IMG/VR virus record: IMGVR_UViG_3300045936_000225
Location: 2,258-66,257 of that record
Length of the DNA stretch: 64,000 bases
Reading direction: 5' to 3' (one strand)
Origin: a virus
The notes beneath the pieces are model-generated. The model searched no databases and was not told where the DNA came from. It saw nothing but the letters and a program-made list of their open reading frames with translations. Every line of letters begins with the position of its first letter. Within the stretch, counting starts at the first letter, position 1. The position numbers and the translations under genes are program-made. Of the stretch, positions 1-64,000 are shown piece after piece.

Positions 1-40
1 CGACTACTTCCCGAATCTGAACTACGTCTTCGATCCGGAG

Positions 41-517
41 ATGTATCATCGCGGCGAGATGCACCCGATCTATCCTCCGGAATCTCGATTCTCCAATCTC
101 GATGAGCAAGTTGAGCAGCTGCTCGAGCAGCACTCGCACAAGTTTGCAGACGAGGATCGGGCCAGGATCAACAAGGCGCAAGCAGATTTCCGCGCAGAGC
201 TCGCGCGCTATAACGAGGCGCAGGAGTTCCGCGACAGCTACGATCCTGATGTCACCGATCCGAACGAAGTGATCAGTCAGTATGAGCAGATGGACATCGA
301 CGATCTCGTCGGGTCGCAGTTGGCGAAGTATAAAGAGGCTGTGCTCGATGCTGAACGCAATGCTAGGCATGCTCGCGGCGACTCGATGCGCATGCCAGTT
401 GTCGACTTCGTCGATGAATTCCGCAATCGCGTGAAGAAGTATGGCTTCCCGCTGTTCAATGCTGCCGGAGCTGCGCTTCTCGCGCCATGGGATGCTCCCG
501 AGGAAGAAGGCTTCTAG
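41..517 (+). CDS. hypothetical protein, possibly small terminase subunit. The ORF is open to the window start, so the true start may lie upstream of position 1.
   Basis: Reading frame is open from nt 2. It sits immediately upstream of the large-terminase gene. No diagnostic motif was recognised. Confidence 0.4.
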   Translation: MYHRGEMHPIYPPESRFSNLDEQVEQLLEQHSHKFADEDRARINKAQADFRAELARYNEAQEFRDSYDPDVTDPNEVISQYEQMDIDDLVGSQLAKYKEAVLDAERNARHARGDSMRMPVVDFVDEFRNRVKKYGFPLFNAAGAALLAPWDAPEEEGF

Positions 518-520
518 TGA

Positions 521-2101
521 ATGTCGGCCTCTGATAGCGAAGTCCCGTCACACGACCAGGTTTCAGAAGCTGCGATTGAGCAGCTTATGCATTTGGAGGA
601 CGAGGAGCTTGCGTTATTGCAGGCTCAGATGGCGTGGCGCCGCACGGCACGCGTCAAGCAGCTCCCTCCTGACCAGTGGCCGTTGTCTTTCGAGTATCGC
701 GGCGTCAAGGGTCCACGAGACTGGCGCATCTGGGGGCTGCGCTCAGGCCGAGGATTCGGCAAAACTCGCAGTGCAGCGGAGTGGCTCTGGCCTGAAGCTG
801 TCCTCGATCCCGGCTCGTACAATTTCGTCATCGCTCCCACATTCTCTGACGTCCAGATGACCTGTTTCCAGGGCGATTCTGGGCTTTTGAACTGCATTCC
901 CGCTGAATTGCTGCTCGACTACAGCAAAACGAATCTCGTGGCGCATGTTTGGACGGGTGAGGAGCCTTCGGAATTGCGAGGTTTTCCTGCCGAAACGCCT
1001 GAGCGTCTGCGCGGCCCGCAGTCAACACGAGTGTGGGCCGACGAGGTTGCGTCCTGGAACGACGCGCAAGAGTGCTGGGACATGATGCGTTTCGGTCTCC
1101 GCTTGGGAGACGTCAACAGAATCTGCTGGACAGGCACTCCAAAGCCGAAACCGTTCGTCCGTTCGCTGGTCGAGGACAAGGATCCGCTGACATTCGTTAT
1201 CCAGGCCAGCACTTACGACAATCGAGCGCACCTTTCGAAGACGTTTTTCGAGAGTTTGACCAAGTATGAAGGCACGACAATCGGTCGCCAGGAGCTGGAA
1301 GGCGAGCTTCTGAACCCTGAAGAGGCAGGTATCGTCAAACGCAGCCAGTTTCGCCTCTGGCCGCTCGACAAGCCAATCCCGATCTTCGACTTCATCATCT
1401 ACTCGTTGGATACTGCGTTCACGGAGCGCAGTTTTGACCGCAAAGAGATCAAAGCCGACCCTTCGGCGTGCTCCGTCTGGGGCCTGTTCCATTACGAAGA
1501 GCGCGGTGCGGTCATTCACGCTGTGATGCTGCTCGATGCATGGTCAGATTACCTGTCCTTGCCTGAGCTGACTCGCAAGGTCATGAAGGAGAAGGGCTTC
1601 CACTACGGTGCAAGCACCAAACTGGCTGGTCGCGGCACCATTCTTGAGCCTCAGCGAGCCATGCCCGGCACTGGCCGCAAGAGCGACCTGATCATCATTG
1701 AGGAAAAGGGTTCAGGAATCAGCCTTCGCCAGCAGTTGGCTTCACAGAAGATCTTCACTCATCCGTACAACCCTGGTCGCGCTGACAAATTGTCTCGCTT
1801 GCACACGATTTCGCCGTTCTATGCGCATGGCCGCGTGTGGGTGCCTGAGTCGGAGAAGAATCCTGGGCATGCGAAGAGCTGGGCTGAGGGCTTGATCAGC
1901 CAAGTTTGCTCGTTCGTAGGGCCTGGATCGGTGGAACACGACGACTATGTCGATTCCACAACGCAGGCGCTCCGGTACATCATGGACAATCTCCAGATCG
2001 ACTTCGCGACGCCAGTCAAGAAGTTTAGCGACCGCGATCGCAACGACAAGTTGGCGGAAGTGGAGGCTGAACTCAACGCCAAGCGCAACCCTTACGGATA
2101 A
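521..2101 (+). CDS. terminase large subunit (ATPase + nuclease)
   Basis: Walker A-like SGRGFGKT, Walker B-like WADEVASW, and a C-terminal acidic nuclease-type region (YSLDTAF ... DDYVDSTT). It lies directly upstream of the portal gene. Confidence 0.8.
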   Translation: MSASDSEVPSHDQVSEAAIEQLMHLEDEELALLQAQMAWRRTARVKQLPPDQWPLSFEYRGVKGPRDWRIWGLRSGRGFGKTRSAAEWLWPEAVLDPGSYNFVIAPTFSDVQMTCFQGDSGLLNCIPAELLLDYSKTNLVAHVWTGEEPSELRGFPAETPERLRGPQSTRVWADEVASWNDAQECWDMMRFGLRLGDVNRICWTGTPKPKPFVRSLVEDKDPLTFVIQASTYDNRAHLSKTFFESLTKYEGTTIGRQELEGELLNPEEAGIVKRSQFRLWPLDKPIPIFDFIIYSLDTAFTERSFDRKEIKADPSACSVWGLFHYEERGAVIHAVMLLDAWSDYLSLPELTRKVMKEKGFHYGASTKLAGRGTILEPQRAMPGTGRKSDLIIIEEKGSGISLRQQLASQKIFTHPYNPGRADKLSRLHTISPFYAHGRVWVPESEKNPGHAKSWAEGLISQVCSFVGPGSVEHDDYVDSTTQALRYIMDNLQIDFATPVKKFSDRDRNDKLAEVEAELNAKRNPYG

Positions 2102-2108
2102 CACACGC

Positions 2109-2137
2109 TTTACGGCAACAACCCCACGCGTTATAGT
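2109..2137 (+). promoter_or_regulatory. sigma70-like promoter: TTTACG - 17 nt - TATAGT, within the conserved motif GCTTTACGGCA
   Basis: Same 11-mer and -10 arrangement recur at 7644, 11918 and 59900 (- strand); CTTTAC variants at 24074 and 60033. Confidence 0.5.
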
Positions 2138-2185
2138 ACACTTCTCTGGCACGCTATCCGATCCACTTAGAAGAAAGGGCATCCC

Positions 2186-2530
2186 TTGGCCGCACCAACC
2201 GCTCCGACACGTCCCGCCGTTCCCGCTGCTCCTGCAAAGCCTGCCGCCCCTGCTGCGAAGGCGACCGCCCCGGATGAGCTGACGGAGATGAAGGGCGATC
2301 TCGCAGCGATCTCACGCGCGCTCAAGTGCATCGGCAACTGCGCCTTCCCAGGCGCGATGTCCGGCCCGGTGGCCAACACGATGCAGGTGCTAGGGTCCGT
2401 CGAGCAGGAGCTGCAGAAGCAGGTCGCGATGAGGGAACAGGGAGCTACGCAAAAGTCCGCCTCGCCGGCAGCGTCGCCTCAGTCTCCTGGTGCATCTGGC
2501 GCTGCAGCTCCTGCTCAGGCGGGCCGGTGA
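2186..2530 (+). CDS. hypothetical Ala/Pro-rich protein (TTG start)
   Basis: ORF has a AAAGGG Shine-Dalgarno 8 nt upstream of the TTG. N-terminus is low-complexity and A/P-rich. Confidence 0.3.
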   Translation: MAAPTAPTRPAVPAAPAKPAAPAAKATAPDELTEMKGDLAAISRALKCIGNCAFPGAMSGPVANTMQVLGSVEQELQKQVAMREQGATQKSASPAASPQSPGASGAAAPAQAGR

Positions 2531-2589
2531 CGGAGGCTCCCGACTCGCGGCTGTCAGCAGGGAGTTATGCTCCCGGCACTGCGCCGCGA

Positions 2590-2847
2590 GTGTTGCTGGA
2601 TGACATCGAGAAGCTGATCCAGAAGGAAGATTACATCGTCCATGGGACGCTGACGATCTGCATTCTGGAGGTGAAGAACGGCACGCTGGTGACTGGCGAA
2701 GCTGCCTGCGTGTATCCGGAGAACTACGACTCCAAGGTCGGCTTGAAGGTTTCACGAGAGAAGGCAATCGCGAAGCTGTTCGCTCTGGAAGGCTACCTGC
2801 TGGCAGAGCGCCGTTTCAGCGAGCAGAAGTACCTCTCAGGCGGTTGA
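2590..2847 (+). CDS. hypothetical protein (start uncertain; GTG at 2590 proposed)
   Basis: Only the C-terminal ~85 aa of track ORF 2326..2847 look protein-like (LLDDIEKLIQKEDYIVHGTLTICILEVKNG...). The N-terminal part of that ORF overlaps 2186..2530 and looks like off-frame GC-rich noise. Confidence 0.3.
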   Translation: MLLDDIEKLIQKEDYIVHGTLTICILEVKNGTLVTGEAACVYPENYDSKVGLKVSREKAIAKLFALEGYLLAERRFSEQKYLSGG

Positions 2848-2850
2848 TCG

Positions 2851-5508
2851 ATGCCCATCACGAGCCTTCCTGGCGCTCCTGACGACTCTGCCGAGGCAGA
2901 ATTGCCGGAGGCGTCTGTCGAGTCACTGGAACCGCCTCCAGAAGAGGTCGTGACTGACACCGACGATGGCGGCGCCATCATCACGACGGAAGACGATCCC
3001 ACCGGCGACATCTCCACGGATGACTGGTTCAAGAACCTCGCCGATGAGCTGCCAGCGGACAAGATTTCGCTGTTCACCTCCGAGCTCGTGGAGCTGATCG
3101 ATGCAGACAAAGAGTCTCGCAAAGAATTCGATGAGATGTACGCCGAGGGCATCAAGCGCACTGGTCTTGGCGGTGATGCTCCGGGTGGCGCCACTTTCCA
3201 AGGAGCCAGTCGCGTCGTCCATCCCATGCTTTCGAAGGCCGCTATTGACTACAACAGCCGCGCCATGGGTGAACTCTTCCCTGCAGGCGGCGAAATCGTC
3301 CGTGATCAAGTCCTCGGCCAATCGGATGACTACGACTTCAATCCGAAAGATGATACCCAGAAGGCGCTAGGCGAAGTCGCCAAACCGCAGCTGTCGTATG
3401 CTGAGCGCTGCGACAAGGCTGTCCGCATCAAGAATTTGATGAATTGGCAGTTGGTCCACCAGGTTCCGGAGTTCCGGCTGGAAATGGACAAGCTGCTGAC
3501 CCAGACGCCACTTTCCGGCAGTCAGTTCCTGTTCTTCTCGTGGGATGAGCGCAGAAAGCGCCCGACTTGCCGATACTGGCCGACAGACCATGTCTGGTTC
3601 GACTACGGCTCTCCGAGCTACAACATCTCCGAGCGCCTGACTCTCGCTGAAGAGATCACGCACGTCGAGTTCAAGCGTCGTGTGCGGCGAGGCGAATATT
3701 GGCTGCCGAATGGGCTCAACGAGCTTCCTGGCAGCCCGATGCCGAAGCTCGAGACGGAAGCCGACAAGGCGACTGACAAAGCGCAGGGTGTCAAGCCGAC
3801 CTGGAATATCAAGGCCGGCTTCCATTTGATGGCTCGCTGCTACTGCTATCTCGATCTGGAAGACGCATACGAGGAAGCTCCGTATTGCGTCATCCTGGAC
3901 CTTGCCAACGATCGCATCGTCAGCGTCGTTCGCAACTGGGAGCAGGAAGACGAGGCGAAGGAACCGCTCACCTGGGCGAATGAAGTGCCCTTCTTGCCGT
4001 GGCGCGGCGCTCTCACCCTCGGCCTGATCCAGTTCATCGGTTCACTGGCTGGCGCATCGACCGGCGCTGCACGAGCCCTGCTGGACGCTGCGCACATCAA
4101 CAACTTCCCGGCGATCCTCAAGCTGAAGGGCGCCAATTTCGTCGGCCAGACGCAGACTGCTCAGGCCACAGGCATCACGGAAGTCGAAGGCGGAGTCGCC
4201 AACGACGCCGACATCCGCAAGATGATGATGCCGATTCCGTACAATCCTCCGTCGCCGGTCCTGTACCAGCTGCTTGGCTGGGCGAGCGACGAGGGGTCCA
4301 GCTTCGTTCAGATGGCCATCAAGGACCTTGCTGAAGGCAAGCGTGACATGCCAGTTGGCACCACGCTGGCTCTGATCGAGCAGGGTCTGAAGACCATGTC
4401 TGGCATCCACTCGCGGCTCCACAACGCGATGGCTCAGATCCTGAAGACCGTCTACCGGCTCAACAGGATGTACATCACGGACGAGGAGATTCGCAACGAA
4501 GCTGGCGTTCTGCTAGCTCGCCGTAGCGATTTCCAGGGTCCGATGGATGTGGTGCCGATCAGCGATCCGGAAGTGTTCTCGGATGCTCAGCGCTTTGCGC
4601 AGCTCCAGATCATCGCCGATCGCTCGGCCGCGATGCCGCAGCTGTACAAGCTGCGCAACGTCGAGGAGATGATTCTGTCGCGATCTCGCATTCCGAATGC
4701 GAAGTCGCTGCTGATCGATCCTCCGGAGCCGACCGAACAGAATGCCGTCACGGAGAATCTCCGGATGGCGATGGGCCAGCCTTGCGCTGTGTTCCCGCAT
4801 CAGGATCACTTGGCCCACTTGCAGGTGCTGCTCGACTTCACGATCGAGCCGATGCTTGGTGCCAATCCGCTGATCGCGCCGAAGTTCCTACCGCATGCCA
4901 TGCAGCACATCGCCGATCATATCGTGATGTGGTATGCGAATCAATTTGATTCCGTCATGACGCCTGCGATGCGCGACGAGTTCGGCGACGTGAACGTCCA
5001 AGAGGCATGGGACGAGAAGGACGAGGAAGTTCGCTCGGAGCTGGACAAGCTGTACGCAACTGCCTCACCGAAGATCACTGCGATGATGGCAGACAAGTTC
5101 TCCAAGCTGCCTCCGATCATCCAGAAGGCTCAGGCGCTGATGCAGCAGTACATGCCGCCGCAGCCGATGGACCCGTCGCAGGCCACGATCCAGGCGAAGC
5201 AGATGGACGTTCAGGCGAAGAAGGCTGCCGACGACGTCAAGTTGCAGACCACGCAGCTCCACGAAGTCGCAGAAAGCGAGCGCAATACCCAGGACAACCA
5301 GACCAAGCTGGAGATCGCTGGCTGGGAAGTTCAGCTCGCTCAGCAACAGAACGAGCAGAATGCTGTGGACGCCGAGAACGACCGCGTGGCCGACGAGAAC
5401 AATTCCGAGCGCGATCGGCAGGCAAATGCCGAAAACGCAGACAAAGACCGAAAGGCCAGTGGCGGCGGCGGGCCGAACATGACGAATGGAGACCTCTCCG
5501 GAGGCTAA
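2851..5508 (+). CDS. portal protein (large, with coiled-coil C-terminus)
   Basis: 885 aa, directly after the terminase. Acidic N-terminus and a Q/E/N-rich coiled-coil C-terminus. The call rests on position and size. Confidence 0.6.
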   Translation: MPITSLPGAPDDSAEAELPEASVESLEPPPEEVVTDTDDGGAIITTEDDPTGDISTDDWFKNLADELPADKISLFTSELVELIDADKESRKEFDEMYAEGIKRTGLGGDAPGGATFQGASRVVHPMLSKAAIDYNSRAMGELFPAGGEIVRDQVLGQSDDYDFNPKDDTQKALGEVAKPQLSYAERCDKAVRIKNLMNWQLVHQVPEFRLEMDKLLTQTPLSGSQFLFFSWDERRKRPTCRYWPTDHVWFDYGSPSYNISERLTLAEEITHVEFKRRVRRGEYWLPNGLNELPGSPMPKLETEADKATDKAQGVKPTWNIKAGFHLMARCYCYLDLEDAYEEAPYCVILDLANDRIVSVVRNWEQEDEAKEPLTWANEVPFLPWRGALTLGLIQFIGSLAGASTGAARALLDAAHINNFPAILKLKGANFVGQTQTAQATGITEVEGGVANDADIRKMMMPIPYNPPSPVLYQLLGWASDEGSSFVQMAIKDLAEGKRDMPVGTTLALIEQGLKTMSGIHSRLHNAMAQILKTVYRLNRMYITDEEIRNEAGVLLARRSDFQGPMDVVPISDPEVFSDAQRFAQLQIIADRSAAMPQLYKLRNVEEMILSRSRIPNAKSLLIDPPEPTEQNAVTENLRMAMGQPCAVFPHQDHLAHLQVLLDFTIEPMLGANPLIAPKFLPHAMQHIADHIVMWYANQFDSVMTPAMRDEFGDVNVQEAWDEKDEEVRSELDKLYATASPKITAMMADKFSKLPPIIQKAQALMQQYMPPQPMDPSQATIQAKQMDVQAKKAADDVKLQTTQLHEVAESERNTQDNQTKLEIAGWEVQLAQQQNEQNAVDAENDRVADENNSERDRQANAENADKDRKASGGGGPNMTNGDLSGG

Positions 5509-5518
5509 AGGATTTCTC

Positions 5519-5896
5519 GTGCGCGAGCTTCAGAGTCACAGAGTCAATCCGGCGAACGACAAGCTTCGCATTCTCGTGATGGACGGACCCGGTTCTGGCG
5601 GCGCCAACCACGAATATCGCATCCTGAAACCGCACCACAAAGAAGGTTGCGAAGATGTCGTTGCCGTCGACATCTCATTTCAGAATGGCCCGATCGCAGA
5701 AGTTGGCGTCAATGGCGTCACGCACGAGGCGCTGCTGGCCATTCTCATCGACCGGCTGATGTCATTCCAGATGAGTCCGTATGCATGTCAAGAGAATGAC
5801 ATGGCTCTGCAGCGACTTCTGGATGCGCAGCACTGGCTCAAGTATCGCACACTGCTGCGTATGCATCGCGGCGTGGAAGGCACGCGCACGCTGTGA
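5519..5896 (+). CDS. hypothetical protein (head module)
   Basis: GTG start with a AAAGGA Shine-Dalgarno 7 nt upstream. Protein-like composition. Confidence 0.45.
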   Translation: MRELQSHRVNPANDKLRILVMDGPGSGGANHEYRILKPHHKEGCEDVVAVDISFQNGPIAEVGVNGVTHEALLAILIDRLMSFQMSPYACQENDMALQRLLDAQHWLKYRTLLRMHRGVEGTRTL

Positions 5897-6135
5897 GCCG
5901 GGCAGTTGACGTAGAAGCCCTGATTCGGCGAATTGATCAGGAGATCACGTCCTACAGCGTTGAGGCGCTGGCGACTCAGCCCAATACAGGCAATGAAGCA
6001 TATACGCTCGGACGCCACTCTGGAGTGACGCTTGGGCTTCGAATGACCAAAGACATCATCGCAAGGATGATAAAGGAATCGGACGATGAGCGGCGACCTC
6101 AAATCGGTGTCCCCACGCAAGGCCGTGCCTATTGA
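5893..6135 (+). CDS. small hypothetical protein. The 3' end overlaps the next gene by 50 nt, so the stop is doubtful.
   Basis: GTGA start/stop overlap with the previous gene. Confidence 0.25.
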   Translation: MSRAVDVEALIRRIDQEITSYSVEALATQPNTGNEAYTLGRHSGVTLGLRMTKDIIARMIKESDDERRPQIGVPTQGRAY

Positions 6136-6547
6136 AAGCGGATATGTCAACCTGGAAGAAGCCTTCCCGGTCGTCAATCCGAATTTCATCCCGGTCGGCA
6201 ACAAGATTCTTCTGCAGATTCGCACCCCGAAGAAGAAGTCTTCCGGCGGCATCCTGCTAGTAGAAGAGACTCGCGAAGTCGACAAGTGGCAGTCTCAGGT
6301 CGCCAAGGTGATCACCCTCGGTCCTGTGGCGTTCTGCAATCGTAATTCGCTGGAGAAGTGGCCGGAAGGCGAATGGTGCAATCCTGGTCAGTTCGTTCGG
6401 GTGCCGCTGTATGGCGGCGACCGCTGGTATCAGAAGATCAATCCGGATGACGTGAACTCAGACGAGGCAATCTTCCTGGTCATCAAGGACACCGACGTCA
6501 TCGGGGTTGTGCCAGATCCGCTGAGTGTCATCGCATTCATCAACTAG
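6086..6547 (+). CDS. groS: GroES/Cpn10-like co-chaperonin (T4 gp31-like role?)
   Basis: Mobile-loop motif KKKSSGGILLVEE aligns with GroES KSAGGIVL. N-terminal PVGNKILLQI and C-terminal IFLVIKDTDVIGVV match the GroES beta-barrel pattern. An insertion is present. AAGGAA Shine-Dalgarno. Confidence 0.6.
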   Translation: MSGDLKSVSPRKAVPIESGYVNLEEAFPVVNPNFIPVGNKILLQIRTPKKKSSGGILLVEETREVDKWQSQVAKVITLGPVAFCNRNSLEKWPEGEWCNPGQFVRVPLYGGDRWYQKINPDDVNSDEAIFLVIKDTDVIGVVPDPLSVIAFIN

Positions 6548-6566
6548 TGCACTTCAGGAGCGCGCT

Positions 6567-7628
6567 GTGAGCAAAGAAACGGAAGAGAAGAAAGAGGAAG
6601 AGCTGGTTGTCGTCGAGGACGCGCCTGCTGCCGAAGACAAGAAGCCGGAGGAAGAGAAGAAGCCTGCGGCCGAAGCGTCGGATGATGACGAGGACGATGA
6701 CGAGGAAGACGAGAAGGAGCCTGCCGAAGAAGGCGACGCTCGTGCGGCTACCGACGCTGACGCTGACAACGAGGCTGGTCGCCAGAAGAAGCGCAAGACC
6801 TCGAAGGAGCGTCGCGCTCGTCAGAGGGCATACGCGGAGCGTCGTGAACGCGAGCTGAACTACTACGCCAGTCGCAATGCGGTTCTGGAGAAGCAGGTCG
6901 CCGAGATCGACAAGCGCCAGCGCCGTTCGGAAGGCATCACCATCGGCCAGGCCATCAGCCACGTCGACGCGCAGATCAAAGAAGCCGAGCGGCTGGAAGC
7001 CGAGGCGATCGAAGCGAAGAAAGGGCCAGAAGCCGTCGAGGCTCGCAGCATCCGAGAATCTCTGATGGGCAAGCGCGAGCGCCTGGTCGCTGCCGCCGAA
7101 CGTGCCAAGCAGCCGCCGCCAGACACCAGCTCGACGACTCCGCCTCCGGAAATGCAGGCGGCCATGGACTGGATCGGCCGCAACAAGACGTGGTACGATC
7201 CGAAGGGTCGTGACGAGGACTCGGCACTCGCTCAGACGATCGAAGATCGGATGACTCGCGAAGGCAAGTTCAATCCTGCCACGGACGAGTTCTGGGAAGA
7301 GCTTGACAGACGCTTGCAGGCGCGTGGCGTGGGTAAGCGTACCAAAGCCGGCGTGCAAGACGCTGACGATGATGACGCCGACGATGAAGTCGAGGTCGAG
7401 GCCGAGGAAAAGCCTGCAGCGAAGGCTGCAGCCAAGCCTCCTGCGAAGAAGCCGTCTGGCGGTCCTCGGGTCACTGTGAACGGCAGTCAGCGCAGCCTCA
7501 AGGCGAACGAGGTCTATGTCAGCCCTGAGCGCAAGGCTGCGATGATCGAGGCCGGCGTCTGGGATGACCCTGTGTCGCGACAGCGCGTCCTTCGCAACTA
7601 CCAGGAATACGATCGAAACCACAAGTAA
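6567..7628 (+). CDS. scaffolding protein (acidic, coiled-coil)
   Basis: AGGAG Shine-Dalgarno 6 nt upstream of the GTG. D/E/K-rich N-terminus, coiled-coil middle, and a position between portal and capsid genes. Confidence 0.55.
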   Translation: MSKETEEKKEEELVVVEDAPAAEDKKPEEEKKPAAEASDDDEDDDEEDEKEPAEEGDARAATDADADNEAGRQKKRKTSKERRARQRAYAERRERELNYYASRNAVLEKQVAEIDKRQRRSEGITIGQAISHVDAQIKEAERLEAEAIEAKKGPEAVEARSIRESLMGKRERLVAAAERAKQPPPDTSSTTPPPEMQAAMDWIGRNKTWYDPKGRDEDSALAQTIEDRMTREGKFNPATDEFWEELDRRLQARGVGKRTKAGVQDADDDDADDEVEVEAEEKPAAKAAAKPPAKKPSGGPRVTVNGSQRSLKANEVYVSPERKAAMIEAGVWDDPVSRQRVLRNYQEYDRNHK

Positions 7629-7643
7629 GCGATCACAAGTCCT

Positions 7644-7671
7644 TTACGGCACCGCTGCGCTACTATATACT
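7644..7671 (+). promoter_or_regulatory. promoter copy B: GCTTTACGGCA ... TATACT
   Basis: cctttacggcaccgctgcgctactatatact, followed by a AAGGAA Shine-Dalgarno and ATG 7698. Confidence 0.5.
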
Positions 7672-7697
7672 CAATTCACAGTAAGGAATGGCCCAAG

Positions 7698-8264
7698 ATG
7701 GCTAAACAACTGACAAATGAACTTCGTGGCAGTCTGGATGAGGTCCGTGATACGGATGTAGGCGATCTGCGCTCCGACCATGAGTCGGAGGACCGCGCCT
7801 TGACCGAAGATCACGAGATGTCTGACGAGATGCGCCTTGACTTGCTGCGCGGTTCCGCGCAGGGAATGGTCCTTCCGAACTTGCCTGCTATCGACGGCTT
7901 CCACACGTGCTGGCTGTCGACCACGAATTCGCAAGACCCGATTCATCGCCGCATGCAGTTGGGCTACAAGCCCATCAAGCCGAGCGAGATTCCTGGTTTC
8001 GCGTTCGAGAGCATCAAGTCCGGTGAGTGGGCGGGCTGTGTCGGCGTCAACGAGATGATCGCCTTCAAGCTGCCGCTGCGCCTCTACAACGAGTATATGA
8101 AGGAGATGCACCACCGCGCCCCGTTGCGCGAAGAGGAAGGCATCAACGCCATATACGCAGAGGCTGAGCGACAGGCGAAGCAGATCAACAACCAGGCGCA
8201 GCTGCTGACTGACGAGGGCCGTTTCCGCGTGGGCCAAAACATTCCCGAGCCAGATTTCGTGTAG
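7698..8264 (+). CDS. hypothetical head-module protein
   Basis: AAGGAA Shine-Dalgarno. No recognisable protease motif. Confidence 0.5.
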   Translation: MAKQLTNELRGSLDEVRDTDVGDLRSDHESEDRALTEDHEMSDEMRLDLLRGSAQGMVLPNLPAIDGFHTCWLSTTNSQDPIHRRMQLGYKPIKPSEIPGFAFESIKSGEWAGCVGVNEMIAFKLPLRLYNEYMKEMHHRAPLREEEGINAIYAEAERQAKQINNQAQLLTDEGRFRVGQNIPEPDFV

Positions 8265-8328
8265 CAATCGGCTGACGCCGGTTGCCCGAGTTTGGTGAGG
8301 GTGGCCTCACGAATTCAGGGGAAACGAC

Positions 8329-8913
8329 ATGAGCGCAACTCTCACGCCGTTCGGCCTGAAGCCGGCGTATCATCCCAGCGGCACAATCCGCCTGGATGAA
8401 GCGACGATCGCTTCGGGCTATGCCAGCAACATCTTCATGGGTTCGCCCGTGAAGTTCGTTACTGGCGGCGGCATCGCACTGGCTGCGGCCGGTGACAACA
8501 TCGCTGGAGTCTTCGCAGGCTGCCAGTTCACGCGTGCCGACGGCACGATCTACAACGGTCCATACTGGCCCGCTGCCTCGACCTACGTTGCCGGCACCTG
8601 CAAGGCGTACTTGCAGACCACGCTCGGCGACTCGGATGCCATCTTCGAGGTGCAGGCAAGTGCAACGCTGACGGTTGCGGCAATCGGTCGTGTGTACAGC
8701 ACGACGGCGAACGCCTCTGCCAACGGCAGCACTTCAACGGGTATGAGCGACGTACAGCTGGACGCGGCCTCCTCGGCCGGTGCCGGCATACAGCAGCTCA
8801 TGGTTGTCGGCCTTTCCAAGGCTCCTGACAACGACTGGGGGGACGCCTATCCTGTCCTGCTCGTGAAGATCGCCAAGCCGCAGATGGCGGCGTCGATCAC
8901 TTCACTCTACTAA
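8329..8913 (+). CDS. head decoration protein (lambda gpD-like)
   Basis: 194 aa, immediately upstream of the capsid gene. G/A-rich beta-strand pattern PVKFVTGGGIALAAAGDNIAGVFAG resembles gpD. Confidence 0.45.
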   Translation: MSATLTPFGLKPAYHPSGTIRLDEATIASGYASNIFMGSPVKFVTGGGIALAAAGDNIAGVFAGCQFTRADGTIYNGPYWPAASTYVAGTCKAYLQTTLGDSDAIFEVQASATLTVAAIGRVYSTTANASANGSTSTGMSDVQLDAASSAGAGIQQLMVVGLSKAPDNDWGDAYPVLLVKIAKPQMAASITSLY

Positions 8914-8926
8914 GGGAGGCGGCAAC

Positions 8927-9841
8927 ATGGCAGTCCCAATGCAATCAGCTGCTTTCCGCAGCATCGTCGAGCCCATCCTCAACCACGTCTATGACGGCAT
9001 CATGGACCAGCGCAAGGACGAATACTTGCAGGTCTTCGAGGTCGTCAAGGGCACGGAACGGATGTACCACGAGGTGCCCGTGCTGGCCGGTTTCGGCCTG
9101 GCTCCGGAGATCCCGGATGGCCGGCCCGTGACCTACCAGCAGAGTGGCACGCTGTTCATCAAGCGTTACGTCTACAAGGTCTACGGCACCGCTTTCGCGC
9201 TGACCAAGATCCTGGTGCAGGATGGCGATCACATCAAGATCGGCTCCATCTTCGCGAAGCAGGGCGCGCAGGCGATGATCGAGACCATGGAGACCAACGC
9301 TGCGAACATCATCAACCGCGCGTACAATGCATCGTACGTCGGTGGTGACAACGTGGCACTCGGCAGCGCCTCGCACCCGATCGTGGGTGGCACCTTCAGC
9401 AACATCCTGGCGACGCCTGCGGCCCTGTCGCAGACCAGCCTGGAACAGCTCCTGACGCAGATCACCAAGGCCGTGGACAACAACGGCAAGAAGATCCGCC
9501 TGGAGAAGAAGAAGCTGGTGGTGTCGGCGGAGAACGAGTACCAGGCCGAAGTGATCACCAAGTCCGTGCTGCGCTCGGGTGTCGCCAACAACGACATCAA
9601 CCCGATCAAGAGCAAGGGCTTGCTGGCCGGCGGCGTGGCGCTCATGACCCGCATGACGAGCGCGACCCAGTGGGGCGTGCTGACGAATGCCCAGGAAGGC
9701 ATGCAGTACGTGTGGCGCCAGAAGCAGGAGAAGCGTATGGAGGGTGACTTCGAAACCAACTCCATGCGTTACGCCTTCGACGAACGCTACGACTTCGGCT
9801 GGGTCAACCCGCGCGCGTTCTTCAGCACGGCTGGCCTGTAG
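8927..9841 (+). CDS. major capsid protein
   Basis: 304 aa with a strong AAGGGAGG Shine-Dalgarno. It follows the decoration gene and is followed by a strong hairpin terminator. Confidence 0.6.
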   Translation: MAVPMQSAAFRSIVEPILNHVYDGIMDQRKDEYLQVFEVVKGTERMYHEVPVLAGFGLAPEIPDGRPVTYQQSGTLFIKRYVYKVYGTAFALTKILVQDGDHIKIGSIFAKQGAQAMIETMETNAANIINRAYNASYVGGDNVALGSASHPIVGGTFSNILATPAALSQTSLEQLLTQITKAVDNNGKKIRLEKKKLVVSAENEYQAEVITKSVLRSGVANNDINPIKSKGLLAGGVALMTRMTSATQWGVLTNAQEGMQYVWRQKQEKRMEGDFETNSMRYAFDERYDFGWVNPRAFFSTAGL

Positions 9842-9878
9842 TCAACCTCGACCCGTCGAGGCCTGATTACCTGACGGT

Positions 9879-9910
9879 GATCCTCCGGGGGTGCTGCCCT
9901 CCGGAGGATC
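9879..9910 (+). terminator. stem-loop after the capsid gene (10-13 bp GC-rich stem)
   Basis: gatcctccgggg-gtgctg-ccctccggaggatc, followed by agattct. The hairpin reads on both strands. Confidence 0.55.
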
Positions 9911-9984
9911 AGATTCTAGCAGCAAACTCGCCCCAGATGAAGAATGGGGCATCAACGGCCCGATGAAAAGGGCAGGAGTCTGAA

Positions 9985-10725
9985 ATGGGTCTTCTCGACA
10001 ACAGCATCACACAGCTTCCGTTTGGCGTGAGCGATCAGGGCCAGTCCGCCCCGCTCGGCCAGATTCCCTTCCCCACCAAGCCGTTCGTGGACTTCGCGAC
10101 GCAGCTCGACGAGTTCAACACGCTGCCGGTCGACGACGTCGACTACGCCATCACTCTGGCGGCCACCGGCGCGTTCACGATGAACACGACCATCGCCAAT
10201 GGCTGGCTGAACATCGCCACTCCTGCAGCCGCAGACGGCGTGACCCTGCTGGGCCTGGCAGCCTTCCGCTTCCAGAAGGGCGCACTGCCTTCCACCGGCG
10301 GCAAGAAGCTCGCAGCGCGCTTCAAGTTCCGCTTCGGCACCACGGCCTACCTCGCCACGATCCTGGGCATCGGCCTGGCCAATGCAGCTGCTGTCACCGC
10401 TGGCGGCATCACGGACGGCATCGTACTGACCAAGGCCGACGCATCGGCGAATCTGGTCCTCTCGATCCGCTCCGGCAGTGCCACCATCGACTCGGCGACG
10501 ATCGGCACGGCATCGAGCGCCGGCGACATCACCCTGGACCTGTACTACGATGGCGGTGATCGCCTGTACTACGGCACCAGCGGAACCGGGTATGCTGGCT
10601 ACCTGACGATGACCACCGCTCCCACCGGCGTGGTGCGTCCCTTCGTCATGCAGACCGGCGGCGCTCTCGCAGGTGCGACCACGGTGTCGATCCTCGACAC
10701 GCTGTTCGTTTCCAGCGAGCGGTAA
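9985..10725 (+). CDS. structural protein (G/A/T-rich beta protein)
   Basis: GGCAGGAG Shine-Dalgarno. Structural-protein-like composition. Confidence 0.5.
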   Translation: MGLLDNSITQLPFGVSDQGQSAPLGQIPFPTKPFVDFATQLDEFNTLPVDDVDYAITLAATGAFTMNTTIANGWLNIATPAAADGVTLLGLAAFRFQKGALPSTGGKKLAARFKFRFGTTAYLATILGIGLANAAAVTAGGITDGIVLTKADASANLVLSIRSGSATIDSATIGTASSAGDITLDLYYDGGDRLYYGTSGTGYAGYLTMTTAPTGVVRPFVMQTGGALAGATTVSILDTLFVSSER

Positions 10726-10775
10726 TCGCAATTCGGGAGGCGCCGCAAACCGGCGCTTCCTGAGCAGGAGAGATC

Positions 10776-11129
10776 ATGCGCCCGATTCGCAGTGTAGCGG
10801 TTCCTGCTTCGAGCAATTCCGCTGTGGTGGTTCTGGATCCCTTGCAGAAGGGACCCATCTTGGTTCAGCTCGCAGCGATCACCGGAACGCCGGCGATCAC
10901 CGTGCAGTGGACCAACGATGACGTCCAGGCCGCAGGTTACGATCCGGCTACCGGTGCCTGGAAGGCATGCGGCCAGCCCGGCTCGATGGCAGCCAAGGGT
11001 GATGGCGGCGTGCTCACAGACGCCCAGACCGTACCCAAGGAGATCATGCCGGTTGCCATTCGCTTCGTCAATGCGAACGGCGCCAGCACCGGCTCCATGA
11101 ACATCATGCAGTCCGGCATCCTGGGCTGA
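10776..11129 (+). CDS. hypothetical structural protein
   Basis: AGGAGA Shine-Dalgarno. Confidence 0.5.
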   Translation: MRPIRSVAVPASSNSAVVVLDPLQKGPILVQLAAITGTPAITVQWTNDDVQAAGYDPATGAWKACGQPGSMAAKGDGGVLTDAQTVPKEIMPVAIRFVNANGASTGSMNIMQSGILG

Positions 11130-11139
11130 GGGAGAGGCC

Positions 11140-11910
11140 ATGAAAGGTTTTCAGAAGGGTTGCAACTTCAACACTTCGGCAAACGGCCAATTCCGAGCCG
11201 AGCCAGTAAAGCTGGCAACTGGCGGTCTTGCAGGACTGAAGGCTTCTTCGCCGAAACCGTCTCCTCGTGGCATCGCTGGCGCGATTGCTTCGAAGCTTGG
11301 CTCGAGCATGAAACCGGCTGCGCCCAAAAGCGGAATGCTCGGCAAAATCGGATCGAGCCTGAAGAGCGCGGTACAGAAGGTTGCACCGCCTTCCGCGCCC
11401 GTTACCCCAGCCGCCGCGCCTGCAAGGGTTTCGCCGCGACCAGCGCCGAGAGCCTTCAAGGAAGGAGGCGCTGTCATGGCCGGTCAAGGTTCTGGCGTTC
11501 ACCGCGCGCAGATACAGGAACACGGCTATGCTGAGGGCGGCAAAGTCGAGACGAAGGAGCAGTTCAAGGTGAAGCTGATGAAGAAGCAGGATCCGCCTGC
11601 GCCGAAGCAGAAGCTTGCCCGTGCTGCCGATCGTCAGGACTTCGCCGACCTGAACGGCGGCGACGCCCAGCGCGAGACCATCCGAGTCGGTAATACGAAA
11701 GCCTCGTATAAGCAGGCGAAGGACTTCCAGGCCGAGGCGCGAATCGACGAAGGCAAGGGTGGCATCGAGACGTGGAATCAGCGACAGGGCAAGGTCGAGA
11801 ATTACGCCAAGGGCGGCTCGGTCGCAGGCTGTCACACGATCGTGGAACGCCAGATGAAGAAGCACGTCGCAACTCCGGCGCCGAAGGGTCACAAGGGTCT
11901 TAAGGCATAG
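11140..11910 (+). CDS. K/A/P-rich basic protein (possible internal DNA-associated virion protein)
   Basis: GAGGGAGAGG Shine-Dalgarno. Low-complexity basic sequence. Confidence 0.45.
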   Translation: MKGFQKGCNFNTSANGQFRAEPVKLATGGLAGLKASSPKPSPRGIAGAIASKLGSSMKPAAPKSGMLGKIGSSLKSAVQKVAPPSAPVTPAAAPARVSPRPAPRAFKEGGAVMAGQGSGVHRAQIQEHGYAEGGKVETKEQFKVKLMKKQDPPAPKQKLARAADRQDFADLNGGDAQRETIRVGNTKASYKQAKDFQAEARIDEGKGGIETWNQRQGKVENYAKGGSVAGCHTIVERQMKKHVATPAPKGHKGLKA

Positions 11911-11917
11911 ACTGCGC

Positions 11918-11946
11918 TTTACGGCACCCGTGCCTTAGCGTATAAT
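11918..11946 (+). promoter_or_regulatory. promoter copy C: GCTTTACGGCA - 17 nt - TATAAT
   Basis: Exact 11-mer with a 17-nt spacer and perfect -10. It lies upstream of gene 12006. Confidence 0.55.
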
Positions 11947-12005
11947 CCAGGGTATCGGGCAAGCTCATAGTCGCTGGCCGTCCCTTCCCGTAAAGAGGAA
12001 TTCGG

Positions 12006-13058
12006 ATGGCCACCAGCGGAACAGTTGCGCAAACTCGGGTAAACGTTCGTCAACTGATTGACGGTGCAGCACGACGCTGCAAGATCCCGCCGCAGAAGCT
12101 CAGTCGTGAAGACATCTACACGGCCAAGGAACTTCTGTTCGAGATCCTGTCTTCCTGGTCGAATCGCGGTCTGTTTCTTCCTGCCATCCAGTCTCACATC
12201 CTTCCGATGTATTCTGGCGTGCAGACCATTCCGTGCCCGGCCGGAACTGTTGATGCACTTAACACGAACATCCGTCAGCTGACGCGCCTTCGAGGCACTG
12301 CCTCAGCTTCCGAGGGTGACGCCGATTCCGCTTTTGACGGCGACATCGATACGGCTTGCACGCAAGTTGCTGCAGCTGGCAATATCTCAGTCGAGTTGGT
12401 CGATGCTGAAACGCCGACCAATCTCGGAATTCTGTTCAATGCCACAGGCACCGTCAGCTTCCAGGTTCAATCGAGCGACGATGGCTTGTCATGGACTACT
12501 CGTTATGAGGAAACAGATTATTCGGCGGCGGCTGGGGCGTGGTACTGGTGGGATGTCGAGGGCCTGCCGGCTGCTGCGTTTTGGCGGCTCCAAGCGGTGG
12601 CGCCCACCGTGCTCGACGTGGCGGAGTTCGTGCTTGCAGGCAATCCCACGGAGATCCCACTCTCGAAGATCAACCGCGACGATTACATGAACCTGCCGAA
12701 CAAGGTGTTCCCGAGTCGCCCTGTTCAGTTCTACTACGACAAGCAGGTTCCGATTCCGAATGCAGTTCTGTGGCCGGCACCTTCTTCTGAATTCACTTTC
12801 TGGCAGATCGTGATGACGACGCAACGTCTCATTCAAGATCCTGGCGCACTCACGAACGAGATCGAGATCCCTCCTGGCGGTCTTCTCGCTCTCAAAGCGT
12901 CGTTGGCCTATCAGCTTGCCGGCGAGCTCATGAACTCGTTGATGAAGCCGATCGACCTTCTTGATGAAATGAATCGATCCCTCAACGACTTCTGGGCTGG
13001 TCAGACTGATTCAAGCCAGACCAGGCTTGCCCCTGACATCTCACCGTACACGCGCTGA
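12006..13058 (+). CDS. structural protein (adaptor or tail component?)
   Basis: AAGAGGA Shine-Dalgarno, 350 aa. No family was recognised. Confidence 0.5.
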   Translation: MATSGTVAQTRVNVRQLIDGAARRCKIPPQKLSREDIYTAKELLFEILSSWSNRGLFLPAIQSHILPMYSGVQTIPCPAGTVDALNTNIRQLTRLRGTASASEGDADSAFDGDIDTACTQVAAAGNISVELVDAETPTNLGILFNATGTVSFQVQSSDDGLSWTTRYEETDYSAAAGAWYWWDVEGLPAAAFWRLQAVAPTVLDVAEFVLAGNPTEIPLSKINRDDYMNLPNKVFPSRPVQFYYDKQVPIPNAVLWPAPSSEFTFWQIVMTTQRLIQDPGALTNEIEIPPGGLLALKASLAYQLAGELMNSLMKPIDLLDEMNRSLNDFWAGQTDSSQTRLAPDISPYTR

Positions 13059-13390
13059 TGCCGAGGTTTCTGAGTGATACTCGCAGATCAATCATCGCCC
13101 TCGGGCGGTGCGATCGCTGTCACTTCAAATTCTACCTCGACGAACTCTCAGATGATCGCAATACGCCTGGGCTGAAGGTCTGCGCACGGTGCAATGATCA
13201 ATACGATCCGTACAGACTGCCAGCTCCGCCTCCAGACAACATCGTGTTGCCATTCAATCGGCCAGATCTTCCTGCGCTCACTTTCGGCACTTCACCGTCG
13301 TCATTCAGCGGCCTCGCCACTGAGGACGACGACTGGATCGAAGTGGAGCTTTACTACGAAGACGGCACTTATGGAATTGAGATAACGTAG
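13058..13390 (+). CDS. small Cys4 zinc-ribbon protein
   Basis: Motif CDRCH ... CARCN. ATG overlaps the upstream stop (TGATG). Confidence 0.45.
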   Translation: MPRFLSDTRRSIIALGRCDRCHFKFYLDELSDDRNTPGLKVCARCNDQYDPYRLPAPPPDNIVLPFNRPDLPALTFGTSPSSFSGLATEDDDWIEVELYYEDGTYGIEIT

Positions 13391-16300
13391 TGGCCAACGT
13401 CTTCGTACCAATCACTTCGCTGCCGGTTCTACCAGGATCGCCTGGTTTCGGCATGCGCATGCCGATCCAAGCTGCAGGCGTCACCTACCAAGTTGATGCG
13501 CGGCTGTTCCCTCTCAATGTCGATACATTCGTTACCTGGGGTTCGCAAGCTGCAGATCTGCCGAACAGCAAGCAGATCATCGCTGGCGGCGGCATCGTAT
13601 TTGACACTACAACGGTGCCTGGGCAACTCATCATCGAGGCGCCTGCCGGAGCGACACCAGAAGCTCTGACGCGCACGAATGACACCAATGTCACGCTGAC
13701 GCTGACTGGCGATCCCAACAACGCAGTATTCAATGCGACCAACATCGCCGTTGGCTGGAGCGGAACGCTTTCCGCAGATCGCGGCGGCACAGGGATCGGC
13801 GCATACGCGATCGGCGATATCCTGTATGCGAGTGCTGCGAATGCACTTACGGCTCTGCCGATCGGTGCTGCCGGTCAGGTACTCAGCGCGCAAGGCGCTG
13901 GGCTTGCCCCTCAATGGCGTTCCTCCGCTGGCGGCGCCATTTCGATGGGCTACAACTTCAGCACGGACACGGCTGCCACTGATCCCGGTATTCGCAAGCT
14001 GAAGTTCAATTTCAGCGGATTCAATGCGACTGAGATATACATCAACGAGACTGCGCAGGACAGTTTCGACGCGACGACGATTCTCTCGTTGCTGCAGACC
14101 GGCAATCGCATTTACATGCAGCAGCAGAGTGATGGCACTCGTGCAGTAGTATTCCAGGTCACCGGCCCTGCAGTTGACAATGGCTCATGGTGGACAATCC
14201 CGGTTGTCCTGGTTGACTCGCGCGGCGTTCTGTTCGGGAACAACGCAGACCTAGCTGTTGTGTTCATCATGTCGATTTCGGCGAGCGCTGCCGCGAATCC
14301 GACTGCATCGGTTGGGCTTGTCGCAGTCAACGGCGTCGCGACGACCTGGATGCGCAGCGATGCCGCGCCAGCACTCAGCGTTACCATCTCGCCGACCTGG
14401 ACTGGCAACCATACATTTGCTCCAGCAGCTGGCGGAACCGTCTTCTACAGCGCGGATGGCGTCCACACGCTCAGCGGTGCAGACAGCTGGATGGCCGGCA
14501 CCGCTGGTCACGTTGTTTCCTATGGAGGCGGAACAGGAGCTGGCGCCACGCTCAATGAGGCGAGCTTCTTCATCGCCACCACCAACTGGGGTCTGTCAGG
14601 TTGGGAGGATAAGCCATTCATCCTGGCTGTTGGAGGCTCTACTCGTCTCACAGTACTTGCCACGACAGGCGCGTGGGGCCTGGGCGGCGCCAACTATGGC
14701 ACTGCCGGTCAAGTCATCACGTCCAACGGATCAGGCGCTGCGCCAACCTGGCAGACTGTTGCAGGCGGCATCACAGGCCTCGCCAATCCTTCTGCGACGA
14801 TCGGTCTTGCTGCAGTCAACGGCGCAGCCACTACGGCGATGCGCAGCGATGGCGCTCCTGCGCTCAGTCAGGCGATTGCGCCGACGTGGACTGGAGTCCA
14901 CTTCTTTAATGGAGCGCCGAACTACTCCCAATCCGCAATAACCGGCGTGACCATGGGTGCAGAGAGCGGTTATGCTTCTCTCTGGATGACTACAGCAGGC
15001 AGCACTGCCGATTACAGGAAGTGGGCGATTTATATTGGCAATGGCGCCAGCGGTAGATTTCAGCTGTCTGCATGGAATGATGCGACGAACGCCTTTCGGG
15101 ATGCGCTGGTATTCGACCGCACAGGCATTGCCATCACAACGATGTCGTATGGCAATATTACAGACTTGCCTGCGCATTACATGTATGGACTTACGCACTT
15201 TCTGCGCAACGGAGCTGCAGCCACTTACTGGCGCGTTCCTGATGCGACTGCAGACAACAAGGTCACGCAGCTGTTCACGACTGGAGCTGGCGGCGGTCTG
15301 ACGCTTACAGACGACGCAATCGCTATCAGTGCCTTCCTGTTGAACTGGACGCGCTCTGGCAATGCCGTTACATTGATGGAGTATGGCAACAGCACGAACT
15401 GGCCAGAGCACACAGTTTATGGCGCCATCACTGTACGCGGCGGAACGACGACGCCGTGGACAGGAAGCAGCGCGAACTCTCACGTCAAGTTGTTCTCGTA
15501 CAACGGCATCTATCCTGCCCTTGTTCTGAACAACTCCAGTGCACCTGCCAATGAGCGTGCATTCGACTTCTATGTCCATCACAACGCCTCTGGCGGCCAC
15601 AGCGCGCTCATTGGCGAGGCGTTGAATGATGCTGCCGCTGTTCGCGAGTGGCTGCGTGTACTCCGCAATGGTATTGCTATCAGCAACATCACGCTCGGTA
15701 ATGCGACTGATGTTCCTTATGTGATTATACCAGGCTCTCTGCAGGTGGCGCAGAACGAGCCGTGGGGCATCAGCAACGCTTACGGCACATACCCTTCGTT
15801 CGACTCAGGATCAAGCCCGACGATTCCGTATGGCACGAAGTTCGTGCAGGGTGCCTCGAACGGTCCTGGTGGATCTGGCGAGACGCAGTATTACCACATG
15901 CGCATCGGCCTCGGGTCGGAGTACATCAACCGATATGGCATGGACATCGCCATACCGCGCACTCCATCTGGTGGCAATCCATACATGTATATCCGCTTCC
16001 TGGAGGAAGGATCGTTCGCTGGCTGGGCGAAGATTTGGGCTGGATATGCAGACAGCTCTGACCTTGCGCTGAAGTTCAACTCGACTTCGCATCCAGGCAC
16101 ATACTGGTTGGTGAATAACTGGGATGGTACTTACTGGTCCATCACAGGCAATCTTGGCGCGCCTGTGCGTGTCAAATACGCGGATCGATCATCTGTGCCG
16201 GGTGGATTCGGCGATGGTCTCGCAAATCACATTTCGTCTGGTATTACGATCAATAGTGGCGACATCGCCACGAATGGAACCTACACTGTGGTGAATACCA

Positions 16301-16452
16301 GCGGAAGCGCGGTGACAATCACGCAGGGCACTTCTACGCTTTATCTCGCGGGTGTCGGCACGACAGGCAATAAGACGCTCGCTGCTTATGGTATTTGCAC
16401 CATCCGCGGTATTGCTTCGGGTGTCGGCATCATTGCAGGAAACGTTACATGA
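13390..16452 (+). CDS. tail fibre protein 1
   Basis: 1020 aa. Internal duplicated motif (GLVAVNGVATTWMRSDAAPALS / GLAAVNGAATTAMRSDGAPALS ... PTWTG.H.F) typical of phage fibres. Its C-terminal domain is shared with fibre 2. Confidence 0.75.
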   Translation: MANVFVPITSLPVLPGSPGFGMRMPIQAAGVTYQVDARLFPLNVDTFVTWGSQAADLPNSKQIIAGGGIVFDTTTVPGQLIIEAPAGATPEALTRTNDTNVTLTLTGDPNNAVFNATNIAVGWSGTLSADRGGTGIGAYAIGDILYASAANALTALPIGAAGQVLSAQGAGLAPQWRSSAGGAISMGYNFSTDTAATDPGIRKLKFNFSGFNATEIYINETAQDSFDATTILSLLQTGNRIYMQQQSDGTRAVVFQVTGPAVDNGSWWTIPVVLVDSRGVLFGNNADLAVVFIMSISASAAANPTASVGLVAVNGVATTWMRSDAAPALSVTISPTWTGNHTFAPAAGGTVFYSADGVHTLSGADSWMAGTAGHVVSYGGGTGAGATLNEASFFIATTNWGLSGWEDKPFILAVGGSTRLTVLATTGAWGLGGANYGTAGQVITSNGSGAAPTWQTVAGGITGLANPSATIGLAAVNGAATTAMRSDGAPALSQAIAPTWTGVHFFNGAPNYSQSAITGVTMGAESGYASLWMTTAGSTADYRKWAIYIGNGASGRFQLSAWNDATNAFRDALVFDRTGIAITTMSYGNITDLPAHYMYGLTHFLRNGAAATYWRVPDATADNKVTQLFTTGAGGGLTLTDDAIAISAFLLNWTRSGNAVTLMEYGNSTNWPEHTVYGAITVRGGTTTPWTGSSANSHVKLFSYNGIYPALVLNNSSAPANERAFDFYVHHNASGGHSALIGEALNDAAAVREWLRVLRNGIAISNITLGNATDVPYVIIPGSLQVAQNEPWGISNAYGTYPSFDSGSSPTIPYGTKFVQGASNGPGGSGETQYYHMRIGLGSEYINRYGMDIAIPRTPSGGNPYMYIRFLEEGSFAGWAKIWAGYADSSDLALKFNSTSHPGTYWLVNNWDGTYWSITGNLGAPVRVKYADRSSVPGGFGDGLANHISSGITINSGDIATNGTYTVVNTSGSAVTITQGTSTLYLAGVGTTGNKTLAAYGICTIRGIASGVGIIAGNVT

Positions 16453-17042
16453 TGAATCGCAATCTAATCCTGCCACGCAACGAGCTCATCATGCCGAGCT
16501 CGAAGCTGATTTCCATTCCTGATCCGCATGGTTTGTATCGGCGCCATCGACCGAAGAGGCACTGCGGCATTCAGCAGATGATGATGTTGCCGAGTGCAGG
16601 ACCTACGCTTGGCGCCACATTGCCTACTGCCACCGGACCTGCGTTCGGTTATCAGATCGAACTGCTGACGCATGTCTTCGACGGCTCTGCGTCATATGCT
16701 GCCATCACTTTCAGCTCTGGTAATTGGTCGCTTGATGATTTTGCGGGCGGCGCCACGGTGCACACTGCATGGCCTGGTGCAGGCCCGTACACCTGGCTGA
16801 CTGGCGGCGGGTCGATGATCGATTACGACATCATGTTCAATGTGACCGGAGGCGCGCTGAATGGTGGCGGCAGCTCGCCTGGAAACACCTGGGTGAATGC
16901 AGGTGCACTGAGCTCGTTCTATATCGAGCAAGTTGGTTTTACCTCTACCCAATGTTATGGCTCGTTGCACATTCGACCGGCTGGCGGCGGCGCCGACCTC
17001 GCGTCGTGCACCATCTTCCTGTACACCTATTACGACGTCTGA
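16449..17042 (+). CDS. hypothetical protein (fibre-associated?)
   Basis: ATGA overlap with the fibre stop. G-rich beta-type sequence. Confidence 0.45.
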   Translation: MMNRNLILPRNELIMPSSKLISIPDPHGLYRRHRPKRHCGIQQMMMLPSAGPTLGATLPTATGPAFGYQIELLTHVFDGSASYAAITFSSGNWSLDDFAGGATVHTAWPGAGPYTWLTGGGSMIDYDIMFNVTGGALNGGGSSPGNTWVNAGALSSFYIEQVGFTSTQCYGSLHIRPAGGGADLASCTIFLYTYYDV

Positions 17043-17051
17043 GGAATCATC

Positions 17052-17315
17052 ATGACTGACCTCGCAAACCACGTCCGCTCCTCTCTCGAGATGAGGCTGA
17101 CATTCCTCAAGAACCAGATCGGCCAGATCGCAGCTCTGACCGCAGGCCTTCCTGCAATGGAAGCTGAAGCTGCCGAAATCGAGGCCACACTAACCAACGT
17201 AGACAAAGACGTGAAGGTGGAGATTCCGATCGCGAAGCGCGAAATCGCGGTGGAGCCGCGCGGCCCGGTGATTCTGGAGTCGCCTGTCGTAGAGGAGCAG
17301 CCGATTGAACCTTGA
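17052..17315 (+). CDS. small hypothetical protein
   Basis: GAGGA Shine-Dalgarno. Confidence 0.4.
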   Translation: MTDLANHVRSSLEMRLTFLKNQIGQIAALTAGLPAMEAEAAEIEATLTNVDKDVKVEIPIAKREIAVEPRGPVILESPVVEEQPIEP

Positions 17316-17802
17316 GCTGATTCGCACTTCGTACATGCGAGACGCCACGCTGGGTTGGCTTATCGCCGGCGACTTGCGCATTGCAACTCTGGAGGAGCCG
17401 TGGATTCCTGATCCGGACGGTCCAGGCGGACAGCGCAGGGAAGGAGCCTTGCACGAATCGTGCGTTCCTGATGGCACGTATCAGCTGCTGCCATTTGACG
17501 GCACGCGCTTCAAAGGTGTGCACGCTCTGGTGAATCACAGCCTCGGTGTCTACTACTCGGAAGCGGACAAGCCTGCAGGTCAGAAGTGGGGTCGTAGCGC
17601 GATCCTGATTCACAACGCCAACAGCACAGCGAACATCCTAGGCTGCATCGCTGTCGGTCTGCGTCACGGCACTGAGCAAGGCGTGCCATGGGTGTACAAT
17701 TCAGTAGATGCTTTCACCAGGTTGAAGGCGTTGCTTGGCCGCGAGAAGCATGAGCTGATCATCCGCCCTGTCAGCGGAACTGCAGAGAGGATTCTGAATT
17801 GA
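17305..17802 (+). CDS. YkuD/L,D-transpeptidase-like fold protein (possible peptidoglycan-active enzyme); tentative
   Basis: Motif AILIHNANSTANILGCIAVG has His then Gly-Cys in LDT-like order, but the spacing is shorter than the canonical motif. GAGGAG Shine-Dalgarno and TTG start. Confidence 0.35.
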   Translation: MNLELIRTSYMRDATLGWLIAGDLRIATLEEPWIPDPDGPGGQRREGALHESCVPDGTYQLLPFDGTRFKGVHALVNHSLGVYYSEADKPAGQKWGRSAILIHNANSTANILGCIAVGLRHGTEQGVPWVYNSVDAFTRLKALLGREKHELIIRPVSGTAERILN

Positions 17803-17957
17803 AGAAGATCATCCTGATCATCGCGTTATCGCTCGGTGCCTGCAACACCACGAAGGACGGCATTCGCTATGATGATAGCGCTGGCGTGCCTCCTGGGTAT
17901 GAGGATCTTTGCAAGCGCGAGCCTGAGGCTGCGGAGTGCGGAGGCAAGCAGCCGTGA
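17799..17957 (+). CDS. small lipoprotein (52 aa), o-spanin-like; not in ORF track
   Basis: GAGAGGA Shine-Dalgarno 7 nt upstream of TTG. Signal peptide MKKIILIIALSLGAC with a lipobox-like LGAC. The mature part carries Pro and Cys residues. TGA overlaps the next start (GTGA). Confidence 0.4.
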   Translation: MKKIILIIALSLGACNTTKDGIRYDDSAGVPPGYEDLCKREPEAAECGGKQP

Positions 17958-18361
17958 GAATGGATGACCTCCACAACGTTCAGCGCCTGATCAATCGCGC
18001 CGTTGAGTATCGCGAGGATTACGATCAGTATGGACTGATCGAGCACTGGACCGAGGCCGGTGCTTTTGGCGATTGCGAGGACTATGCCATTCGCAAACTT
18101 CGTGTTTTGCTTCTGGCTGGTTGGGACATCAAGAAGCTGCGCCTGTGCTTCTGCTGGGTGGACTTCAAGGCGCCGAAGCAAGGTCATGCGGTGCTGATCG
18201 CAGAGCACAACGGCAAGTTGTACGTTCTCGACAACAATGCCGATCACGTGTATTCTGTTGCTCAGCGCCCGAACTATATCTGGGGATCCTGTCAAGTGGA
18301 AGGTGGCTCACGTGCGTGGGCCAAATGTAGTGAAGTGTTTCCCAGGTACGACCTGGAATGA
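17954..18361 (+). CDS. transglutaminase-like cysteine peptidase (BTLCP / peptidase C93-like)
   Basis: GDCEDYA motif (Cys), downstream GHAVL (His) and VLDNN (Asp) form a Cys-His-Asp triad in the typical order. GGAGG Shine-Dalgarno. Confidence 0.55.
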   Translation: MRMDDLHNVQRLINRAVEYREDYDQYGLIEHWTEAGAFGDCEDYAIRKLRVLLLAGWDIKKLRLCFCWVDFKAPKQGHAVLIAEHNGKLYVLDNNADHVYSVAQRPNYIWGSCQVEGGSRAWAKCSEVFPRYDLE

Positions 18362-18375
18362 TGGAGGTAGATGAC

Positions 18376-18588
18376 ATGTCCGTGCTTTCGACGATCAACA
18401 ACAACAAGACGAAGATCACCGGTGCATTGCTGGTGGCATTCGGCGTTCTGCAGACCCAGTCCGAGCAGATTCGTTCCCTACTCACACCGAACATGTTCGC
18501 CGGTTTCACCATCGTGGTTGGCGTTGCGGTCGCCGTTCTCGGCTTCCTCAACAGCGCCGCGTCCACGCCACCGGAGGGCCAGAAGTGA
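18376..18588 (+). CDS. small 2-TM membrane protein (class II holin-like)
   Basis: 70 aa with two hydrophobic helices (ITGALLVAFGVL; MFAGFTIVVGVAVAVLGFL). GGAGG Shine-Dalgarno 8 nt upstream. Confidence 0.45.
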   Translation: MSVLSTINNNKTKITGALLVAFGVLQTQSEQIRSLLTPNMFAGFTIVVGVAVAVLGFLNSAASTPPEGQK

Positions 18589-18938
18589 TGCTCACCCAGA
18601 AGCGAATGTACATGGCCGTCTGCGTCATGGCGATGCTCGTCATGACTGCCTGCGCGGCTCTGGGAGTGCCGAAACCCGAGACGTGGAACCAACGAGTCGT
18701 CGCAGCGTACTCGTCAGTCACAGCAGCTCGCGAGACGGCCACCATCCTGGTGAACCGCGACAAGCTCAGCGCAGCGGACGCCCAGAACGTGCAGAATACG
18801 CTCAACGAAGCTCGCAAGGGCATAGAAGTGGCGGAAGCGCTGTACAAGCTCAAACCGGCAGACGGTGAGGACAAGCTCGTTTCGACGCTGCGAATCCTCC
18901 AGGCCGCACAAGCCTATCTGGCAGGGGTGCAGAAGTGA
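18588..18938 (+). CDS. secreted or lipoprotein-like protein with signal peptide
   Basis: N-terminal MAVCVMAMLVMTAC|AALG (signal peptide or lipobox). TGATG overlap. Confidence 0.4.
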   Translation: MLTQKRMYMAVCVMAMLVMTACAALGVPKPETWNQRVVAAYSSVTAARETATILVNRDKLSAADAQNVQNTLNEARKGIEVAEALYKLKPADGEDKLVSTLRILQAAQAYLAGVQK

Positions 18939-19153
18939 ACGGCAAGAATGCAGCGCTGCTGATCGAACTCGCCCTTGCGCTCACGATTCGCCTGCAGGAG
19001 ATCCAGCTCCTGTTCCAGAAGGCAGCCGTCGAAGGCCGTGACGTGACCGACGAGGAGATCGCCGAGTTCCGTAGCAAGGACGATGCTGCGGCCAAGGCAC
19101 TCGACATCGCCATCGCGCAGAAGCGCGAGCGCGAGGCCGCGACCGGAGGCTGA
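18935..19153 (+). CDS. small hypothetical protein
   Basis: GTGA overlap with upstream gene. Confidence 0.3.
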   Translation: MNGKNAALLIELALALTIRLQEIQLLFQKAAVEGRDVTDEEIAEFRSKDDAAAKALDIAIAQKREREAATGG

Positions 19154-19158
19154 TTGCG

Positions 19159-19674
19159 ATGTGGGCAGCTGCAGGAAAGATCTTTGGCTTCTTTGCTCCA
19201 CCGAAGAGTGAGGACTTGGTTGACATGCTTGAGGTGAAGGACCAAGAGAACTACAAGAAGGCGTACAAGATACTGTCCGCTCTCAAGTGGTTCAACCGCA
19301 AAGTTGCCATGACCATGACTGCAGCTGCCCTATTCGCTGCCTGGATGTTCACGCCTTATGGTTTCGTTTGGGCTGGTGATCAGAAGGTTTACGTCAATGA
19401 TGCTGTCGAGAAAGTCCAGCAGACGGTTGACACCAAGATCAAAGCTGTGGAAGATCAGCTAGTTGCCATCAAGAGCCAGAACGTTTTGATGCAGAGCTTG
19501 CTCAACGAACTGGTCTCCGAGAAGGTAGCGACTGACATCTGCCGCACTTATCAGCGCTGGATCAAAGAGGCTAATCGCCCTGAGCGTCTGGCAATTCGCG
19601 CAGAGCTCGATAGTTATCAGGCGCGATACAAGACTCGCACTGGCGAGAATTATCCGGAGGTTCGCTGCCAATGA
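19159..19674 (+). CDS. N-terminal TM + periplasmic coiled-coil protein (i-spanin-like)
   Basis: GGAGG Shine-Dalgarno. TM segment AMTMTAAALFAAWMFTPYGFVWAG, followed by a coiled-coil region. Confidence 0.45.
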   Translation: MWAAAGKIFGFFAPPKSEDLVDMLEVKDQENYKKAYKILSALKWFNRKVAMTMTAAALFAAWMFTPYGFVWAGDQKVYVNDAVEKVQQTVDTKIKAVEDQLVAIKSQNVLMQSLLNELVSEKVATDICRTYQRWIKEANRPERLAIRAELDSYQARYKTRTGENYPEVRCQ

Positions 19675-20315
19675 GCACTTCAATGACCTTCACTTCGCTG
19701 AAGGAAGACGTGCGACGCTATCTGGAGCGTGGCGGCACTTCTGACACGACCGTGTTCGCACAGATTCCATCCCTGATCGGCCTTGCTGAGCGCGCTATCG
19801 CTCGCAAGCTGAAAGTCACCGGCACCGTCAATGTCGTGACGAGTACGCTCGTGGCAGGCACGAACGTCTATGCGAAGCCTGATCGCTGGCGCAAGACGAC
19901 GAGCATGGAGTTCGGTCTCGGCACCGAGCAGGAGCGCACGCCTCTGTTCGCTCGCAGCTACGAGTACTGCCGCGAGTACTGGCCGAATCCGACGCTTCAG
20001 GACGTGCCGCAGTTCTATGCGGACTACAACTACGGCAACTGGTTGATCGTGCCGACACCCGTCGCAACGGTGCCGTGGCAGATCATCTACTACCAGCAGC
20101 CACCTTTGCTAGAGGACGCGAACCAGACGAACTGGCTCACTGACCTCGCGCCGGCTGCTCTGCTCTATCGCACTCTTCTGGAGTGCGAGCCATTCCTCAA
20201 GAACGATGCGCGCATTCAGACGTGGCGCGGATTGTACGACGAGGCCACTGAAGCGATTGCAATCGAAGACCTGGAAAAGATGACGGATCGCAGTAGCGAC
20301 CGCACGGGAGACTGA
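19671..20315 (+). CDS. hypothetical structural protein
   Basis: ATGA overlap with the upstream gene. Confidence 0.45.
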   Translation: MSTSMTFTSLKEDVRRYLERGGTSDTTVFAQIPSLIGLAERAIARKLKVTGTVNVVTSTLVAGTNVYAKPDRWRKTTSMEFGLGTEQERTPLFARSYEYCREYWPNPTLQDVPQFYADYNYGNWLIVPTPVATVPWQIIYYQQPPLLEDANQTNWLTDLAPAALLYRTLLECEPFLKNDARIQTWRGLYDEATEAIAIEDLEKMTDRSSDRTGD

Positions 20316-20316
20316 A

Positions 20317-22107
20317 ATGGGCTTCAACGACACCTTTGGCGGCTCGGCCATCTATCCCAGTGATGCGACTTACGTCGAGCTTGCGCTCACAGCCGACGTG
20401 GAGCTGAGCTGGCCGATCGAGCAGCAGATCGGTGGCGACAACATCGTGGCCGACATCCTCGACCTCGATGCCAGCTTGCCAGGCCTGTCGGTCACGCTGC
20501 CGGATGCGCGCAATGCCACGCAGGGATTCACTACCCTGTTCAACAACGTCGGCGCCGAATCTGTCACGATCAAGAACTCTGCCGGCGGAACGATCGCGTC
20601 AGTCTCGCCCGGCTCTGCCTGGCAGATCTACCTGAGCGACAACTCGACGGCTGCCGGCACGTGGCGCACCTTCCAGTACGGCGCGTCTGTTTCGGTAGTT
20701 GACGCTGCTGCCCTCGTGGGCAACGGCCTGATCAACATCGGCATCGCCCTGTCACTGAATTTTGCTGTCACAGAGATCAGCTCGACTCCAACGACCCTCG
20801 ACTCTGACTCTCGCGCTCGCCTCTTCAACTGGACCGGCGGCGTTGGAGTGGTGGACGTCTCGTCTCCTGCCTCGCTCGGCAATGGCTGGGTTACGATGCT
20901 GCGCAACAGTGGCAGCGGTAACATCACCGTCACTCCGGCCTCAGGAACGATCGACGGAGAAGCGACCAAGGTGCTTGCGCCCGGCTCCTCCCTGTTCATC
21001 GTATCTGATGGTACCAACTTCATCACGATGATCTCGTCGGACTCTGGCTCCGGCGGCTTCAACCTGCTCTCGATCAACGTTGCCGGTGGCGGCGACTACA
21101 CGCTATCAGGCGTTCAGATCGGTCAGGTTGGATATCAGTTCACCGGTTTGCTGACGGCAAATCGCAACATCATCGTGCCGAATACGATCGCCGAGTACTG
21201 GATCGACAACCAGACCGCGGGAGCTTTCACCCTCACGGTGAAGACTGCAGCTGGCACCGGCATCACTGTGACGCAGGGTAATCGTGCGATCCTGTACTGC
21301 GATGGCACGAATGTTCTGGACGCGAACTCAGCCACAGCACTCTCGCTGCCGCTGTCCATCGCGAATGGCGGAACGGGTGGTAACTCGCAGGCAACGGCTC
21401 AGGCTGCGCTGAATGTTCCTCCGACCAGTCGGTCTATCTCTGCAGGCACCGGACTGACTGGCGGCGGCGACCTGTCCGCGAACCGCACTCTGACCCTCGC
21501 CAACACAGCAGTGACACCTGGCAGCTACACCTTCGCTTCCATCACCGTGGACGCGCAAGGTCGCTTGACGGCAGCTGCGAGCGGTGCAGCCCTCGCCAAC
21601 TTGACCATCACCAACGCGGGTGGCGGTGCTCCTGGAGTGACCTACAATGGTGGCGGTGCGATCACCATCGACTACTCCACGGTAGGTGCGCCGAAGGCAG
21701 ATGGCACTGGCGCGAGCGGCACTTGGGGGATCAACATCACCGGAAGCGCTGCGACGGCAACGAACGCTACCAACGCGACCAATGCAACGAACGCTACCAA
21801 CGCGACCAATGCTTCAGTGGCAGCCAAGGCATACTTGCCGCAGAATGGTGGCGGTCTGGCGAATGGTGAGATCTATCTCGCCGGTGCAGGCTTCACCATC
21901 AACACCGGCACCTTGGTCGCTGGCGGAACTTACAGCGTGTTCAACAACTCAGGCTCTGCGATCACGATCACGCAAGGCGTTGGCGTGAACCTGATACTGG
22001 CCGGCGACGGTACCATCAGCAATATCATCGTGGCGCCATACGGCATCGCTACCATTCTCTGCACGACCAACAACGTGGGTATCGTCACCGGCAACGTATC
22101 CATATGA
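20317..22107 (+). CDS. tail fibre protein 2 with (TNA)n repeat
   Basis: 596 aa. C-terminal ~90 aa are homologous to the C-terminus of fibre 1 (TITQG ... LAG ... YGI.TI ... GNV). Contains a perfect 2 x 27-bp tandem repeat. Confidence 0.7.
   Translation: MGFNDTFGGSAIYPSDATYVELALTADVELSWPIEQQIGGDNIVADILDLDASLPGLSVTLPDARNATQGFTTLFNNVGAESVTIKNSAGGTIASVSPGSAWQIYLSDNSTAAGTWRTFQYGASVSVVDAAALVGNGLINIGIALSLNFAVTEISSTPTTLDSDSRARLFNWTGGVGVVDVSSPASLGNGWVTMLRNSGSGNITVTPASGTIDGEATKVLAPGSSLFIVSDGTNFITMISSDSGSGGFNLLSINVAGGGDYTLSGVQIGQVGYQFTGLLTANRNIIVPNTIAEYWIDNQTAGAFTLTVKTAAGTGITVTQGNRAILYCDGTNVLDANSATALSLPLSIANGGTGGNSQATAQAALNVPPTSRSISAGTGLTGGGDLSANRTLTLANTAVTPGSYTFASITVDAQGRLTAAASGAALANLTITNAGGGAPGVTYNGGGAITIDYSTVGAPKADGTGASGTWGINITGSAATATNATNATNATNATNATNASVAAKAYLPQNGGGLANGEIYLAGAGFTINTGTLVAGGTYSVFNNSGSAITITQGVGVNLILAGDGTISNIIVAPYGIATILCTTNNVGIVTGNVSI
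21757..21810 (+). repeat. perfect tandem duplication, 2 x 27 bp (gcaacgaacgctaccaacgcgaccaat), encoding (ATN)n inside fibre gene 2
   Basis: Read directly from the sequence. The protein carries seven tandem N-A-T triplets. Confidence 0.85.
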
Positions 22108-23663
22108 GCACCAGCAACATGACGCCAATCACTATCAGCTCCGCGCCGGGCATCCAGCGCGACGGCACGTTATTGGCAGGCGAGGGCTTCGTCGACGGCG
22201 AGTGGGTTCGCTTTCAGCGAGGCTTGCCGCGCAAGATGGGCGGCTATCGGCAGGTGAGTCCAAGCCTTGCTGAACTCGCACGCGGAATGCGCGCTGACAT
22301 GAGCGGCAACTCCATCTACCTGCATATCGGAAGCACCTCGTATCTCACACAGGTGGTTACGAATCAGCAGGGCATCCTCTCTGGTCAGTTCAATCGCACT
22401 CCTGTCGGATTCGTTCCTGATGACAATCACTTGTGGACGCTCGATACGTTCACGGAGACGCTTGGTGGCACCCTTCAGATCATCGGTTGCGCTACCAACA
22501 CGCTTCTGGACATCGCAGACAATACAGAGAAGACGATCTATTTCGGACCGCTGACCACGACAGCTCAGCTCACAGCAGCTTTCGCTGGCGATCCGATGGG
22601 CGCGGGAGTCTCTGGCGGCGTAGTCGCTCTGTGGCCGTTCTTCATGGGATACGGTTCGGATGGCGAAGCGAAGTGGACTGCGCCGAACGATCTGACTGCG
22701 TGGAATACCAGATATCACCTGACAGGCTCGAAGATCGTCAAGGGCATGCCGATGCGCGGCAACGGCAATGGACCTGCCGTCATCCTATGGTCTCTGACTG
22801 ACGTCATCGTCGGGCAGTTCGTAGGCTTTGACTCCACAGCAAGCAGCTACGTCTTCAATTTCACCACTGTGTCGACTCAGTCGTCAGTTCTGTCGTCGCA
22901 GGGCTTCATCGACTACGACGGCGTCTACTACTGGGTTGGCGTTGATTCCTTCAAGATGTTCAATGGCGTTGTTTCGGAGATACCGAATAACAAGAACGTC
23001 AATTGGTTCTTCGACAACCTGAACTTCGTGCAACGCCAGAAGGTGTTTGCTTACAAGGTGCCACGTTTCGGTGAAATCTGGTGGTGCTTCCCTTTCGGAA
23101 CTGCCACCGAGTGCACGCATGCAGTAGTATACAACATCCGCGAGAGGACTTGGTACGACACCGAGTTGCCTGCGTCAATGCGCACTGCCGGAGCTTTCGC
23201 GCAATCGTATCGCTTTCCGTTCATGTGCGACGCCACTGTCAATTCGGTCACGAGCGACTACACGCTCTGGCAGCATGAAACAGGCGTTGATGAAATCACC
23301 AATACGCCGAATGCAGTCAAAGCTATTCGTGCGCGCATCCGCACCGGAGAGTTCAGCCCTATCCTGTCTGGTCAGGATCAAGGCTTCCGTATCTCTCGCA
23401 CGGAGCCTGACTTCATTCAGGTCGGTCCGATGACTGTTCGCGTGATCAGCCGCGCGAATGCGCGTGCTCCGGAAGTGGCAGGCGAGATCTTCACTTTCGA
23501 CGCTCCGCCTGCAGCTGCACCTGAAGACCAGCCCGTGAACATGAAGGAGGCCAAGCGATTGATGGCCCTGGAGTTCGAGTCCAACGTTGCCGGCGGCGAT
23601 TTCCAGATGGGCAAGACTCTGGCGTATGTGGCACCAGAAGACATGAGGAATACAGGACCATGA
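22104..23663 (+). CDS. tail/structural protein
   Basis: 519 aa, ATGA-coupled to fibre 2. Confidence 0.5.
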   Translation: MSTSNMTPITISSAPGIQRDGTLLAGEGFVDGEWVRFQRGLPRKMGGYRQVSPSLAELARGMRADMSGNSIYLHIGSTSYLTQVVTNQQGILSGQFNRTPVGFVPDDNHLWTLDTFTETLGGTLQIIGCATNTLLDIADNTEKTIYFGPLTTTAQLTAAFAGDPMGAGVSGGVVALWPFFMGYGSDGEAKWTAPNDLTAWNTRYHLTGSKIVKGMPMRGNGNGPAVILWSLTDVIVGQFVGFDSTASSYVFNFTTVSTQSSVLSSQGFIDYDGVYYWVGVDSFKMFNGVVSEIPNNKNVNWFFDNLNFVQRQKVFAYKVPRFGEIWWCFPFGTATECTHAVVYNIRERTWYDTELPASMRTAGAFAQSYRFPFMCDATVNSVTSDYTLWQHETGVDEITNTPNAVKAIRARIRTGEFSPILSGQDQGFRISRTEPDFIQVGPMTVRVISRANARAPEVAGEIFTFDAPPAAAPEDQPVNMKEAKRLMALEFESNVAGGDFQMGKTLAYVAPEDMRNTGP

Positions 23664-23842
23664 GTAAATGGGGAGTTGTCCACAACGAAGCTGACAGCAG
23701 CCGTCACGTCGTTCCGTGCGATCAGTCCGGCGTGGTTCTGCCGCATCACCAGACCGTCAAGGACTGTCAGTGTTGCAAGTATGAGGTCAAGGAAGGCTTC
23801 ATCGTCCACAAGGATCCAGAGCGCGGCGGTGTGAACGCATGA
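23660..23842 (+). CDS. small Cys-rich protein
   Basis: ATGA overlap. Confidence 0.35.
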   Translation: MSKWGVVHNEADSSRHVVPCDQSGVVLPHHQTVKDCQCCKYEVKEGFIVHKDPERGGVNA

Positions 23843-24069
23843 TCATCAATCCGGACGGTATGAGCTTTGGTTCCTGGGCTAATGCCGTGGCTCAGCAGGT
23901 CGGCATGCAGAGCGACACTGTTCGCCTGTTCCAAGACGAGGGCTGGCGCGATTGGTCAAAGAAGTTGATTGCGCTACCTGTCATAGCTAATCAGTCGCCG
24001 CCGCGCCCTGACTACTTCGACGAATGGCCGGCATGGGCCGAAGCTTTCAACCGTTCCGTTCAATACTAG
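23839..24069 (+). CDS. small hypothetical protein
   Basis: ATGA overlap. Confidence 0.4.
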   Translation: MIINPDGMSFGSWANAVAQQVGMQSDTVRLFQDEGWRDWSKKLIALPVIANQSPPRPDYFDEWPAWAEAFNRSVQY

Positions 24070-24073
24070 GACT

Positions 24074-24101
24074 TTACTCCATGGGCGTCTTAAGCTATAA
24101 T
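24074..24101 (+). promoter_or_regulatory. promoter F: CTTTAC - 16 nt - TATAAT, ending 6 nt before ATG 24108 (leaderless transcript likely)
   Basis: gactttactccatgggcgtcttaagctataatagcagcATG. Confidence 0.45.
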
Positions 24102-24107
24102 AGCAGC

Positions 24108-24530
24108 ATGTTGAACCAGAATCTGTCAGATGACAGCTTCTGGAGGTATGGCGGTCCCCCGCCGCAGGCTGCACAGTCGCCAGCGCAAGCTTTCCAGGCC
24201 CCTCAGCCTCCGCAAGCCTTTGCACAGCCTGGCGCGCCCGGTAGCGCCCAAGCGCCCGCTGCAATGCTTTCCCGAGGCGGCCAGCCATTCGCAGGTGCTG
24301 GGCCTGTTGCCGGCGCTGGCGACGGCAGGGAAGATCTCATCGACGCCAAGCTGAGCGACGGCGAATACGTCTTTGACGCCGAGACCGTTTCATTGCTAGG
24401 CAATGGCAGCACCGACGCGGGTGCAGCCAGACTTGATCAACTTCGCCAGCGCATTCGCGCTCACAAAGGCGCCGAACTCTCCAAGGGCAAGTTCAGCCCA
24501 GATGCACTGTCTCCTGAGGAGTATCTATAA
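24108..24530 (+). CDS. P/Q/A-rich hypothetical protein (start uncertain)
   Basis: Track ORF 24024..24530. The ATG at 24108 sits just after the promoter -10. Confidence 0.35.
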   Translation: MLNQNLSDDSFWRYGGPPPQAAQSPAQAFQAPQPPQAFAQPGAPGSAQAPAAMLSRGGQPFAGAGPVAGAGDGREDLIDAKLSDGEYVFDAETVSLLGNGSTDAGAARLDQLRQRIRAHKGAELSKGKFSPDALSPEEYL

Positions 24531-25837
24531 TGGGCTGGCTCGAATCTGCAATCGACATTGGCAAGGACGTCCTGTCAAGCAACAAGGGCAAGATTGCCAG
24601 CGGTATCGCAGGCGCTGTGCTCGGCTCTGGCAGCAAGAAGAGCGGTGCTGGCGAATCAACCAGCGGCACTACCTCTGGCAGTACAATCACCCAGATGCCT
24701 GCCTGGATGAATGACTATGCCCGTCAGCTGATGACTCAGCAGACGAACCTGAGCAATCAGGGTCACATTCCATACAACGCTGCTCAGGTTGCAGAGATGT
24801 CGCCAGACCAGCAAGCTGCCGCAGGAATTGTGCGCGGCAACACAGGTCAGGCTGGCGCTGTCATCACTGACGCGATGGGGAATTACAACCCGAATGCCGG
24901 TACTGGCATGCTAGCGAAGGCTGGCAACTACCTTGACAACGCTGGCAAATCCTGGCTCGATCCGGGTGTCAGCGAAAACTACATGACTGACTTCCAGGCC
25001 CACGTCACCAATCCTGCAGTCTCTCAGGCGATGCGTACCTGGAACGAGCAGATCAATCCTGGCATCCAAGGGACGTTTGCAGGATCGAAAGGAGTCGGTG
25101 CTTTCGGGTCAGATGCCATGGCACGCACCATGGCCAATGCCGGCGTCGATCTTTCGACGAAGCTCGGCGAAAGCATGGCAGGATATCTCAACACTGGCTA
25201 TTCCCAGGGCATGGGTCAACACAACACCGAGAACACCCAGCGCGGCCAGCTTGCGACAATTGCTGGCAATCTTGGCACGACCGAGGCTGGCATGGCAGGG
25301 GATGCCCTCAACAATCAGATTCGTGGCGCGAGCGCCTGGCAAGGCGCTAACGCAGCCGACGTTTCTGCTCTCCAGAACGTTGGCGCCCAGCAGCAGGCGA
25401 TTGACCAGAAGAAGCTGGATGTCGCCAGAACCGACTGGGACGATGCGAACGCCTATTCTCAGAATCAGATCAAGCAAGGTGCAGGCCTTCTCGGTCAACT
25501 GGCAGGCAACGTCGACAAGTCCGTCGTCAATTCCAGTGCCACTACCGGCGCCAAGCAGGGCACCAATTATGTGGATCCTCTCACCGGTGCCATCCAGGGC
25601 ATGGAGCAAGCCGGCCAGTGGGGAGAGATTCTCGGCACCCTCGGCAAGAATACTGGCGTGGTTGGCCCGAAGATGGATCCTCGACAGATGCCGACTGGTG
25701 GCCCTACAGGGAAGCCGACGGAAATTACAGAAGAGATTCCCGGCGACGGCTGGGCGCGCGGTGGCCGCGTTCCTGGCGGAATGCTTCGCCGACTCGCTGA
25801 ATCTGATCGGAGAGCTCGCGGCGGGAGGGCCTACTGA
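24530..25837 (+). CDS. internal virion protein (G/Q/N-rich)
   Basis: 435 aa, low-complexity G/N/Q-rich. Typical composition for podovirus internal or ejection proteins. Confidence 0.5.
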   Translation: MGWLESAIDIGKDVLSSNKGKIASGIAGAVLGSGSKKSGAGESTSGTTSGSTITQMPAWMNDYARQLMTQQTNLSNQGHIPYNAAQVAEMSPDQQAAAGIVRGNTGQAGAVITDAMGNYNPNAGTGMLAKAGNYLDNAGKSWLDPGVSENYMTDFQAHVTNPAVSQAMRTWNEQINPGIQGTFAGSKGVGAFGSDAMARTMANAGVDLSTKLGESMAGYLNTGYSQGMGQHNTENTQRGQLATIAGNLGTTEAGMAGDALNNQIRGASAWQGANAADVSALQNVGAQQQAIDQKKLDVARTDWDDANAYSQNQIKQGAGLLGQLAGNVDKSVVNSSATTGAKQGTNYVDPLTGAIQGMEQAGQWGEILGTLGKNTGVVGPKMDPRQMPTGGPTGKPTEITEEIPGDGWARGGRVPGGMLRRLAESDRRARGGRAY

Positions 25838-28800
25838 TGGCTGGCGCAAACAACTGGGATACGGTCGACGAAGAGGCAGCCGCTGCCTATCCGGAATACT
25901 ACGTCGACGACGCGCCTGCACCTGGAGCTCCAGGGCAGATGCCGACTGCCACCGACATCGGTGCAGCAACGGCTCAGGCGCAGTATGACATCTATCACCC
26001 TGCTTCCGATCCTGAGCAGTTCCGTCTCGCCAAGCAGTATGCGATGGCTGGCGACAACCTGGACAAGGAACTCGAGGATCTTCTCGGTCAGCGCGACAAG
26101 CAAATTCCGAGCACCGTCGAGCGGCTGAAGGCTGCACGAGCGCGGCTGGAAGGTCGTCCTCTCCTTGGCAACGATCCGAATACGCGTCTTCGCGTCATGG
26201 CAGCTGCAGGCGCCGATGGCACCTGGGCTGACAACTCGGCCGCTCGCGCCAAGGGTCTTCTGGCTCATGACCAGAACGTCTACAACCAGGAAACGCAGCG
26301 ACAGGGCGCTCTCGACGTCTACGATGATGCGATCGAGGGAACGCAGACCAAGGGCATCGACGCCCAGATCACGGCGCTGCAGAAGCGTATCGCCGAGCGC
26401 AACGATCTGCGTCAGAAGTACATGGGCATGCGCCCGCCTGCTGGTCGTTCCGGCGGCGCTGGCACTGCAGAGGTGAAGGCCGGACTGCAAGCTGAGGAGG
26501 ATCAGGTTCAGGTCAACGCTCAGATGGCGGACCTGGATCAGCTGATCGAATGGGGCGATGCCGCCGCATCGGAAGGCGTCAGCTTCTCTGGCCCGACTTC
26601 GTGGCAGGCTTTCTCCCCATATCTCGGTGGTCTGACCGAGAAGATCTTCGGGCCTGGATCCAAGGAGCAATTCGTCCGGCAGACTGGCGGCTTCGGCGAC
26701 GAAATGCGTCAAAAGGCAGAACGCATCACGCAGGCGTCATTGCGCCCGATCCTGGGTGCTCAGTTCACGCAAGTTGAAGGTCAGAACCTGCTTGCTCGTG
26801 CATATGACGTCACCAAGGACTGGCCAGTCAACAAAGCGCGTATGATGGCTCTTCGGTATCAGCTGGAGAACCTCAGCGACGTGAATCGCGCGCGCATCGC
26901 AGCTATCCGCTCCAGTCCTCCGGATCGAATGACCGCTGGTGCACGCAGGGCAGCTTACGATCTGAAGATGGATCTCGAGTATGCAATGGAGCGCGCTGGT
27001 GACGCTGCCATGCAGTCTCTCGGCTTGCGGCCAGGAGGTGCTGGAGCTGCGCCTGCTGCCGATGCAGGTCAAGGCTACGACGAGCAGTTCCTGCAGGACA
27101 TGGCGAATCCAGAGTACCGCGCCAACGCTTCTGCCGACGAGCTGGAAGTCTATGCCGAATATCTGGAGAGCCAGATCGGTGAACAGCCTGCTGCGACGCC
27201 TGCTCCTGCGCCGAAGAAGGAAACTTCCGGGATCATCGACTACGTTTTTCGTCCCTCACTCAAGAAGGCGAAGGGTGGCGCCGTCAAGCTGGCAGAGGGC
27301 GGCGATGCAGCTGAGGAGCGAAGGCAACAGGCTCTCGCGCGCATACAGGCTGCAGAAGCTGCTCACAAAGAGACTTCGACGATCCCTGCCAGCCTGCGCC
27401 GCGAGATCGACGATGAGCAGAACGACAACCCATTCGAGACGGCCATAGGCCTCGTCCCGGAAGCACTCCGCGGCATCGTCGGCGGATATGCAGGGTACAA
27501 GGCCAAGCCTTTCATGACCGACGCCTACAATGCAGTCACGAGCAATCCTGGCCAGCGAGTGGTCGCTCAGGGTTACATCGACGATCAGTCCGAGATCGCC
27601 GATGCCGTTCCCGAGCTTCGCCGCAAGCAGACGACATACGGTCAGTCTGGTGCTGAACTGATCGATGTGATGCCGCGCTCGGTCCGTCAGAACGTCGTGG
27701 CGCCTGCGATGGCTTCTGCACCTGCAGCGGGCCGTCAGTTGCAGAAGGGTCGGGAAGCTCAGAACGAGGAGGCGAAGAAGACTCGTATCCCTCAGGCAGT
27801 CATCACCGGACTGTCTGCTGATCACCCTTACGAGCAGGCATATCAGTCGCTAAAGGATGCGCGCAAAGCTGCTGGCGATCCAGAGTTCGGTGCCGTCTGG
27901 CAGGCTCATCCTTCGATGAAGGGTACTCGTGAGCTGAATGGCCTGATCAAGCAGCTGCAGGACAGCGCTGTTGGCCGCATCGCCCTGAACAACGCTCGTC
28001 AGGAATGGACGCGTCGGCAACGTGACGGCGAGGTGCCTGCAGGCTCTCCTGTAGGACGAGGTCCTGGTGGATTCGGCCCTTACACGACCGAGTATTTGCA
28101 CACGATTCAGAGTCACCTGTACGATTTGATGCGCAAGACGGAAGGTCTCCATTCCATGGAGGCTCAGTCTCTGCGCAATCCGTTAATCGAGTACATGGAC
28201 CGTAGCACAGGTGGCGCTCAGTCGCCATATGCCTCTGCTCGTGCCAACTGGGCTGCCAACAGTCGCGGCATGGAAGCGATGGAGACCGGTCTGAACGAAG
28301 TGCTCAAGATGCGCCCCGATGAGTTTGGCGCTCTCTGGGCTACACTTGATCCTGTGCAGAAAGAGCACATGCGAACTGGTATCGCCAACGCGATCGATCG
28401 TGACGTGGTCAACAGGGCCTCAGACGCCAATCCGGCTCATGCGCTGCTGAATCGCCCTGCTACCAAGGAAATTCTGCAGATCGCTGCAGAGACTCCTGCA
28501 CGTTACAAGGCTATGGTCAAGCGCCTGGAGTCGGAGCGTGATTCCTGGGATATCGCCCAGCAGGAAGCTCGCCGCAATATCAACCCGGTCACTGAAGAGC
28601 GTCGTCGCCGATCGACCGGCAACGCGGTTGACAACAAGGTCACTCGTCTGATCGCCGGCCTGGATCGCCTGCGCCACCCGATGAACTGGTTCAACGCGCA
28701 GGAACAGCGCGGCTCCGAGCCGATGTCTCGCAAGCGTGGAGAGCAGGTGATCGGTGCCGCGCGCACCGGCAGCTTGCCGGAAGTGGAGCGCCTTGCGCGC

Positions 28801-28953
28801 CTCCAGGGCCGGATGCAGAACAGGAAGCGAGGTGCAGGTTTGCTCGGTCTTCTGTCAGGCAGTTTGGCCGCAGGCGCTCCGTATGCTTTCGAGAGTGATG
28901 AGGAGCGTCTGGAGCGGTTGCGAGAAGAAGCGCGCAAGAGGGTAACGCAGTGA
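25837..28953 (+). CDS. large internal virion / DNA-ejection protein
   Basis: 1038 aa, mixed coiled-coil. ATGA-coupled to neighbours. Confidence 0.55.
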   Translation: MAGANNWDTVDEEAAAAYPEYYVDDAPAPGAPGQMPTATDIGAATAQAQYDIYHPASDPEQFRLAKQYAMAGDNLDKELEDLLGQRDKQIPSTVERLKAARARLEGRPLLGNDPNTRLRVMAAAGADGTWADNSAARAKGLLAHDQNVYNQETQRQGALDVYDDAIEGTQTKGIDAQITALQKRIAERNDLRQKYMGMRPPAGRSGGAGTAEVKAGLQAEEDQVQVNAQMADLDQLIEWGDAAASEGVSFSGPTSWQAFSPYLGGLTEKIFGPGSKEQFVRQTGGFGDEMRQKAERITQASLRPILGAQFTQVEGQNLLARAYDVTKDWPVNKARMMALRYQLENLSDVNRARIAAIRSSPPDRMTAGARRAAYDLKMDLEYAMERAGDAAMQSLGLRPGGAGAAPAADAGQGYDEQFLQDMANPEYRANASADELEVYAEYLESQIGEQPAATPAPAPKKETSGIIDYVFRPSLKKAKGGAVKLAEGGDAAEERRQQALARIQAAEAAHKETSTIPASLRREIDDEQNDNPFETAIGLVPEALRGIVGGYAGYKAKPFMTDAYNAVTSNPGQRVVAQGYIDDQSEIADAVPELRRKQTTYGQSGAELIDVMPRSVRQNVVAPAMASAPAAGRQLQKGREAQNEEAKKTRIPQAVITGLSADHPYEQAYQSLKDARKAAGDPEFGAVWQAHPSMKGTRELNGLIKQLQDSAVGRIALNNARQEWTRRQRDGEVPAGSPVGRGPGGFGPYTTEYLHTIQSHLYDLMRKTEGLHSMEAQSLRNPLIEYMDRSTGGAQSPYASARANWAANSRGMEAMETGLNEVLKMRPDEFGALWATLDPVQKEHMRTGIANAIDRDVVNRASDANPAHALLNRPATKEILQIAAETPARYKAMVKRLESERDSWDIAQQEARRNINPVTEERRRRSTGNAVDNKVTRLIAGLDRLRHPMNWFNAQEQRGSEPMSRKRGEQVIGAARTGSLPEVERLARLQGRMQNRKRGAGLLGLLSGSLAAGAPYAFESDEERLERLREEARKRVTQ

Positions 28954-29663
28954 GCGGCAAAGAAGGATTGCTGTCAAGGCTCAAGTACAATCTTGAGCCG
29001 ATCACGGACGCGACTGTGAATGTCGGCAAAGGCATCGCCATGCCGATCGCTCGTATGATGAGTGGTCGAAGCAGCGAAGGAATCATCACGCCGCTAGGCT
29101 TCTCTCCAGAGACTGGCACGTTCAATCCTCAAATCGTTCACGACATCAAGAGCCTCTGGAACAAGGAGTCTCGTGACGAGACGTCTCGCTTTGATCAGCA
29201 GCTTCATGACGACTGGGGCGTCGGCTACTCGGGCTCTGCCGAGAATGGCGACTTCGACAGCGACGCTGACATGGCCCAGTTCGTCGGCAATTTCGTGCCG
29301 ACTCCTGCAGGACTTCCGAAGCTTGCCTCCTATCTGCCCAAGGCCGGCGGACTGCTTGGCAAGATCGCCAGAGGGACTGCCCACGCCGTCGATACTGCTG
29401 CCGACTTTGCCATGCCTGCGAAAGCCTCTGGCCGCAAAGCTGCCGACTATGCAGCGGACACTGGTCGCGGCCTTTTGATGGGCTCTGGCTTGCTCGGCGC
29501 CACGACCGCCGGCGGTGCAGCCTACGGAGCGATGCGCGGCCCTCCAGAAGTCAGCGCCGATGAATGGATGAATGCCTTTCACACCTTCCTGAAGGAAGGA
29601 GATATGGACGCCGCCGAAGGTGCCCTTGACGCATACTACGAAGCCCAGGCGAGGTCGCGATGA
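28950..29663 (+). CDS. internal virion protein
   Basis: ATGA overlap. Confidence 0.45.
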   Translation: MSGKEGLLSRLKYNLEPITDATVNVGKGIAMPIARMMSGRSSEGIITPLGFSPETGTFNPQIVHDIKSLWNKESRDETSRFDQQLHDDWGVGYSGSAENGDFDSDADMAQFVGNFVPTPAGLPKLASYLPKAGGLLGKIARGTAHAVDTAADFAMPAKASGRKAADYAADTGRGLLMGSGLLGATTAGGAAYGAMRGPPEVSADEWMNAFHTFLKEGDMDAAEGALDAYYEAQARSR

Positions 29664-31330
29664 GCGGTTTTCTCAAGAAGCTCGGTGAGTCTGCCGAGAA
29701 TTCGGCGAGCAAAGGCAGGGCTGTTGAAGCTGACTGGACCGGCAATATTGAGACGCTTCGCAAGGAAGCCCTTGCACGCGTAAAGCCGGGGAGTAGCCGC
29801 CGCGCCGCTCCTGCAAGCCCAGTCACCACGGCGATGAAAGGCAAGCTTCGCCAGATCCACGCACCGAGCACCAAACCGAAGGAAGGCATCAATCCGCGGC
29901 GGGAGGCCCAGCGCGATCTTGCTGCAGCTCAGAGAAAGATCGCTTATGCTGATTCCATGGATGCTCAGCCGCGCGAGTTCGAGTACTTCGCTGACCTCGA
30001 CAAGTTGAAAGGCTTCAACGATACATTCGGCATGCCATATGGTGATGCTTACATCGAAGCTGCCGAGCGCTCACTGCGCAACCAGCTTGGCAAGGTGCCG
30101 GAAGCGAATCCTCTATTCACACGCGCAGCAGGTGACGAGTTCTATGTTTCTGGCGATGATTCGAGCATGATCGAGTCGGCCCTGCAGCGCGTCAGCCGTG
30201 ACCTGAATCGTGGCGTCACTATCGATCGAGGCCCTCTCGGCAAGCACACCGTCGCCGGTGTCGGTTCGCTCAAGTACGGCAAAGGTCGCAACCTGGATGA
30301 AGCTGACGCAGCTCTTCGTAGCGACAAGACGAAGTGGAGTGAGATCGATCAGCGCACGGGTCGCAGGCATGGCGACGCTCGCTCCGACATGAGCGGCGCC
30401 CAGCACTTGTACGAGTACGAGGACCCTGAGTTGGACTGGCAGCACATCGGGTTCAAGCGTGGCGGCCTTGCGACCATCGGCAACTATCTCGCTGCATACG
30501 AGGCAGGCGAACGCCCTCGTGATGCGATGACGCTTGCCGATCAATACCCCGACGCCTTTGAAGGCGAATACGAGGATGGTGACGAATTCCTCGGTGAGGA
30601 TGACGAGTACGAATACTATGCATGTGGCGGCCAAGTACAGCACTTCTTCCTCGGCGGGATAGGCAAGAAACTCAAGAAAGGAATCAAGAAGGTCGGGAAG
30701 GTTGCCGGCAAGATCGCGAATGCACCTGGCAAGGCACTGAGCAAGATTCCTGGGGTCAAGTCGATCGCGAAGGTGGTAGCGAAAGCTGCACCGGCTCTCG
30801 GCTTCATTCCTGGTGTTGGCACGGTGGCCGGTGGATTGATCGGCGGTATCGCCGGCAACATCGCCTCCGGCGGCAAGACCTCAGGATTCCTGCGAGGTGC
30901 TTTGTCAGGCGCTTCCGGCGGTGTCGGTGGCGGCATCGCAGGTAGCGTTGCCAGCAAACTTGGTGGCGGAACCCTTGCCAAGCTTGCAGGGACGGCGCTG
31001 GGGGATATAGCGTCAGGCGCGATGCAAAGGGCTGGCGCCAAGCTGCTCAAGGACCCTTCCGGGAAATCTCTGACGCCGGAAGAGCTGCAGGCCGTTCAGT
31101 CTCAGCAGGCTCAAAGAGCGCAGGCTACGTTGCCGCAGCCTGCGAGTATCGGCACCATGAACAATGCCGCGGATCAGAGAACGTCAGCTCTACAAGCGGT
31201 CAGTCAGGCACCGGCCAATCAGTTCGCCCAGAACTATCAGCCGGCACCTCCTGCTCCAGTAGTCCCTGGGTCGAACTCCCAGGGACTGCTGAGCATGATC
31301 AAGCAGCAGCAGGCGGCTCGGGCGGCTTGA
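29660..31330 (+). CDS. internal virion/ejection protein with C-terminal glycine-zipper membrane region
   Basis: C-terminus reads GGIGKKLKKGIKK ... GFIPGVGTVAGGLIGGIAGNIASGG ... GGVGGGIAGSVAS. Confidence 0.5.
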   Translation: MSGFLKKLGESAENSASKGRAVEADWTGNIETLRKEALARVKPGSSRRAAPASPVTTAMKGKLRQIHAPSTKPKEGINPRREAQRDLAAAQRKIAYADSMDAQPREFEYFADLDKLKGFNDTFGMPYGDAYIEAAERSLRNQLGKVPEANPLFTRAAGDEFYVSGDDSSMIESALQRVSRDLNRGVTIDRGPLGKHTVAGVGSLKYGKGRNLDEADAALRSDKTKWSEIDQRTGRRHGDARSDMSGAQHLYEYEDPELDWQHIGFKRGGLATIGNYLAAYEAGERPRDAMTLADQYPDAFEGEYEDGDEFLGEDDEYEYYACGGQVQHFFLGGIGKKLKKGIKKVGKVAGKIANAPGKALSKIPGVKSIAKVVAKAAPALGFIPGVGTVAGGLIGGIAGNIASGGKTSGFLRGALSGASGGVGGGIAGSVASKLGGGTLAKLAGTALGDIASGAMQRAGAKLLKDPSGKSLTPEELQAVQSQQAQRAQATLPQPASIGTMNNAADQRTSALQAVSQAPANQFAQNYQPAPPAPVVPGSNSQGLLSMIKQQQAARAA

Positions 31331-31487
31331 CATCCTCCGCCTCGACGGGAGGCGGACCCTTCGTTGGTGGCTTGATGATGCGACCTTCGTCATCCATCAT
31401 CGGAGCCGACTTGATCATGTACCACGTCACGAAGATCATCACAACGATGACGATCGACGCGCCCACAGCCAACAGGCCGCGGATCAT
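31299..31487 (-). CDS. small N-terminal-TM protein with Pro-rich tail, translationally coupled to the SPFH gene
   Basis: ATGA overlap with the SPFH stop. TM segment LLAVGASIVIVVMIFVTWYMI, then KPPTKGPPPVEAEDVKPPEPPAAA. Confidence 0.4.
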   Translation of the reverse strand: MIRGLLAVGASIVIVVMIFVTWYMIKSAPMMDDEGRIIKPPTKGPPPVEAEDVKPPEPPAAA

Positions 31488-32488
31488 CGCGGCGGCGTCC
31501 CGGAGGGCAGAGTCACGATGCCGCCTGCCGCCGTGAGTGGCAGGTATTCCGACACCTTGATTCCATTCCAACGCTCTGCTTCGATCTTGTCAGCGTCAGC
31601 GTGCGTCTGTTCGATCACCAGCTGACGGAGCTTGATCTCGGTCTCCAGGTTCTGGGCAACCAGTCGGTTATAATCTGAGATACCCTGACCTTCCGCCCTC
31701 TTGGCTTCTGCGCGTAGCAAGGCAGCTTCCTTGTCGCCCTGAGCCGTGGCGATGTTGGCCTGTGCACTTGCTTCCGCTGTAATCTTCTTGGCGCGCTGCT
31801 CCTGCTCCACACGATCGGCATCAGCCTTTGCCTGAGCGACCTTCTGCTGCGCCTCCATCGTGTCCTTGATTCGCTGATCGAAGGAGTCGTCCCAATCCCA
31901 GTTGGTCAGGTTGACCTGGGTGATGGCAACAGGATATTCCTTGAGCTTGGCGCTGGCAGCAGCCAGAGCGTCAGTCGCAATCTTGTTCGCGCTGCGTGCC
32001 AAGTCGAAGATCGTGTACTTGCCTACTTCAGCCTTGAGAGCTTCGTATGCGGTGTTGTTCACCAAATCTTCGAGCACGGATCTGTTTGGATATTTCGTCA
32101 CAAGATCCATGATCTTGGCCGTGTCGTACCTCCAAGCAACCTTGGCGCTCAATCCGAGCGTTTGATTGTCGCTAGAGATCGCACCCTTTGTGCCGACTTC
32201 GATGACGACGTCCTGCGTGACTGGCTTGGAACTTGCCGTCTCGAAATGCGAGAACATCGGCATTTTCCATTGCATGCCAGGGCCGTAGTCCTGCTTCGAA
32301 ATCCTGCCGAGCGTGACCTTGACTGCACGCTCATCCGGACTGATGATCTCGAAGCTACCGAAAATCAGCAGTAGCAGGATGAACCCGCCGACGCAAAGTG
32401 ACGTCAGCTTGAACATCCACAGAATCCTCGCCTTCTGGTGAGCTGCTTCGGCCGCACGCTGAGCAGCCGCCTCTTCTAGATAACCCAT
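31484..32488 (-). CDS. SPFH / band-7 (HflC/stomatin-like) membrane protein
   Basis: N-terminal TM, an SPFH core, and a long A/E/Q/K-rich coiled-coil C-terminus typical of HflK/C and stomatin. Confidence 0.7.
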   Translation of the reverse strand: MGYLEEAAAQRAAEAAHQKARILWMFKLTSLCVGGFILLLLIFGSFEIISPDERAVKVTLGRISKQDYGPGMQWKMPMFSHFETASSKPVTQDVVIEVGTKGAISSDNQTLGLSAKVAWRYDTAKIMDLVTKYPNRSVLEDLVNNTAYEALKAEVGKYTIFDLARSANKIATDALAAASAKLKEYPVAITQVNLTNWDWDDSFDQRIKDTMEAQQKVAQAKADADRVEQEQRAKKITAEASAQANIATAQGDKEAALLRAEAKRAEGQGISDYNRLVAQNLETEIKLRQLVIEQTHADADKIEAERWNGIKVSEYLPLTAAGGIVTLPSGTPPR

Positions 32489-32515
32489 CTTGAACTCCTT
32501 CCCGTGGTGGTTGAA

Positions 32516-32875
32516 CTATTCCGACTTGTCGGCTCGCGTCTGTGCAGCCTCGTTGCTGTACCGGAGACCTTCGTACCGCTTGCTGAGCTTCGCGATATTG
32601 GCGTTGAGCGTTTCCTCCCTGCTGATGCCAAGGCCCTGCCGCAGACCTTCCATGTAGAACTCCAGGTCGCCGAGTTCCTCGACGATGTTGTCCCGGTCCA
32701 CTTCCTTGTTGTAGATCGCGACCTTCTTGACCGCATCCAGGAGCTCGCCTGCCTCGCCGCTGACACCCACGGCCATATGCAGCAGGTGAGTGCTCTGCGG
32801 CGTCAGGTCAGCGATGATCGCGGCGCCGGACTTGGCGAGCACGCTCACCATCTCTGCGTGATTGATCTGGCTCAT
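32516..32875 (-). CDS. MazG-like nucleotide pyrophosphohydrolase
   Basis: EAGELLDAVKK ... EELGDLEFY motifs. Confidence 0.6.
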   Translation of the reverse strand: MSQINHAEMVSVLAKSGAAIIADLTPQSTHLLHMAVGVSGEAGELLDAVKKVAIYNKEVDRDNIVEELGDLEFYMEGLRQGLGISREETLNANIAKLSKRYEGLRYSNEAAQTRADKSE

Positions 32876-32936
32876 CGGTAGCTCCCCTTGACCCGGCCAT
32901 CAGTTCCGAACATCATCGCGCCTGCATTGATGTCAT

Positions 32937-33299
32937 TCATCCCGTACGACCGTCAATGCGGATCTGCGGGCCACGCACCGCAAGGTGAGGTTGCGCCGGC
33001 GTGACGCTGATTGGCGGCATCGGACCTGCATCCTCGTTCACGCGGTCGATATATCCGAGCGTGCGCGCAAGGTCTTCACGCAGCAAGCCAGTTTCGCGCC
33101 TTGCCGACTCTACGTCCTTGCCCAGCCCTTCTGCGATCTTCACCGATCGATTCAGCGCTCCCTGCAGATCATTGTTCTCCTGCTCTAGATGAGCGATGCG
33201 CTTCGCTGCCGCATCCTCGACTGCCTCCAGTTCCGAGATGCGGCACTTCAGGAGCTCCACATCCACTTCCTGGGGTTTCAGAATTCTGTTACTCGCCAC
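32937..33299 (-). CDS. coiled-coil hypothetical protein
   Basis: ORF only. Confidence 0.4.
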   Translation of the reverse strand: MASNRILKPQEVDVELLKCRISELEAVEDAAAKRIAHLEQENNDLQGALNRSVKIAEGLGKDVESARRETGLLREDLARTLGYIDRVNEDAGPMPPISVTPAQPHLAVRGPQIRIDGRTG

Positions 33300-33492
33300 G
33301 ACCTTCTCCTTGTTTGTTTGCTAAATCAACCATCAACTCGATCTTGGTGATGTACATCTGCCCACGCCACATGTAACCTTCCAATCGCGTCTGATCGTAC
33401 ATATTGATCTGCGTGATTGGTTTGCCGAAACGCTTTGCCAGCCAGAATTTCCACTGCGGCTGCAGGGAGAACTTCATGTCTGGATTTGGCAT
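33289..33492 (-). CDS. small hypothetical protein
   Basis: ORF only. Overlaps the upstream gene by 11 nt. Confidence 0.3.
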   Translation of the reverse strand: MPNPDMKFSLQPQWKFWLAKRFGKPITQINMYDQTRLEGYMWRGQMYITKIELMVDLANKQGEGRGE

Positions 33493-33695
33493 CAGACCCT
33501 CTGGCGGTATTCTTGATACATCTGGATTCGATCATCCAGAATCGCGTCCTTGCCCTGAGCCAGCCGCGCTACGACGTCAGCGAGGTCCAAGGCAGATCTG
33601 TACCGCCTTCCCTTGGCTTGCTCCCATTCAAGCTGTTGCTTCAGTCTTAACACCTCGGCCTTATGCTCTTCAATTGGAATCGTGTCATTGCTCAT
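33492..33695 (-). CDS. small hypothetical protein
   Basis: Coupled overlaps with neighbours. Confidence 0.35.
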   Translation of the reverse strand: MSNDTIPIEEHKAEVLRLKQQLEWEQAKGRRYRSALDLADVVARLAQGKDAILDDRIQMYQEYRQRV

Positions 33696-34576
33696 GATAT
33701 GTCATCCTTGTCTCGGAACCACTTGAAGATCGGCTGGCGCGGCTTCTCTTTGACGCCTGTCACCGCGAAGTGCTTGAAGGTGAACAGCCGTCCGAGGTAC
33801 TTGTCGCGGTTGTCCCAGACTTCCCTTCTGAGAGCGTCGTCAAAGCCGCTGCCGACGTCGACCTCTCTGCCGCTTTTGGTTCTGGCAATGAGAGAGCCAA
33901 GCGTGTCTTTGCCGACCATGTTCTCTTTGTGGCCAGAACGCTTCGTATAGCCTCGCTCATCTTTGAACGCTTCGTTGGCATTGTGCATCTGCTCCTTGAA
34001 GCCGATGATCGTGGCCTCTTCATCCACCCACTGCTTCAGCTTCATGAGGTACTGCTCCCTCATGGTGCTGCGGCCATTCTTGTATGGTGCAGAACCGGAA
34101 CGAGCGATCACGCCCTCGAAACCATGCAGAAGAGCTTCGCGTTCGTATGCCTCCAGCTCTTCCACGCTGTTCACTATCTCCTGAAGGAGCAATGCGACGC
34201 TTGGGAATTTCGAATCCCAGACGACGCGCTCCAGGTGCCCGTATCGCCGCGTGAATGGTGACTTGGCTTGAAGCTGATAGTCGAAGACGTGGAAGGTGAC
34301 GTCAGGCTCGCCTTCGATGCTCATGACGCCGCTGGACGTCTTCTGCATCAGATTCTTGTCATTGATCGGCCCGACGCAGAGCTCGCCATCAAACCCTTCG
34401 GGAAGTCCCTTGAAGAGCTCCTGCGTGAACTTGTTGCGGATCGGCTTCAGGCTGCGACTCAGCAGCTGGCCGCCCTGCACGGTTGCTCGGATGCCATCAA
34501 GCTTGTAGCTGACGTACAGAGGAAAGCGCAGCACCTTAAGATCTTCAATGGTGGCTGCGAGCATTGGCTTGAGCAT
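33692..34576 (-). CDS. ATP-dependent DNA ligase
   Basis: KxDG adenylation motif (SYKLDGIRA), FDGELCV, EGVIAR and LMKLKQW motifs. 294 aa, T7-ligase size. Confidence 0.85.
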   Translation of the reverse strand: MLKPMLAATIEDLKVLRFPLYVSYKLDGIRATVQGGQLLSRSLKPIRNKFTQELFKGLPEGFDGELCVGPINDKNLMQKTSSGVMSIEGEPDVTFHVFDYQLQAKSPFTRRYGHLERVVWDSKFPSVALLLQEIVNSVEELEAYEREALLHGFEGVIARSGSAPYKNGRSTMREQYLMKLKQWVDEEATIIGFKEQMHNANEAFKDERGYTKRSGHKENMVGKDTLGSLIARTKSGREVDVGSGFDDALRREVWDNRDKYLGRLFTFKHFAVTGVKEKPRQPIFKWFRDKDDIS

Positions 34577-34911
34577 CAGATCATCCTCGCGAAATCTGGT
34601 TTCGGTGCATCTTCACCCTTGGTGATTCGATGCTCCTTGATCCTGTCACACTTTTTCGCGAGCGTATTCATGAACATCTTGTACATCTTCAGGTCAACCA
34701 ACCTGGCTGATGCTTCGCGAAATCCTTGGCGGCCAGACTCAATGCAGCCTAGTTGAAGCGCATTCTTCAGAGTTCGATTCTCCTGCATCAGCGCTTCTTT
34801 AAGAGCTTGATCGCCCTGCACTTTCTCAATGATATGCGTTCCCACCGCTCGATGGGTGTGCATAATCATGTTGTAGACGGCTGTATCGCCAGCCCAATAG
34901 ATCTCGATCAC
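34576..34911 (-). CDS. hypothetical protein
   Basis: ATGA coupling. Confidence 0.4.
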   Translation of the reverse strand: MIEIYWAGDTAVYNMIMHTHRAVGTHIIEKVQGDQALKEALMQENRTLKNALQLGCIESGRQGFREASARLVDLKMYKMFMNTLAKKCDRIKEHRITKGEDAPKPDFARMI

Positions 34912-35258
34912 AGCATCTCCGGAAACCCGTTCTTCACGGATACCTCGTTGAACTTCTCGCGCACTGCTTCGGCGAGATTGATCCCCTCCCGCTGCGCGAT
35001 CAGGTCGAGATAGAGGTAGACGTCAGCAATCTCCTTGCGGAGTTCGACGCGCAGCTCTTCCTCGGAGACTGTGTTGCCGACAAGACCATCGCGCACGCGA
35101 TTGAGCTTCTTGACGACGTTGCAGAGCTCGCCGGCCTCGCCTGCCAATGCAACTGCCCAGTCCGACAGGGACCATTCAACGAGCCCATCCGGATGCCAGC
35201 GAAGACAACGAGCCAGATTGACGCGACTGATGTTTGCGATTGAGTCGTTGTTCACCAC
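34908..35258 (-). CDS. MazG-like NTP pyrophosphohydrolase (second copy)
   Basis: EAGELCNVVKK ... EIADVYLYL motifs. Confidence 0.55.
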   Translation of the reverse strand: MVNNDSIANISRVNLARCLRWHPDGLVEWSLSDWAVALAGEAGELCNVVKKLNRVRDGLVGNTVSEEELRVELRKEIADVYLYLDLIAQREGINLAEAVREKFNEVSVKNGFPEML

Positions 35259-35737
35259 TGATATCCTTCTGCGTCCAGGTAGACTTGAGTGTGTCGGCGC
35301 AGATGATCCTTCGTGACCTTCTGACCGATGCCGATGTGCGTGGCTCGGATGAAACCTCGCCAGCAGAAATCACTAGCAGGGGTCCCTCGGTGCGCATCGA
35401 GCTGCGTGAACCGATGCCAGGTCTGAGGCCGGATATAGCCGTGCTCGAACTGAGTGAGTGGCGGCCCGCTGATCCAGACGTACATCGGAAGCTCAGGCTT
35501 ACACTCGTGGATCTGTTGCACGCCTCCAACCCGAGGTACGTTGTCTCGGTGCCAGTTTGGGATGCACGGGAACTGCCGCGGCATCAGCATGTGCACCTTG
35601 ACATCGAAGACGAAGTTTCCTGCATCATCCGGAAAGGTCTTCAGGATTGGCATGACGTCTGGCATGAGGTTGTTGACCACAGCCCAAGGTGCTGATCGCA
35701 GCCCGCAGTGCTGCTTGCTCCAGTCAATCGTGATCAT
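35252..35737 (-). CDS. hypothetical protein
   Basis: Internal ATG overlaps the upstream stop (ATGA). The N-terminal extension of the track ORF was judged spurious. Confidence 0.4.
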   Translation of the reverse strand: MITIDWSKQHCGLRSAPWAVVNNLMPDVMPILKTFPDDAGNFVFDVKVHMLMPRQFPCIPNWHRDNVPRVGGVQQIHECKPELPMYVWISGPPLTQFEHGYIRPQTWHRFTQLDAHRGTPASDFCWRGFIRATHIGIGQKVTKDHLRRHTQVYLDAEGYQW

Positions 35738-35919
35738 GATGGAGTCGCCTGTGCTGCGATTTTCTCGCGTGTTTCTTTGACGAAGTACTCTGCGCCGATG
35801 ACGCTGATGCATCGGCATTCATCTTTGGTGCCTTTGGACTCGCAGACGCTGAAGTGGCCTTCAATGTACAGCTCCAAGGGCTGGCCGTTGTAATGATTGG
35901 TCAGAACCAACCGGATCAT
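35734..35919 (-). CDS. small Cys-containing protein
   Basis: ATGA overlap at both ends. Confidence 0.35.
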   Translation of the reverse strand: MIRLVLTNHYNGQPLELYIEGHFSVCESKGTKDECRCISVIGAEYFVKETREKIAAQATPS

Positions 35920-36296
35920 GAGGGCTTGCCCTGTTGCGGATCCACCATCATGCCGCCGCGCTCTGCGCGACAGACTGCGCACTGGCACCCCTGAGCCTGG
36001 CAGACCTTGACGCCGTCCATGCGCTTCTCGATCTCCTCAAGAAGCTCCTTGACAGAGATTTTGAAGTGCTGTGCAAGGGAGTATACGACGGTCGCGGCCG
36101 AGTCCTTCAGAAGCTCGTCATGATGACCCTCCGCTTCCTTCGGCGTCATTCCTGCAGCCATCATGGCTTTCGTGGCATGTGCCGGCTGCTGATAAACAGC
36201 GAGCGCTGCAGCACCGTCTTCCGAGACGTGCATGATGATGATGGGATTTACGACTAGCGTCACGGCATCACTCAGTATTCTTATCGTCACAGTCAA
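35916..36296 (-). CDS. hypothetical protein with C-terminal CxxCxC
   Basis: ORF only. Confidence 0.4.
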   Translation of the reverse strand: MTVTIRILSDAVTLVVNPIIIMHVSEDGAAALAVYQQPAHATKAMMAAGMTPKEAEGHHDELLKDSAATVVYSLAQHFKISVKELLEEIEKRMDGVKVCQAQGCQCAVCRAERGGMMVDPQQGKPS

Positions 36297-36657
36297 CCTC
36301 TTCTGGCGCCCAGTTATCGCAAGCGAATTCGCTTGCGTCGTCTATATTCCTGCAAGTGTCGGTCCAGTCGTGCCGTCCGTCCTTGCTCATGATTCTGATC
36401 TGGTGTATCTCAGGGCCGCAGCCCGGATCGCACTGCTCTGGCGGCCCGCTGATGATTGGCGGAATGCCCGGCGTGATGTCAAACACGATGAGGCAATCTA
36501 TCTGGACGGAGCCTTCATCGCACTCGCCGCAGCCGCCTGTCTCTTCAACCTCTTGGAAGGCTGCAGCGGCACGCACTACCGTGCGCTCACCAGTCCCTTT
36601 GCAGTGCTCACAGGAAAACCTTCCGGTCCACTTTAATTCTTGTTCTTTATGAACCAT
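36268..36657 (-). CDS. Cys-rich hypothetical protein
   Basis: Multiple CxxC pairs. Start placed at the internal ATG with GGTGGG upstream. Confidence 0.35.
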   Translation of the reverse strand: MVHKEQELKWTGRFSCEHCKGTGERTVVRAAAAFQEVEETGGCGECDEGSVQIDCLIVFDITPGIPPIISGPPEQCDPGCGPEIHQIRIMSKDGRHDWTDTCRNIDDASEFACDNWAPEEVDCDDKNTE

Positions 36658-36721
36658 TTCGCCCACCAAATTCCGCCATATCTTGAGTATACTCGTCAGG
36701 CGGCGCAAAGTAAAGGTTCTG

Positions 36722-36898
36722 CTTCATCGAGGAACGCCGAGCTTCGTTGCTAGTTCGTGGCACTTCTTGGCGTCAGGAAGAGGCGCTTTACCTCTCGACG
36801 CGCGAAACAAGTAGTCCTCTACAGCAGCTCTTCGGTCCAAGGACTTCTCGTAGCCGCGCCAGAAGCGCAACCGATACCGCATCCTTATCAGCCATTCG
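36722..36898 (-). CDS. small HTH-like protein (58 aa); not in ORF track
   Basis: C-terminus KKCHELATKLGVPR resembles a helix-turn-helix. Confidence 0.25.
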
Positions 36899-36902
36899 CG
36901 CA

Positions 36903-37124
36903 TCAGGCTAGTGCTTCCAGGATGCGTGTGAGCGACTGGCCGAGCGACAGGCCGATCAGCACGGAGAGCAACATCTGCAGGCGCGGCGGCAGCCTCTTCA
37001 TGTAGTAGGACTTGATTTTATCCATGGCAGCTAAATCAGCCTGTAGCTGATTCAGAAGCTTGTCAGCTTCATCCGCCCTCTTCCGCCATAGCTCCTTGAG
37101 ATCCGCTGTTTCAATCGCGCTCAT
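36903..37124 (-). CDS. small C-terminal-TM protein
   Basis: Excellent GAGGAGG Shine-Dalgarno 6 nt upstream of the internal ATG. C-terminal hydrophobic helix. Confidence 0.45.
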   Translation of the reverse strand: MSAIETADLKELWRKRADEADKLLNQLQADLAAMDKIKSYYMKRLPPRLQMLLSVLIGLSLGQSLTRILEALA

Positions 37125-37134
37125 GATTTCCTCC

Positions 37135-38628
37135 TCAGTTGTCGCCGAGCACAGTTGCGGCCGTCTGACCCTTGTGCTCAAGAGCGAATGCGATATCCTC
37201 GTCGACAGTATCAACGGCGCAGAGCATGATGTAGGTGCACTTGTCACCTTGCTGCCCGATGCGATGGATTCGATCTTGACTCTGAGCCAAGTTGCCCCAG
37301 TTGTAAGACATGCTGGCATATATCATGATATCCGCTGCCGTCAAAGTGATGCCGATGCCGCCAGAGCCTGGCTGACCGACGAAGCCGCGCTTTGCTCCGC
37401 TCTGGAACTCGTCGATCGCCTTCTCGCGATTGGTTTGCGAGACGCCACCGTGATACTGCACATGGGAGATATTCATCTTCTCCAACAACGCGCAGATCGC
37501 CCTGATCTCCTCGCGGAAGTGGGCGAATATGATGAACGGCTTGTCGTTGGGGATGTCGTCGATCACCTCTTCCAACAACTCTAGCCTGGGATTGCCGTCA
37601 ATCAGGTACTGCGCCAGCGTCGTCTCATCTGGCTGCTTCATCAAGACGAAGCCTGACGTCACCTGCTGCAGCTTGACCTGCGCCGTTAGCGAGGTTGCCT
37701 CCAGAAGATCGTCGCCAACCTCCAGGTAGTGCTCTTCCTTGATCTGATTGTAGGCCATCCGCTGGCCGGGAACGAGGTCGAAATATCGCCTCTCGAACAC
37801 CTTCTCCGGCAAGTCTAGGCAGTCCTTCTTCAACACTCGGAAGGTGTGCGGTGCCACGCGATCGCGGAGCTCCTCCAGATTGCGCCACTTAGGACGCCCG
37901 TTGAAGTCCTTCTCGACGATCTGCGGCCCTTTCCAAGTGCCCTTTTGCTGTGCAGCTTTGATCGCCGGATTCTTGGCTGCACGGGCAGCGATATGGCGCA
38001 TGATGCCTGAGTGATCAGGCGCGATATGCGCGTAACGTGCGACGAACGCGCGGTGCGTTTGACCCCAGAATCCAGGCTTCAGAAATTCGAACTGGCTGAA
38101 GAGATCGGGAGGGCTGTTTGTCAGTGGAGTACCGCTCATGATTCGTCGAGCGGTGCTCGTCGATGCCAGTTGCAGAACCCGCTTAGTGACGACCGCAGTC
38201 GGCGTCTTGATGCGCTGTGATTCATCAACAACCAGCATGACCTTGCGGCCCTTCATGAACTTCATCGCAACGTCGTAGCCTGCCTTATGAGCAAGCGCGT
38301 CGATGTTGATGGCCAAGATCTTCAGGCTCTTCGCTCCGTCCCGGAGTAGGTCCTCTAGAGGCTTGACTGACTTGCCGCTGTTGTATGCCCAAGCCCTGAA
38401 TGGAGGGCTGAGATGCGTCGGGATCTCTCGCCGCACGAAATTTGTGTGGACGCCTTTCGGCGCAATGATCAGTAGCGCGTCGATCTTGCCGGCGTGGAAG
38501 CAGCGCTCTGCATCCGCAAGAATCATCCAACTCTTGCCGGTTCCCTGCTCGGCGAATATGGCAGCCCAGCGTCTGCCGTCAAGGAAGGTCAGGGCCTCAC
38601 CCTGATGAACCATAGGTTGCGTCTTCAT
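37135..38628 (-). CDS. SNF2/SF2 DNA helicase
   Basis: Walker A EQGTGKS, DExQ box VVDESQRIK, motif VI QDRIHRIGQ. Confidence 0.85.
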   Translation of the reverse strand: MKTQPMVHQGEALTFLDGRRWAAIFAEQGTGKSWMILADAERCFHAGKIDALLIIAPKGVHTNFVRREIPTHLSPPFRAWAYNSGKSVKPLEDLLRDGAKSLKILAINIDALAHKAGYDVAMKFMKGRKVMLVVDESQRIKTPTAVVTKRVLQLASTSTARRIMSGTPLTNSPPDLFSQFEFLKPGFWGQTHRAFVARYAHIAPDHSGIMRHIAARAAKNPAIKAAQQKGTWKGPQIVEKDFNGRPKWRNLEELRDRVAPHTFRVLKKDCLDLPEKVFERRYFDLVPGQRMAYNQIKEEHYLEVGDDLLEATSLTAQVKLQQVTSGFVLMKQPDETTLAQYLIDGNPRLELLEEVIDDIPNDKPFIIFAHFREEIRAICALLEKMNISHVQYHGGVSQTNREKAIDEFQSGAKRGFVGQPGSGGIGITLTAADIMIYASMSYNWGNLAQSQDRIHRIGQQGDKCTYIMLCAVDTVDEDIAFALEHKGQTAATVLGDN

Positions 38629-39149
38629 GGTGAACCTTTCCTAAGCGCCGGCCCGCTAGGCCACGCCGGAGGCTGAGTTTTCTGACTAAATACGCGCTGC
38701 CACAGCTCCGGGAGGCCCGCTACGGCGTATCCCGCCTTCAACTCCTTCCTAGTCATCCCCCGGGAAGGCGTGACAACGGCTTGCAGCGTAGGCGCGGCGG
38801 CTACCGCCGGCCCGCGCGCGTGCAAGACCTTCGGAATATCCTTGCCTGGAATGAGATACCATTGACCTAGCGTGTCCTTCGCTACGACATAGCTGCGGCC
38901 TCCATGAATGGCTATGCTCATGTGCCACTTAGGTTGATCCTTCTCGAAGGTGTCGTTCTTGATGATCGGTGTAGTGGCCATAACCGGCACGATCAGGTGC
39001 TTCGTCTCGAACCAGACGGTCTGTCCTTGGCTGAGAAGGTGTAGATCGGCAGTTCCGCTGCCGAGGCCATTCTCGATGCGCTCCATACGAATGCCATACG
39101 GCTTCGTGCGTTTGAGCTCATCGTAGACTTTCTGCTCAGGCTTGCGCAT
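38625..39149 (-). CDS. VRR-NUC (PD-(D/E)xK) nuclease
   Basis: GTADLHLL ... TVWFETKH motif. ATGA-coupled to the helicase. Confidence 0.5.
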   Translation of the reverse strand: MRKPEQKVYDELKRTKPYGIRMERIENGLGSGTADLHLLSQGQTVWFETKHLIVPVMATTPIIKNDTFEKDQPKWHMSIAIHGGRSYVVAKDTLGQWYLIPGKDIPKVLHARGPAVAAAPTLQAVVTPSRGMTRKELKAGYAVAGLPELWQRVFSQKTQPPAWPSGPALRKGSP

Positions 39150-41965
39150 CAGAACTTGAATCCGTCGTTGAGCTCTGGACGCGTCAGGCAGCGGAGCCTG
39201 CTGATGCTAATCATTGAGAAGTTCTGGAGATACTTGCCACGAATTAGCAGCCAGTCCTTGCCGTCCAGGAGGTTATCTGCAGCATACTTGCCCGCACCCT
39301 CCCAGTTATATGTCTTGATGCGCGCAAGAATCGGTTTGCTGACGCTGTCGTCAACTACGAACATGTCGAGGAACAGAGACTGGGTTGATCCGTCGCGGCC
39401 CATGTACGCCTTGTTGCCGCGACGCTGGAAGCGGACCGCTTCATTCTCGTCACGACGCTCGCGGCGGATCAGTTTGGCGATAACGACAGCCTCCTCTCCG
39501 TCCTTCAGCTTGCCGATCAGTTTGACCTTGCCACGGATGCCGTGCAGCTCAGGATTGGCATAGACAGCGCCCCACAACTTCTTGCCTTCCTCCAGATCTC
39601 GAAACCGGATCTCTGAGGACAGCAGCTTCTTGCGATCCACGTCGGTCAGTTGACCAGCTTTGCGTCGCGCGAGGTACTGGCCTGCTTTTGCAGGTCCGAT
39701 TCCCTTGATGTTCTGGTAGCCGCCATACAGCACGCCATCACGAACGCTCCATCCTGCATCGCTCTTGTCGGGATCGAAGGCCACGTAACTGATGCCTTCG
39801 TCACGAAGCTCTCGAAGCATCTCGATAACTTGCTCGTCATCCTTGGCGTTGCTAAGCAGTGCCGCTGCATACTGGAGTGGCCAACGTGCCTTCACGTATG
39901 CAGTCCAGTAAGTGACGATGCCGTAACTGACAGCATGGGCGACGTTGAAGAGCCAGGAGCCGGCGAACACCATCTGCCGCCAGATTTCGCGCGCAGCGTC
40001 CTCGCCGATCACGTCGTTGGCGCCTGCCGTGAACTTGTCACGCATCGAGTCGAAGTACTCCTGACCCTTGCGGCCAGACATCGACTTTCTGATCTCAGCA
40101 ACGTCCTTCCATGACATCTTGCCGATCTCTCGGCAGATGAACATTACCTGTTCTTGCCAGACGATAACGCCAAACGTGTCACCCGTATATCGACGAACTT
40201 CCTCTGGGACTCCGGACTCCCAGCTTTCTTGACCACCCATCCGCTTGATATAGTTGTTGGTGCCGCCGGAGGCCAAGGCACCTGGACGAGCAAGGCCGCC
40301 GATATGGGCGATCTGCATGAAACTGGTAACGGGGATCTGCTTCGCAACACGTCGAGCAGCAGCTCCTTCAAGCTGGAAGAGTCCAGAGAACTTGCCGCTA
40401 TTGATGACATCGAATGCCTCCTGGGAGTCCAGCTTGAGGTCGTAGAACTCCTGGTTGCTCATGACGCCACACTCCTCCAGCACTCCGAGAGTGCGTAGTC
40501 CGAGTGCGTCGATCTTGAGCAACTCCAGGTACTTGACGTCCTCCTTGGTCAAGCAGGCGACGCCTTCTGAGTTCACCGTGCAGTAGTGATGGATCGGCTC
40601 GTCGTTAACGAGCACTCCTGCAGCGTGGACCGACGTCGTGAACGGCGTCTGCTCAGCGCGGCCGACGACGGCCATTTCTGGGAATTCGCTCGCGAACTTC
40701 TTGCCCTCTGCCGTCTGGATCATCGTGTCTTCCAGAGCGAATCCGTATCGCGAGTCGCCGGAGGAGTACTCGATCAGTTGGTTGAGGAGATTGAAGGTCT
40801 TGTACTTCGGAACTCCCATCTTCATGCCGCATGTCGTGAGCACACTTCGCGGCTGCATCGTCACGACGTTGCCGAGTCGAGCGACGTGCTCCTCGCCGTA
40901 CTTCTCGCGAAGGTACTCGAATGCCATTTCGCGTCTGACGTCAGAGAAGTCAGAGTCGACGTCAGGCGGGTCGGAGCGCGTCACATCGATGAAGCGCTCG
41001 AACAGAAGGTCATGCTGGAGCGGGTCGATCTCCGTGATCTGCAGCACGTAGCAAACCAGTGATCCGCTCGACGATCCGCGGCCAGGACCGACGAGCATCT
41101 TCGTCTTCGCATACCGCATCAGGTCGCCGACGATGAGAAAGTAGCTGTCGAAGCCCTTCTCGCCGATCATCTTGCGCTCGTATTGCAGACGCTTCTCGTG
41201 CGCATCGGTCCAGACGATGTGGCCGCGACCGATGCGGTATTGCTTGCCCGCCTCGATTTCGGCGTCTAGGTCGCCGGCAAACTCTGGCAGCTTGCCGCGC
41301 GGCAGCTTCAATCCCTTGACCCTCTCCGCAGCCTCGTAGGTGCCCTTGATGGCAGCGCGCAGGATGTCAGTCGGCAGGTGGTTCATAACCACCAGAATCT
41401 CTTGCTCGCTCAGTAGCCATTGAGGCGTGGTGCGCTTTTGGTCAACTACGGCGAGGTGGAAGTCCCAGTCCTCCCTTCTCGCGAAGAAGTTGTCGCTGGT
41501 CAGCACGAGAGGCTTGCCAGTCTTCTTGTACAGCTCCAGCTGCTGCCTCGCCGCGACCAAACTTCTCGGATTGAAGTCGATGTAGTCGAATGCTGACGGG
41601 TCATCGAGGTTCGGGCCAGAGAAGACGACCGCTGAATCACGCAGTTTGCGCAAATCGCTTTGGTGAATATCAACAGGATGCGCGCTCGTCCAGGTGTAGA
41701 AACCCTTGAGGTCAGTAGCGAGAGCCCAGACACCTTGAGCGACACCGTCTACCATCGTGACTGGGAATTCCATGCCAAAGGCAGGGATCACCGACTTGCC
41801 CTTGAGCTCCTTCTCCCAAGTGACATGACCCCATGTTCCCGTATCGACGAGACCTGCAACCGGCGTCTGCAGTTCCTCCAGCCGCTCCACGAGATCAGAA
41901 ATGTGGCCGGTTGCTTTCTTGATGCTGAAATTGCTGCGCACCCGCAGCTGAGGGAATCCTGTCAC
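39149..41965 (-). CDS. dnaE: DNA polymerase III alpha-like (DnaE family) catalytic subunit
   Basis: N-terminal PHP domain. Palm and fingers motifs (LLKIDALGLRTL, GLFQLEG, WQEQVMFI). 938 aa. Confidence 0.85.
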   Translation of the reverse strand: MTGFPQLRVRSNFSIKKATGHISDLVERLEELQTPVAGLVDTGTWGHVTWEKELKGKSVIPAFGMEFPVTMVDGVAQGVWALATDLKGFYTWTSAHPVDIHQSDLRKLRDSAVVFSGPNLDDPSAFDYIDFNPRSLVAARQQLELYKKTGKPLVLTSDNFFARREDWDFHLAVVDQKRTTPQWLLSEQEILVVMNHLPTDILRAAIKGTYEAAERVKGLKLPRGKLPEFAGDLDAEIEAGKQYRIGRGHIVWTDAHEKRLQYERKMIGEKGFDSYFLIVGDLMRYAKTKMLVGPGRGSSSGSLVCYVLQITEIDPLQHDLLFERFIDVTRSDPPDVDSDFSDVRREMAFEYLREKYGEEHVARLGNVVTMQPRSVLTTCGMKMGVPKYKTFNLLNQLIEYSSGDSRYGFALEDTMIQTAEGKKFASEFPEMAVVGRAEQTPFTTSVHAAGVLVNDEPIHHYCTVNSEGVACLTKEDVKYLELLKIDALGLRTLGVLEECGVMSNQEFYDLKLDSQEAFDVINSGKFSGLFQLEGAAARRVAKQIPVTSFMQIAHIGGLARPGALASGGTNNYIKRMGGQESWESGVPEEVRRYTGDTFGVIVWQEQVMFICREIGKMSWKDVAEIRKSMSGRKGQEYFDSMRDKFTAGANDVIGEDAAREIWRQMVFAGSWLFNVAHAVSYGIVTYWTAYVKARWPLQYAAALLSNAKDDEQVIEMLRELRDEGISYVAFDPDKSDAGWSVRDGVLYGGYQNIKGIGPAKAGQYLARRKAGQLTDVDRKKLLSSEIRFRDLEEGKKLWGAVYANPELHGIRGKVKLIGKLKDGEEAVVIAKLIRRERRDENEAVRFQRRGNKAYMGRDGSTQSLFLDMFVVDDSVSKPILARIKTYNWEGAGKYAADNLLDGKDWLLIRGKYLQNFSMISISRLRCLTRPELNDGFKF

Positions 41966-42273
41966 TTTGGAATCTCCACGTGATGAACGTAATTGCGCAG
42001 GCGCTTGATCTTGCCTGTCACGTGCCTAGCGATCTCAGTATCAGACAGGAATGGACTCTTGACATTCTCTCTGAGCACGAGGAATGCGGCCGAAAGATCG
42101 CCGAGTTCCTTCGCCAGCGAGGTGATGTTCTTCTCCATCGACACCGGGTGATACGATCGAAGACCGTGCCTCTGGATCTTGGCGATTGCCTGGATGACCT
42201 CCGCGCACTCTTCCGCGACGATCACGAGGGCTTCCATCTCCGCTGGCGTCAGTTCGTTGAATTGTTCCATCAC
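41962..42273 (-). CDS. MazG-like or all-alpha NTP-PPase-like protein (third copy; tentative)
   Basis: EECAEVIQAIAKI ... ELGDL motifs. Confidence 0.4.
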   Translation of the reverse strand: MMEQFNELTPAEMEALVIVAEECAEVIQAIAKIQRHGLRSYHPVSMEKNITSLAKELGDLSAAFLVLRENVKSPFLSDTEIARHVTGKIKRLRNYVHHVEIPK

Positions 42274-42950
42274 GCCCTCGAAGTACGAACTTGAGTGGTG
42301 CCATCCACGACGCTCTTGTCGAAGCCGATCTTACGCGGCTCACCATACCCGGTTGGCCTGCAGAGTTCGGGCGGTCTAGTGCCATCAGGGATCAGTGACA
42401 CCAGCTTGTGGTGCTTCACGATCTCTGCGAGCGCCCTGACGTCGTCCATGCCACGGTGAGTCTGTTTGTATTCCTTGCCTGTGGTCGCCTTGTACAGCTC
42501 GATGAGCTTCATTCGGCGACCCCAGAGCGGGTCGAATTCCTGGACGGTACAGATGTTGTGGCGCGGCCACGGGAAGTCCTTGCAACCGCATCGCTCCAGC
42601 TCGCCGGCGAGCAATGCATGGTCGAAGGGAAGGTTGTGGCAGATCAGGCCGTCGGTGTCCTCGAAGAAAGCGATGATCTCGTCAAGGTGAGCTGCGAAAG
42701 CAGGCTTGCCGGCGAGATCGGCGTTCGTGATCCCGGTAATCCCGGTGATCTCAGGCGTGATCTGCTGTCCCGGATAGCACAGAAACTCCAACTCCGCGAG
42801 CTCGTTGCCGAACACGTCGACCTTCAAAGCCGCGAATTCAATGATGCGCGGCTGCAGGTCCTGCTTCGCATACGGATGCAGGGTCAGCCCTGTGGTTTCC
42901 GTGTCGAATATGATGGCCGTTTTGACGGCTGCGTCAACGATCGAATTCAT
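42270..42950 (-). CDS. dnaQ: DnaQ-like 3'-5' exonuclease (DEDDh)
   Basis: Exo I IIFDTETTGL, Exo II HNLPFDHALL, Exo III HRGMDDVRAL. ATGA overlap defines the start. Confidence 0.8.
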   Translation of the reverse strand: MNSIVDAAVKTAIIFDTETTGLTLHPYAKQDLQPRIIEFAALKVDVFGNELAELEFLCYPGQQITPEITGITGITNADLAGKPAFAAHLDEIIAFFEDTDGLICHNLPFDHALLAGELERCGCKDFPWPRHNICTVQEFDPLWGRRMKLIELYKATTGKEYKQTHRGMDDVRALAEIVKHHKLVSLIPDGTRPPELCRPTGYGEPRKIGFDKSVVDGTTQVRTSRA

Positions 42951-44653
42951 CGACGAATCCTCTTGCTGTGACGAGTCCACAAGACTGCTCCGTCCCAGAT
43001 ATGGTCGGCGCCCCATTCGTCTGCGCTGGCTAGATCTGGGAAGAATCCGCTTCCGTTTTTGTTGGCCGAGGTATTGCACAGGAGGCCTGGACCGCCGCTC
43101 GCAGCCGCATAACCTTGGAGGATCGAACGGACGATTGCACAGTCCGAAAATCCGACCGTCTGGATCCTGGCAGTATTGTCGATGTGCGTGATAGCAGGGA
43201 ATTTACCTGCGCATTCCGGCCTGATGACGTGGTCGAACAGCATGTATGGGTCCGGCGTCCCAGGATGGAAGAGAGCAGGTGCATCTTCTTCGAGGACAAT
43301 CGGCGCCACAGGTCTCCAGTGTTCACGGTTCTTGTCCATGTTGAGGGTGTTCTTGTTGGGGGACTCTGTAGCAGCCATCAGCAGGCTGCGATGACCGAGT
43401 GCACGCGGCCCGATCTCTGCCCGGCCATGAAGCACGCAAACGTAATCGTCCGGATGCTCCCAGAGCCAGCGCCCGAGTTCGTGCGGCTGCATCGGAGTCT
43501 TCGTAAACTTCGGATGCGCGCTGTACGGCATCTGGTCAACAACCAGCTGAGCAGGCGACATACGCGGCCCGCAGTACACGTCCCAGTCAAGCGCCGTCTT
43601 CTCGCCAGCAGCCCATCTGGCCGCAGCTGCTGCACCGATGGCGCTGCCCGAGTCATTCGGGCAAGGAGGAACCCAGACGTCGATGTCCATGCGCCGGATC
43701 TGGCTGTTCCACTTAATGTTCAAGGCCGAGCCGCCGACGAACACGAGGTTCATCGTTTTGCCATGTTTCTCCAGCCCTTCGACGATCTTGTCGCCCATCC
43801 ACTGATGGATGCTGCGAAGTAAATCTGCATCAGTGATGCTCTCTTCCGCTGTCGCGTAGAGAACGAGCTGCATGAAGGCATTCTCCGGCCTGCAGTCATT
43901 AAATGCGCTTTCCACTCGCTTGTCTGGATAGACTTCCGGTCTGCGCCCATCACTAAGGATGTGATGAGCGTTCTCGCAAGCCTGCAGGACTGCGTCAGAA
44001 ACCTTGCCGTGACCGATCCATGACATCAGCTTGCCTGGCCAGTCGCGACGACTGATCGACTTTGTGTAATCGCCGTGACGAAGGCGCTCCATGCCTGCTG
44101 TCTTGAAAGGTCCTGCATAGTATCCCATGATGCCATACAGCGTGCCGTACAGGTTGAAGAGGGCTTTGCCGCCGGTGATGCCTTTCTGAGGATCCACCTG
44201 ATAGAGCATCGGACGCGTTCCGCCGTCCCACATCAGGACGTCGCAGCGCTCTCCCGCGTATGGCGACATTAGGTACGCACCAAGTACGTGACCCGTGATA
44301 TGCGGCGTACTGCCAACGACCGTACCGAGATCTAGGCGCAGAGTCTCGCGCGCGAAGTTCGATAGCGTGACGAACTGGAATTCGATGTCTGGCCAGTAGC
44401 CTGCAACGTCCAGCTCGATTGGCCGGAAGAGCTTGCCGGCACGCCATCCGTCGATGCACAGAACGTCGCTGTTGTGGAACTCGAATCCCTCGCTGTCCAG
44501 CGCTTTGCGCACGGCAGAAAGCGATTCCGCCTCTGTGTACCGAGGATTGTTGCCGAATTTCTCCAATTCCAGGCTCCACTGGAGCTTGCCGGTTGCGTCG
44601 ATCATCGCCACTGCGGCATCATGCGTGAACTTCACGCCAACAAAACGAGTCAT
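42947..44653 (-). CDS. NodU/CmcH-family carbamoyltransferase
   Basis: N-terminal FTHDAAVAMID (HDxA motif of the Kae1-like domain), C-terminal HIDNTARIQTV (as in HVDGTARVQTV), ~570 aa. GAGGTG Shine-Dalgarno. Confidence 0.7.
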   Translation of the reverse strand: MTRFVGVKFTHDAAVAMIDATGKLQWSLELEKFGNNPRYTEAESLSAVRKALDSEGFEFHNSDVLCIDGWRAGKLFRPIELDVAGYWPDIEFQFVTLSNFARETLRLDLGTVVGSTPHITGHVLGAYLMSPYAGERCDVLMWDGGTRPMLYQVDPQKGITGGKALFNLYGTLYGIMGYYAGPFKTAGMERLRHGDYTKSISRRDWPGKLMSWIGHGKVSDAVLQACENAHHILSDGRRPEVYPDKRVESAFNDCRPENAFMQLVLYATAEESITDADLLRSIHQWMGDKIVEGLEKHGKTMNLVFVGGSALNIKWNSQIRRMDIDVWVPPCPNDSGSAIGAAAAARWAAGEKTALDWDVYCGPRMSPAQLVVDQMPYSAHPKFTKTPMQPHELGRWLWEHPDDYVCVLHGRAEIGPRALGHRSLLMAATESPNKNTLNMDKNREHWRPVAPIVLEEDAPALFHPGTPDPYMLFDHVIRPECAGKFPAITHIDNTARIQTVGFSDCAIVRSILQGYAAASGGPGLLCNTSANKNGSGFFPDLASADEWGADHIWDGAVLWTRHSKRIRR

Positions 44654-44943
44654 TTGGTCACCTCTTCCAGCATCGCCGAGTAGACCATCGCGTCGTGCGC
44701 ACTGTCCTTGTGGCCGCCGCGATGGAGGTTGTTTGAGTAGCGCTGAAGCTTGAGCAATGCTGCCAGCCACAGCGAGAAACGGTTCCAGTCATCCGCCGTC
44801 TTCAAGTCCGGCAAGCCGTCTGGGAAGAACGCCTGCAGGATGGCTCCGAGTTGCAGGTAAGTGTCGCCATACGCCGCGTTGCGCACGCGGAATGTAGCTG
44901 CGCCTTCTTCCAGAATCTCAGGAGCGCGTCGTTCTTCAGTCAT
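44650..44943 (-). CDS. hypothetical protein
   Basis: ATGA-coupled upstream of the carbamoyltransferase. Confidence 0.4.
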   Translation of the reverse strand: MTEERRAPEILEEGAATFRVRNAAYGDTYLQLGAILQAFFPDGLPDLKTADDWNRFSLWLAALLKLQRYSNNLHRGGHKDSAHDAMVYSAMLEEVTK

Positions 44944-45442
44944 TGTAATGCCCATCCCCGTCCAACGAACGGTGAGTTGTATTGACGCCAAATTCCGATG
45001 CGTACATGTTCAGGATGTCCAGGCGGTCGTCATATGCCATATGAATTTGACCGCAAATACCGAGGAGTCGGCGCATCATGTCGCGCTTCACTTCAACGCT
45101 TGAACGCGAATCGTAATTCGCGCGCATCCAGATGTGGTCGGGCGAGGGTCGTTTCCCGTGCTTCACGAACCACTTCACGCGAAGACGACGATACGCCTCC
45201 GGCATGGCCGTGAAGAAGTAGACGTCGTACCTGCGCCGAACATCGTCCTTCAGTTCCTCGATGAAATCGGCTTTATCACCGACGCAAGCGAGATGGTACA
45301 TGTGATATCTGGCCCAGTCTTGCTTGTACGGCGACTGATCCTTCGGGAGGATCAGGTACTGCCTGTGCGTGTCCAGACTGATACAGTTGTCGATGTCGCA
45401 TACGATGACGCGACGCTTCGGCCAGTGAGGGCGATTACTCAT
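44936..45442 (-). CDS. HAD-superfamily phosphatase-like protein (tentative)
   Basis: VIVCDIDNC (DxDx motif I), FFTAMPE, KWFVKHG, MAYDDRLD. Confidence 0.35.
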   Translation of the reverse strand: MSNRPHWPKRRVIVCDIDNCISLDTHRQYLILPKDQSPYKQDWARYHMYHLACVGDKADFIEELKDDVRRRYDVYFFTAMPEAYRRLRVKWFVKHGKRPSPDHIWMRANYDSRSSVEVKRDMMRRLLGICGQIHMAYDDRLDILNMYASEFGVNTTHRSLDGDGHYND

Positions 45443-45698
45443 TGTTCGGGATGCCTGCCGCAAATAGAGCAGCTTTGCCAAGGGCAGCTGCGTCAATTCG
45501 TTCCTGAGAGGTCGTGGCATTAAGCATCGCGACGATTGCGCGAGCCATTACAGGCGCTGCGGCCATACCGACGATCTCTGCGGGTTTGCCGTCTTTGCCT
45601 TGCATCGCGAGAACTCGGGTCTGTTTAAAGATCCCAAGAATCCGCGAGTCTTTGCCCAAAGGCTTGACGTCGTAAGCAGCCGAGTGTCGGCTGCTCAT
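45435..45698 (-). CDS. hypothetical protein
   Basis: ORF only. Confidence 0.4.
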   Translation of the reverse strand: MSSRHSAAYDVKPLGKDSRILGIFKQTRVLAMQGKDGKPAEIVGMAAAPVMARAIVAMLNATTSQERIDAAALGKAALFAAGIPNNE

Positions 45699-45728
45699 GC
45701 GTAGCTCTTCATCTTATCTCTCCGAAGA

Positions 45729-45750
45729 GGCCGGGAGCCCACTCCCGGCC
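45729..45750 (-). terminator. hairpin after the SSB gene (9-bp GC stem ggccgggag/ctcccggcc)
   Basis: Followed on the - strand by U-rich tcttcggagagataag. Confidence 0.5.
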
Positions 45751-45794
45751 CATCTGCTATTATAGCTCCGTCTTAGCGCACGCGCTACGGCGCA

Positions 45795-46226
45795 TTAGAA
45801 CGGGATGTCGTCATCGAAGGTGTTCGAGTGTCGCTGCTGAGAAGGACTAGAAGCCCTTGCACCCGGCGCGCGGTCCCTACTACCGCCGCCACCGGCTGCA
45901 CGGCTCTCGCCGCGCTCCTTCGGCTTGCCCTGCAGAGTAACCTGAGCAACGTTCAGCTTGATCGCGGCATCAAACGTGCCGTCCCGCTTCTCGAACGTCT
46001 CCAGGTCGATCTCGCCGCAGACCGTGACGGGCGTGCCCTGGAGCAAGTACTGCGCGAGCTTCTCGCCGCGCTTGCCCCAGAGGGCGCACTTGATCCAGAG
46101 CGTATGCTCGCGGTCTCCATATCCGGCCTTGACGCCGAGGCTGAAGTTCGTGACGCCGCTCTCGCCGATGTTGGGTTTGTATTCGGCATCCTGGCCGAGA
46201 TAGCCTGCGAAGTGTCCGTAGTTCAT
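45795..46226 (-). CDS. ssb: single-stranded DNA-binding protein
   Basis: OB-fold pattern and the C-terminal acidic tail DDDIPF. GGAGA Shine-Dalgarno. Confidence 0.85.
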   Translation of the reverse strand: MNYGHFAGYLGQDAEYKPNIGESGVTNFSLGVKAGYGDREHTLWIKCALWGKRGEKLAQYLLQGTPVTVCGEIDLETFEKRDGTFDAAIKLNVAQVTLQGKPKERGESRAAGGGGSRDRAPGARASSPSQQRHSNTFDDDIPF

Positions 46227-46660
46227 TTGATCTCCGTGGTTTTCTCTTCGCTGGTCGGGCCTGACTGCGGATAACAGCCATTCTCGCCTGGAAAGGAAAT
46301 GCTGCCGATGGCCTTGGTGCGCACTTCGGTGTTGCGGAACACCAGCTCGAAGCATTCCTTGTAGGTCTCGGCACGGGCGACGGCGACTTGCTTCGCAGTA
46401 TCAAGTTCCTGCTGCTTGTTAATGGAGAGGCCGAGCTTGTTGAGTGCGTCCTGAGCCAGGACCTTCGACTCCTTTGCCTGTTGAGCTTCTGGACTCAGGC
46501 GCTGAATTTCGCGACGAGCCTGATCGAGCTCGGAGGTCAGCTGACGAGCCTTCTCCTTGAGCGCCTGGATGCCAGCGAGCGCGTCTACGCTGAACGTGCT
46601 CTTCTGGATCAGGTCCTGGATTGCCGCCTCGAGAGGCGACGCGGTTGCTTGTTCTGCCAT
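46223..46660 (-). CDS. coiled-coil hypothetical protein
   Basis: ATGA-coupled. Confidence 0.45.
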   Translation of the reverse strand: MAEQATASPLEAAIQDLIQKSTFSVDALAGIQALKEKARQLTSELDQARREIQRLSPEAQQAKESKVLAQDALNKLGLSINKQQELDTAKQVAVARAETYKECFELVFRNTEVRTKAIGSISFPGENGCYPQSGPTSEEKTTEIK

Positions 46661-46661
46661 G

Positions 46662-47378
46662 TTACTTTACTCCTCGCATCTTGTCGACGATCTTCAGGAG
46701 CTTCCCGCGCGTGAGCAGATCAGGGAAGTGCTCGAGAGCGAATGCCTCGATCTCTGCGAAATAGTCGCGCGGCTTCTCGAAGATGAAGTCCTCTGCCCAA
46801 GGCCACACCTTCAGGACTTCGTCAACCATCAGGTTCATCACCATCTGATATTCGTCTTGGGTGCGGCCACCGGTGCGCGATCTCGCGAGATCAGCGAATG
46901 AGCGAAGATTGTACTTCGCCACGATGTTCGTCTCGACATTGCCGGGTAGTACTGCACGAGCATCTTCCGGTGCATGGCCGCGACGGATCAGATACTTGTA
47001 GAGCTCCTGCGTGCGAGCGTTGTGGTCATTGACCACCTCCGTCGCCGAAATGTCCTCCTTGAACTTCCTCGGCATGACGAATCCGAACTGCGACATGTCA
47101 TTCACGCGCATCGACTGCTGCGCATATGACGCGTGCCTCGAACGCACGAACTGATGCGTGAAGTTGCGGCTCACACCCTCGATCATGAAGATCAAGTCGC
47201 CGAACTCGTGTGAAGAGCGGATGGTGTTGGCGATGTACTTCAGCTCTTCGAGCTTGCGCTCTTCTGGCCAAGCACGGATGGCGTCGAGCAATCCAGGCGA
47301 CATGTTGAGTCGCGTGCTCTTGGTGAAGATGAGGATTTCCTTGGCCTCATGCGTTGCGTAAATGAGTGTGACTTTCAT
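46662..47378 (-). CDS. thyX: flavin-dependent thymidylate synthase
   Basis: ThyX signature RSRHASYAQQSMR (RHR-x7-S). AGAGGAAA Shine-Dalgarno. Confidence 0.8.
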   Translation of the reverse strand: MKVTLIYATHEAKEILIFTKSTRLNMSPGLLDAIRAWPEERKLEELKYIANTIRSSHEFGDLIFMIEGVSRNFTHQFVRSRHASYAQQSMRVNDMSQFGFVMPRKFKEDISATEVVNDHNARTQELYKYLIRRGHAPEDARAVLPGNVETNIVAKYNLRSFADLARSRTGGRTQDEYQMVMNLMVDEVLKVWPWAEDFIFEKPRDYFAEIEAFALEHFPDLLTRGKLLKIVDKMRGVK

Positions 47379-48295
47379 CGCGACAGTTTCCTCTGATATT
47401 TGTCGCCCGACATGAGCGACTTGATTGCGGCGATATCGCCGATAAGATCGTCGAGCAGGATGTTCCTCCAAGTGGCGAACCTGCCCAGCGAATAGATGTT
47501 GAATTCTTCAGATAGCCGGTGGATTCCCTCGCGGCGACGCTTGTCATCGATCGGCGCGATCTTGCCGTATTTCTGGAACGTGTCCGTCTGCAGGATGAGG
47601 CCGCGAATGCCGAATACCTGTTCCAGGAACTCAGCTTCGTCAGTCTTCTCGAAGGCGCTGCTCGCAGTCGTCTCCGGAATGACACTCTCGGCGATCAAGG
47701 TGTTTCCTGTGATCGTCGCTCGATACAGCGTCAACTTCGGGTCCGGGAAGTAGATCGTCTGGAAAGTGTCGCAGTCAGGGATCTTGTATCGTCGCACCTG
47801 GATAGGTGCGAAATTGAAGTTCTGGCCGACGATCTCGAGATTGAAGTCACCGAGCGCGGCCAGGAGCGTCGGCATCGGTATCGTCGAGACTACCGGAAGT
47901 CCTGATCGCCATCCATCAAACGTCGATCCCCAGACAACGCGGTCGCCGACATTCTCAAGCAGCCGCGCGACGAGATCGTCTGGGGCGACGTAACGCTCGG
48001 CAGGCTCAAGGTTCCAGATGCTGCGATCTATGATGCGCCCGGCCACCTTATAGGCATAGCGATTGGCGTGCCGAATGCTCGGCTCCACGAACATGCCGCC
48101 AGAATAGATCGCCTTCCGCACTGTGATCTTGCGGAATGGAATGCCTGTGAGCGCACTGACCTGTTCTCCACGAAATCTCAGCACGGCCTTGTGATTGTCG
48201 CGTGCAGTGGGCGATGCCTCGTGTATCTTCGCCTTTGGCCATGCGTGCGCAGCGATCAGCCCCGACAATCCTGCGCCGATAATGATTGGTGTCAC
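47375..48295 (-). CDS. FAD/NAD(P)-binding Rossmann oxidoreductase
   Basis: N-terminal IIIGAGLSGLIAAH (GxGxxG). ATGA-coupled to thyX. Confidence 0.55.
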   Translation of the reverse strand: MTPIIIGAGLSGLIAAHAWPKAKIHEASPTARDNHKAVLRFRGEQVSALTGIPFRKITVRKAIYSGGMFVEPSIRHANRYAYKVAGRIIDRSIWNLEPAERYVAPDDLVARLLENVGDRVVWGSTFDGWRSGLPVVSTIPMPTLLAALGDFNLEIVGQNFNFAPIQVRRYKIPDCDTFQTIYFPDPKLTLYRATITGNTLIAESVIPETTASSAFEKTDEAEFLEQVFGIRGLILQTDTFQKYGKIAPIDDKRRREGIHRLSEEFNIYSLGRFATWRNILLDDLIGDIAAIKSLMSGDKYQRKLSR

Positions 48296-48296
48296 T

Positions 48297-48731
48297 TTAC
48301 TTCCTCTGCGGAGGTTTCCGCATCTTCATCACGAAACGTCGAATTCGCTCCAACTCGTCCAGGTACTGCGTGTGCTTGACGTCGCAGAAGAAGAAATCGT
48401 CCGCACACTCTATTATATACCAACAGGCCGCAACTACCTTACTTGCTTCCTGTGCGCGCCCAACGATACTGGCGAGTTGGACCTTAATCGGCTGAGGGAA
48501 GTCGCGCTCCGCGAATTCGGCGCAAACCTCACCGATCGTCTTGATGTAGTGAGCAAGCGCCTCGACCTTGAGAAACTTGCAGTTTGGGTCGCCATGCTTG
48601 CGACACTCCGCTTCGAATTCACGAAGCAGATCCTCGTCAAACATGTCCTCGACCTCGACAGGCGTGTCCCGTTCGATGGCCACCTCGATGGCGGCATCAA
48701 CGTAGACTTCTATCGATTCCTTGATGTTCAC
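48297..48731 (-). CDS. hypothetical protein
   Basis: ORF only. Confidence 0.45.
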   Translation of the reverse strand: MNIKESIEVYVDAAIEVAIERDTPVEVEDMFDEDLLREFEAECRKHGDPNCKFLKVEALAHYIKTIGEVCAEFAERDFPQPIKVQLASIVGRAQEASKVVAACWYIIECADDFFFCDVKHTQYLDELERIRRFVMKMRKPPQRK

Positions 48732-50275
48732 TTAAAGTCCCCGCTATCAAAGGGTTCTTCGGTTGACTTGCGCTTGCGGTGAATCACTTCACCTTTGAGC
48801 ACTTCGTTGCGGATCTCTGCCGCAGCCCAAGTGTGCATATGCTCTCCGCCTGGCAAGATGTAGACTGATTCCTGGCCATTCTCGGCGCTGAACTGGACCT
48901 TGTTCTTCGTGGGCTTGGCTTTCGCCATGGACGCTGCGAAGCGCAATTGCTCCGGAGTCATCTTGAAGCCCTCATCTGAATCGAAGGTCTGGCAGATCAT
49001 GAGCCGGAAAACTGAACGTTTGATCGCCCTGGAAGGCCACTCCTTGGCGATGTGAATGGCAGCCACCACATACTCTGGCAGCGCCCTCTCGTGCATCTCA
49101 GCTGTGCCCTTGGATGAAGGTGCACGGCCAGTCGCATCAAAGGCCGAGATATCAATCTCGTTGAGGAACTGGTAAGCTGCTGTCAGGAAATCTGGATTCT
49201 GAAGCGCTGTGTACAGCCGATCGTAGTATTCCCTGCCACCCGGATGCGGCGTCAGAGGATTATCAATCACATACACGCGGCGATCGTTCGGCTCAACTGC
49301 GATGGCACCCGGCTTGTTGGTTGCGCCGATCTTGTGAGCGAAGTTACCGATCGTGAACTGCTCGCCGCCCTTCGGCTCCAGTACGATCATTTCCTCGGTA
49401 ATGAACTGGTGGAAGTTCTCCTTGTTCGAGAACTTCTCGCTCACTTCTTCAGCAAACAGGAAGCGAGCGAACATGCGCCTACGATTGAACTTCTGGGCGT
49501 AGATCTGCTCGAATGTGCCCGTACAGATGACCTGAGCAGGGAACATCCGTTGAAGGAATCTCCCGATCCAGCCGCGCCCAACGCCGTCGTGCGGCGTCGA
49601 ATGAAACAGCAGCCAGTTGACTCGCTCCTCCGGTTTCTGGATTGAGTGAGCCAAGAACTGCAAATGAATGCGAGTCGGCTCGTTCTCCATGCACAGGAAC
49701 TTTAGGTGATCCACGAACATCTTGATGTGTGGAAAAGCGATCTCAGGGGCGAGCTTTTCCTGTAAGGCGTAAGGAGAAGGCTTACAGGAATTGACGCAAG
49801 GTTCAAGGTTGGCGTTGGTGAAGAATGGAAAAGAGTGTGCAGGCGCGAAGTCGTATTTTGTGACAGTTCGTCGAATTGGAGACTGGGACCAGATTGGGAA
49901 CAGCGCCATGAGGCGGAGGCGGTTCGGCGCTCCTTCCGCGTTGTTCGGGTTGTCCCGGTCCCTTGTGACCTTGGATGCCGCGAGGGCATTCTCCATCGCA
50001 GAATACGTGCGAAATAGTCCGGTACGAAGATCAAGGAACTTGTCCGATTCTTCAACATACACGAACCTCTCGTTCATTTCCTGTTCACTGGAGAATATCA
50101 CAGGAAGAGCTGAATCCTTTGCTTCCTCCATCTCCTGATGAAGACGTTCCTCGGCACTAAGTGTGGTGCCTTCGGCGTTGCGTGCCTTCACCTCAATCAT
50201 CCGGACGTATTCCTCGACCGTCGATTCCTTGACGGGACCGTCGTCCCCTAGCAACTCATCAAGTATATCACCCAT
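48728..50275 (-). CDS. replication-associated protein (primase partner; no P-loop seen)
   Basis: 515 aa, ATGA-coupled downstream of the primase. Confidence 0.4.
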   Translation of the reverse strand: MGDILDELLGDDGPVKESTVEEYVRMIEVKARNAEGTTLSAEERLHQEMEEAKDSALPVIFSSEQEMNERFVYVEESDKFLDLRTGLFRTYSAMENALAASKVTRDRDNPNNAEGAPNRLRLMALFPIWSQSPIRRTVTKYDFAPAHSFPFFTNANLEPCVNSCKPSPYALQEKLAPEIAFPHIKMFVDHLKFLCMENEPTRIHLQFLAHSIQKPEERVNWLLFHSTPHDGVGRGWIGRFLQRMFPAQVICTGTFEQIYAQKFNRRRMFARFLFAEEVSEKFSNKENFHQFITEEMIVLEPKGGEQFTIGNFAHKIGATNKPGAIAVEPNDRRVYVIDNPLTPHPGGREYYDRLYTALQNPDFLTAAYQFLNEIDISAFDATGRAPSSKGTAEMHERALPEYVVAAIHIAKEWPSRAIKRSVFRLMICQTFDSDEGFKMTPEQLRFAASMAKAKPTKNKVQFSAENGQESVYILPGGEHMHTWAAAEIRNEVLKGEVIHRKRKSTEEPFDSGDFK

Positions 50276-51258
50276 CAGCGACCCCAGGATTCGTTGGCGA
50301 CGTTGAGATCCTCAACGCAGCGCTCATTTAGCAGCTCGGTTAGGTCAGCCCAGCGCCTCCCTTGGCAGTGGCCGTGGAAGCACTTGAAGGAACCGTAGAA
50401 CCGATTCTCTGCGGCCGGCTCGCGAATGTCAGCGCCGGTTTTATTGCCACCAGTATGTTCATCACCCCATGGACAGACTACTTCGCGCCAGCCACCCAGA
50501 TTAGGCTCGCTCTTGCGCGGAATGACACCCATGGCTCGACAAAGTCGAACAGTCAGATCGAATGCATCCCGACGAGCTGTTAGCTCCTCCTCGGAAATGT
50601 CCTCAGCGATCAATGGCCGCCGATACGTGGCGGCATAGTCAAGCTTCAGCTCCGCGGCGAGGTTCTGCCAGGACCACATCTTGCCGTCCTGCTTATTCCA
50701 GGTCACCCTGAAATCGCCGCCATACTTCGGCTTCGTGTTGCGGAATCCAGGAATGCGCACAACACGGTTCGTGCCCATCATACCTGGATCAATGCCTGCG
50801 GCATACCGATCAACGAATGATCTCTGCAGTGCTTCAAAGGTGCCTTGCGCGCATCCTGGCCGCAGGAGGTACCACCACTGCTGATTGCCGGGAGAGGTCT
50901 CGACAATCCACGTCGGTTCTACATGAGCGAACGTGTCGGGAAAGAGTTTGGCGCTTCCGCTGCTTCCGACGTCGTCGATGACGAACGCTCGAGCTGACTG
51001 GAATAATGCCTTCTGACGTCGAAAACTACCGTCTGGTGCCTTACCGAAGGTGCTGACGCAGACGTAGCCGTTGTGTTGAGTGTCGATCCTGAGCGGCGCA
51101 CCCGGCTTCCAAGGAATGGGGCGCCACCCTCTGTCTGAAGATCCTTCAGGATTGACAGGAATGTCTTGGAGAATGAATCGTTCAATTGGTGAGCATCCGC
51201 CTGTCTTGGCAGCCAGCTGCTCGAGAAATCTTATGGCCAGTGCTTCGTGGCTTTCCAA
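50275..51258 (-). CDS. DNA primase (prim-pol-like N-terminal domain + C-terminal zinc ribbon)
   Basis: AFVIDDVGS (hhhDxD), and CPWGDEHTGG ... FKCFHGHC zinc-ribbon typical of phage/plasmid primases. Confidence 0.55.
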   Translation of the reverse strand: MESHEALAIRFLEQLAAKTGGCSPIERFILQDIPVNPEGSSDRGWRPIPWKPGAPLRIDTQHNGYVCVSTFGKAPDGSFRRQKALFQSARAFVIDDVGSSGSAKLFPDTFAHVEPTWIVETSPGNQQWWYLLRPGCAQGTFEALQRSFVDRYAAGIDPGMMGTNRVVRIPGFRNTKPKYGGDFRVTWNKQDGKMWSWQNLAAELKLDYAATYRRPLIAEDISEEELTARRDAFDLTVRLCRAMGVIPRKSEPNLGGWREVVCPWGDEHTGGNKTGADIREPAAENRFYGSFKCFHGHCQGRRWADLTELLNERCVEDLNVANESWGR

Positions 51259-51423
51259 AGTTCGCTCCCAACTGCCCTCCTGTTAAAGAGGGAGCCACGT
51301 CTTGCGCCCATTACGTGGCCAGAATGGTAACAACCGCGTCGCTTTACTGCTGGGGACTAACCTGCAGCGGGAGCCAGCGGCTACGCTTGGAAAATTGTTC
51401 TTATAGGGTCCTTCGATGCTCGC

Positions 51424-52380
51424 TCAGAACTTGTCGTCGTCCCCGGAGCTTGCAGCGCCGCCGGCTGAGCTACTACCCGACTCCGCGCCTGCAAGGTCAA
51501 CCTTGACCTCGTTGCCCTTCACCGAAGTGTAGAAGGCTGCACCCATGTCGAAGATCCACTTCTTCTGGACAGGGCCGTCGAGTGCCACGCTCACGCCGTA
51601 CCAGCTGCCCTGGTCATTCGACTCCTTGACCGTGGTGATGCGGTAGACGTAGCCGAACGTTGGCGCGATCGCCAAGGTGCCGGCGCCGGTCTTGATGGTA
51701 CGTTCCCGCATCATCGCGTTGAAGAGCTTGCTCTTCTTGATCTGCGTGGAAGCGAGGCTCATCAGCACGCGGCTCGGCAGCTGGTCAGGATCTTCCTCGT
51801 CGAGGATCAGGCCGTAGTGCAGCCGGTTGTCGGCGAGACGGTCGCACATGTCCTTGTCGACCTTGCCGTCCTTGATGTAGTAATCGCGGCCCTCGAAGCT
51901 GACAAGCTCGCCATTGTCACGCTGCCGCGCGACGTCGGCTTCGCTGACCTCGCCCTTGAAGCCGCCACCGGCCTTGCGCGCTCCCCAGCGAAGCAGCTTG
52001 CGCTCGAAGTAGCACGGGACGAACAGGAGTCCGGTCTTGCCGTCGTAGAGCTTGCCGGTCACGCTGTTGTACAGCTGGCCCTGCTTGGCCTCCTCGATGT
52101 ACTTGCCGTCCGATTCGTCCAGCTCCGGGCTGAGCGGCTGGAGGACCTTGAGGAATGGGATTGCGACATCGGCGCCGGACATCGCGTCGGTACCAGCACC
52201 TGCGTACTGGTCCATGCTGAACTGTTCAGCTGCTGCGACTGCCTGTGCAGCGGGTGGCGCCTGAGTTGCTACCGCCTTTGTGGGCTGGGCTGCCGGCTTG
52301 GCCGGTGCTGCTGGTTTTGCTACCGCCTTTGTGGGCTGGGCTGCCGGCTTGGCCGGTGCTGCTGGTTTTGCTGTTGCCAT
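51424..52380 (-). CDS. putative gp2.5-like ssDNA-binding/annealing protein with repeated AKPAAPAKPAAQPTKAV N-terminus (tentative)
   Basis: Acidic C-terminal tail ending SGDDDKF (cf. SSB DDDIPF). GGAGA Shine-Dalgarno. Contains the 2 x 51-bp tandem repeat. Confidence 0.4.
   Translation of the reverse strand: MATAKPAAPAKPAAQPTKAVAKPAAPAKPAAQPTKAVATQAPPAAQAVAAAEQFSMDQYAGAGTDAMSGADVAIPFLKVLQPLSPELDESDGKYIEEAKQGQLYNSVTGKLYDGKTGLLFVPCYFERKLLRWGARKAGGGFKGEVSEADVARQRDNGELVSFEGRDYYIKDGKVDKDMCDRLADNRLHYGLILDEEDPDQLPSRVLMSLASTQIKKSKLFNAMMRERTIKTGAGTLAIAPTFGYVYRITTVKESNDQGSWYGVSVALDGPVQKKWIFDMGAAFYTSVKGNEVKVDLAGAESGSSSAGGAASSGDDDKF
52268..52369 (-). repeat. perfect 2 x 51-bp tandem repeat encoding AKPAAPAKPAAQPTKAV x2
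   Basis: Read directly from the sequence. Confidence 0.85.
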
Positions 52381-52462
52381 TGATATCTCCAAGTCAAGGA
52401 TGATGTTGCGGCACCCTCGTAACCGCGTGGAACTCTATTATAACTCCGCCACGGCGCAACCG

Positions 52463-52672
52463 CTAGGGCGGAATTGTCACGACGTCAATGCTAACTGCCA
52501 CATATCGCGGCCCCGCACCCGCTTGCTTGGGATGGGACACGCGAATAGTTGAAACGATGCTCTGAGGGTGATCGCGCTCGTAAGCCTCGATCGCCCCGGC
52601 AATGCGCATCTCAAGACCTTCAAGATGCGGGTTTCGGATTGCTGAAGACAAACTTGCTCCTTTGATCTTCAT
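52463..52672 (-). CDS. small hypothetical protein
   Basis: ORF only. Confidence 0.3.
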   Translation of the reverse strand: MKIKGASLSSAIRNPHLEGLEMRIAGAIEAYERDHPQSIVSTIRVSHPKQAGAGPRYVAVSIDVVTIPP

Positions 52673-52777
52673 GCGTCCATACGGCACGGAAGATCGCCAG
52701 TGACAGCAGGCCGTCATACTTCGGCGCGCAGCAAGTAAGCTGCGAGCGGACATACGCGCGGATGATCGGATTCAGGC

Positions 52778-53458
52778 TCACTTCTTTTTCTTCTTGATCC
52801 GAGTGATCTTCGCGTTGTCATAGACGCGAACGTTGAAGAGATTCTCTGGCGGCATGACACCCGCCTCCACAGACTGCTTCGCCCAGCTCTTGAGCGTGCT
52901 CGGATGGACACTCATCTTGACGTCCGCATCGAATCCTGCCTTCTCCAGAGCCTTCTGCGCAGCCGCAACCTTCTCGTGGTCGCCAGCACCGAAACGGGAG
53001 GTGACCTCAGTCTTGATGACGTCACCGTGATTGTTCTCGACCATCCAGGCATAGGCGTCAGGCTTCTTCTCATCTGGGATGGAGATGTCGACGCCGCTAG
53101 TGATCTTGACCTCGATGTCGCCGCGAGTCACCTCGTTCATGCCGAGCTCGTGGAGCAGGTTGGGAAGGTCCTCCTGCTGTACGCGGCGAAGGGTGCTCTT
53201 CGCGCGTTCCAGCTCTTCTTCGAGGGAGTCGATGCGCGCCGTCTGCTCATCGGCATATCGGATGAGTTGGTCGAGGCGCTGCCCAGGATTCAGGTTCTGG
53301 GTTACTGGCGCTTGACGGACATGATCGATGGCAGCGCCGGTGGAGTAACGTTCGAGATCGGCGGCTGTTATCTCTTGCCAATCTCTCTTATCGGGTCGTT
53401 CGATGCTCGACGAGGCTTTACTCATCGCGGCTTCCTTCTGGTTATCTGCCCACGCCAA
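52778..53458 (-). CDS. hypothetical protein with KKKKK C-terminus
   Basis: ORF only. Confidence 0.45.
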   Translation of the reverse strand: MAWADNQKEAAMSKASSSIERPDKRDWQEITAADLERYSTGAAIDHVRQAPVTQNLNPGQRLDQLIRYADEQTARIDSLEEELERAKSTLRRVQQEDLPNLLHELGMNEVTRGDIEVKITSGVDISIPDEKKPDAYAWMVENNHGDVIKTEVTSRFGAGDHEKVAAAQKALEKAGFDADVKMSVHPSTLKSWAKQSVEAGVMPPENLFNVRVYDNAKITRIKKKKK

Positions 53459-53477
53459 TCGTGAGCAGGAACTGCTA

Positions 53478-53738
53478 TTATAGCCTAGAACGGTCCTGAC
53501 GTAAAGCTTGCGTTATCGGCTTCACCCAGTACTGCCAGACACCCTTTCCCCACGCGGCAGCATACAGAACGTTCAAGAGCGTGATTCCCCATTGGCTGGC
53601 CGAGATCGATGCATAGAACCAGAAGGGCTGCCCGGCAATGCCGAACAGGCAAGCGTACTGGCGAATCCGCTCAGACTTCGCTTGCGTCAGGAAGATGGCA
53701 ACAACGCCAGTGAGTGCAATGCCGACCTGGTCAATCAT
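53478..53738 (-). CDS. small multi-TM membrane protein
   Basis: Three hydrophobic segments in 86 aa. Confidence 0.45.
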   Translation of the reverse strand: MIDQVGIALTGVVAIFLTQAKSERIRQYACLFGIAGQPFWFYASISASQWGITLLNVLYAAAWGKGVWQYWVKPITQALRQDRSRL

Positions 53739-53897
53739 TGATTGGCTCTGCCATGTTGATGAACAGGCACTTATTGATCGGCAGGATCATCAGATTGCCC
53801 TGCGGCGTAGGCCTGACTATGAGCGCATCAGCGCCAACGAAAGTTCGTCTGAGTTGATCCCATAGCCGCGCAATCGGATAGAAGTCTTCCTGCTTGC

Positions 53898-54116
53898 TCA
53901 TCGCTGCTGAATCTTCGCGAGGTAGTTCCTCATGCAGGGGAGGCCGCAGAAATGCAGCGGCTGATCGATCGGCGGCTGCACGAACGTAGCGAATATCGGC
54001 ATTCCGCTAATGTGCAGAAGCGGCTCGCATTCCACATTGATGCGGAAGCGTGGCATCGAATTGGTGACTGTTAAGTCAGCCTGACAGTAGTCGCACTCGA
54101 TTTTGACCGTCTTCAT
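53898..54116 (-). CDS. small zinc-ribbon protein
   Basis: CDYC ... C ... C pattern. Confidence 0.4.
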   Translation of the reverse strand: MKTVKIECDYCQADLTVTNSMPRFRINVECEPLLHISGMPIFATFVQPPIDQPLHFCGLPCMRNYLAKIQQR

Positions 54117-54260
54117 GCCATCGCCGCCTGATTCTCTGCGCAGCGAAAGTCATATCCAGCGTAGTAGGCGAGCCACGCGATATCCCTGTTCTCAACGATG
54201 TGATGCTGCGCGCAGAAGCGATTGAAGTCAGCCCACATCACATCGCTGATGCCTTCCGGC

Positions 54261-54557
54261 TTACCTATCCGCATACAGAACTCTGCCTCCTTCGTCTTCG
54301 ATCTTCAGCACGCGATAGTCGGTCTCGCCGCAGGGATAAAGCTCGCGCATCGCTTCCTGAACGCTCACTCCTGCAGCATACTGAAAGAACAGGTGGCGAT
54401 TACAGTCGCAGCGGAAGTTGCCTTCCTCCCAGATGTATGGCCAGAACGGCGCCACATCTTCAGCGCCAGGCTGCGGATGATCAGGTTGCTCCATGTCCGT
54501 CTCGTAGATGCGCACCAGCTGATCGGAGTGGCGACGGATGTGGATTTTGAGCTTCAT
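54261..54557 (-). CDS. hypothetical protein
   Basis: ORF only. Confidence 0.45.
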   Translation of the reverse strand: MKLKIHIRRHSDQLVRIYETDMEQPDHPQPGAEDVAPFWPYIWEEGNFRCDCNRHLFFQYAAGVSVQEAMRELYPCGETDYRVLKIEDEGGRVLYADR

Positions 54558-54814
54558 TCTAAGTCAACAACTACCGACTCTAGTTATGCGTTGACCGCTA
54601 ACGCTTCTGGTCCCTGTCTGCATGATGCCAACTCGTTCATTATGCATGGCAAACTTATTCCGGGCGAAGACTATTCCAAGTGGGTCTGAGACGCAGAGCC
54701 GGTAGGTCTTGACTCAGGAGAATGGCCGCGTCCTCTGCAGGTCCGCGGCCATTCAAGTCTGACAGACTTCAGGCACGATGCGCGGCATTGCTGGCGCGCA
54801 CCTTTGTGGCTGTG

Positions 54815-55288
54815 TCAGTCCTCGTCGGCCTCGTCGTTGCCTTCGTCCTCGACGACCTCGTCGTCGCTGGCCACGCCGGCGTTCTTCAGCTTCTTCGCGT
54901 CACGGTCGGCGATCGCTTCCGGCTGCGCGCCAACCCACTCGGCGATCTTGCCCTCGGCGGTTCCGTAGGCCACCTCGGTGAAGGTGTGTCCTTCGAACTC
55001 GCAGGTGCCGCCGTTCTTGCGCATCTTGACCAGCAGCTTGCCGGCCTTCTTGTGCGCACCCGGGACCTTCGCAGCGTCCAGGGCCTTGCGCGGCGATGCG
55101 TACACGACGCCGTTGAACTCGCAGTGGCTCTTCTTCACCACACGACCGGCGGTCGCCGCAGGGGCAGCGGCCTCTTCGACCACCTCTTCCTCGGAGGCTT
55201 CGTCGGCGACCGGAGCCACCTTCTCTTCCACCACTTCCTGCTTCACCGGTGCCGGTGCCGGCTTCGCAGCCGCTTTTGCCTTTGCCAT
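54815..55288 (-). CDS. H1/AlgP-like KAKAAAKPAP N-terminal protein with acidic C-terminus
   Basis: GGATGAGG Shine-Dalgarno. Internal duplicated CEF.G motif. Confidence 0.45.
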   Translation of the reverse strand: MAKAKAAAKPAPAPVKQEVVEEKVAPVADEASEEEVVEEAAAPAATAGRVVKKSHCEFNGVVYASPRKALDAAKVPGAHKKAGKLLVKMRKNGGTCEFEGHTFTEVAYGTAEGKIAEWVGAQPEAIADRDAKKLKNAGVASDDEVVEDEGNDEADED

Positions 55289-55390
55289 GATCCTCATCCT
55301 TTGCCCGTTGGGGCGGTTGTAAATTCAAGCTCAGGCGTAGGATAGCCTATCCAAGCCCTTGCGTAAACAGGTTTTTGGCTTGCGCGCCCA

Positions 55391-55645
55391 TTATTTGGCG
55401 TGCGTTAGAGCGCGAAGCTTCGGCATCAGAGCAGGGTGAACCACGAGTGATTCACCCATACCCATATCGGCCAGCATGAACATCGCAGGCGTTTCCTTCA
55501 TACCGAAACTCTTCAGGAACTTCTTGTCCATGCGCAGCCAGTGCCGCCTGCTCTTCGCCTTGCGCTTCGGATAGACGCGAGCGCGCTCTCTGGTGACCGC
55601 AGCTACGCTCTGGATGATGCGTAGCGCGGCAGGATCCCTGAACAT
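55391..55645 (-). CDS. hypothetical protein
   Basis: ORF only. Confidence 0.4.
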   Translation of the reverse strand: MFRDPAALRIIQSVAAVTRERARVYPKRKAKSRRHWLRMDKKFLKSFGMKETPAMFMLADMGMGESLVVHPALMPKLRALTHAK

Positions 55646-55830
55646 CAGATCAGCCTTGTCATCTTACCGAGAACGAAGGCGATGGCCAGGATGAGCGCAA
55701 AGCCCGGGAAGATGAAGATGGTCACGACAATCGCTACTGCGATCAGCGCCCATCCAATCACCCAGAGACCGTGCCGCGCAATGGCGATGAAGAACAGCGC
55801 CACATTATCCGCTGCTTCAATCGCCGCCAT
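55645..55830 (-). CDS. small 2-TM membrane protein (start uncertain)
   Basis: Hydrophobic helices. Overlaps the phosphatase gene 3' end. Confidence 0.3.
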   Translation of the reverse strand: MAAIEAADNVALFFIAIARHGLWVIGWALIAVAIVVTIFIFPGFALILAIAFVLGKMTRLI

Positions 55831-56371
55831 CACTCGCCGGGAATACATTGGCCACGCCCGCTGAGAAAGGGCGATCCACGCTTGTTTGGACCACTGGTTC
55901 ATCGAAGCCCTCCACTACTTTGTCGAACAGAACTGGGGTGTAATTCGTGCGCTCCAAAGAGACGCAGCGATAACGGTGATCAGGAACTACATTCGCGTGC
56001 ATGTGCCCGTGAATGTTCAGCTTCCACCTCTGAAGTTGATTCGGGTGGCAAGGCAGGTGCGTCAGCAGGAAGTCGCGATACGATACGGCGCCAAAGACGC
56101 GATCGAAATTCGCGAGGTAGACGTCCATGGTATGGGTGTCATGGTTGCCCATCACCAGCTTCTTCCTGCCATTCAACTGGCCGAGGCATTTCCATCCTTC
56201 GCGGAAATAGACGTCACCAAGGTGCCAGACGATATCCTTTGGCCGCACCACCGAATTCCAGCGAGCGATGATATCGCGATCATGCTCCTCAACCGTGGCA
56301 TATGGACGGAACGTGACCGCTTTGAGGTGGCCAAAGTGAGTGTCAGCCGTGACGAAGACGCGATTGCTCAT
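55817..56371 (-). CDS. calcineurin-like metallophosphatase (Ser/Thr phosphatase family)
   Basis: DTHFGH, GDVY, GNHD, GHMH motifs. Confidence 0.75.
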   Translation of the reverse strand: MSNRVFVTADTHFGHLKAVTFRPYATVEEHDRDIIARWNSVVRPKDIVWHLGDVYFREGWKCLGQLNGRKKLVMGNHDTHTMDVYLANFDRVFGAVSYRDFLLTHLPCHPNQLQRWKLNIHGHMHANVVPDHRYRCVSLERTNYTPVLFDKVVEGFDEPVVQTSVDRPFSAGVANVFPASDGGD

Positions 56372-56769
56372 TGGCCTCTGACCTCATCATTGAATTCGTG
56401 TTGCCAGCCTTTGCTGATGGCATATGACTCTCGCAGAACGTGACCGACGGCACGAGAGAACTTGTTGATGCGCACCAGAGCTTCGGGATCCTTGATCATG
56501 TCGAAGTAGATGCGCGCTTGCTCGCAGACCTTGCACAGTGTGTCGAGCTCACGCCATGTTGCCTGCGGCCACCAAGCAGTGTTACCTTCGTAGCACTCCT
56601 TGGGCTTCGTCGTGAGTGTCAACTCCCAACGACTCAGAATAGCTCCGTCGTTTGCTGTCGATCTGCAGACAGCGTCATAGTGCACCAAGGCAAGACGACG
56701 AAGATCAACGACAGTGAGGAGGTCAAGGTCGAGATAGAATTTGACCTCGCCATACATCTGCACCTTCAT
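56368..56769 (-). CDS. hypothetical protein
   Basis: GAGG Shine-Dalgarno before the internal ATG. Confidence 0.45.
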   Translation of the reverse strand: MKVQMYGEVKFYLDLDLLTVVDLRRLALVHYDAVCRSTANDGAILSRWELTLTTKPKECYEGNTAWWPQATWRELDTLCKVCEQARIYFDMIKDPEALVRINKFSRAVGHVLRESYAISKGWQHEFNDEVRGQ

Positions 56770-57124
56770 TTGAACCTCGGATGCAGCTTGATCTCCACCT
56801 TGCCGTAGAGCTCCTCCTGCGGTGAGCCGCCATGAGGTCGAGGGCAAGCTTGTGATTGCCCGGCATGCTGGTGCCGCCATCGCTCCAGTAGTAGCAATGA
56901 GGGCACGGCGGACGACCGCAGAAGTCATGCGGCAGAGGTGAGATTGCGATCCACATCAGAGTTCCTTGCAAGTAACGAGATATGTCTTTCCTGCCATGTC
57001 AATGACAAGCCTTTGCTCCACGAGGTCTACCAGCTTGACCTTCATGCGACCGCCCATGCCATGGTGCTCCAGACCGTCAATGACGATCTGGAGTGCATCA
57101 TTCACCTTCTCGATGCCAGTGGTC

Positions 57125-57583
57125 TCAGCCATCGACAAACTCGTTAAGCACGGAGTTGTCGAGGCGTTCCTGGAAGGCAGTCGTCCGAAGGTGCTGCCAC
57201 CAATCAGGATAGGCGTAGACGTCATGCGTACGCTGCATCGTTGACAGGAAATCCCGATGATCCTTGAGCGAATAGAAGAAATCAGCCTGCTCAGCCGTCA
57301 ACACCGTCTGCATGACATCTAAGCTGTGACGACGATTAGTGCCATCTTTCATGACGACAGCGCGCTCAACGAGTGTGGTCACTCCGCGACCCTCAAGAGC
57401 TTCGGTGTACAGCTCATCGGGAATGATGCAACCAACAGCGCACGAAAGGCCGCCAGGAGCGCGATATCTGCAGCTCCATGAAGGTGGCGAGCCGCGCTTT
57501 CCCTCATTGATGTTGCACTCTGCCTTCTTCTTCTGCGTGAGAAGGTGTCTTGAGATTCGATCAAAGAGTTCTTGTCTAGTCAT
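57125..57583 (-). CDS. hypothetical protein, intact paralogue of the frameshifted gene at 61202-61718
   Basis: Shared motifs RHLLTQ ... CAVG.IPDEL ... DFF. Confidence 0.5.
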   Translation of the reverse strand: MTRQELFDRISRHLLTQKKKAECNINEGKRGSPPSWSCRYRAPGGLSCAVGCIIPDELYTEALEGRGVTTLVERAVVMKDGTNRRHSLDVMQTVLTAEQADFFYSLKDHRDFLSTMQRTHDVYAYPDWWQHLRTTAFQERLDNSVLNEFVDG

Positions 57584-58032
57584 CTCGGCTCCACTGGGTT
57601 GACGCGGCCAAGCACATAGTCTGGCCGCCGTTGATCTGGCTGAGGGCAGACGGCGATGATGCGATAACCTGCCTTCAAATCTTCGTTCAGCTGTTCGGTG
57701 CAGTAGTCAGTGCGCACGAGCACTTCGTTGATGAGGAGCAAGCCGAGGCCGGGCACGGTGACGTTGCACCGCGCATTCATCGGCAGCGGCCTGCTGTCCG
57801 TTTCGACATCCAGGTTGTCGATGTGCCGAGTCGGATAGTAGATGTGCTTCTCGATCTTGTATGGAACGAGAGGGACCTTGTCGAGATCGACGAGGTGGTG
57901 CTGCCACCAATTGATCTCGCCCTTCTCATTGATGATTGGCACTTCATCCAGAGATGCCTTCTTCAGCAGCTCCTGCTCAAGCTCTGATGGCTGGTAGCTG
58001 CTGTCAAAGGAGATCTTGCATATGCGCGTCAT
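57580..58032 (-). CDS. hypothetical protein
   Basis: ATGA-coupled. Confidence 0.45.
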   Translation of the reverse strand: MTRICKISFDSSYQPSELEQELLKKASLDEVPIINEKGEINWWQHHLVDLDKVPLVPYKIEKHIYYPTRHIDNLDVETDSRPLPMNARCNVTVPGLGLLLINEVLVRTDYCTEQLNEDLKAGYRIIAVCPQPDQRRPDYVLGRVNPVEPR

Positions 58033-58229
58033 GACGCAACCTCCAGCTGATGGCGATCGAAGTCCACCTGATCACCAACGCGATATGCGCGCTGATGAGC
58101 CTGCTGCGGAACTTCGGTCAGCAACACCTCGTAGACCGGCACCTCGTCATGCTCCGAGATGCCGATCAACTCGCCGAGGCAACCGGCAGCGCGCCCGTCA
58201 AGGACGCGCACTTTGTCGCCGATCTTCAC
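58029..58229 (-). CDS. small hypothetical protein
   Basis: ATGA-coupled. Confidence 0.4.
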   Translation of the reverse strand: MKIGDKVRVLDGRAAGCLGELIGISEHDEVPVYEVLLTEVPQQAHQRAYRVGDQVDFDRHQLEVAS

Positions 58230-58483
58230 AGCTCGCCACGCAGCGCGTGGAGCGCCAACATGGTGAGCGTCTCTGAGAGCTCCACCCGCTTGTTGCCGCG
58301 CCTGTACTTGGCGATGATGGCGGCCTCTGCCTTGAGCAAATAGGCCAGAGCGTCCTGCGTATTGGCAGCAGGCTTCTCGCCCATCGCCTTGAGGCGCTCT
58401 GCCTTGCGCTTCTCACGCGTGGCCTTCGCCATCGCCTTCTTCGCCTTGGACCATGGGCCGGTCCTGCCGTTCTTCTTTGCCAT
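58226..58483 (-). CDS. small basic protein
   Basis: ATGA-coupled. Confidence 0.4.
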   Translation of the reverse strand: MAKKNGRTGPWSKAKKAMAKATREKRKAERLKAMGEKPAANTQDALAYLLKAEAAIIAKYRRGNKRVELSETLTMLALHALRGEL

Positions 58484-58485
58484 GA

Positions 58486-58788
58486 CTACTTAGCCCTCTT
58501 CTGCAGGGCCTTCTGCTTGGCGCGCCGGATCGACTGAGCGTTCGGCTCCTTCTTCCGGTCAATCTTGGCAGACTGGTCGGGCACGGCCTTGATCTCGCTG
58601 ATCAATGCCATGCGGCTGTCGTACTTCTTCAGCCTGTCACGACGCCCCATGATCGCCCGGATGCCACGGCGCTTCCACATATTCATGGAAGCGGCGCAGT
58701 TGATGCAGAAGCCGGTCTTCTCAGCCCGCTTCTCCTTCAACTCCCCATCACACTTTGGCATTTCGCATGCCACCATCTTATCAGCCAT
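58486..58788 (-). CDS. basic zinc-ribbon protein
   Basis: CxxC ... CxxC. GGAGAG Shine-Dalgarno upstream of the ATG at 58788. Confidence 0.4.
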   Translation of the reverse strand: MADKMVACEMPKCDGELKEKRAEKTGFCINCAASMNMWKRRGIRAIMGRRDRLKKYDSRMALISEIKAVPDQSAKIDRKKEPNAQSIRRAKQKALQKRAK

Positions 58789-58789
58789 C

Positions 58790-59509
58790 TCACTCTCCAT
58801 TTGCCGCGACATTGCGGCTGCTCAAAGCAAATGAATACTTGTCATACAGGCGCGGCGAGCGCGGACGGCGATCAAGCCATGCGCGCGTGCTAGCCAACGC
58901 TTCACGAATGCGAGCCTGCTCCTTCTTCGCGAGGAGCATAGCGCGGATCTTGCCAGCGATCGTCCAGTCCATACCATTCAGTGACGAGTCACTGGCAATC
59001 ATATGGCGCAGACACGCGGCGATGGACGGGAAGCGCATGAGGCTCGACCCGTCAGTATGGTCTATCACGAGATCAATGCTATGAATACCAGCATCGCTGC
59101 TCGATGATCGACGCTCCAAACCTTCGTCGGGAATCGTATTCGGATCCCACTCAACGATGGGCTTGACCTTGCGGTTCACCCACTTGCCGCCGGTCCAGAC
59201 TTCGACATTGCGCATCTTGCTGAACCGACGCACCTTCTTGCCGTCCGGCTTGACAACGATCTCGCCCTGACCTTCACCCTTGCGAATGGTACTGGGCGCA
59301 CCGCCCGAGTAACGCAGCCCGCTCGCATAACGCAGCAGGCCGTCATTACCCAGGAGATTGAGGCAGCGGTCTTCAAGGAAGGCGCGCTGCTCAGCCGTAC
59401 ACGGTGACGGCACGACGATCTCCATACCGCCATGCCGATTGAACCACGCGGCCAGCACCGATGTCGGCACTGACGCGATCGTGGCCCGAGAAAGAACTAC
59501 TGAACTCAT
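58790..59509 (-). CDS. hypothetical protein
   Basis: ORF only. Confidence 0.5.
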   Translation of the reverse strand: MSSVVLSRATIASVPTSVLAAWFNRHGGMEIVVPSPCTAEQRAFLEDRCLNLLGNDGLLRYASGLRYSGGAPSTIRKGEGQGEIVVKPDGKKVRRFSKMRNVEVWTGGKWVNRKVKPIVEWDPNTIPDEGLERRSSSSDAGIHSIDLVIDHTDGSSLMRFPSIAACLRHMIASDSSLNGMDWTIAGKIRAMLLAKKEQARIREALASTRAWLDRRPRSPRLYDKYSFALSSRNVAANGE

Positions 59510-59658
59510 CGGCGCAGTGAGTCAGCGTGACGCTTCAGCCAGTTGCGCTCGTCGCTGTAGTTCACGACTTTCGGCGCTGGCCAGCCCTTGTTCGTAAAGA
59601 CCCTGCGGAAGAACCGCTTGATCTTGCCGCGCAAGGTGTACGTTGCCATTGCGGTCAT
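59506..59658 (-). CDS. small first gene of the leftward early operon (50 aa); not in ORF track
   Basis: GGAGGG Shine-Dalgarno 8 nt upstream of the ATG. Stop overlaps the next start (ATGA). Confidence 0.35.
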   Translation of the reverse strand: MTAMATYTLRGKIKRFFRRVFTNKGWPAPKVVNYSDERNWLKRHADSLRR

Positions 59659-59857
59659 TGCGTTAACCCTCCAAGGTGCAGAATAAATCTCAACGGCGTA
59701 GTATAGCTCGGCAAGGGCGCAAACGTAAAGGGCCTGCTTGGACGCCAGTAGGATATATTAGAGACGCTTGCACGAGCGTTAGGCGGCTACCGCCCACCCG
59801 CTACGCGTGCAAAGCATTCGCATCTTGGCGCCCGCCGGCCCGTGGGCGTAATAAGGA

Positions 59858-59900
59858 ACGCGCGCCCGCGCGTACTACTCTAATTTAGCGCTGCCGTAAA
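59858..59900 (-). promoter_or_regulatory. leftward copy of GCTTTACGGCA with weak -10 (TAGTAC) overlapping a GC palindrome ACGCGCG-cc-CGCGCGT
   Basis: Lies in the divergent 59.66-60.12 kb control region. Confidence 0.35.
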
Positions 59901-60032
59901 GCGTTTGTTGGACCGGCATATCGCCATCAACGACGACGGCAACACGGCGATCGATGCAATGCGCTGCTATAGGGTCGCTCCATGCTCGTGCGGCGTCGTA
60001 CGCTGCTGTGCGGCAAGGTGCTACAACCACCT

Positions 60033-60088
60033 TTACTTTTGGCGCGCGTGGCGTATACTAGGACGCAGGGTAGCACTCTTGCTACCCC
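60033..60088 (+). promoter_or_regulatory. rightward promoter (CTTTAC - 16 nt - TATACT) followed by inverted repeat GGGTAGC-actctt-GCTACCC
   Basis: Located 35 nt upstream of the AAGGAA Shine-Dalgarno and ATG 60124. Confidence 0.45.
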
Positions 60089-60123
60089 GAATAGAGTTAC
60101 TCACCTCAGCAAGGAATAACAAC

Positions 60124-60339
60124 ATGAGTGAAGCTTCTGTTACGACCAGGATTGATGCGCGCGATAACCTCAGGACGCCAGCCGAGCTGTCGCTCCCGAT
60201 GAATCGCGAACAATCCATCCGGGAGGCCAAGCGCCTCCTCTTCATCGGCCGCATGGACTGGGCCGAGAGCTTCTGCGCGAAGAACGGCCTGGCGCTCGGC
60301 CAGGACGAGTCCGGCAACACCATCGTCATTGAGGAGTGA
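60124..60339 (+). CDS. small early protein
   Basis: AAGGAA Shine-Dalgarno 7 nt upstream. Confidence 0.45.
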   Translation: MSEASVTTRIDARDNLRTPAELSLPMNREQSIREAKRLLFIGRMDWAESFCAKNGLALGQDESGNTIVIEE

Positions 60340-60347
60340 CAGCCACC

Positions 60348-61205
60348 ATGAATCAGCTCGCAATCAACAACTTGACTCCGCTGATGGCATCGCACATCGC
60401 CACTCAGCCCGGCCTCGGTCTCAAGCCGATCAGCCGCGAGTACATCCGCAAGCATCTGCCCGCCATCTACGGCAGGCAGGCGGCCGGGATGTCCCAGGTC
60501 TACACCTACATCAAGACCGGCGCGCTCATCGACGCTCTCGCCGACGAAGGCTGGATCGTCACCTCGGCCTTCCAGCCCAAGCCGCAGAAGCGCGATCCCG
60601 CCACCGTCCAGCACGTTGTCAAGCTCCACCAGAGCAAGGACATTGACCGGCTGCTGTCGGGCGACTGGGCGGAATGCCCGGTGATGATCCTCCACAACTC
60701 TGGCAATGGGCGCAGCAAGCTCCGCGCCTCCTTCGGTGTCTACCGCTGGGCCTGCAGCAACGGCATCGTCGTCGGCAAGACGCTCCGGGCCATCGCCATG
60801 ATCCATCAGGGCTTGTCCAGGGCCGGTGTGGCGGCCCTGATCCAAGAATTCGCGACTGGCAGTGCCGAGGTGAGCGCAATGATGGACCGTATGCGCTCTA
60901 TTGTTCTGAACGAACAACAGAGGACAGCCCTGGCTCGTGAAGCCGTCGCGCTGCGTACTGGGCGCACTCTCGAGGAGGCCGAGCGTGACTTCGATCTCGC
61001 AGGCGTCCTGACCCCTGTCCGCGTTGCTGACTCGGGCCATGACCTCTGGACCACGTTCAACGTCCTCCAGGAGCGCGTGATGCACGGTGCCCTGCCCTTG
61101 CGCACCGGAGGCCGCGGACGCGCTGTTGCTCCCGTGCGCGACACGCTCGGCGGCCACGCCATGAACGAGCAGCTCTGGGGCCTGGCAGAAAGGATGGCAG
61201 CATGA
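60348..61205 (+). CDS. DUF932-like phage/plasmid protein (tentative)
   Basis: GAGGAG Shine-Dalgarno. Motif ILHNSGNGRSKLRASFGVYRWACSNG. Confidence 0.4.
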   Translation: MNQLAINNLTPLMASHIATQPGLGLKPISREYIRKHLPAIYGRQAAGMSQVYTYIKTGALIDALADEGWIVTSAFQPKPQKRDPATVQHVVKLHQSKDIDRLLSGDWAECPVMILHNSGNGRSKLRASFGVYRWACSNGIVVGKTLRAIAMIHQGLSRAGVAALIQEFATGSAEVSAMMDRMRSIVLNEQQRTALAREAVALRTGRTLEEAERDFDLAGVLTPVRVADSGHDLWTTFNVLQERVMHGALPLRTGGRGRAVAPVRDTLGGHAMNEQLWGLAERMAA

Positions 61206-61718
61206 GCAACCTGATCCACTTCCCGAACGGCAACCCCGTTCGGATGAAGAACTGGGAGCTCTTCGACGCCGTCGCGCGTCACCTGCTCACGCAGAACGCG
61301 CAGAGCTGCTCCATCGGGCCGAACGGCGGATGCGCCTATCGCGGCGACCAAGGGCGCAAGTGTGCTGTCGGCTTCATGATCCCCGACGAGCTCATGACTC
61401 CCGACATTGAGGGCGCCAGCATCGAGGGGCCTCGTGACACGAGCGTTGGTAGACAAGGGCATCATAGAGCGCAGAGATACAGAATCAGGATCCGTCGCTG
61501 AATGCTCGCTGTCCGCCGCCCAAGTCGACTTCTTCGCCGGCCTCGTCCTCAAGATGCCGATTCTGCGAACGCTTCAGAATATTCACGACAACGAGCCGGT
61601 TGACATCTGGCCGCAGCAGATCGTGGCGGCGGCGGAGCGGCATGATTTCCGCATCGGCCGCGAGCTCAATCGTCTCATCGCCGAGCGCAAGGGTGAAGTC
61701 ATTCAGGAGGATGAGTGA
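61202..61718 (+). pseudogene. frameshifted paralogue of 57125..57583 (two ORFs, 61202-61501 and 61407-61718, in different frames)
   Basis: The N-terminal half matches in one frame and the C-terminal half in the +1 frame. The shift maps to a GGGG run at ~61425-61428. Confidence 0.5.
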
Positions 61719-62017
61719 TGACAGCAGAATCGCTGCCTGACGTCACGGTGACATTGACTGTCCCGTGCAAGAACATTCGGCATGAGCTGGCCAAGATCTT
61801 CGTTGAGCGAATCAGTCATCAGGTGCTGTCTGTCAAGCAGCGCAACGCACTGGCTCTCGAGTTCGTTCTCGGAGCCGCATGCGCTGCTGCATTGATCTCC
61901 GGTAAGATGTCGCCGGAGTACCAAGCGCTCTCCATCCTTTCCGTATTCGTGGCGATGAACGGATATGAAGAGCTCGTCAAGACTGCCAACGACGTGCGGA
62001 GGGTGCACAATGGCTGA
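61718..62017 (+). CDS. hypothetical protein with hydrophobic segment
   Basis: AGGAGG Shine-Dalgarno. TGATG coupling. Confidence 0.4.
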   Translation: MTAESLPDVTVTLTVPCKNIRHELAKIFVERISHQVLSVKQRNALALEFVLGAACAAALISGKMSPEYQALSILSVFVAMNGYEELVKTANDVRRVHNG

Positions 62018-62312
62018 CTATGTCATCGGTGACAAGATCGTCTGGGGCGACGTTGATGGCCGCAACACTACGCTTCGCGAAGGCGTGGTGACCAAGGTGG
62101 CCGCAAATGGCGATTACGTGTGGGTTGATCGCGAGCACAAGCCTGAGGACTGCATCTACACGAGCTTCTGCTGGCCTGCTGAGTATAAGGAAGAGCTCCT
62201 GCTGGTGATGAAGGAGCGCGCCAGCTTGCGCAAGGCGTTTGATGACTCGATGAAGCTGGTGTACCAGCTGCGCAACAGGGTCCGGAATGAGCGGGATGGC
62301 AGCAAGGTATGA
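62010..62312 (+). CDS. hypothetical protein
   Basis: GGAGGG Shine-Dalgarno. ATGGCTGA overlap. Confidence 0.4.
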   Translation: MADYVIGDKIVWGDVDGRNTTLREGVVTKVAANGDYVWVDREHKPEDCIYTSFCWPAEYKEELLLVMKERASLRKAFDDSMKLVYQLRNRVRNERDGSKV

Positions 62313-62671
62313 GCGCATGGTGGCGAGCTCTGCTCAGGCTTCAGGAGGCGATCGGTAGATCTGACTTGAGGCGCGAAAGGATTAGGCTGATGAAGCCTAA
62401 TCCTGCCGCAGCTCTAGAAGCGCTGGCAGTGTATGATGAGCGCAGGTACAAGCTGATGTCGCTTCTGACGTTGCTGAGACCGCCACCAGCGCTGAGCCGC
62501 AAAGATGTGAAGACAGCGTCGCAACTGAAGCGTGTGCGTGAGCTTGACGATGAAGCTATGCGCAAGTTTCAGCGTGAAGTGAGGACGAACGCTATTGACG
62601 CCAAAATCCTCGTTGCACGCAAGTTGATGGATGAGGCATGGGCTGCATACCTGAGCGCACGCGATGGATGA
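62309..62671 (+). CDS. hypothetical protein
   Basis: ATGA overlap. Confidence 0.45.
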   Translation: MSAWWRALLRLQEAIGRSDLRRERIRLMKPNPAAALEALAVYDERRYKLMSLLTLLRPPPALSRKDVKTASQLKRVRELDDEAMRKFQREVRTNAIDAKILVARKLMDEAWAAYLSARDG

Positions 62672-62710
62672 TTGATCGTATCTGGTCGAGCGATGCTCAA
62701 TGATGTGTCG

Positions 62711-62737
62711 AGGCCGCGCCAGCGATGGTTGCGGCCT
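62711..62737 (+). terminator. hairpin after the last rightward gene (aggccgc ... gcggcct)
   Basis: 7-bp stem with a 13-nt loop. Weak U-tract. Confidence 0.3.
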
Positions 62738-62754
62738 TGTCATTGGTAGCTTCC

Positions 62755-63087
62755 TAACCCCGTAGCATTGAGTTCCGGGCGCACGTAACCCTGTCAGCTA
62801 TTCTGTTGCACTGGCCGCAAAACCCTGTGGTACGAGGTTACTCCTGACTTCTAGTAGTTACACGTAAGTCCTTGATTTACTTAGCTTTTATAGTCTTCCT
62901 AACCCTGTTAACCCTGTTAAGGATAGATTCTAAAACCTTTTCGGAGTGAAAAAAAAGGGTGGCGGTAAGGCCCCCTACGGGGTTAGGGTTACGGTATTAT
63001 GACGAGGTTATGAAACGCTGATTTAGAATGATTTGTAACCCTGTAGTAACCCTGTCAGCCTGCGGCTGGGCCTCAGTCTAACCCTGT
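62755..63087. repeat. iteron array: about 10 copies of TAACCCTGT, direct and inverted, with an A8 tract and AT-rich spacers
   Basis: Perfect copies at 62786, 62900, 62909, 63036, 63047, 63079. Variant copies at 62755 and 62820. Inverted copies at 62965-62990. Confidence 0.8.
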
Positions 63088-63173
63088 CACGTTTTACGAC
63101 GCGCATCAGCATTCGCGCGGCTCTCACAGCGCGCGTAAACCCGCCCCACGGTAGGCCCATAGAATGCGCCTAC

Positions 63174-63257
63174 AACGCCTAGCATCGGTTATAGGCGGAC
63201 TTGCGTCGCCCTAGGGCTAACGCCTAGGGGTAGGCGTTGCTCGGCTAATAGGCGTTG
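63174..63257. repeat. second repeat family TAGGCGTTG (x3, one inverted) with a CCCTAGGG palindrome
   Basis: Copies at 63174-63182 (inverted), 63231-63239 and 63249-63257. Confidence 0.6.
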
Positions 63258-63277
63258 TACGACGCGCCACGACAGCG

Positions 63278-63571
63278 TCAGTCAAAGCGAGGACGCATGT
63301 AGTCGCGTCCGTGAATCGCTAGTTGACCTTGAACATAATCTCGACGATCGTCGACCGTTAAGATGAGCTTGCCTCTCAATATGCCTAGATTGCATCTGCG
63401 ACATGCAGGAAATGTGATCGTAGATCGAGGTGCCCAATTCTTTGGAGGTACGTGATCTTTGGTCGTGGCAGGCTCATCGCAATAGCTGCATCGGGCGCAG
63501 TGCTTGGCTCGAAGGGATCGGATTGTCATGTTCATAGCGTCTATTATCGCTCTTATGGCAGCTGACGTCAA
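63278..63571 (-). CDS. HNH endonuclease
   Basis: HCARCSYCDEPATTKDHVPPK ... CRRCN (Cys4 + His HNH motif). Confidence 0.6.
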   Translation of the reverse strand: MTSAAIRAIIDAMNMTIRSLRAKHCARCSYCDEPATTKDHVPPKNWAPRSTITFPACRRCNLGILRGKLILTVDDRRDYVQGQLAIHGRDYMRPRFD

Positions 63572-63753
63572 GCCTGCCGCGCGCTGCCATGTTAAAGCAC
63601 CTTTGCTTCCGCATCATGTTAAATGGCAACCGAGCGCAGTTCTGCTGGCGTCGGTCGTATCTCGTTGATGTGACACTCGAAGCACACGCCCAGGATCGGA
63701 TTATCGCTTCTTGCACTAGGCAGCGCAGCGCTCAACCCTTCGTCGTTAGAGGA

Positions 63754-63777
63754 GGGGAGCGGCTCTCACCGCTCCCC
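63754..63777. terminator. perfect 9-bp GC hairpin GGGGAGCGG-ctctca-CCGCTCCCC
   Basis: Immediately downstream of the partial - strand ORF at the window end. Confidence 0.45.
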
Positions 63778-63784
63778 TATCCGA

Positions 63785-64000
63785 TCAGACCCGAGCCTCG
63801 GCACGCCACGGCTTGCCGTCGATGTTGGCCGGACCCTTCTTCAGCAGGGAGAGGACCTTGCCCGCCATCTTCTGGGCCTCCGTCTTCTCCATCCCGCTGG
63901 CCTTCAGCGCCTCGGTTGCCGTATCGTAACGCTCGTCGCCGATGTACACGTAGTACCGCGTGACGTTTCGCGTTCCGACCTTCAGCTCCGCGAGGGTGAG
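63785..64000 (-). CDS. partial ORF, 3' end only; the gene continues beyond the window
   Basis: Open frame to the window edge, ending ... GKPWRAEARV*. Confidence 0.35.
   Translation of the reverse strand, partial: LTLAELKVGTRNVTRYYVYIGDERYDTATEALKASGMEKTEAQKMAGKVLSLLKKGPANIDGKPWRAEARV

Follow-up and report, generated by a model that had tools for sequence, protein, structure and literature searches.

A repeat cluster in an uncultured phage as a probable replication origin whose iterons change with the predicted DNA-binding tail of an SF3 helicase

Introduction

The Rep protein of the SaPI elements is a self-loading helicase of the SF3 class; its winged-helix domain, at the C-terminus, reads 6–12 short iterons, and each SaPI Rep has been described as recognizing its own iterons (PMC9371898). 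The AT-rich centre of a SaPI ori has two or more iterons on either side, oppositely oriented; the primase gene either neighbours rep or, in SaPI5 for instance, forms a fusion with it (PMC9371898). Of the described designs, this SaPI Rep/ori replicon is the closest to the locus that we report here.

Other systems share parts of this design. The alpha protein of satellite phage P4 is a DUF5906/D5-like primase-helicase that binds repeated octamers via its C-terminal domain, and its sites (crr) can lie kilobases away. At lambdoid O/ori and in pSC101 and R6K, iterons adjoin an AT-rich region, often together with an IHF site, and relatives exchange their iterons together with initiator specificity, as one module. 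In lambda cosB, too, repeated protein-binding elements stand on both sides of an IHF site; cosB abuts the small-terminase gene and co-varies with that gene.

Origins are rarely annotated in uncultured phages. The DNA analysed here, a 64-kb stretch that we call the window, is most of the genome of one such phage (a 66,369-bp contig; the ~2.4 kb outside the window were viewed in relatives only). An earlier note, written from the window alone, had singled out a dense cluster of short repeats as either an origin or a pac/cos site. Our analysis confirms that observation and supports its interpretation in part: we consider the cluster at 62.75–63.1 kb to be probably the phage origin of replication, a reading drawn from comparative sequence analysis, and we propose a concrete, testable pair of origin and initiator.

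Results

The late and structural genes of the phage occupy the + strand from 1 to 31 kb, with TerL at 521–2101. A leftward replication block extends from 31 to 59.5 kb and encodes Pol III alpha, an SNF2 helicase, an exonuclease, a ligase, SSB, ThyX, a RepB-type primase and a DUF5906 SF3 helicase. The repeat array, at 62.75–63.1 kb, is ~12.5 kb from the helicase gene (48.7–50.3 kb) and not immediately downstream of it. Cumulative GC skew is lowest at ~61.6 kb, near the array, and highest at 31 kb; this agrees weakly with an origin at the array but is confounded by gene orientation.

The array occupies the largest ORF-poor gap in the window on a crude, GC3-filtered ORF map, in keeping with its earlier description as a large non-coding region. 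Transcription converges on this gap, with the rightward operon of small genes stopping at 62671 and the leftward ORFs at 63278; a GC-rich hairpin forms its left border. A search for promoter-like sites inside the non-coding region found none, Rfam and tRNA scans of the region gave no match, and neither did DNA searches against cultured phages.

Within the 64-kb window, AACCCTGT has seven exact matches, and 0.76 would be expected by chance; every one of the seven is on the + strand and falls within 62787–63087; none of 100 shuffles contained seven or more copies. With at most one mismatch, TAACCCTGT is found at eight positions on the + strand (62755, 62786, 62820, 62900, 62909, 63036, 63047 and 63079) and one on the − strand (62977). 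Including degenerate and reverse copies, the iterons come to ~12 sites between 62755 and 63087; the degenerate − copies are TAACCCTAA at 62983–62991 and ACGAGGTTA (= TAACCTCGT) at 62832 and 63002, and they are kept in one relative. Tandem copies are spaced by 9 bp (62900/62909) or 11 bp (63036/63047), and the array is unique in the window. The earlier count of about ten 9-mer copies within ~330 bp, in both orientations and partly in tandem at 9–11 bp, is thereby borne out.

The DNA between the iterons is poor in GC. Values of 34–38% at 62850–62950 and 36% at 63000–63050 compare with ~58% genome-wide, and the lowest-GC 100 bp of the window starts at 62855. The forward pair 62900/62909 faces the reverse pair 62977/62983 across a 59-bp AT-rich core that contains an A8 tract (62949–62956), so both the A8 tract and the AT-rich spacers reported before are present. 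To the right of the iterons lies the second repeat family of the earlier note, with three exact copies of TAGGCGTTG at 63173(−), 63231(+) and 63249(+) and a copy with one mismatch at 63218(−), as well as the palindrome CCCTAGGG at 63209–63216. The features are listed in Table 1.

Table 1. Features of the candidate origin and of the genes proposed to act on it, in window coordinates. The four lineages are the window and its relatives A, B and C.
Feature	Coordinates	Strand	Basis or content
GC-rich hairpin (GAGGCCGC...GCGGCCTT)	62706..62742	+	inverted repeat; ends the rightward early operon; kept in lineages A, B and C
Left iteron group	62755..62840	both	TAACCCCGT 62755(+), TAACCCTGT 62786(+), AAACCCTGT 62820(+), degenerate ACGAGGTTA 62832(−)
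Conserved 18-mer CACGTAAGTCCTTGATTT (presumed IHF box)	62861..62878	+	reverse complement AATCAAGGACTTA (62865–62877) fits the IHF consensus
Tandem pair TAACCCTGT TAACCCTGT, 9-bp period	62900..62917	+	directly right of the presumed IHF box
AT-rich core with A8, between inward-facing iterons	62918..62976		low GC; candidate DNA-unwinding element
Reverse iterons	62977..63010	−	ACGGGGTTA 62977, overlapping TTAGGGTTA 62983, degenerate ACGAGGTTA 63002
Second AT-rich spacer, between outward-facing iteron groups	63011..63035		GC 36% at 63000–63049
Right iteron group	63036..63087	+	TAACCCTGT at 63036, 63047, 63079
GC-rich right block, TAGGCGTTG family and CCCTAGGG	63125..63270		backbone common to all four lineages
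515-aa SF3 helicase (DUF5906) gene, putative initiator in trans	48728..50275	−	Pfam DUF5906 E = 1.9e-9
Helicase residues 399–475, predicted winged-helix C-terminal domain, putative iteron reader	48851..49081	−	identity contrast, AF2 model
RepB-type primase gene, adjoins the helicase gene	50275..51258	−	Pfam RepB_primase (PF16793) E = 3.2e-14

Protein look-ups located three related lineages, all from metagenomes. Lineage A is represented by L099/L100 for the origin region and L122/L123 for the helicase region (JGI 3300018481, ENA ERZ27251452), lineage B by L094/L097 on one 64.7-kb Logan contig, and lineage C by L209 for the origin region and L124 for the helicase region (JGI 3300086547). In lineages A and C the origin contig was paired with the helicase contig by shared sample identifiers and consistent relatedness rather than by one continuous contig.

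A non-coding region lies at the same position in all three lineages and presents its elements in a common order: the terminator hairpin, scattered repeats, the 18-mer CAYGTAAGTCCTTGATTT (as a variant in C), the tandem pair, the AT-rich core, the inverted repeats and the GC-rich block. The backbone of that last block (63125–63270 in the window) is conserved in all four lineages whatever their iteron type. On this scaffold the repeat itself switches: the window and lineage A carry TAACCCTGT, and B and C carry GACCCATTAG at the same positions. The tandem pair, when aligned, reads TAACCCCGTTAACCCTGT in A, GACCCATTAGACCCATTAGACC in B and GACCCATTAGACCCAATAGACCCATAG in C. The reverse-iteron block CCCCCTACGGGGTTAGGGTTACGG of the window is identical in A, and the stretch of B equivalent to the left iteron group holds copies of GGACCCGTAAG / ATGGGTCC. 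In L097 of lineage B, the counterpart of window positions 62740–63100 is at 11280–11620. In total, B and C have about a dozen GACCC(A/G)T(T/A)AG sites in both orientations. Common to both iteron motifs are the core ACCC and a tandem period of 9 bp.

Lineage B has the same ~12.5 kb separation of array and helicase gene as the window, and its TerL is ~5.4 kb from the array. As the earlier note anticipated for a circular genome, the array of the relatives lies a few kilobases upstream of the terminase gene. In the relatives, the array is separated from the late operon by a gene on the minus strand and by another non-coding region, ~850 bp long and rich in repeats; this second region falls just past the window end.

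Two neighbouring genes named in the earlier note received less support. The ORF called HNH (63278–63571, −) has only a weak PHROG match (E = 0.006), has no Pfam match and is absent from the relatives. The ORF before TerL (41–517), presumably one of the terminase genes that the note placed at the window start, is open at the window edge; its Pfam match to a scaffold protein is sub-threshold (19.7 bits, cutoff 35). Its counterpart in the relatives is the C-terminal part of a ~530–550-aa protein (546 aa in lineage B), and its assignment as TerS is therefore unfounded. No profile identified a TerS.

One conserved element of the scaffold is the 18-mer to the left of the tandem pair. We take its reverse complement, AATCAAGGACTTA, to be an IHF box on the basis of the consensus WATCAANNNNTTR, which occurs twice in the whole 64 kb. 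Lineages A and B carry this 18-mer unchanged, and the variant in lineage C, AATCAATAACTTA, differs at N positions only. An exact copy is also present in 21 IMG/VR contigs whose GC content ranges from 34% to 64%; in many of these it sits between unrelated iterons (TGTTACAATGTTA, GTTGTTCAC, TAATGTTCC). This recurrence between differing iterons indicates that the scaffold is old and widespread and that the iterons are its variable part.

Several of the contigs with the exact 18-mer encode TerL and portal proteins 28–42% identical to those of the window. Further TerL-related contigs have near-matches to the box, with flanking iterons and long A/T runs, ~1–6 kb upstream of TerL, and several long loci have clusters of 8-mer repeats ~0.8–2 kb upstream of TerL. 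Profile scans of the ORFs near such arrays in the distant contigs found no initiator, and a scan of viral contigs with the helicase profile returned two loci, both without the box.

In order to ask which protein follows the iteron type, identity was compared for 12 orthologous proteins over all available lineage pairs among the window (W), A, B and C, a sample that holds two iteron types and effectively one switch event. Only the 515-aa SF3 helicase follows the iteron type, with 84% identity for W–A and 82% for B–C, the two pairs of like type, and 60–61% in all four pairs across types. The difference is greatest toward the C-terminus: the ATPase core is 94% identical within an iteron type versus 72–74% across, and residues 399–475 are 82–88% identical within versus 42–45% across. 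It is the whole helicase gene that differs between types, and not the C-terminal domain alone. For the background genes, all distances are roughly similar, and if any pair stands out as closest it is A–C (p313 83%, ThyX 78%, carbamoyltransferase 78%, late108 84%). The iterons of lineage C were predicted beforehand, as its helicase had been typed as type 2 before the origin contig was read.

The RepB-type primase is 87.9–89.2% identical within iteron types and 85–90% across them, and this lack of co-variation indicates that it is not the specificity factor. The earlier suggestion that the primase or the 515-aa protein reads the repeats is consequently narrowed to the second of the two. A 144-aa ORF that adjoins the helicase gene tracks the iteron type loosely (W–A 71%, B–C 64%, across 60–67%).

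On the packaging side, none of late108, late114 and late546 follows the iteron type. Late114, which is the TerS candidate by position, is 81% identical for B–C, and 92.5% (A–C) and 81% (A–B) across types; late546 is 45% identical for B–C, and 38% (W–B) and 45% (W–C) across types. These three are all the ORFs upstream of TerL that the lineages have in common, a set that excludes a lineage-specific 410-aa ORF of B. This negative result for packaging proteins covers the ORFs at the canonical TerS position.

By profile, the core of the helicase matches a solved chain deposited as 'Primase' (6k9c/6k9e, E = 1.5e-6). The full-length model was poor (pLDDT 58), and the fold search used a separate model of the C-terminal domain. 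This AlphaFold model of residues 385–515 (pLDDT 78.5, pTM 0.71) has the order helix-strand-helix-helix, followed by a beta wing. Foldseek gave no significant match to it (best E = 0.05), and the top of the list consists mostly of winged-helix DNA binders (PadR, STIV F93, forkhead, RTP, Cdt1, Orc1/Cdc6). From the model, the C-terminal domain is likely a winged helix, and its putative recognition helix reads PEQLRFAASMAK in type 1 and PDQVRF(V/I)SSITR in type 2. The RepB-type primase weakly matches RSF1010 RepB' (3h20/3h25).

Discussion

The array is most likely an origin because its repeat changes, among four related phages, in step with the predicted DNA-binding tail of the helicase, and no packaging-side protein changes with it. 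The architecture, with iterons facing each other across an AT-rich core and a presumed IHF box, is that of an iteron origin. An origin of this kind is known and is not a new mechanism. In the mechanism that we propose, the 515-aa SF3 helicase would recognize the TAACCCTGT iterons via its predicted C-terminal winged-helix domain and assemble on the opposed iteron groups. A host IHF-type protein would bend the DNA at the conserved AATCAAGGACTTA box, and the AT-rich core with its A8 tract, between the iteron groups, would melt. Synthesis would then begin, carried out by the phage Pol III alpha and the adjacent RepB-type primase, which probably makes the primers once the origin is open.

The likeness to the SaPI replicons extends to an SF3 helicase, opposed iterons around an AT-rich centre and an adjacent primase gene, together with a winged-helix C-terminal domain that in the phage is predicted. 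There are also differences. The phage iterons are 9-mers, unlike the 5–6-mers of SaPIs, and the phage region adds the IHF-consensus box and the conserved GC-rich block. The primase is of the RepB type, and the replicon belongs to a phage of ~66 kb that encodes a Pol III alpha of its own, rather than to a satellite. Furthermore, the phage origin is 12.5 kb from the helicase gene, whereas a SaPI origin is immediately downstream of rep.

Phage P4 resembles the window in the class of its helicase and in repeats that may lie kilobases from the gene, but P4 alpha unites primase and helicase in one protein and the iteron sequence at its ori/crr is unrelated. The initiators of the lambdoid phages (O) and of the iteron plasmids are, unlike the protein proposed here, not helicases and recruit host DnaB, and the lambda origin lies inside the O gene. 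Lambda cosB is like the array in having an IHF site and flanking repeats near packaging genes; the phage repeats, in contrast, co-vary with the helicase and are separated from the late operon.

Several observations were counted against the origin reading. The 12.5-kb gap between array and helicase gene is unlike SaPI and P4-type systems in which ori abuts rep. Similar arrays lie 1–2 kb upstream of TerL in many distant relatives, as a packaging site would show. Finally, the difference between types extends over the entire helicase gene, and the 144-aa ORF neighbouring that gene partly follows the iteron type.

A composite origin like that of IncQ/RSF1010, in which the left half opens the DNA and the GC-rich right half provides single-strand initiation sites for the RepB-type primase, would refine the origin reading rather than exclude it. 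Within oriV of RSF1010, two inverted repeats of 40 nt (ssiA and ssiB) serve RepB' as priming sites (PMC8567376). A gene of the RepB_primase family adjoins the helicase gene of the window, iterons and an AT-rich stretch are present, and the right block is kept in all four lineages, as is the primase (85–90%). With this joint conservation and the RSF1010 precedent, a priming role for the right block is attractive. However, a search for a conserved pair of hairpins found none: the window hairpins at 63151–63173 and 63219–63238 are not retained by the relatives. Folding of the block is not clearly better than that of shuffles (z-scores of −1.6 and −2.45), and the common structure has no covariation support, the alifold covariation term being unfavourable at +1.34. 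Structured RNA or ssi hairpins in this block accordingly lack support, given the weak fold statistics and the lack of a hairpin common to the four lineages, and we regard the IncQ-like composite as doubtful.

A broader version of this idea is equally tentative. The locus could be a hybrid origin undescribed in phages, one that joins SaPI/P4-style iterons and an SF3 helicase to an IncQ-style priming block and a RepB-type primase and that lies far from both genes. Its IHF-box scaffold could be that of a large, mostly uncultured phage group in which the iteron 'address' alone is swapped.

The earlier note had offered packaging as the alternative to replication. The array would then be a pac or cosB-like initiation site whose repeats are bound by the small terminase and bent by IHF, as at lambda cosB (R3-I1-R2-R1). 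An IHF box with flanking repeats does fit the cosB design, the array is a few kilobases upstream of the late operon and TerL in the relatives, and many TerL-related contigs have comparable arrays 1–2 kb upstream of TerL. Among the Oxalobacteraceae prophages, one subgroup even has the identical TAACCCTGT tandem directly upstream of the gene at the TerS position. Nevertheless, none of the ORFs from the start of the late operon to TerL goes with the repeat type: A and C, whose repeats differ, have 92.5% identity in late114, and B and C, whose repeats match, have only 45% in late546.

The position of the array argues in the same direction, since it does not adjoin the TerS position in the relatives. 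There, the minus-strand gene and the ~850-bp non-coding region intervene, and that second region lies closer to the late operon than the array does. Moreover, an AT-rich core for unwinding between opposed repeats is required by an origin but not by a pac site, and the ORF called HNH next to the array has weak support and does not recur in the relatives. Caulobacter phage RW has the packaging module, with TerL (50%), portal and capsid, in common with the window, but it has none of the window's replication proteins and no such array or box anywhere. (The 2,940-bp terminal duplication of RW, considered as evidence on packaging ends, begins within TerL and is for this reason uninformative.) Taken together, we find a packaging role unlikely, and the pac/cos half of the earlier interpretation has no support in these comparisons.

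It is very unlikely that the array is instead a non-replicative site for another DNA-binding protein, such as an early/late operator or silencer or a partition site like P1 parS: repeats with an IHF site are the P1 parS design too, and the inverted repeats of the TAGGCGTTG family, within the conserved GC-rich right block, suggest that a second factor binds here, but both flanking transcription units end in this convergent region, which showed no promoter-like site, the ORFs scanned with Pfam contained no ParA, ParB, integrase or repressor domain, and the sole protein that tracks the repeat type is the helicase.

If the array is the origin, as we favour, it should not serve as a marker of the packaging site, and the conserved IHF-box scaffold could help to find origins across a broad set of related viral contigs. 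The four lineages would also amount to a natural specificity swap, in which one scaffold carries two iteron 'addresses' that go with two types of helicase C-terminal domain. Such a swap defines the residues and the bases to exchange experimentally.

The type 1 address also appears outside this phage group. Exact copies of the 18-mer TAACCCTGTTAACCCTGT are present in 43 IMG/VR contigs, and prophages of Massilia, Duganella, Pseudoduganella and Undibacterium have them too; most often they form two inverted tandems ~100 bp apart. In about 25 contigs the array lies ~90–110 bp after a DUF5906 primase-helicase gene; in a subgroup of nine contigs, the site is directly upstream of the gene at the TerS position instead. 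Several of the hits among the 43 contigs are chance matches in coding DNA. The helicase cores of the phage and of the Oxalobacteraceae prophages are only 26% identical, and no homology was detectable between their C-terminal domains (hhalign probability 0.2). We therefore downgraded these 43 contigs as independent support for the link between iteron and helicase, on account of the chance coding hits, the non-homologous C-terminal domains and the TerS-position subgroup. Given the low core identity, the unrelated C-terminal domains and that subgroup, the shared 9-mer may be a coincidence or a convergence. One possibility is that these unrelated prophages use the same TAACCCTGT address, either by having converged on it or because an origin or cos cassette was transferred.

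A second non-coding region beside the late operon

Just past the end of the window lies a second non-coding region of roughly 850 bp, which sits between a minus-strand gene encoding 86-89 aa and the first late ORFs and was located in the related phage lineages A, B and C (table). It contains repeats of its own that are specific to each lineage, for example CGTATCGTAT together with GGGCTGCTACCG in lineage B and CATACAGTACGCAAGG in lineage A. For a late promoter or a pac site, this second region is a better candidate than the iteron array.

All four lineages (the window, A, B and C) retain a roughly 30-nt block, TCGAAGCA(C/G)ACGC(C/G)CAGGATCGGATTATC, downstream of the gene encoding 86-89 aa; conservation elsewhere in the same stretch is poor. 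This block might be part of a very small ORF or a regulatory site. The neighboring HNH-like ORF, which was not found in lineages A, B and C and falls short of the GC3 cut-off of 0.60 in our crude ORF map, looks like a recently inserted mobile nuclease gene.

Positions of the repeat-bearing regions, conserved motifs and HNH-like ORF
Feature	Location	Strand	Remarks
Second non-coding region	L097 (lineage B) 12375-13246; L099 (lineage A) 5725-6552; L209 (lineage C) about 9152-10000		
Block of about 30 nt	window 63676-63704; L097 about 12015-12045; L099 about 5095-5125; L209 about 10765-10795		
HNH-like ORF	window 63278-63571	-	CxxC...DH...CxxCN pattern; weak PHROG match only
IHF-like box with palindrome	L143 about 1081; L144 about 5376; L146 about 5370; L152 about 1216; L158 about 354; L159 about 3076		
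TAACCCTGTTAACCCTGT pairs	L001-L043 (e.g. L012 4378-4501, L022 1404-1525), L061, L072, L073, L088		

Genes upstream of TerL and the ends of phage RW

The ORF that precedes the terminase large subunit (TerL) gene in the window (2-517, + strand) is open at the window start, and its alignment to a lineage B protein of 546 aa covers solely that protein's C-terminal third. Members of this protein family share 38-45% identity between lineages, whereas the adjoining TerL shares 87-91%. No TerS-family match was obtained for the window ORF, and its sole Pfam match, to a scaffold protein, was sub-threshold. Between the 546-aa ORF and TerL, lineage B carries an additional ORF of 410 aa (L097 15565-16797) that had no family match and is missing from the window and lineage C.

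In the deposited genome of Caulobacter phage RW (L125/L093, MK929790.1), whose TerL is related to that of the window, the two ends are exact duplicates of each other over 2,940 bp (1-2940 and 59423-62362). Because the duplication begins within the terminase large-subunit gene, this suggests an assembly overlap and not a true terminal repeat.

Iteron-associated motifs in other phages and prophages

A palindrome, AATGA(G/T)AATGATTCT (variant AATGATAATCATTCTC in L159), follows the IHF-like box, an 18-mer conserved between iterons, at a distance of no more than about 20 bp in TerL-related contigs from IMG/VR. This palindrome, which is absent from the window, resembles the Fur-box consensus. Two of the exact 18-mer matches (L110 about 2084 and L118 about 811) lie beside tRNA-like sequence with a T-arm and CCA end, not beside iterons.

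Inverted tandem pairs of a different exact 18-mer, TAACCCTGTTAACCCTGT, spaced about 100 bp apart, occur in prophages of about 40-45 kb hosted by Massilia, Duganella, Pseudoduganella and Undibacterium. The pairs usually stand directly after a P4-alpha-like primase-helicase gene, and in nine contigs the site is immediately upstream of the gene in the TerS position. These prophages and the window have the 9-mer in common.
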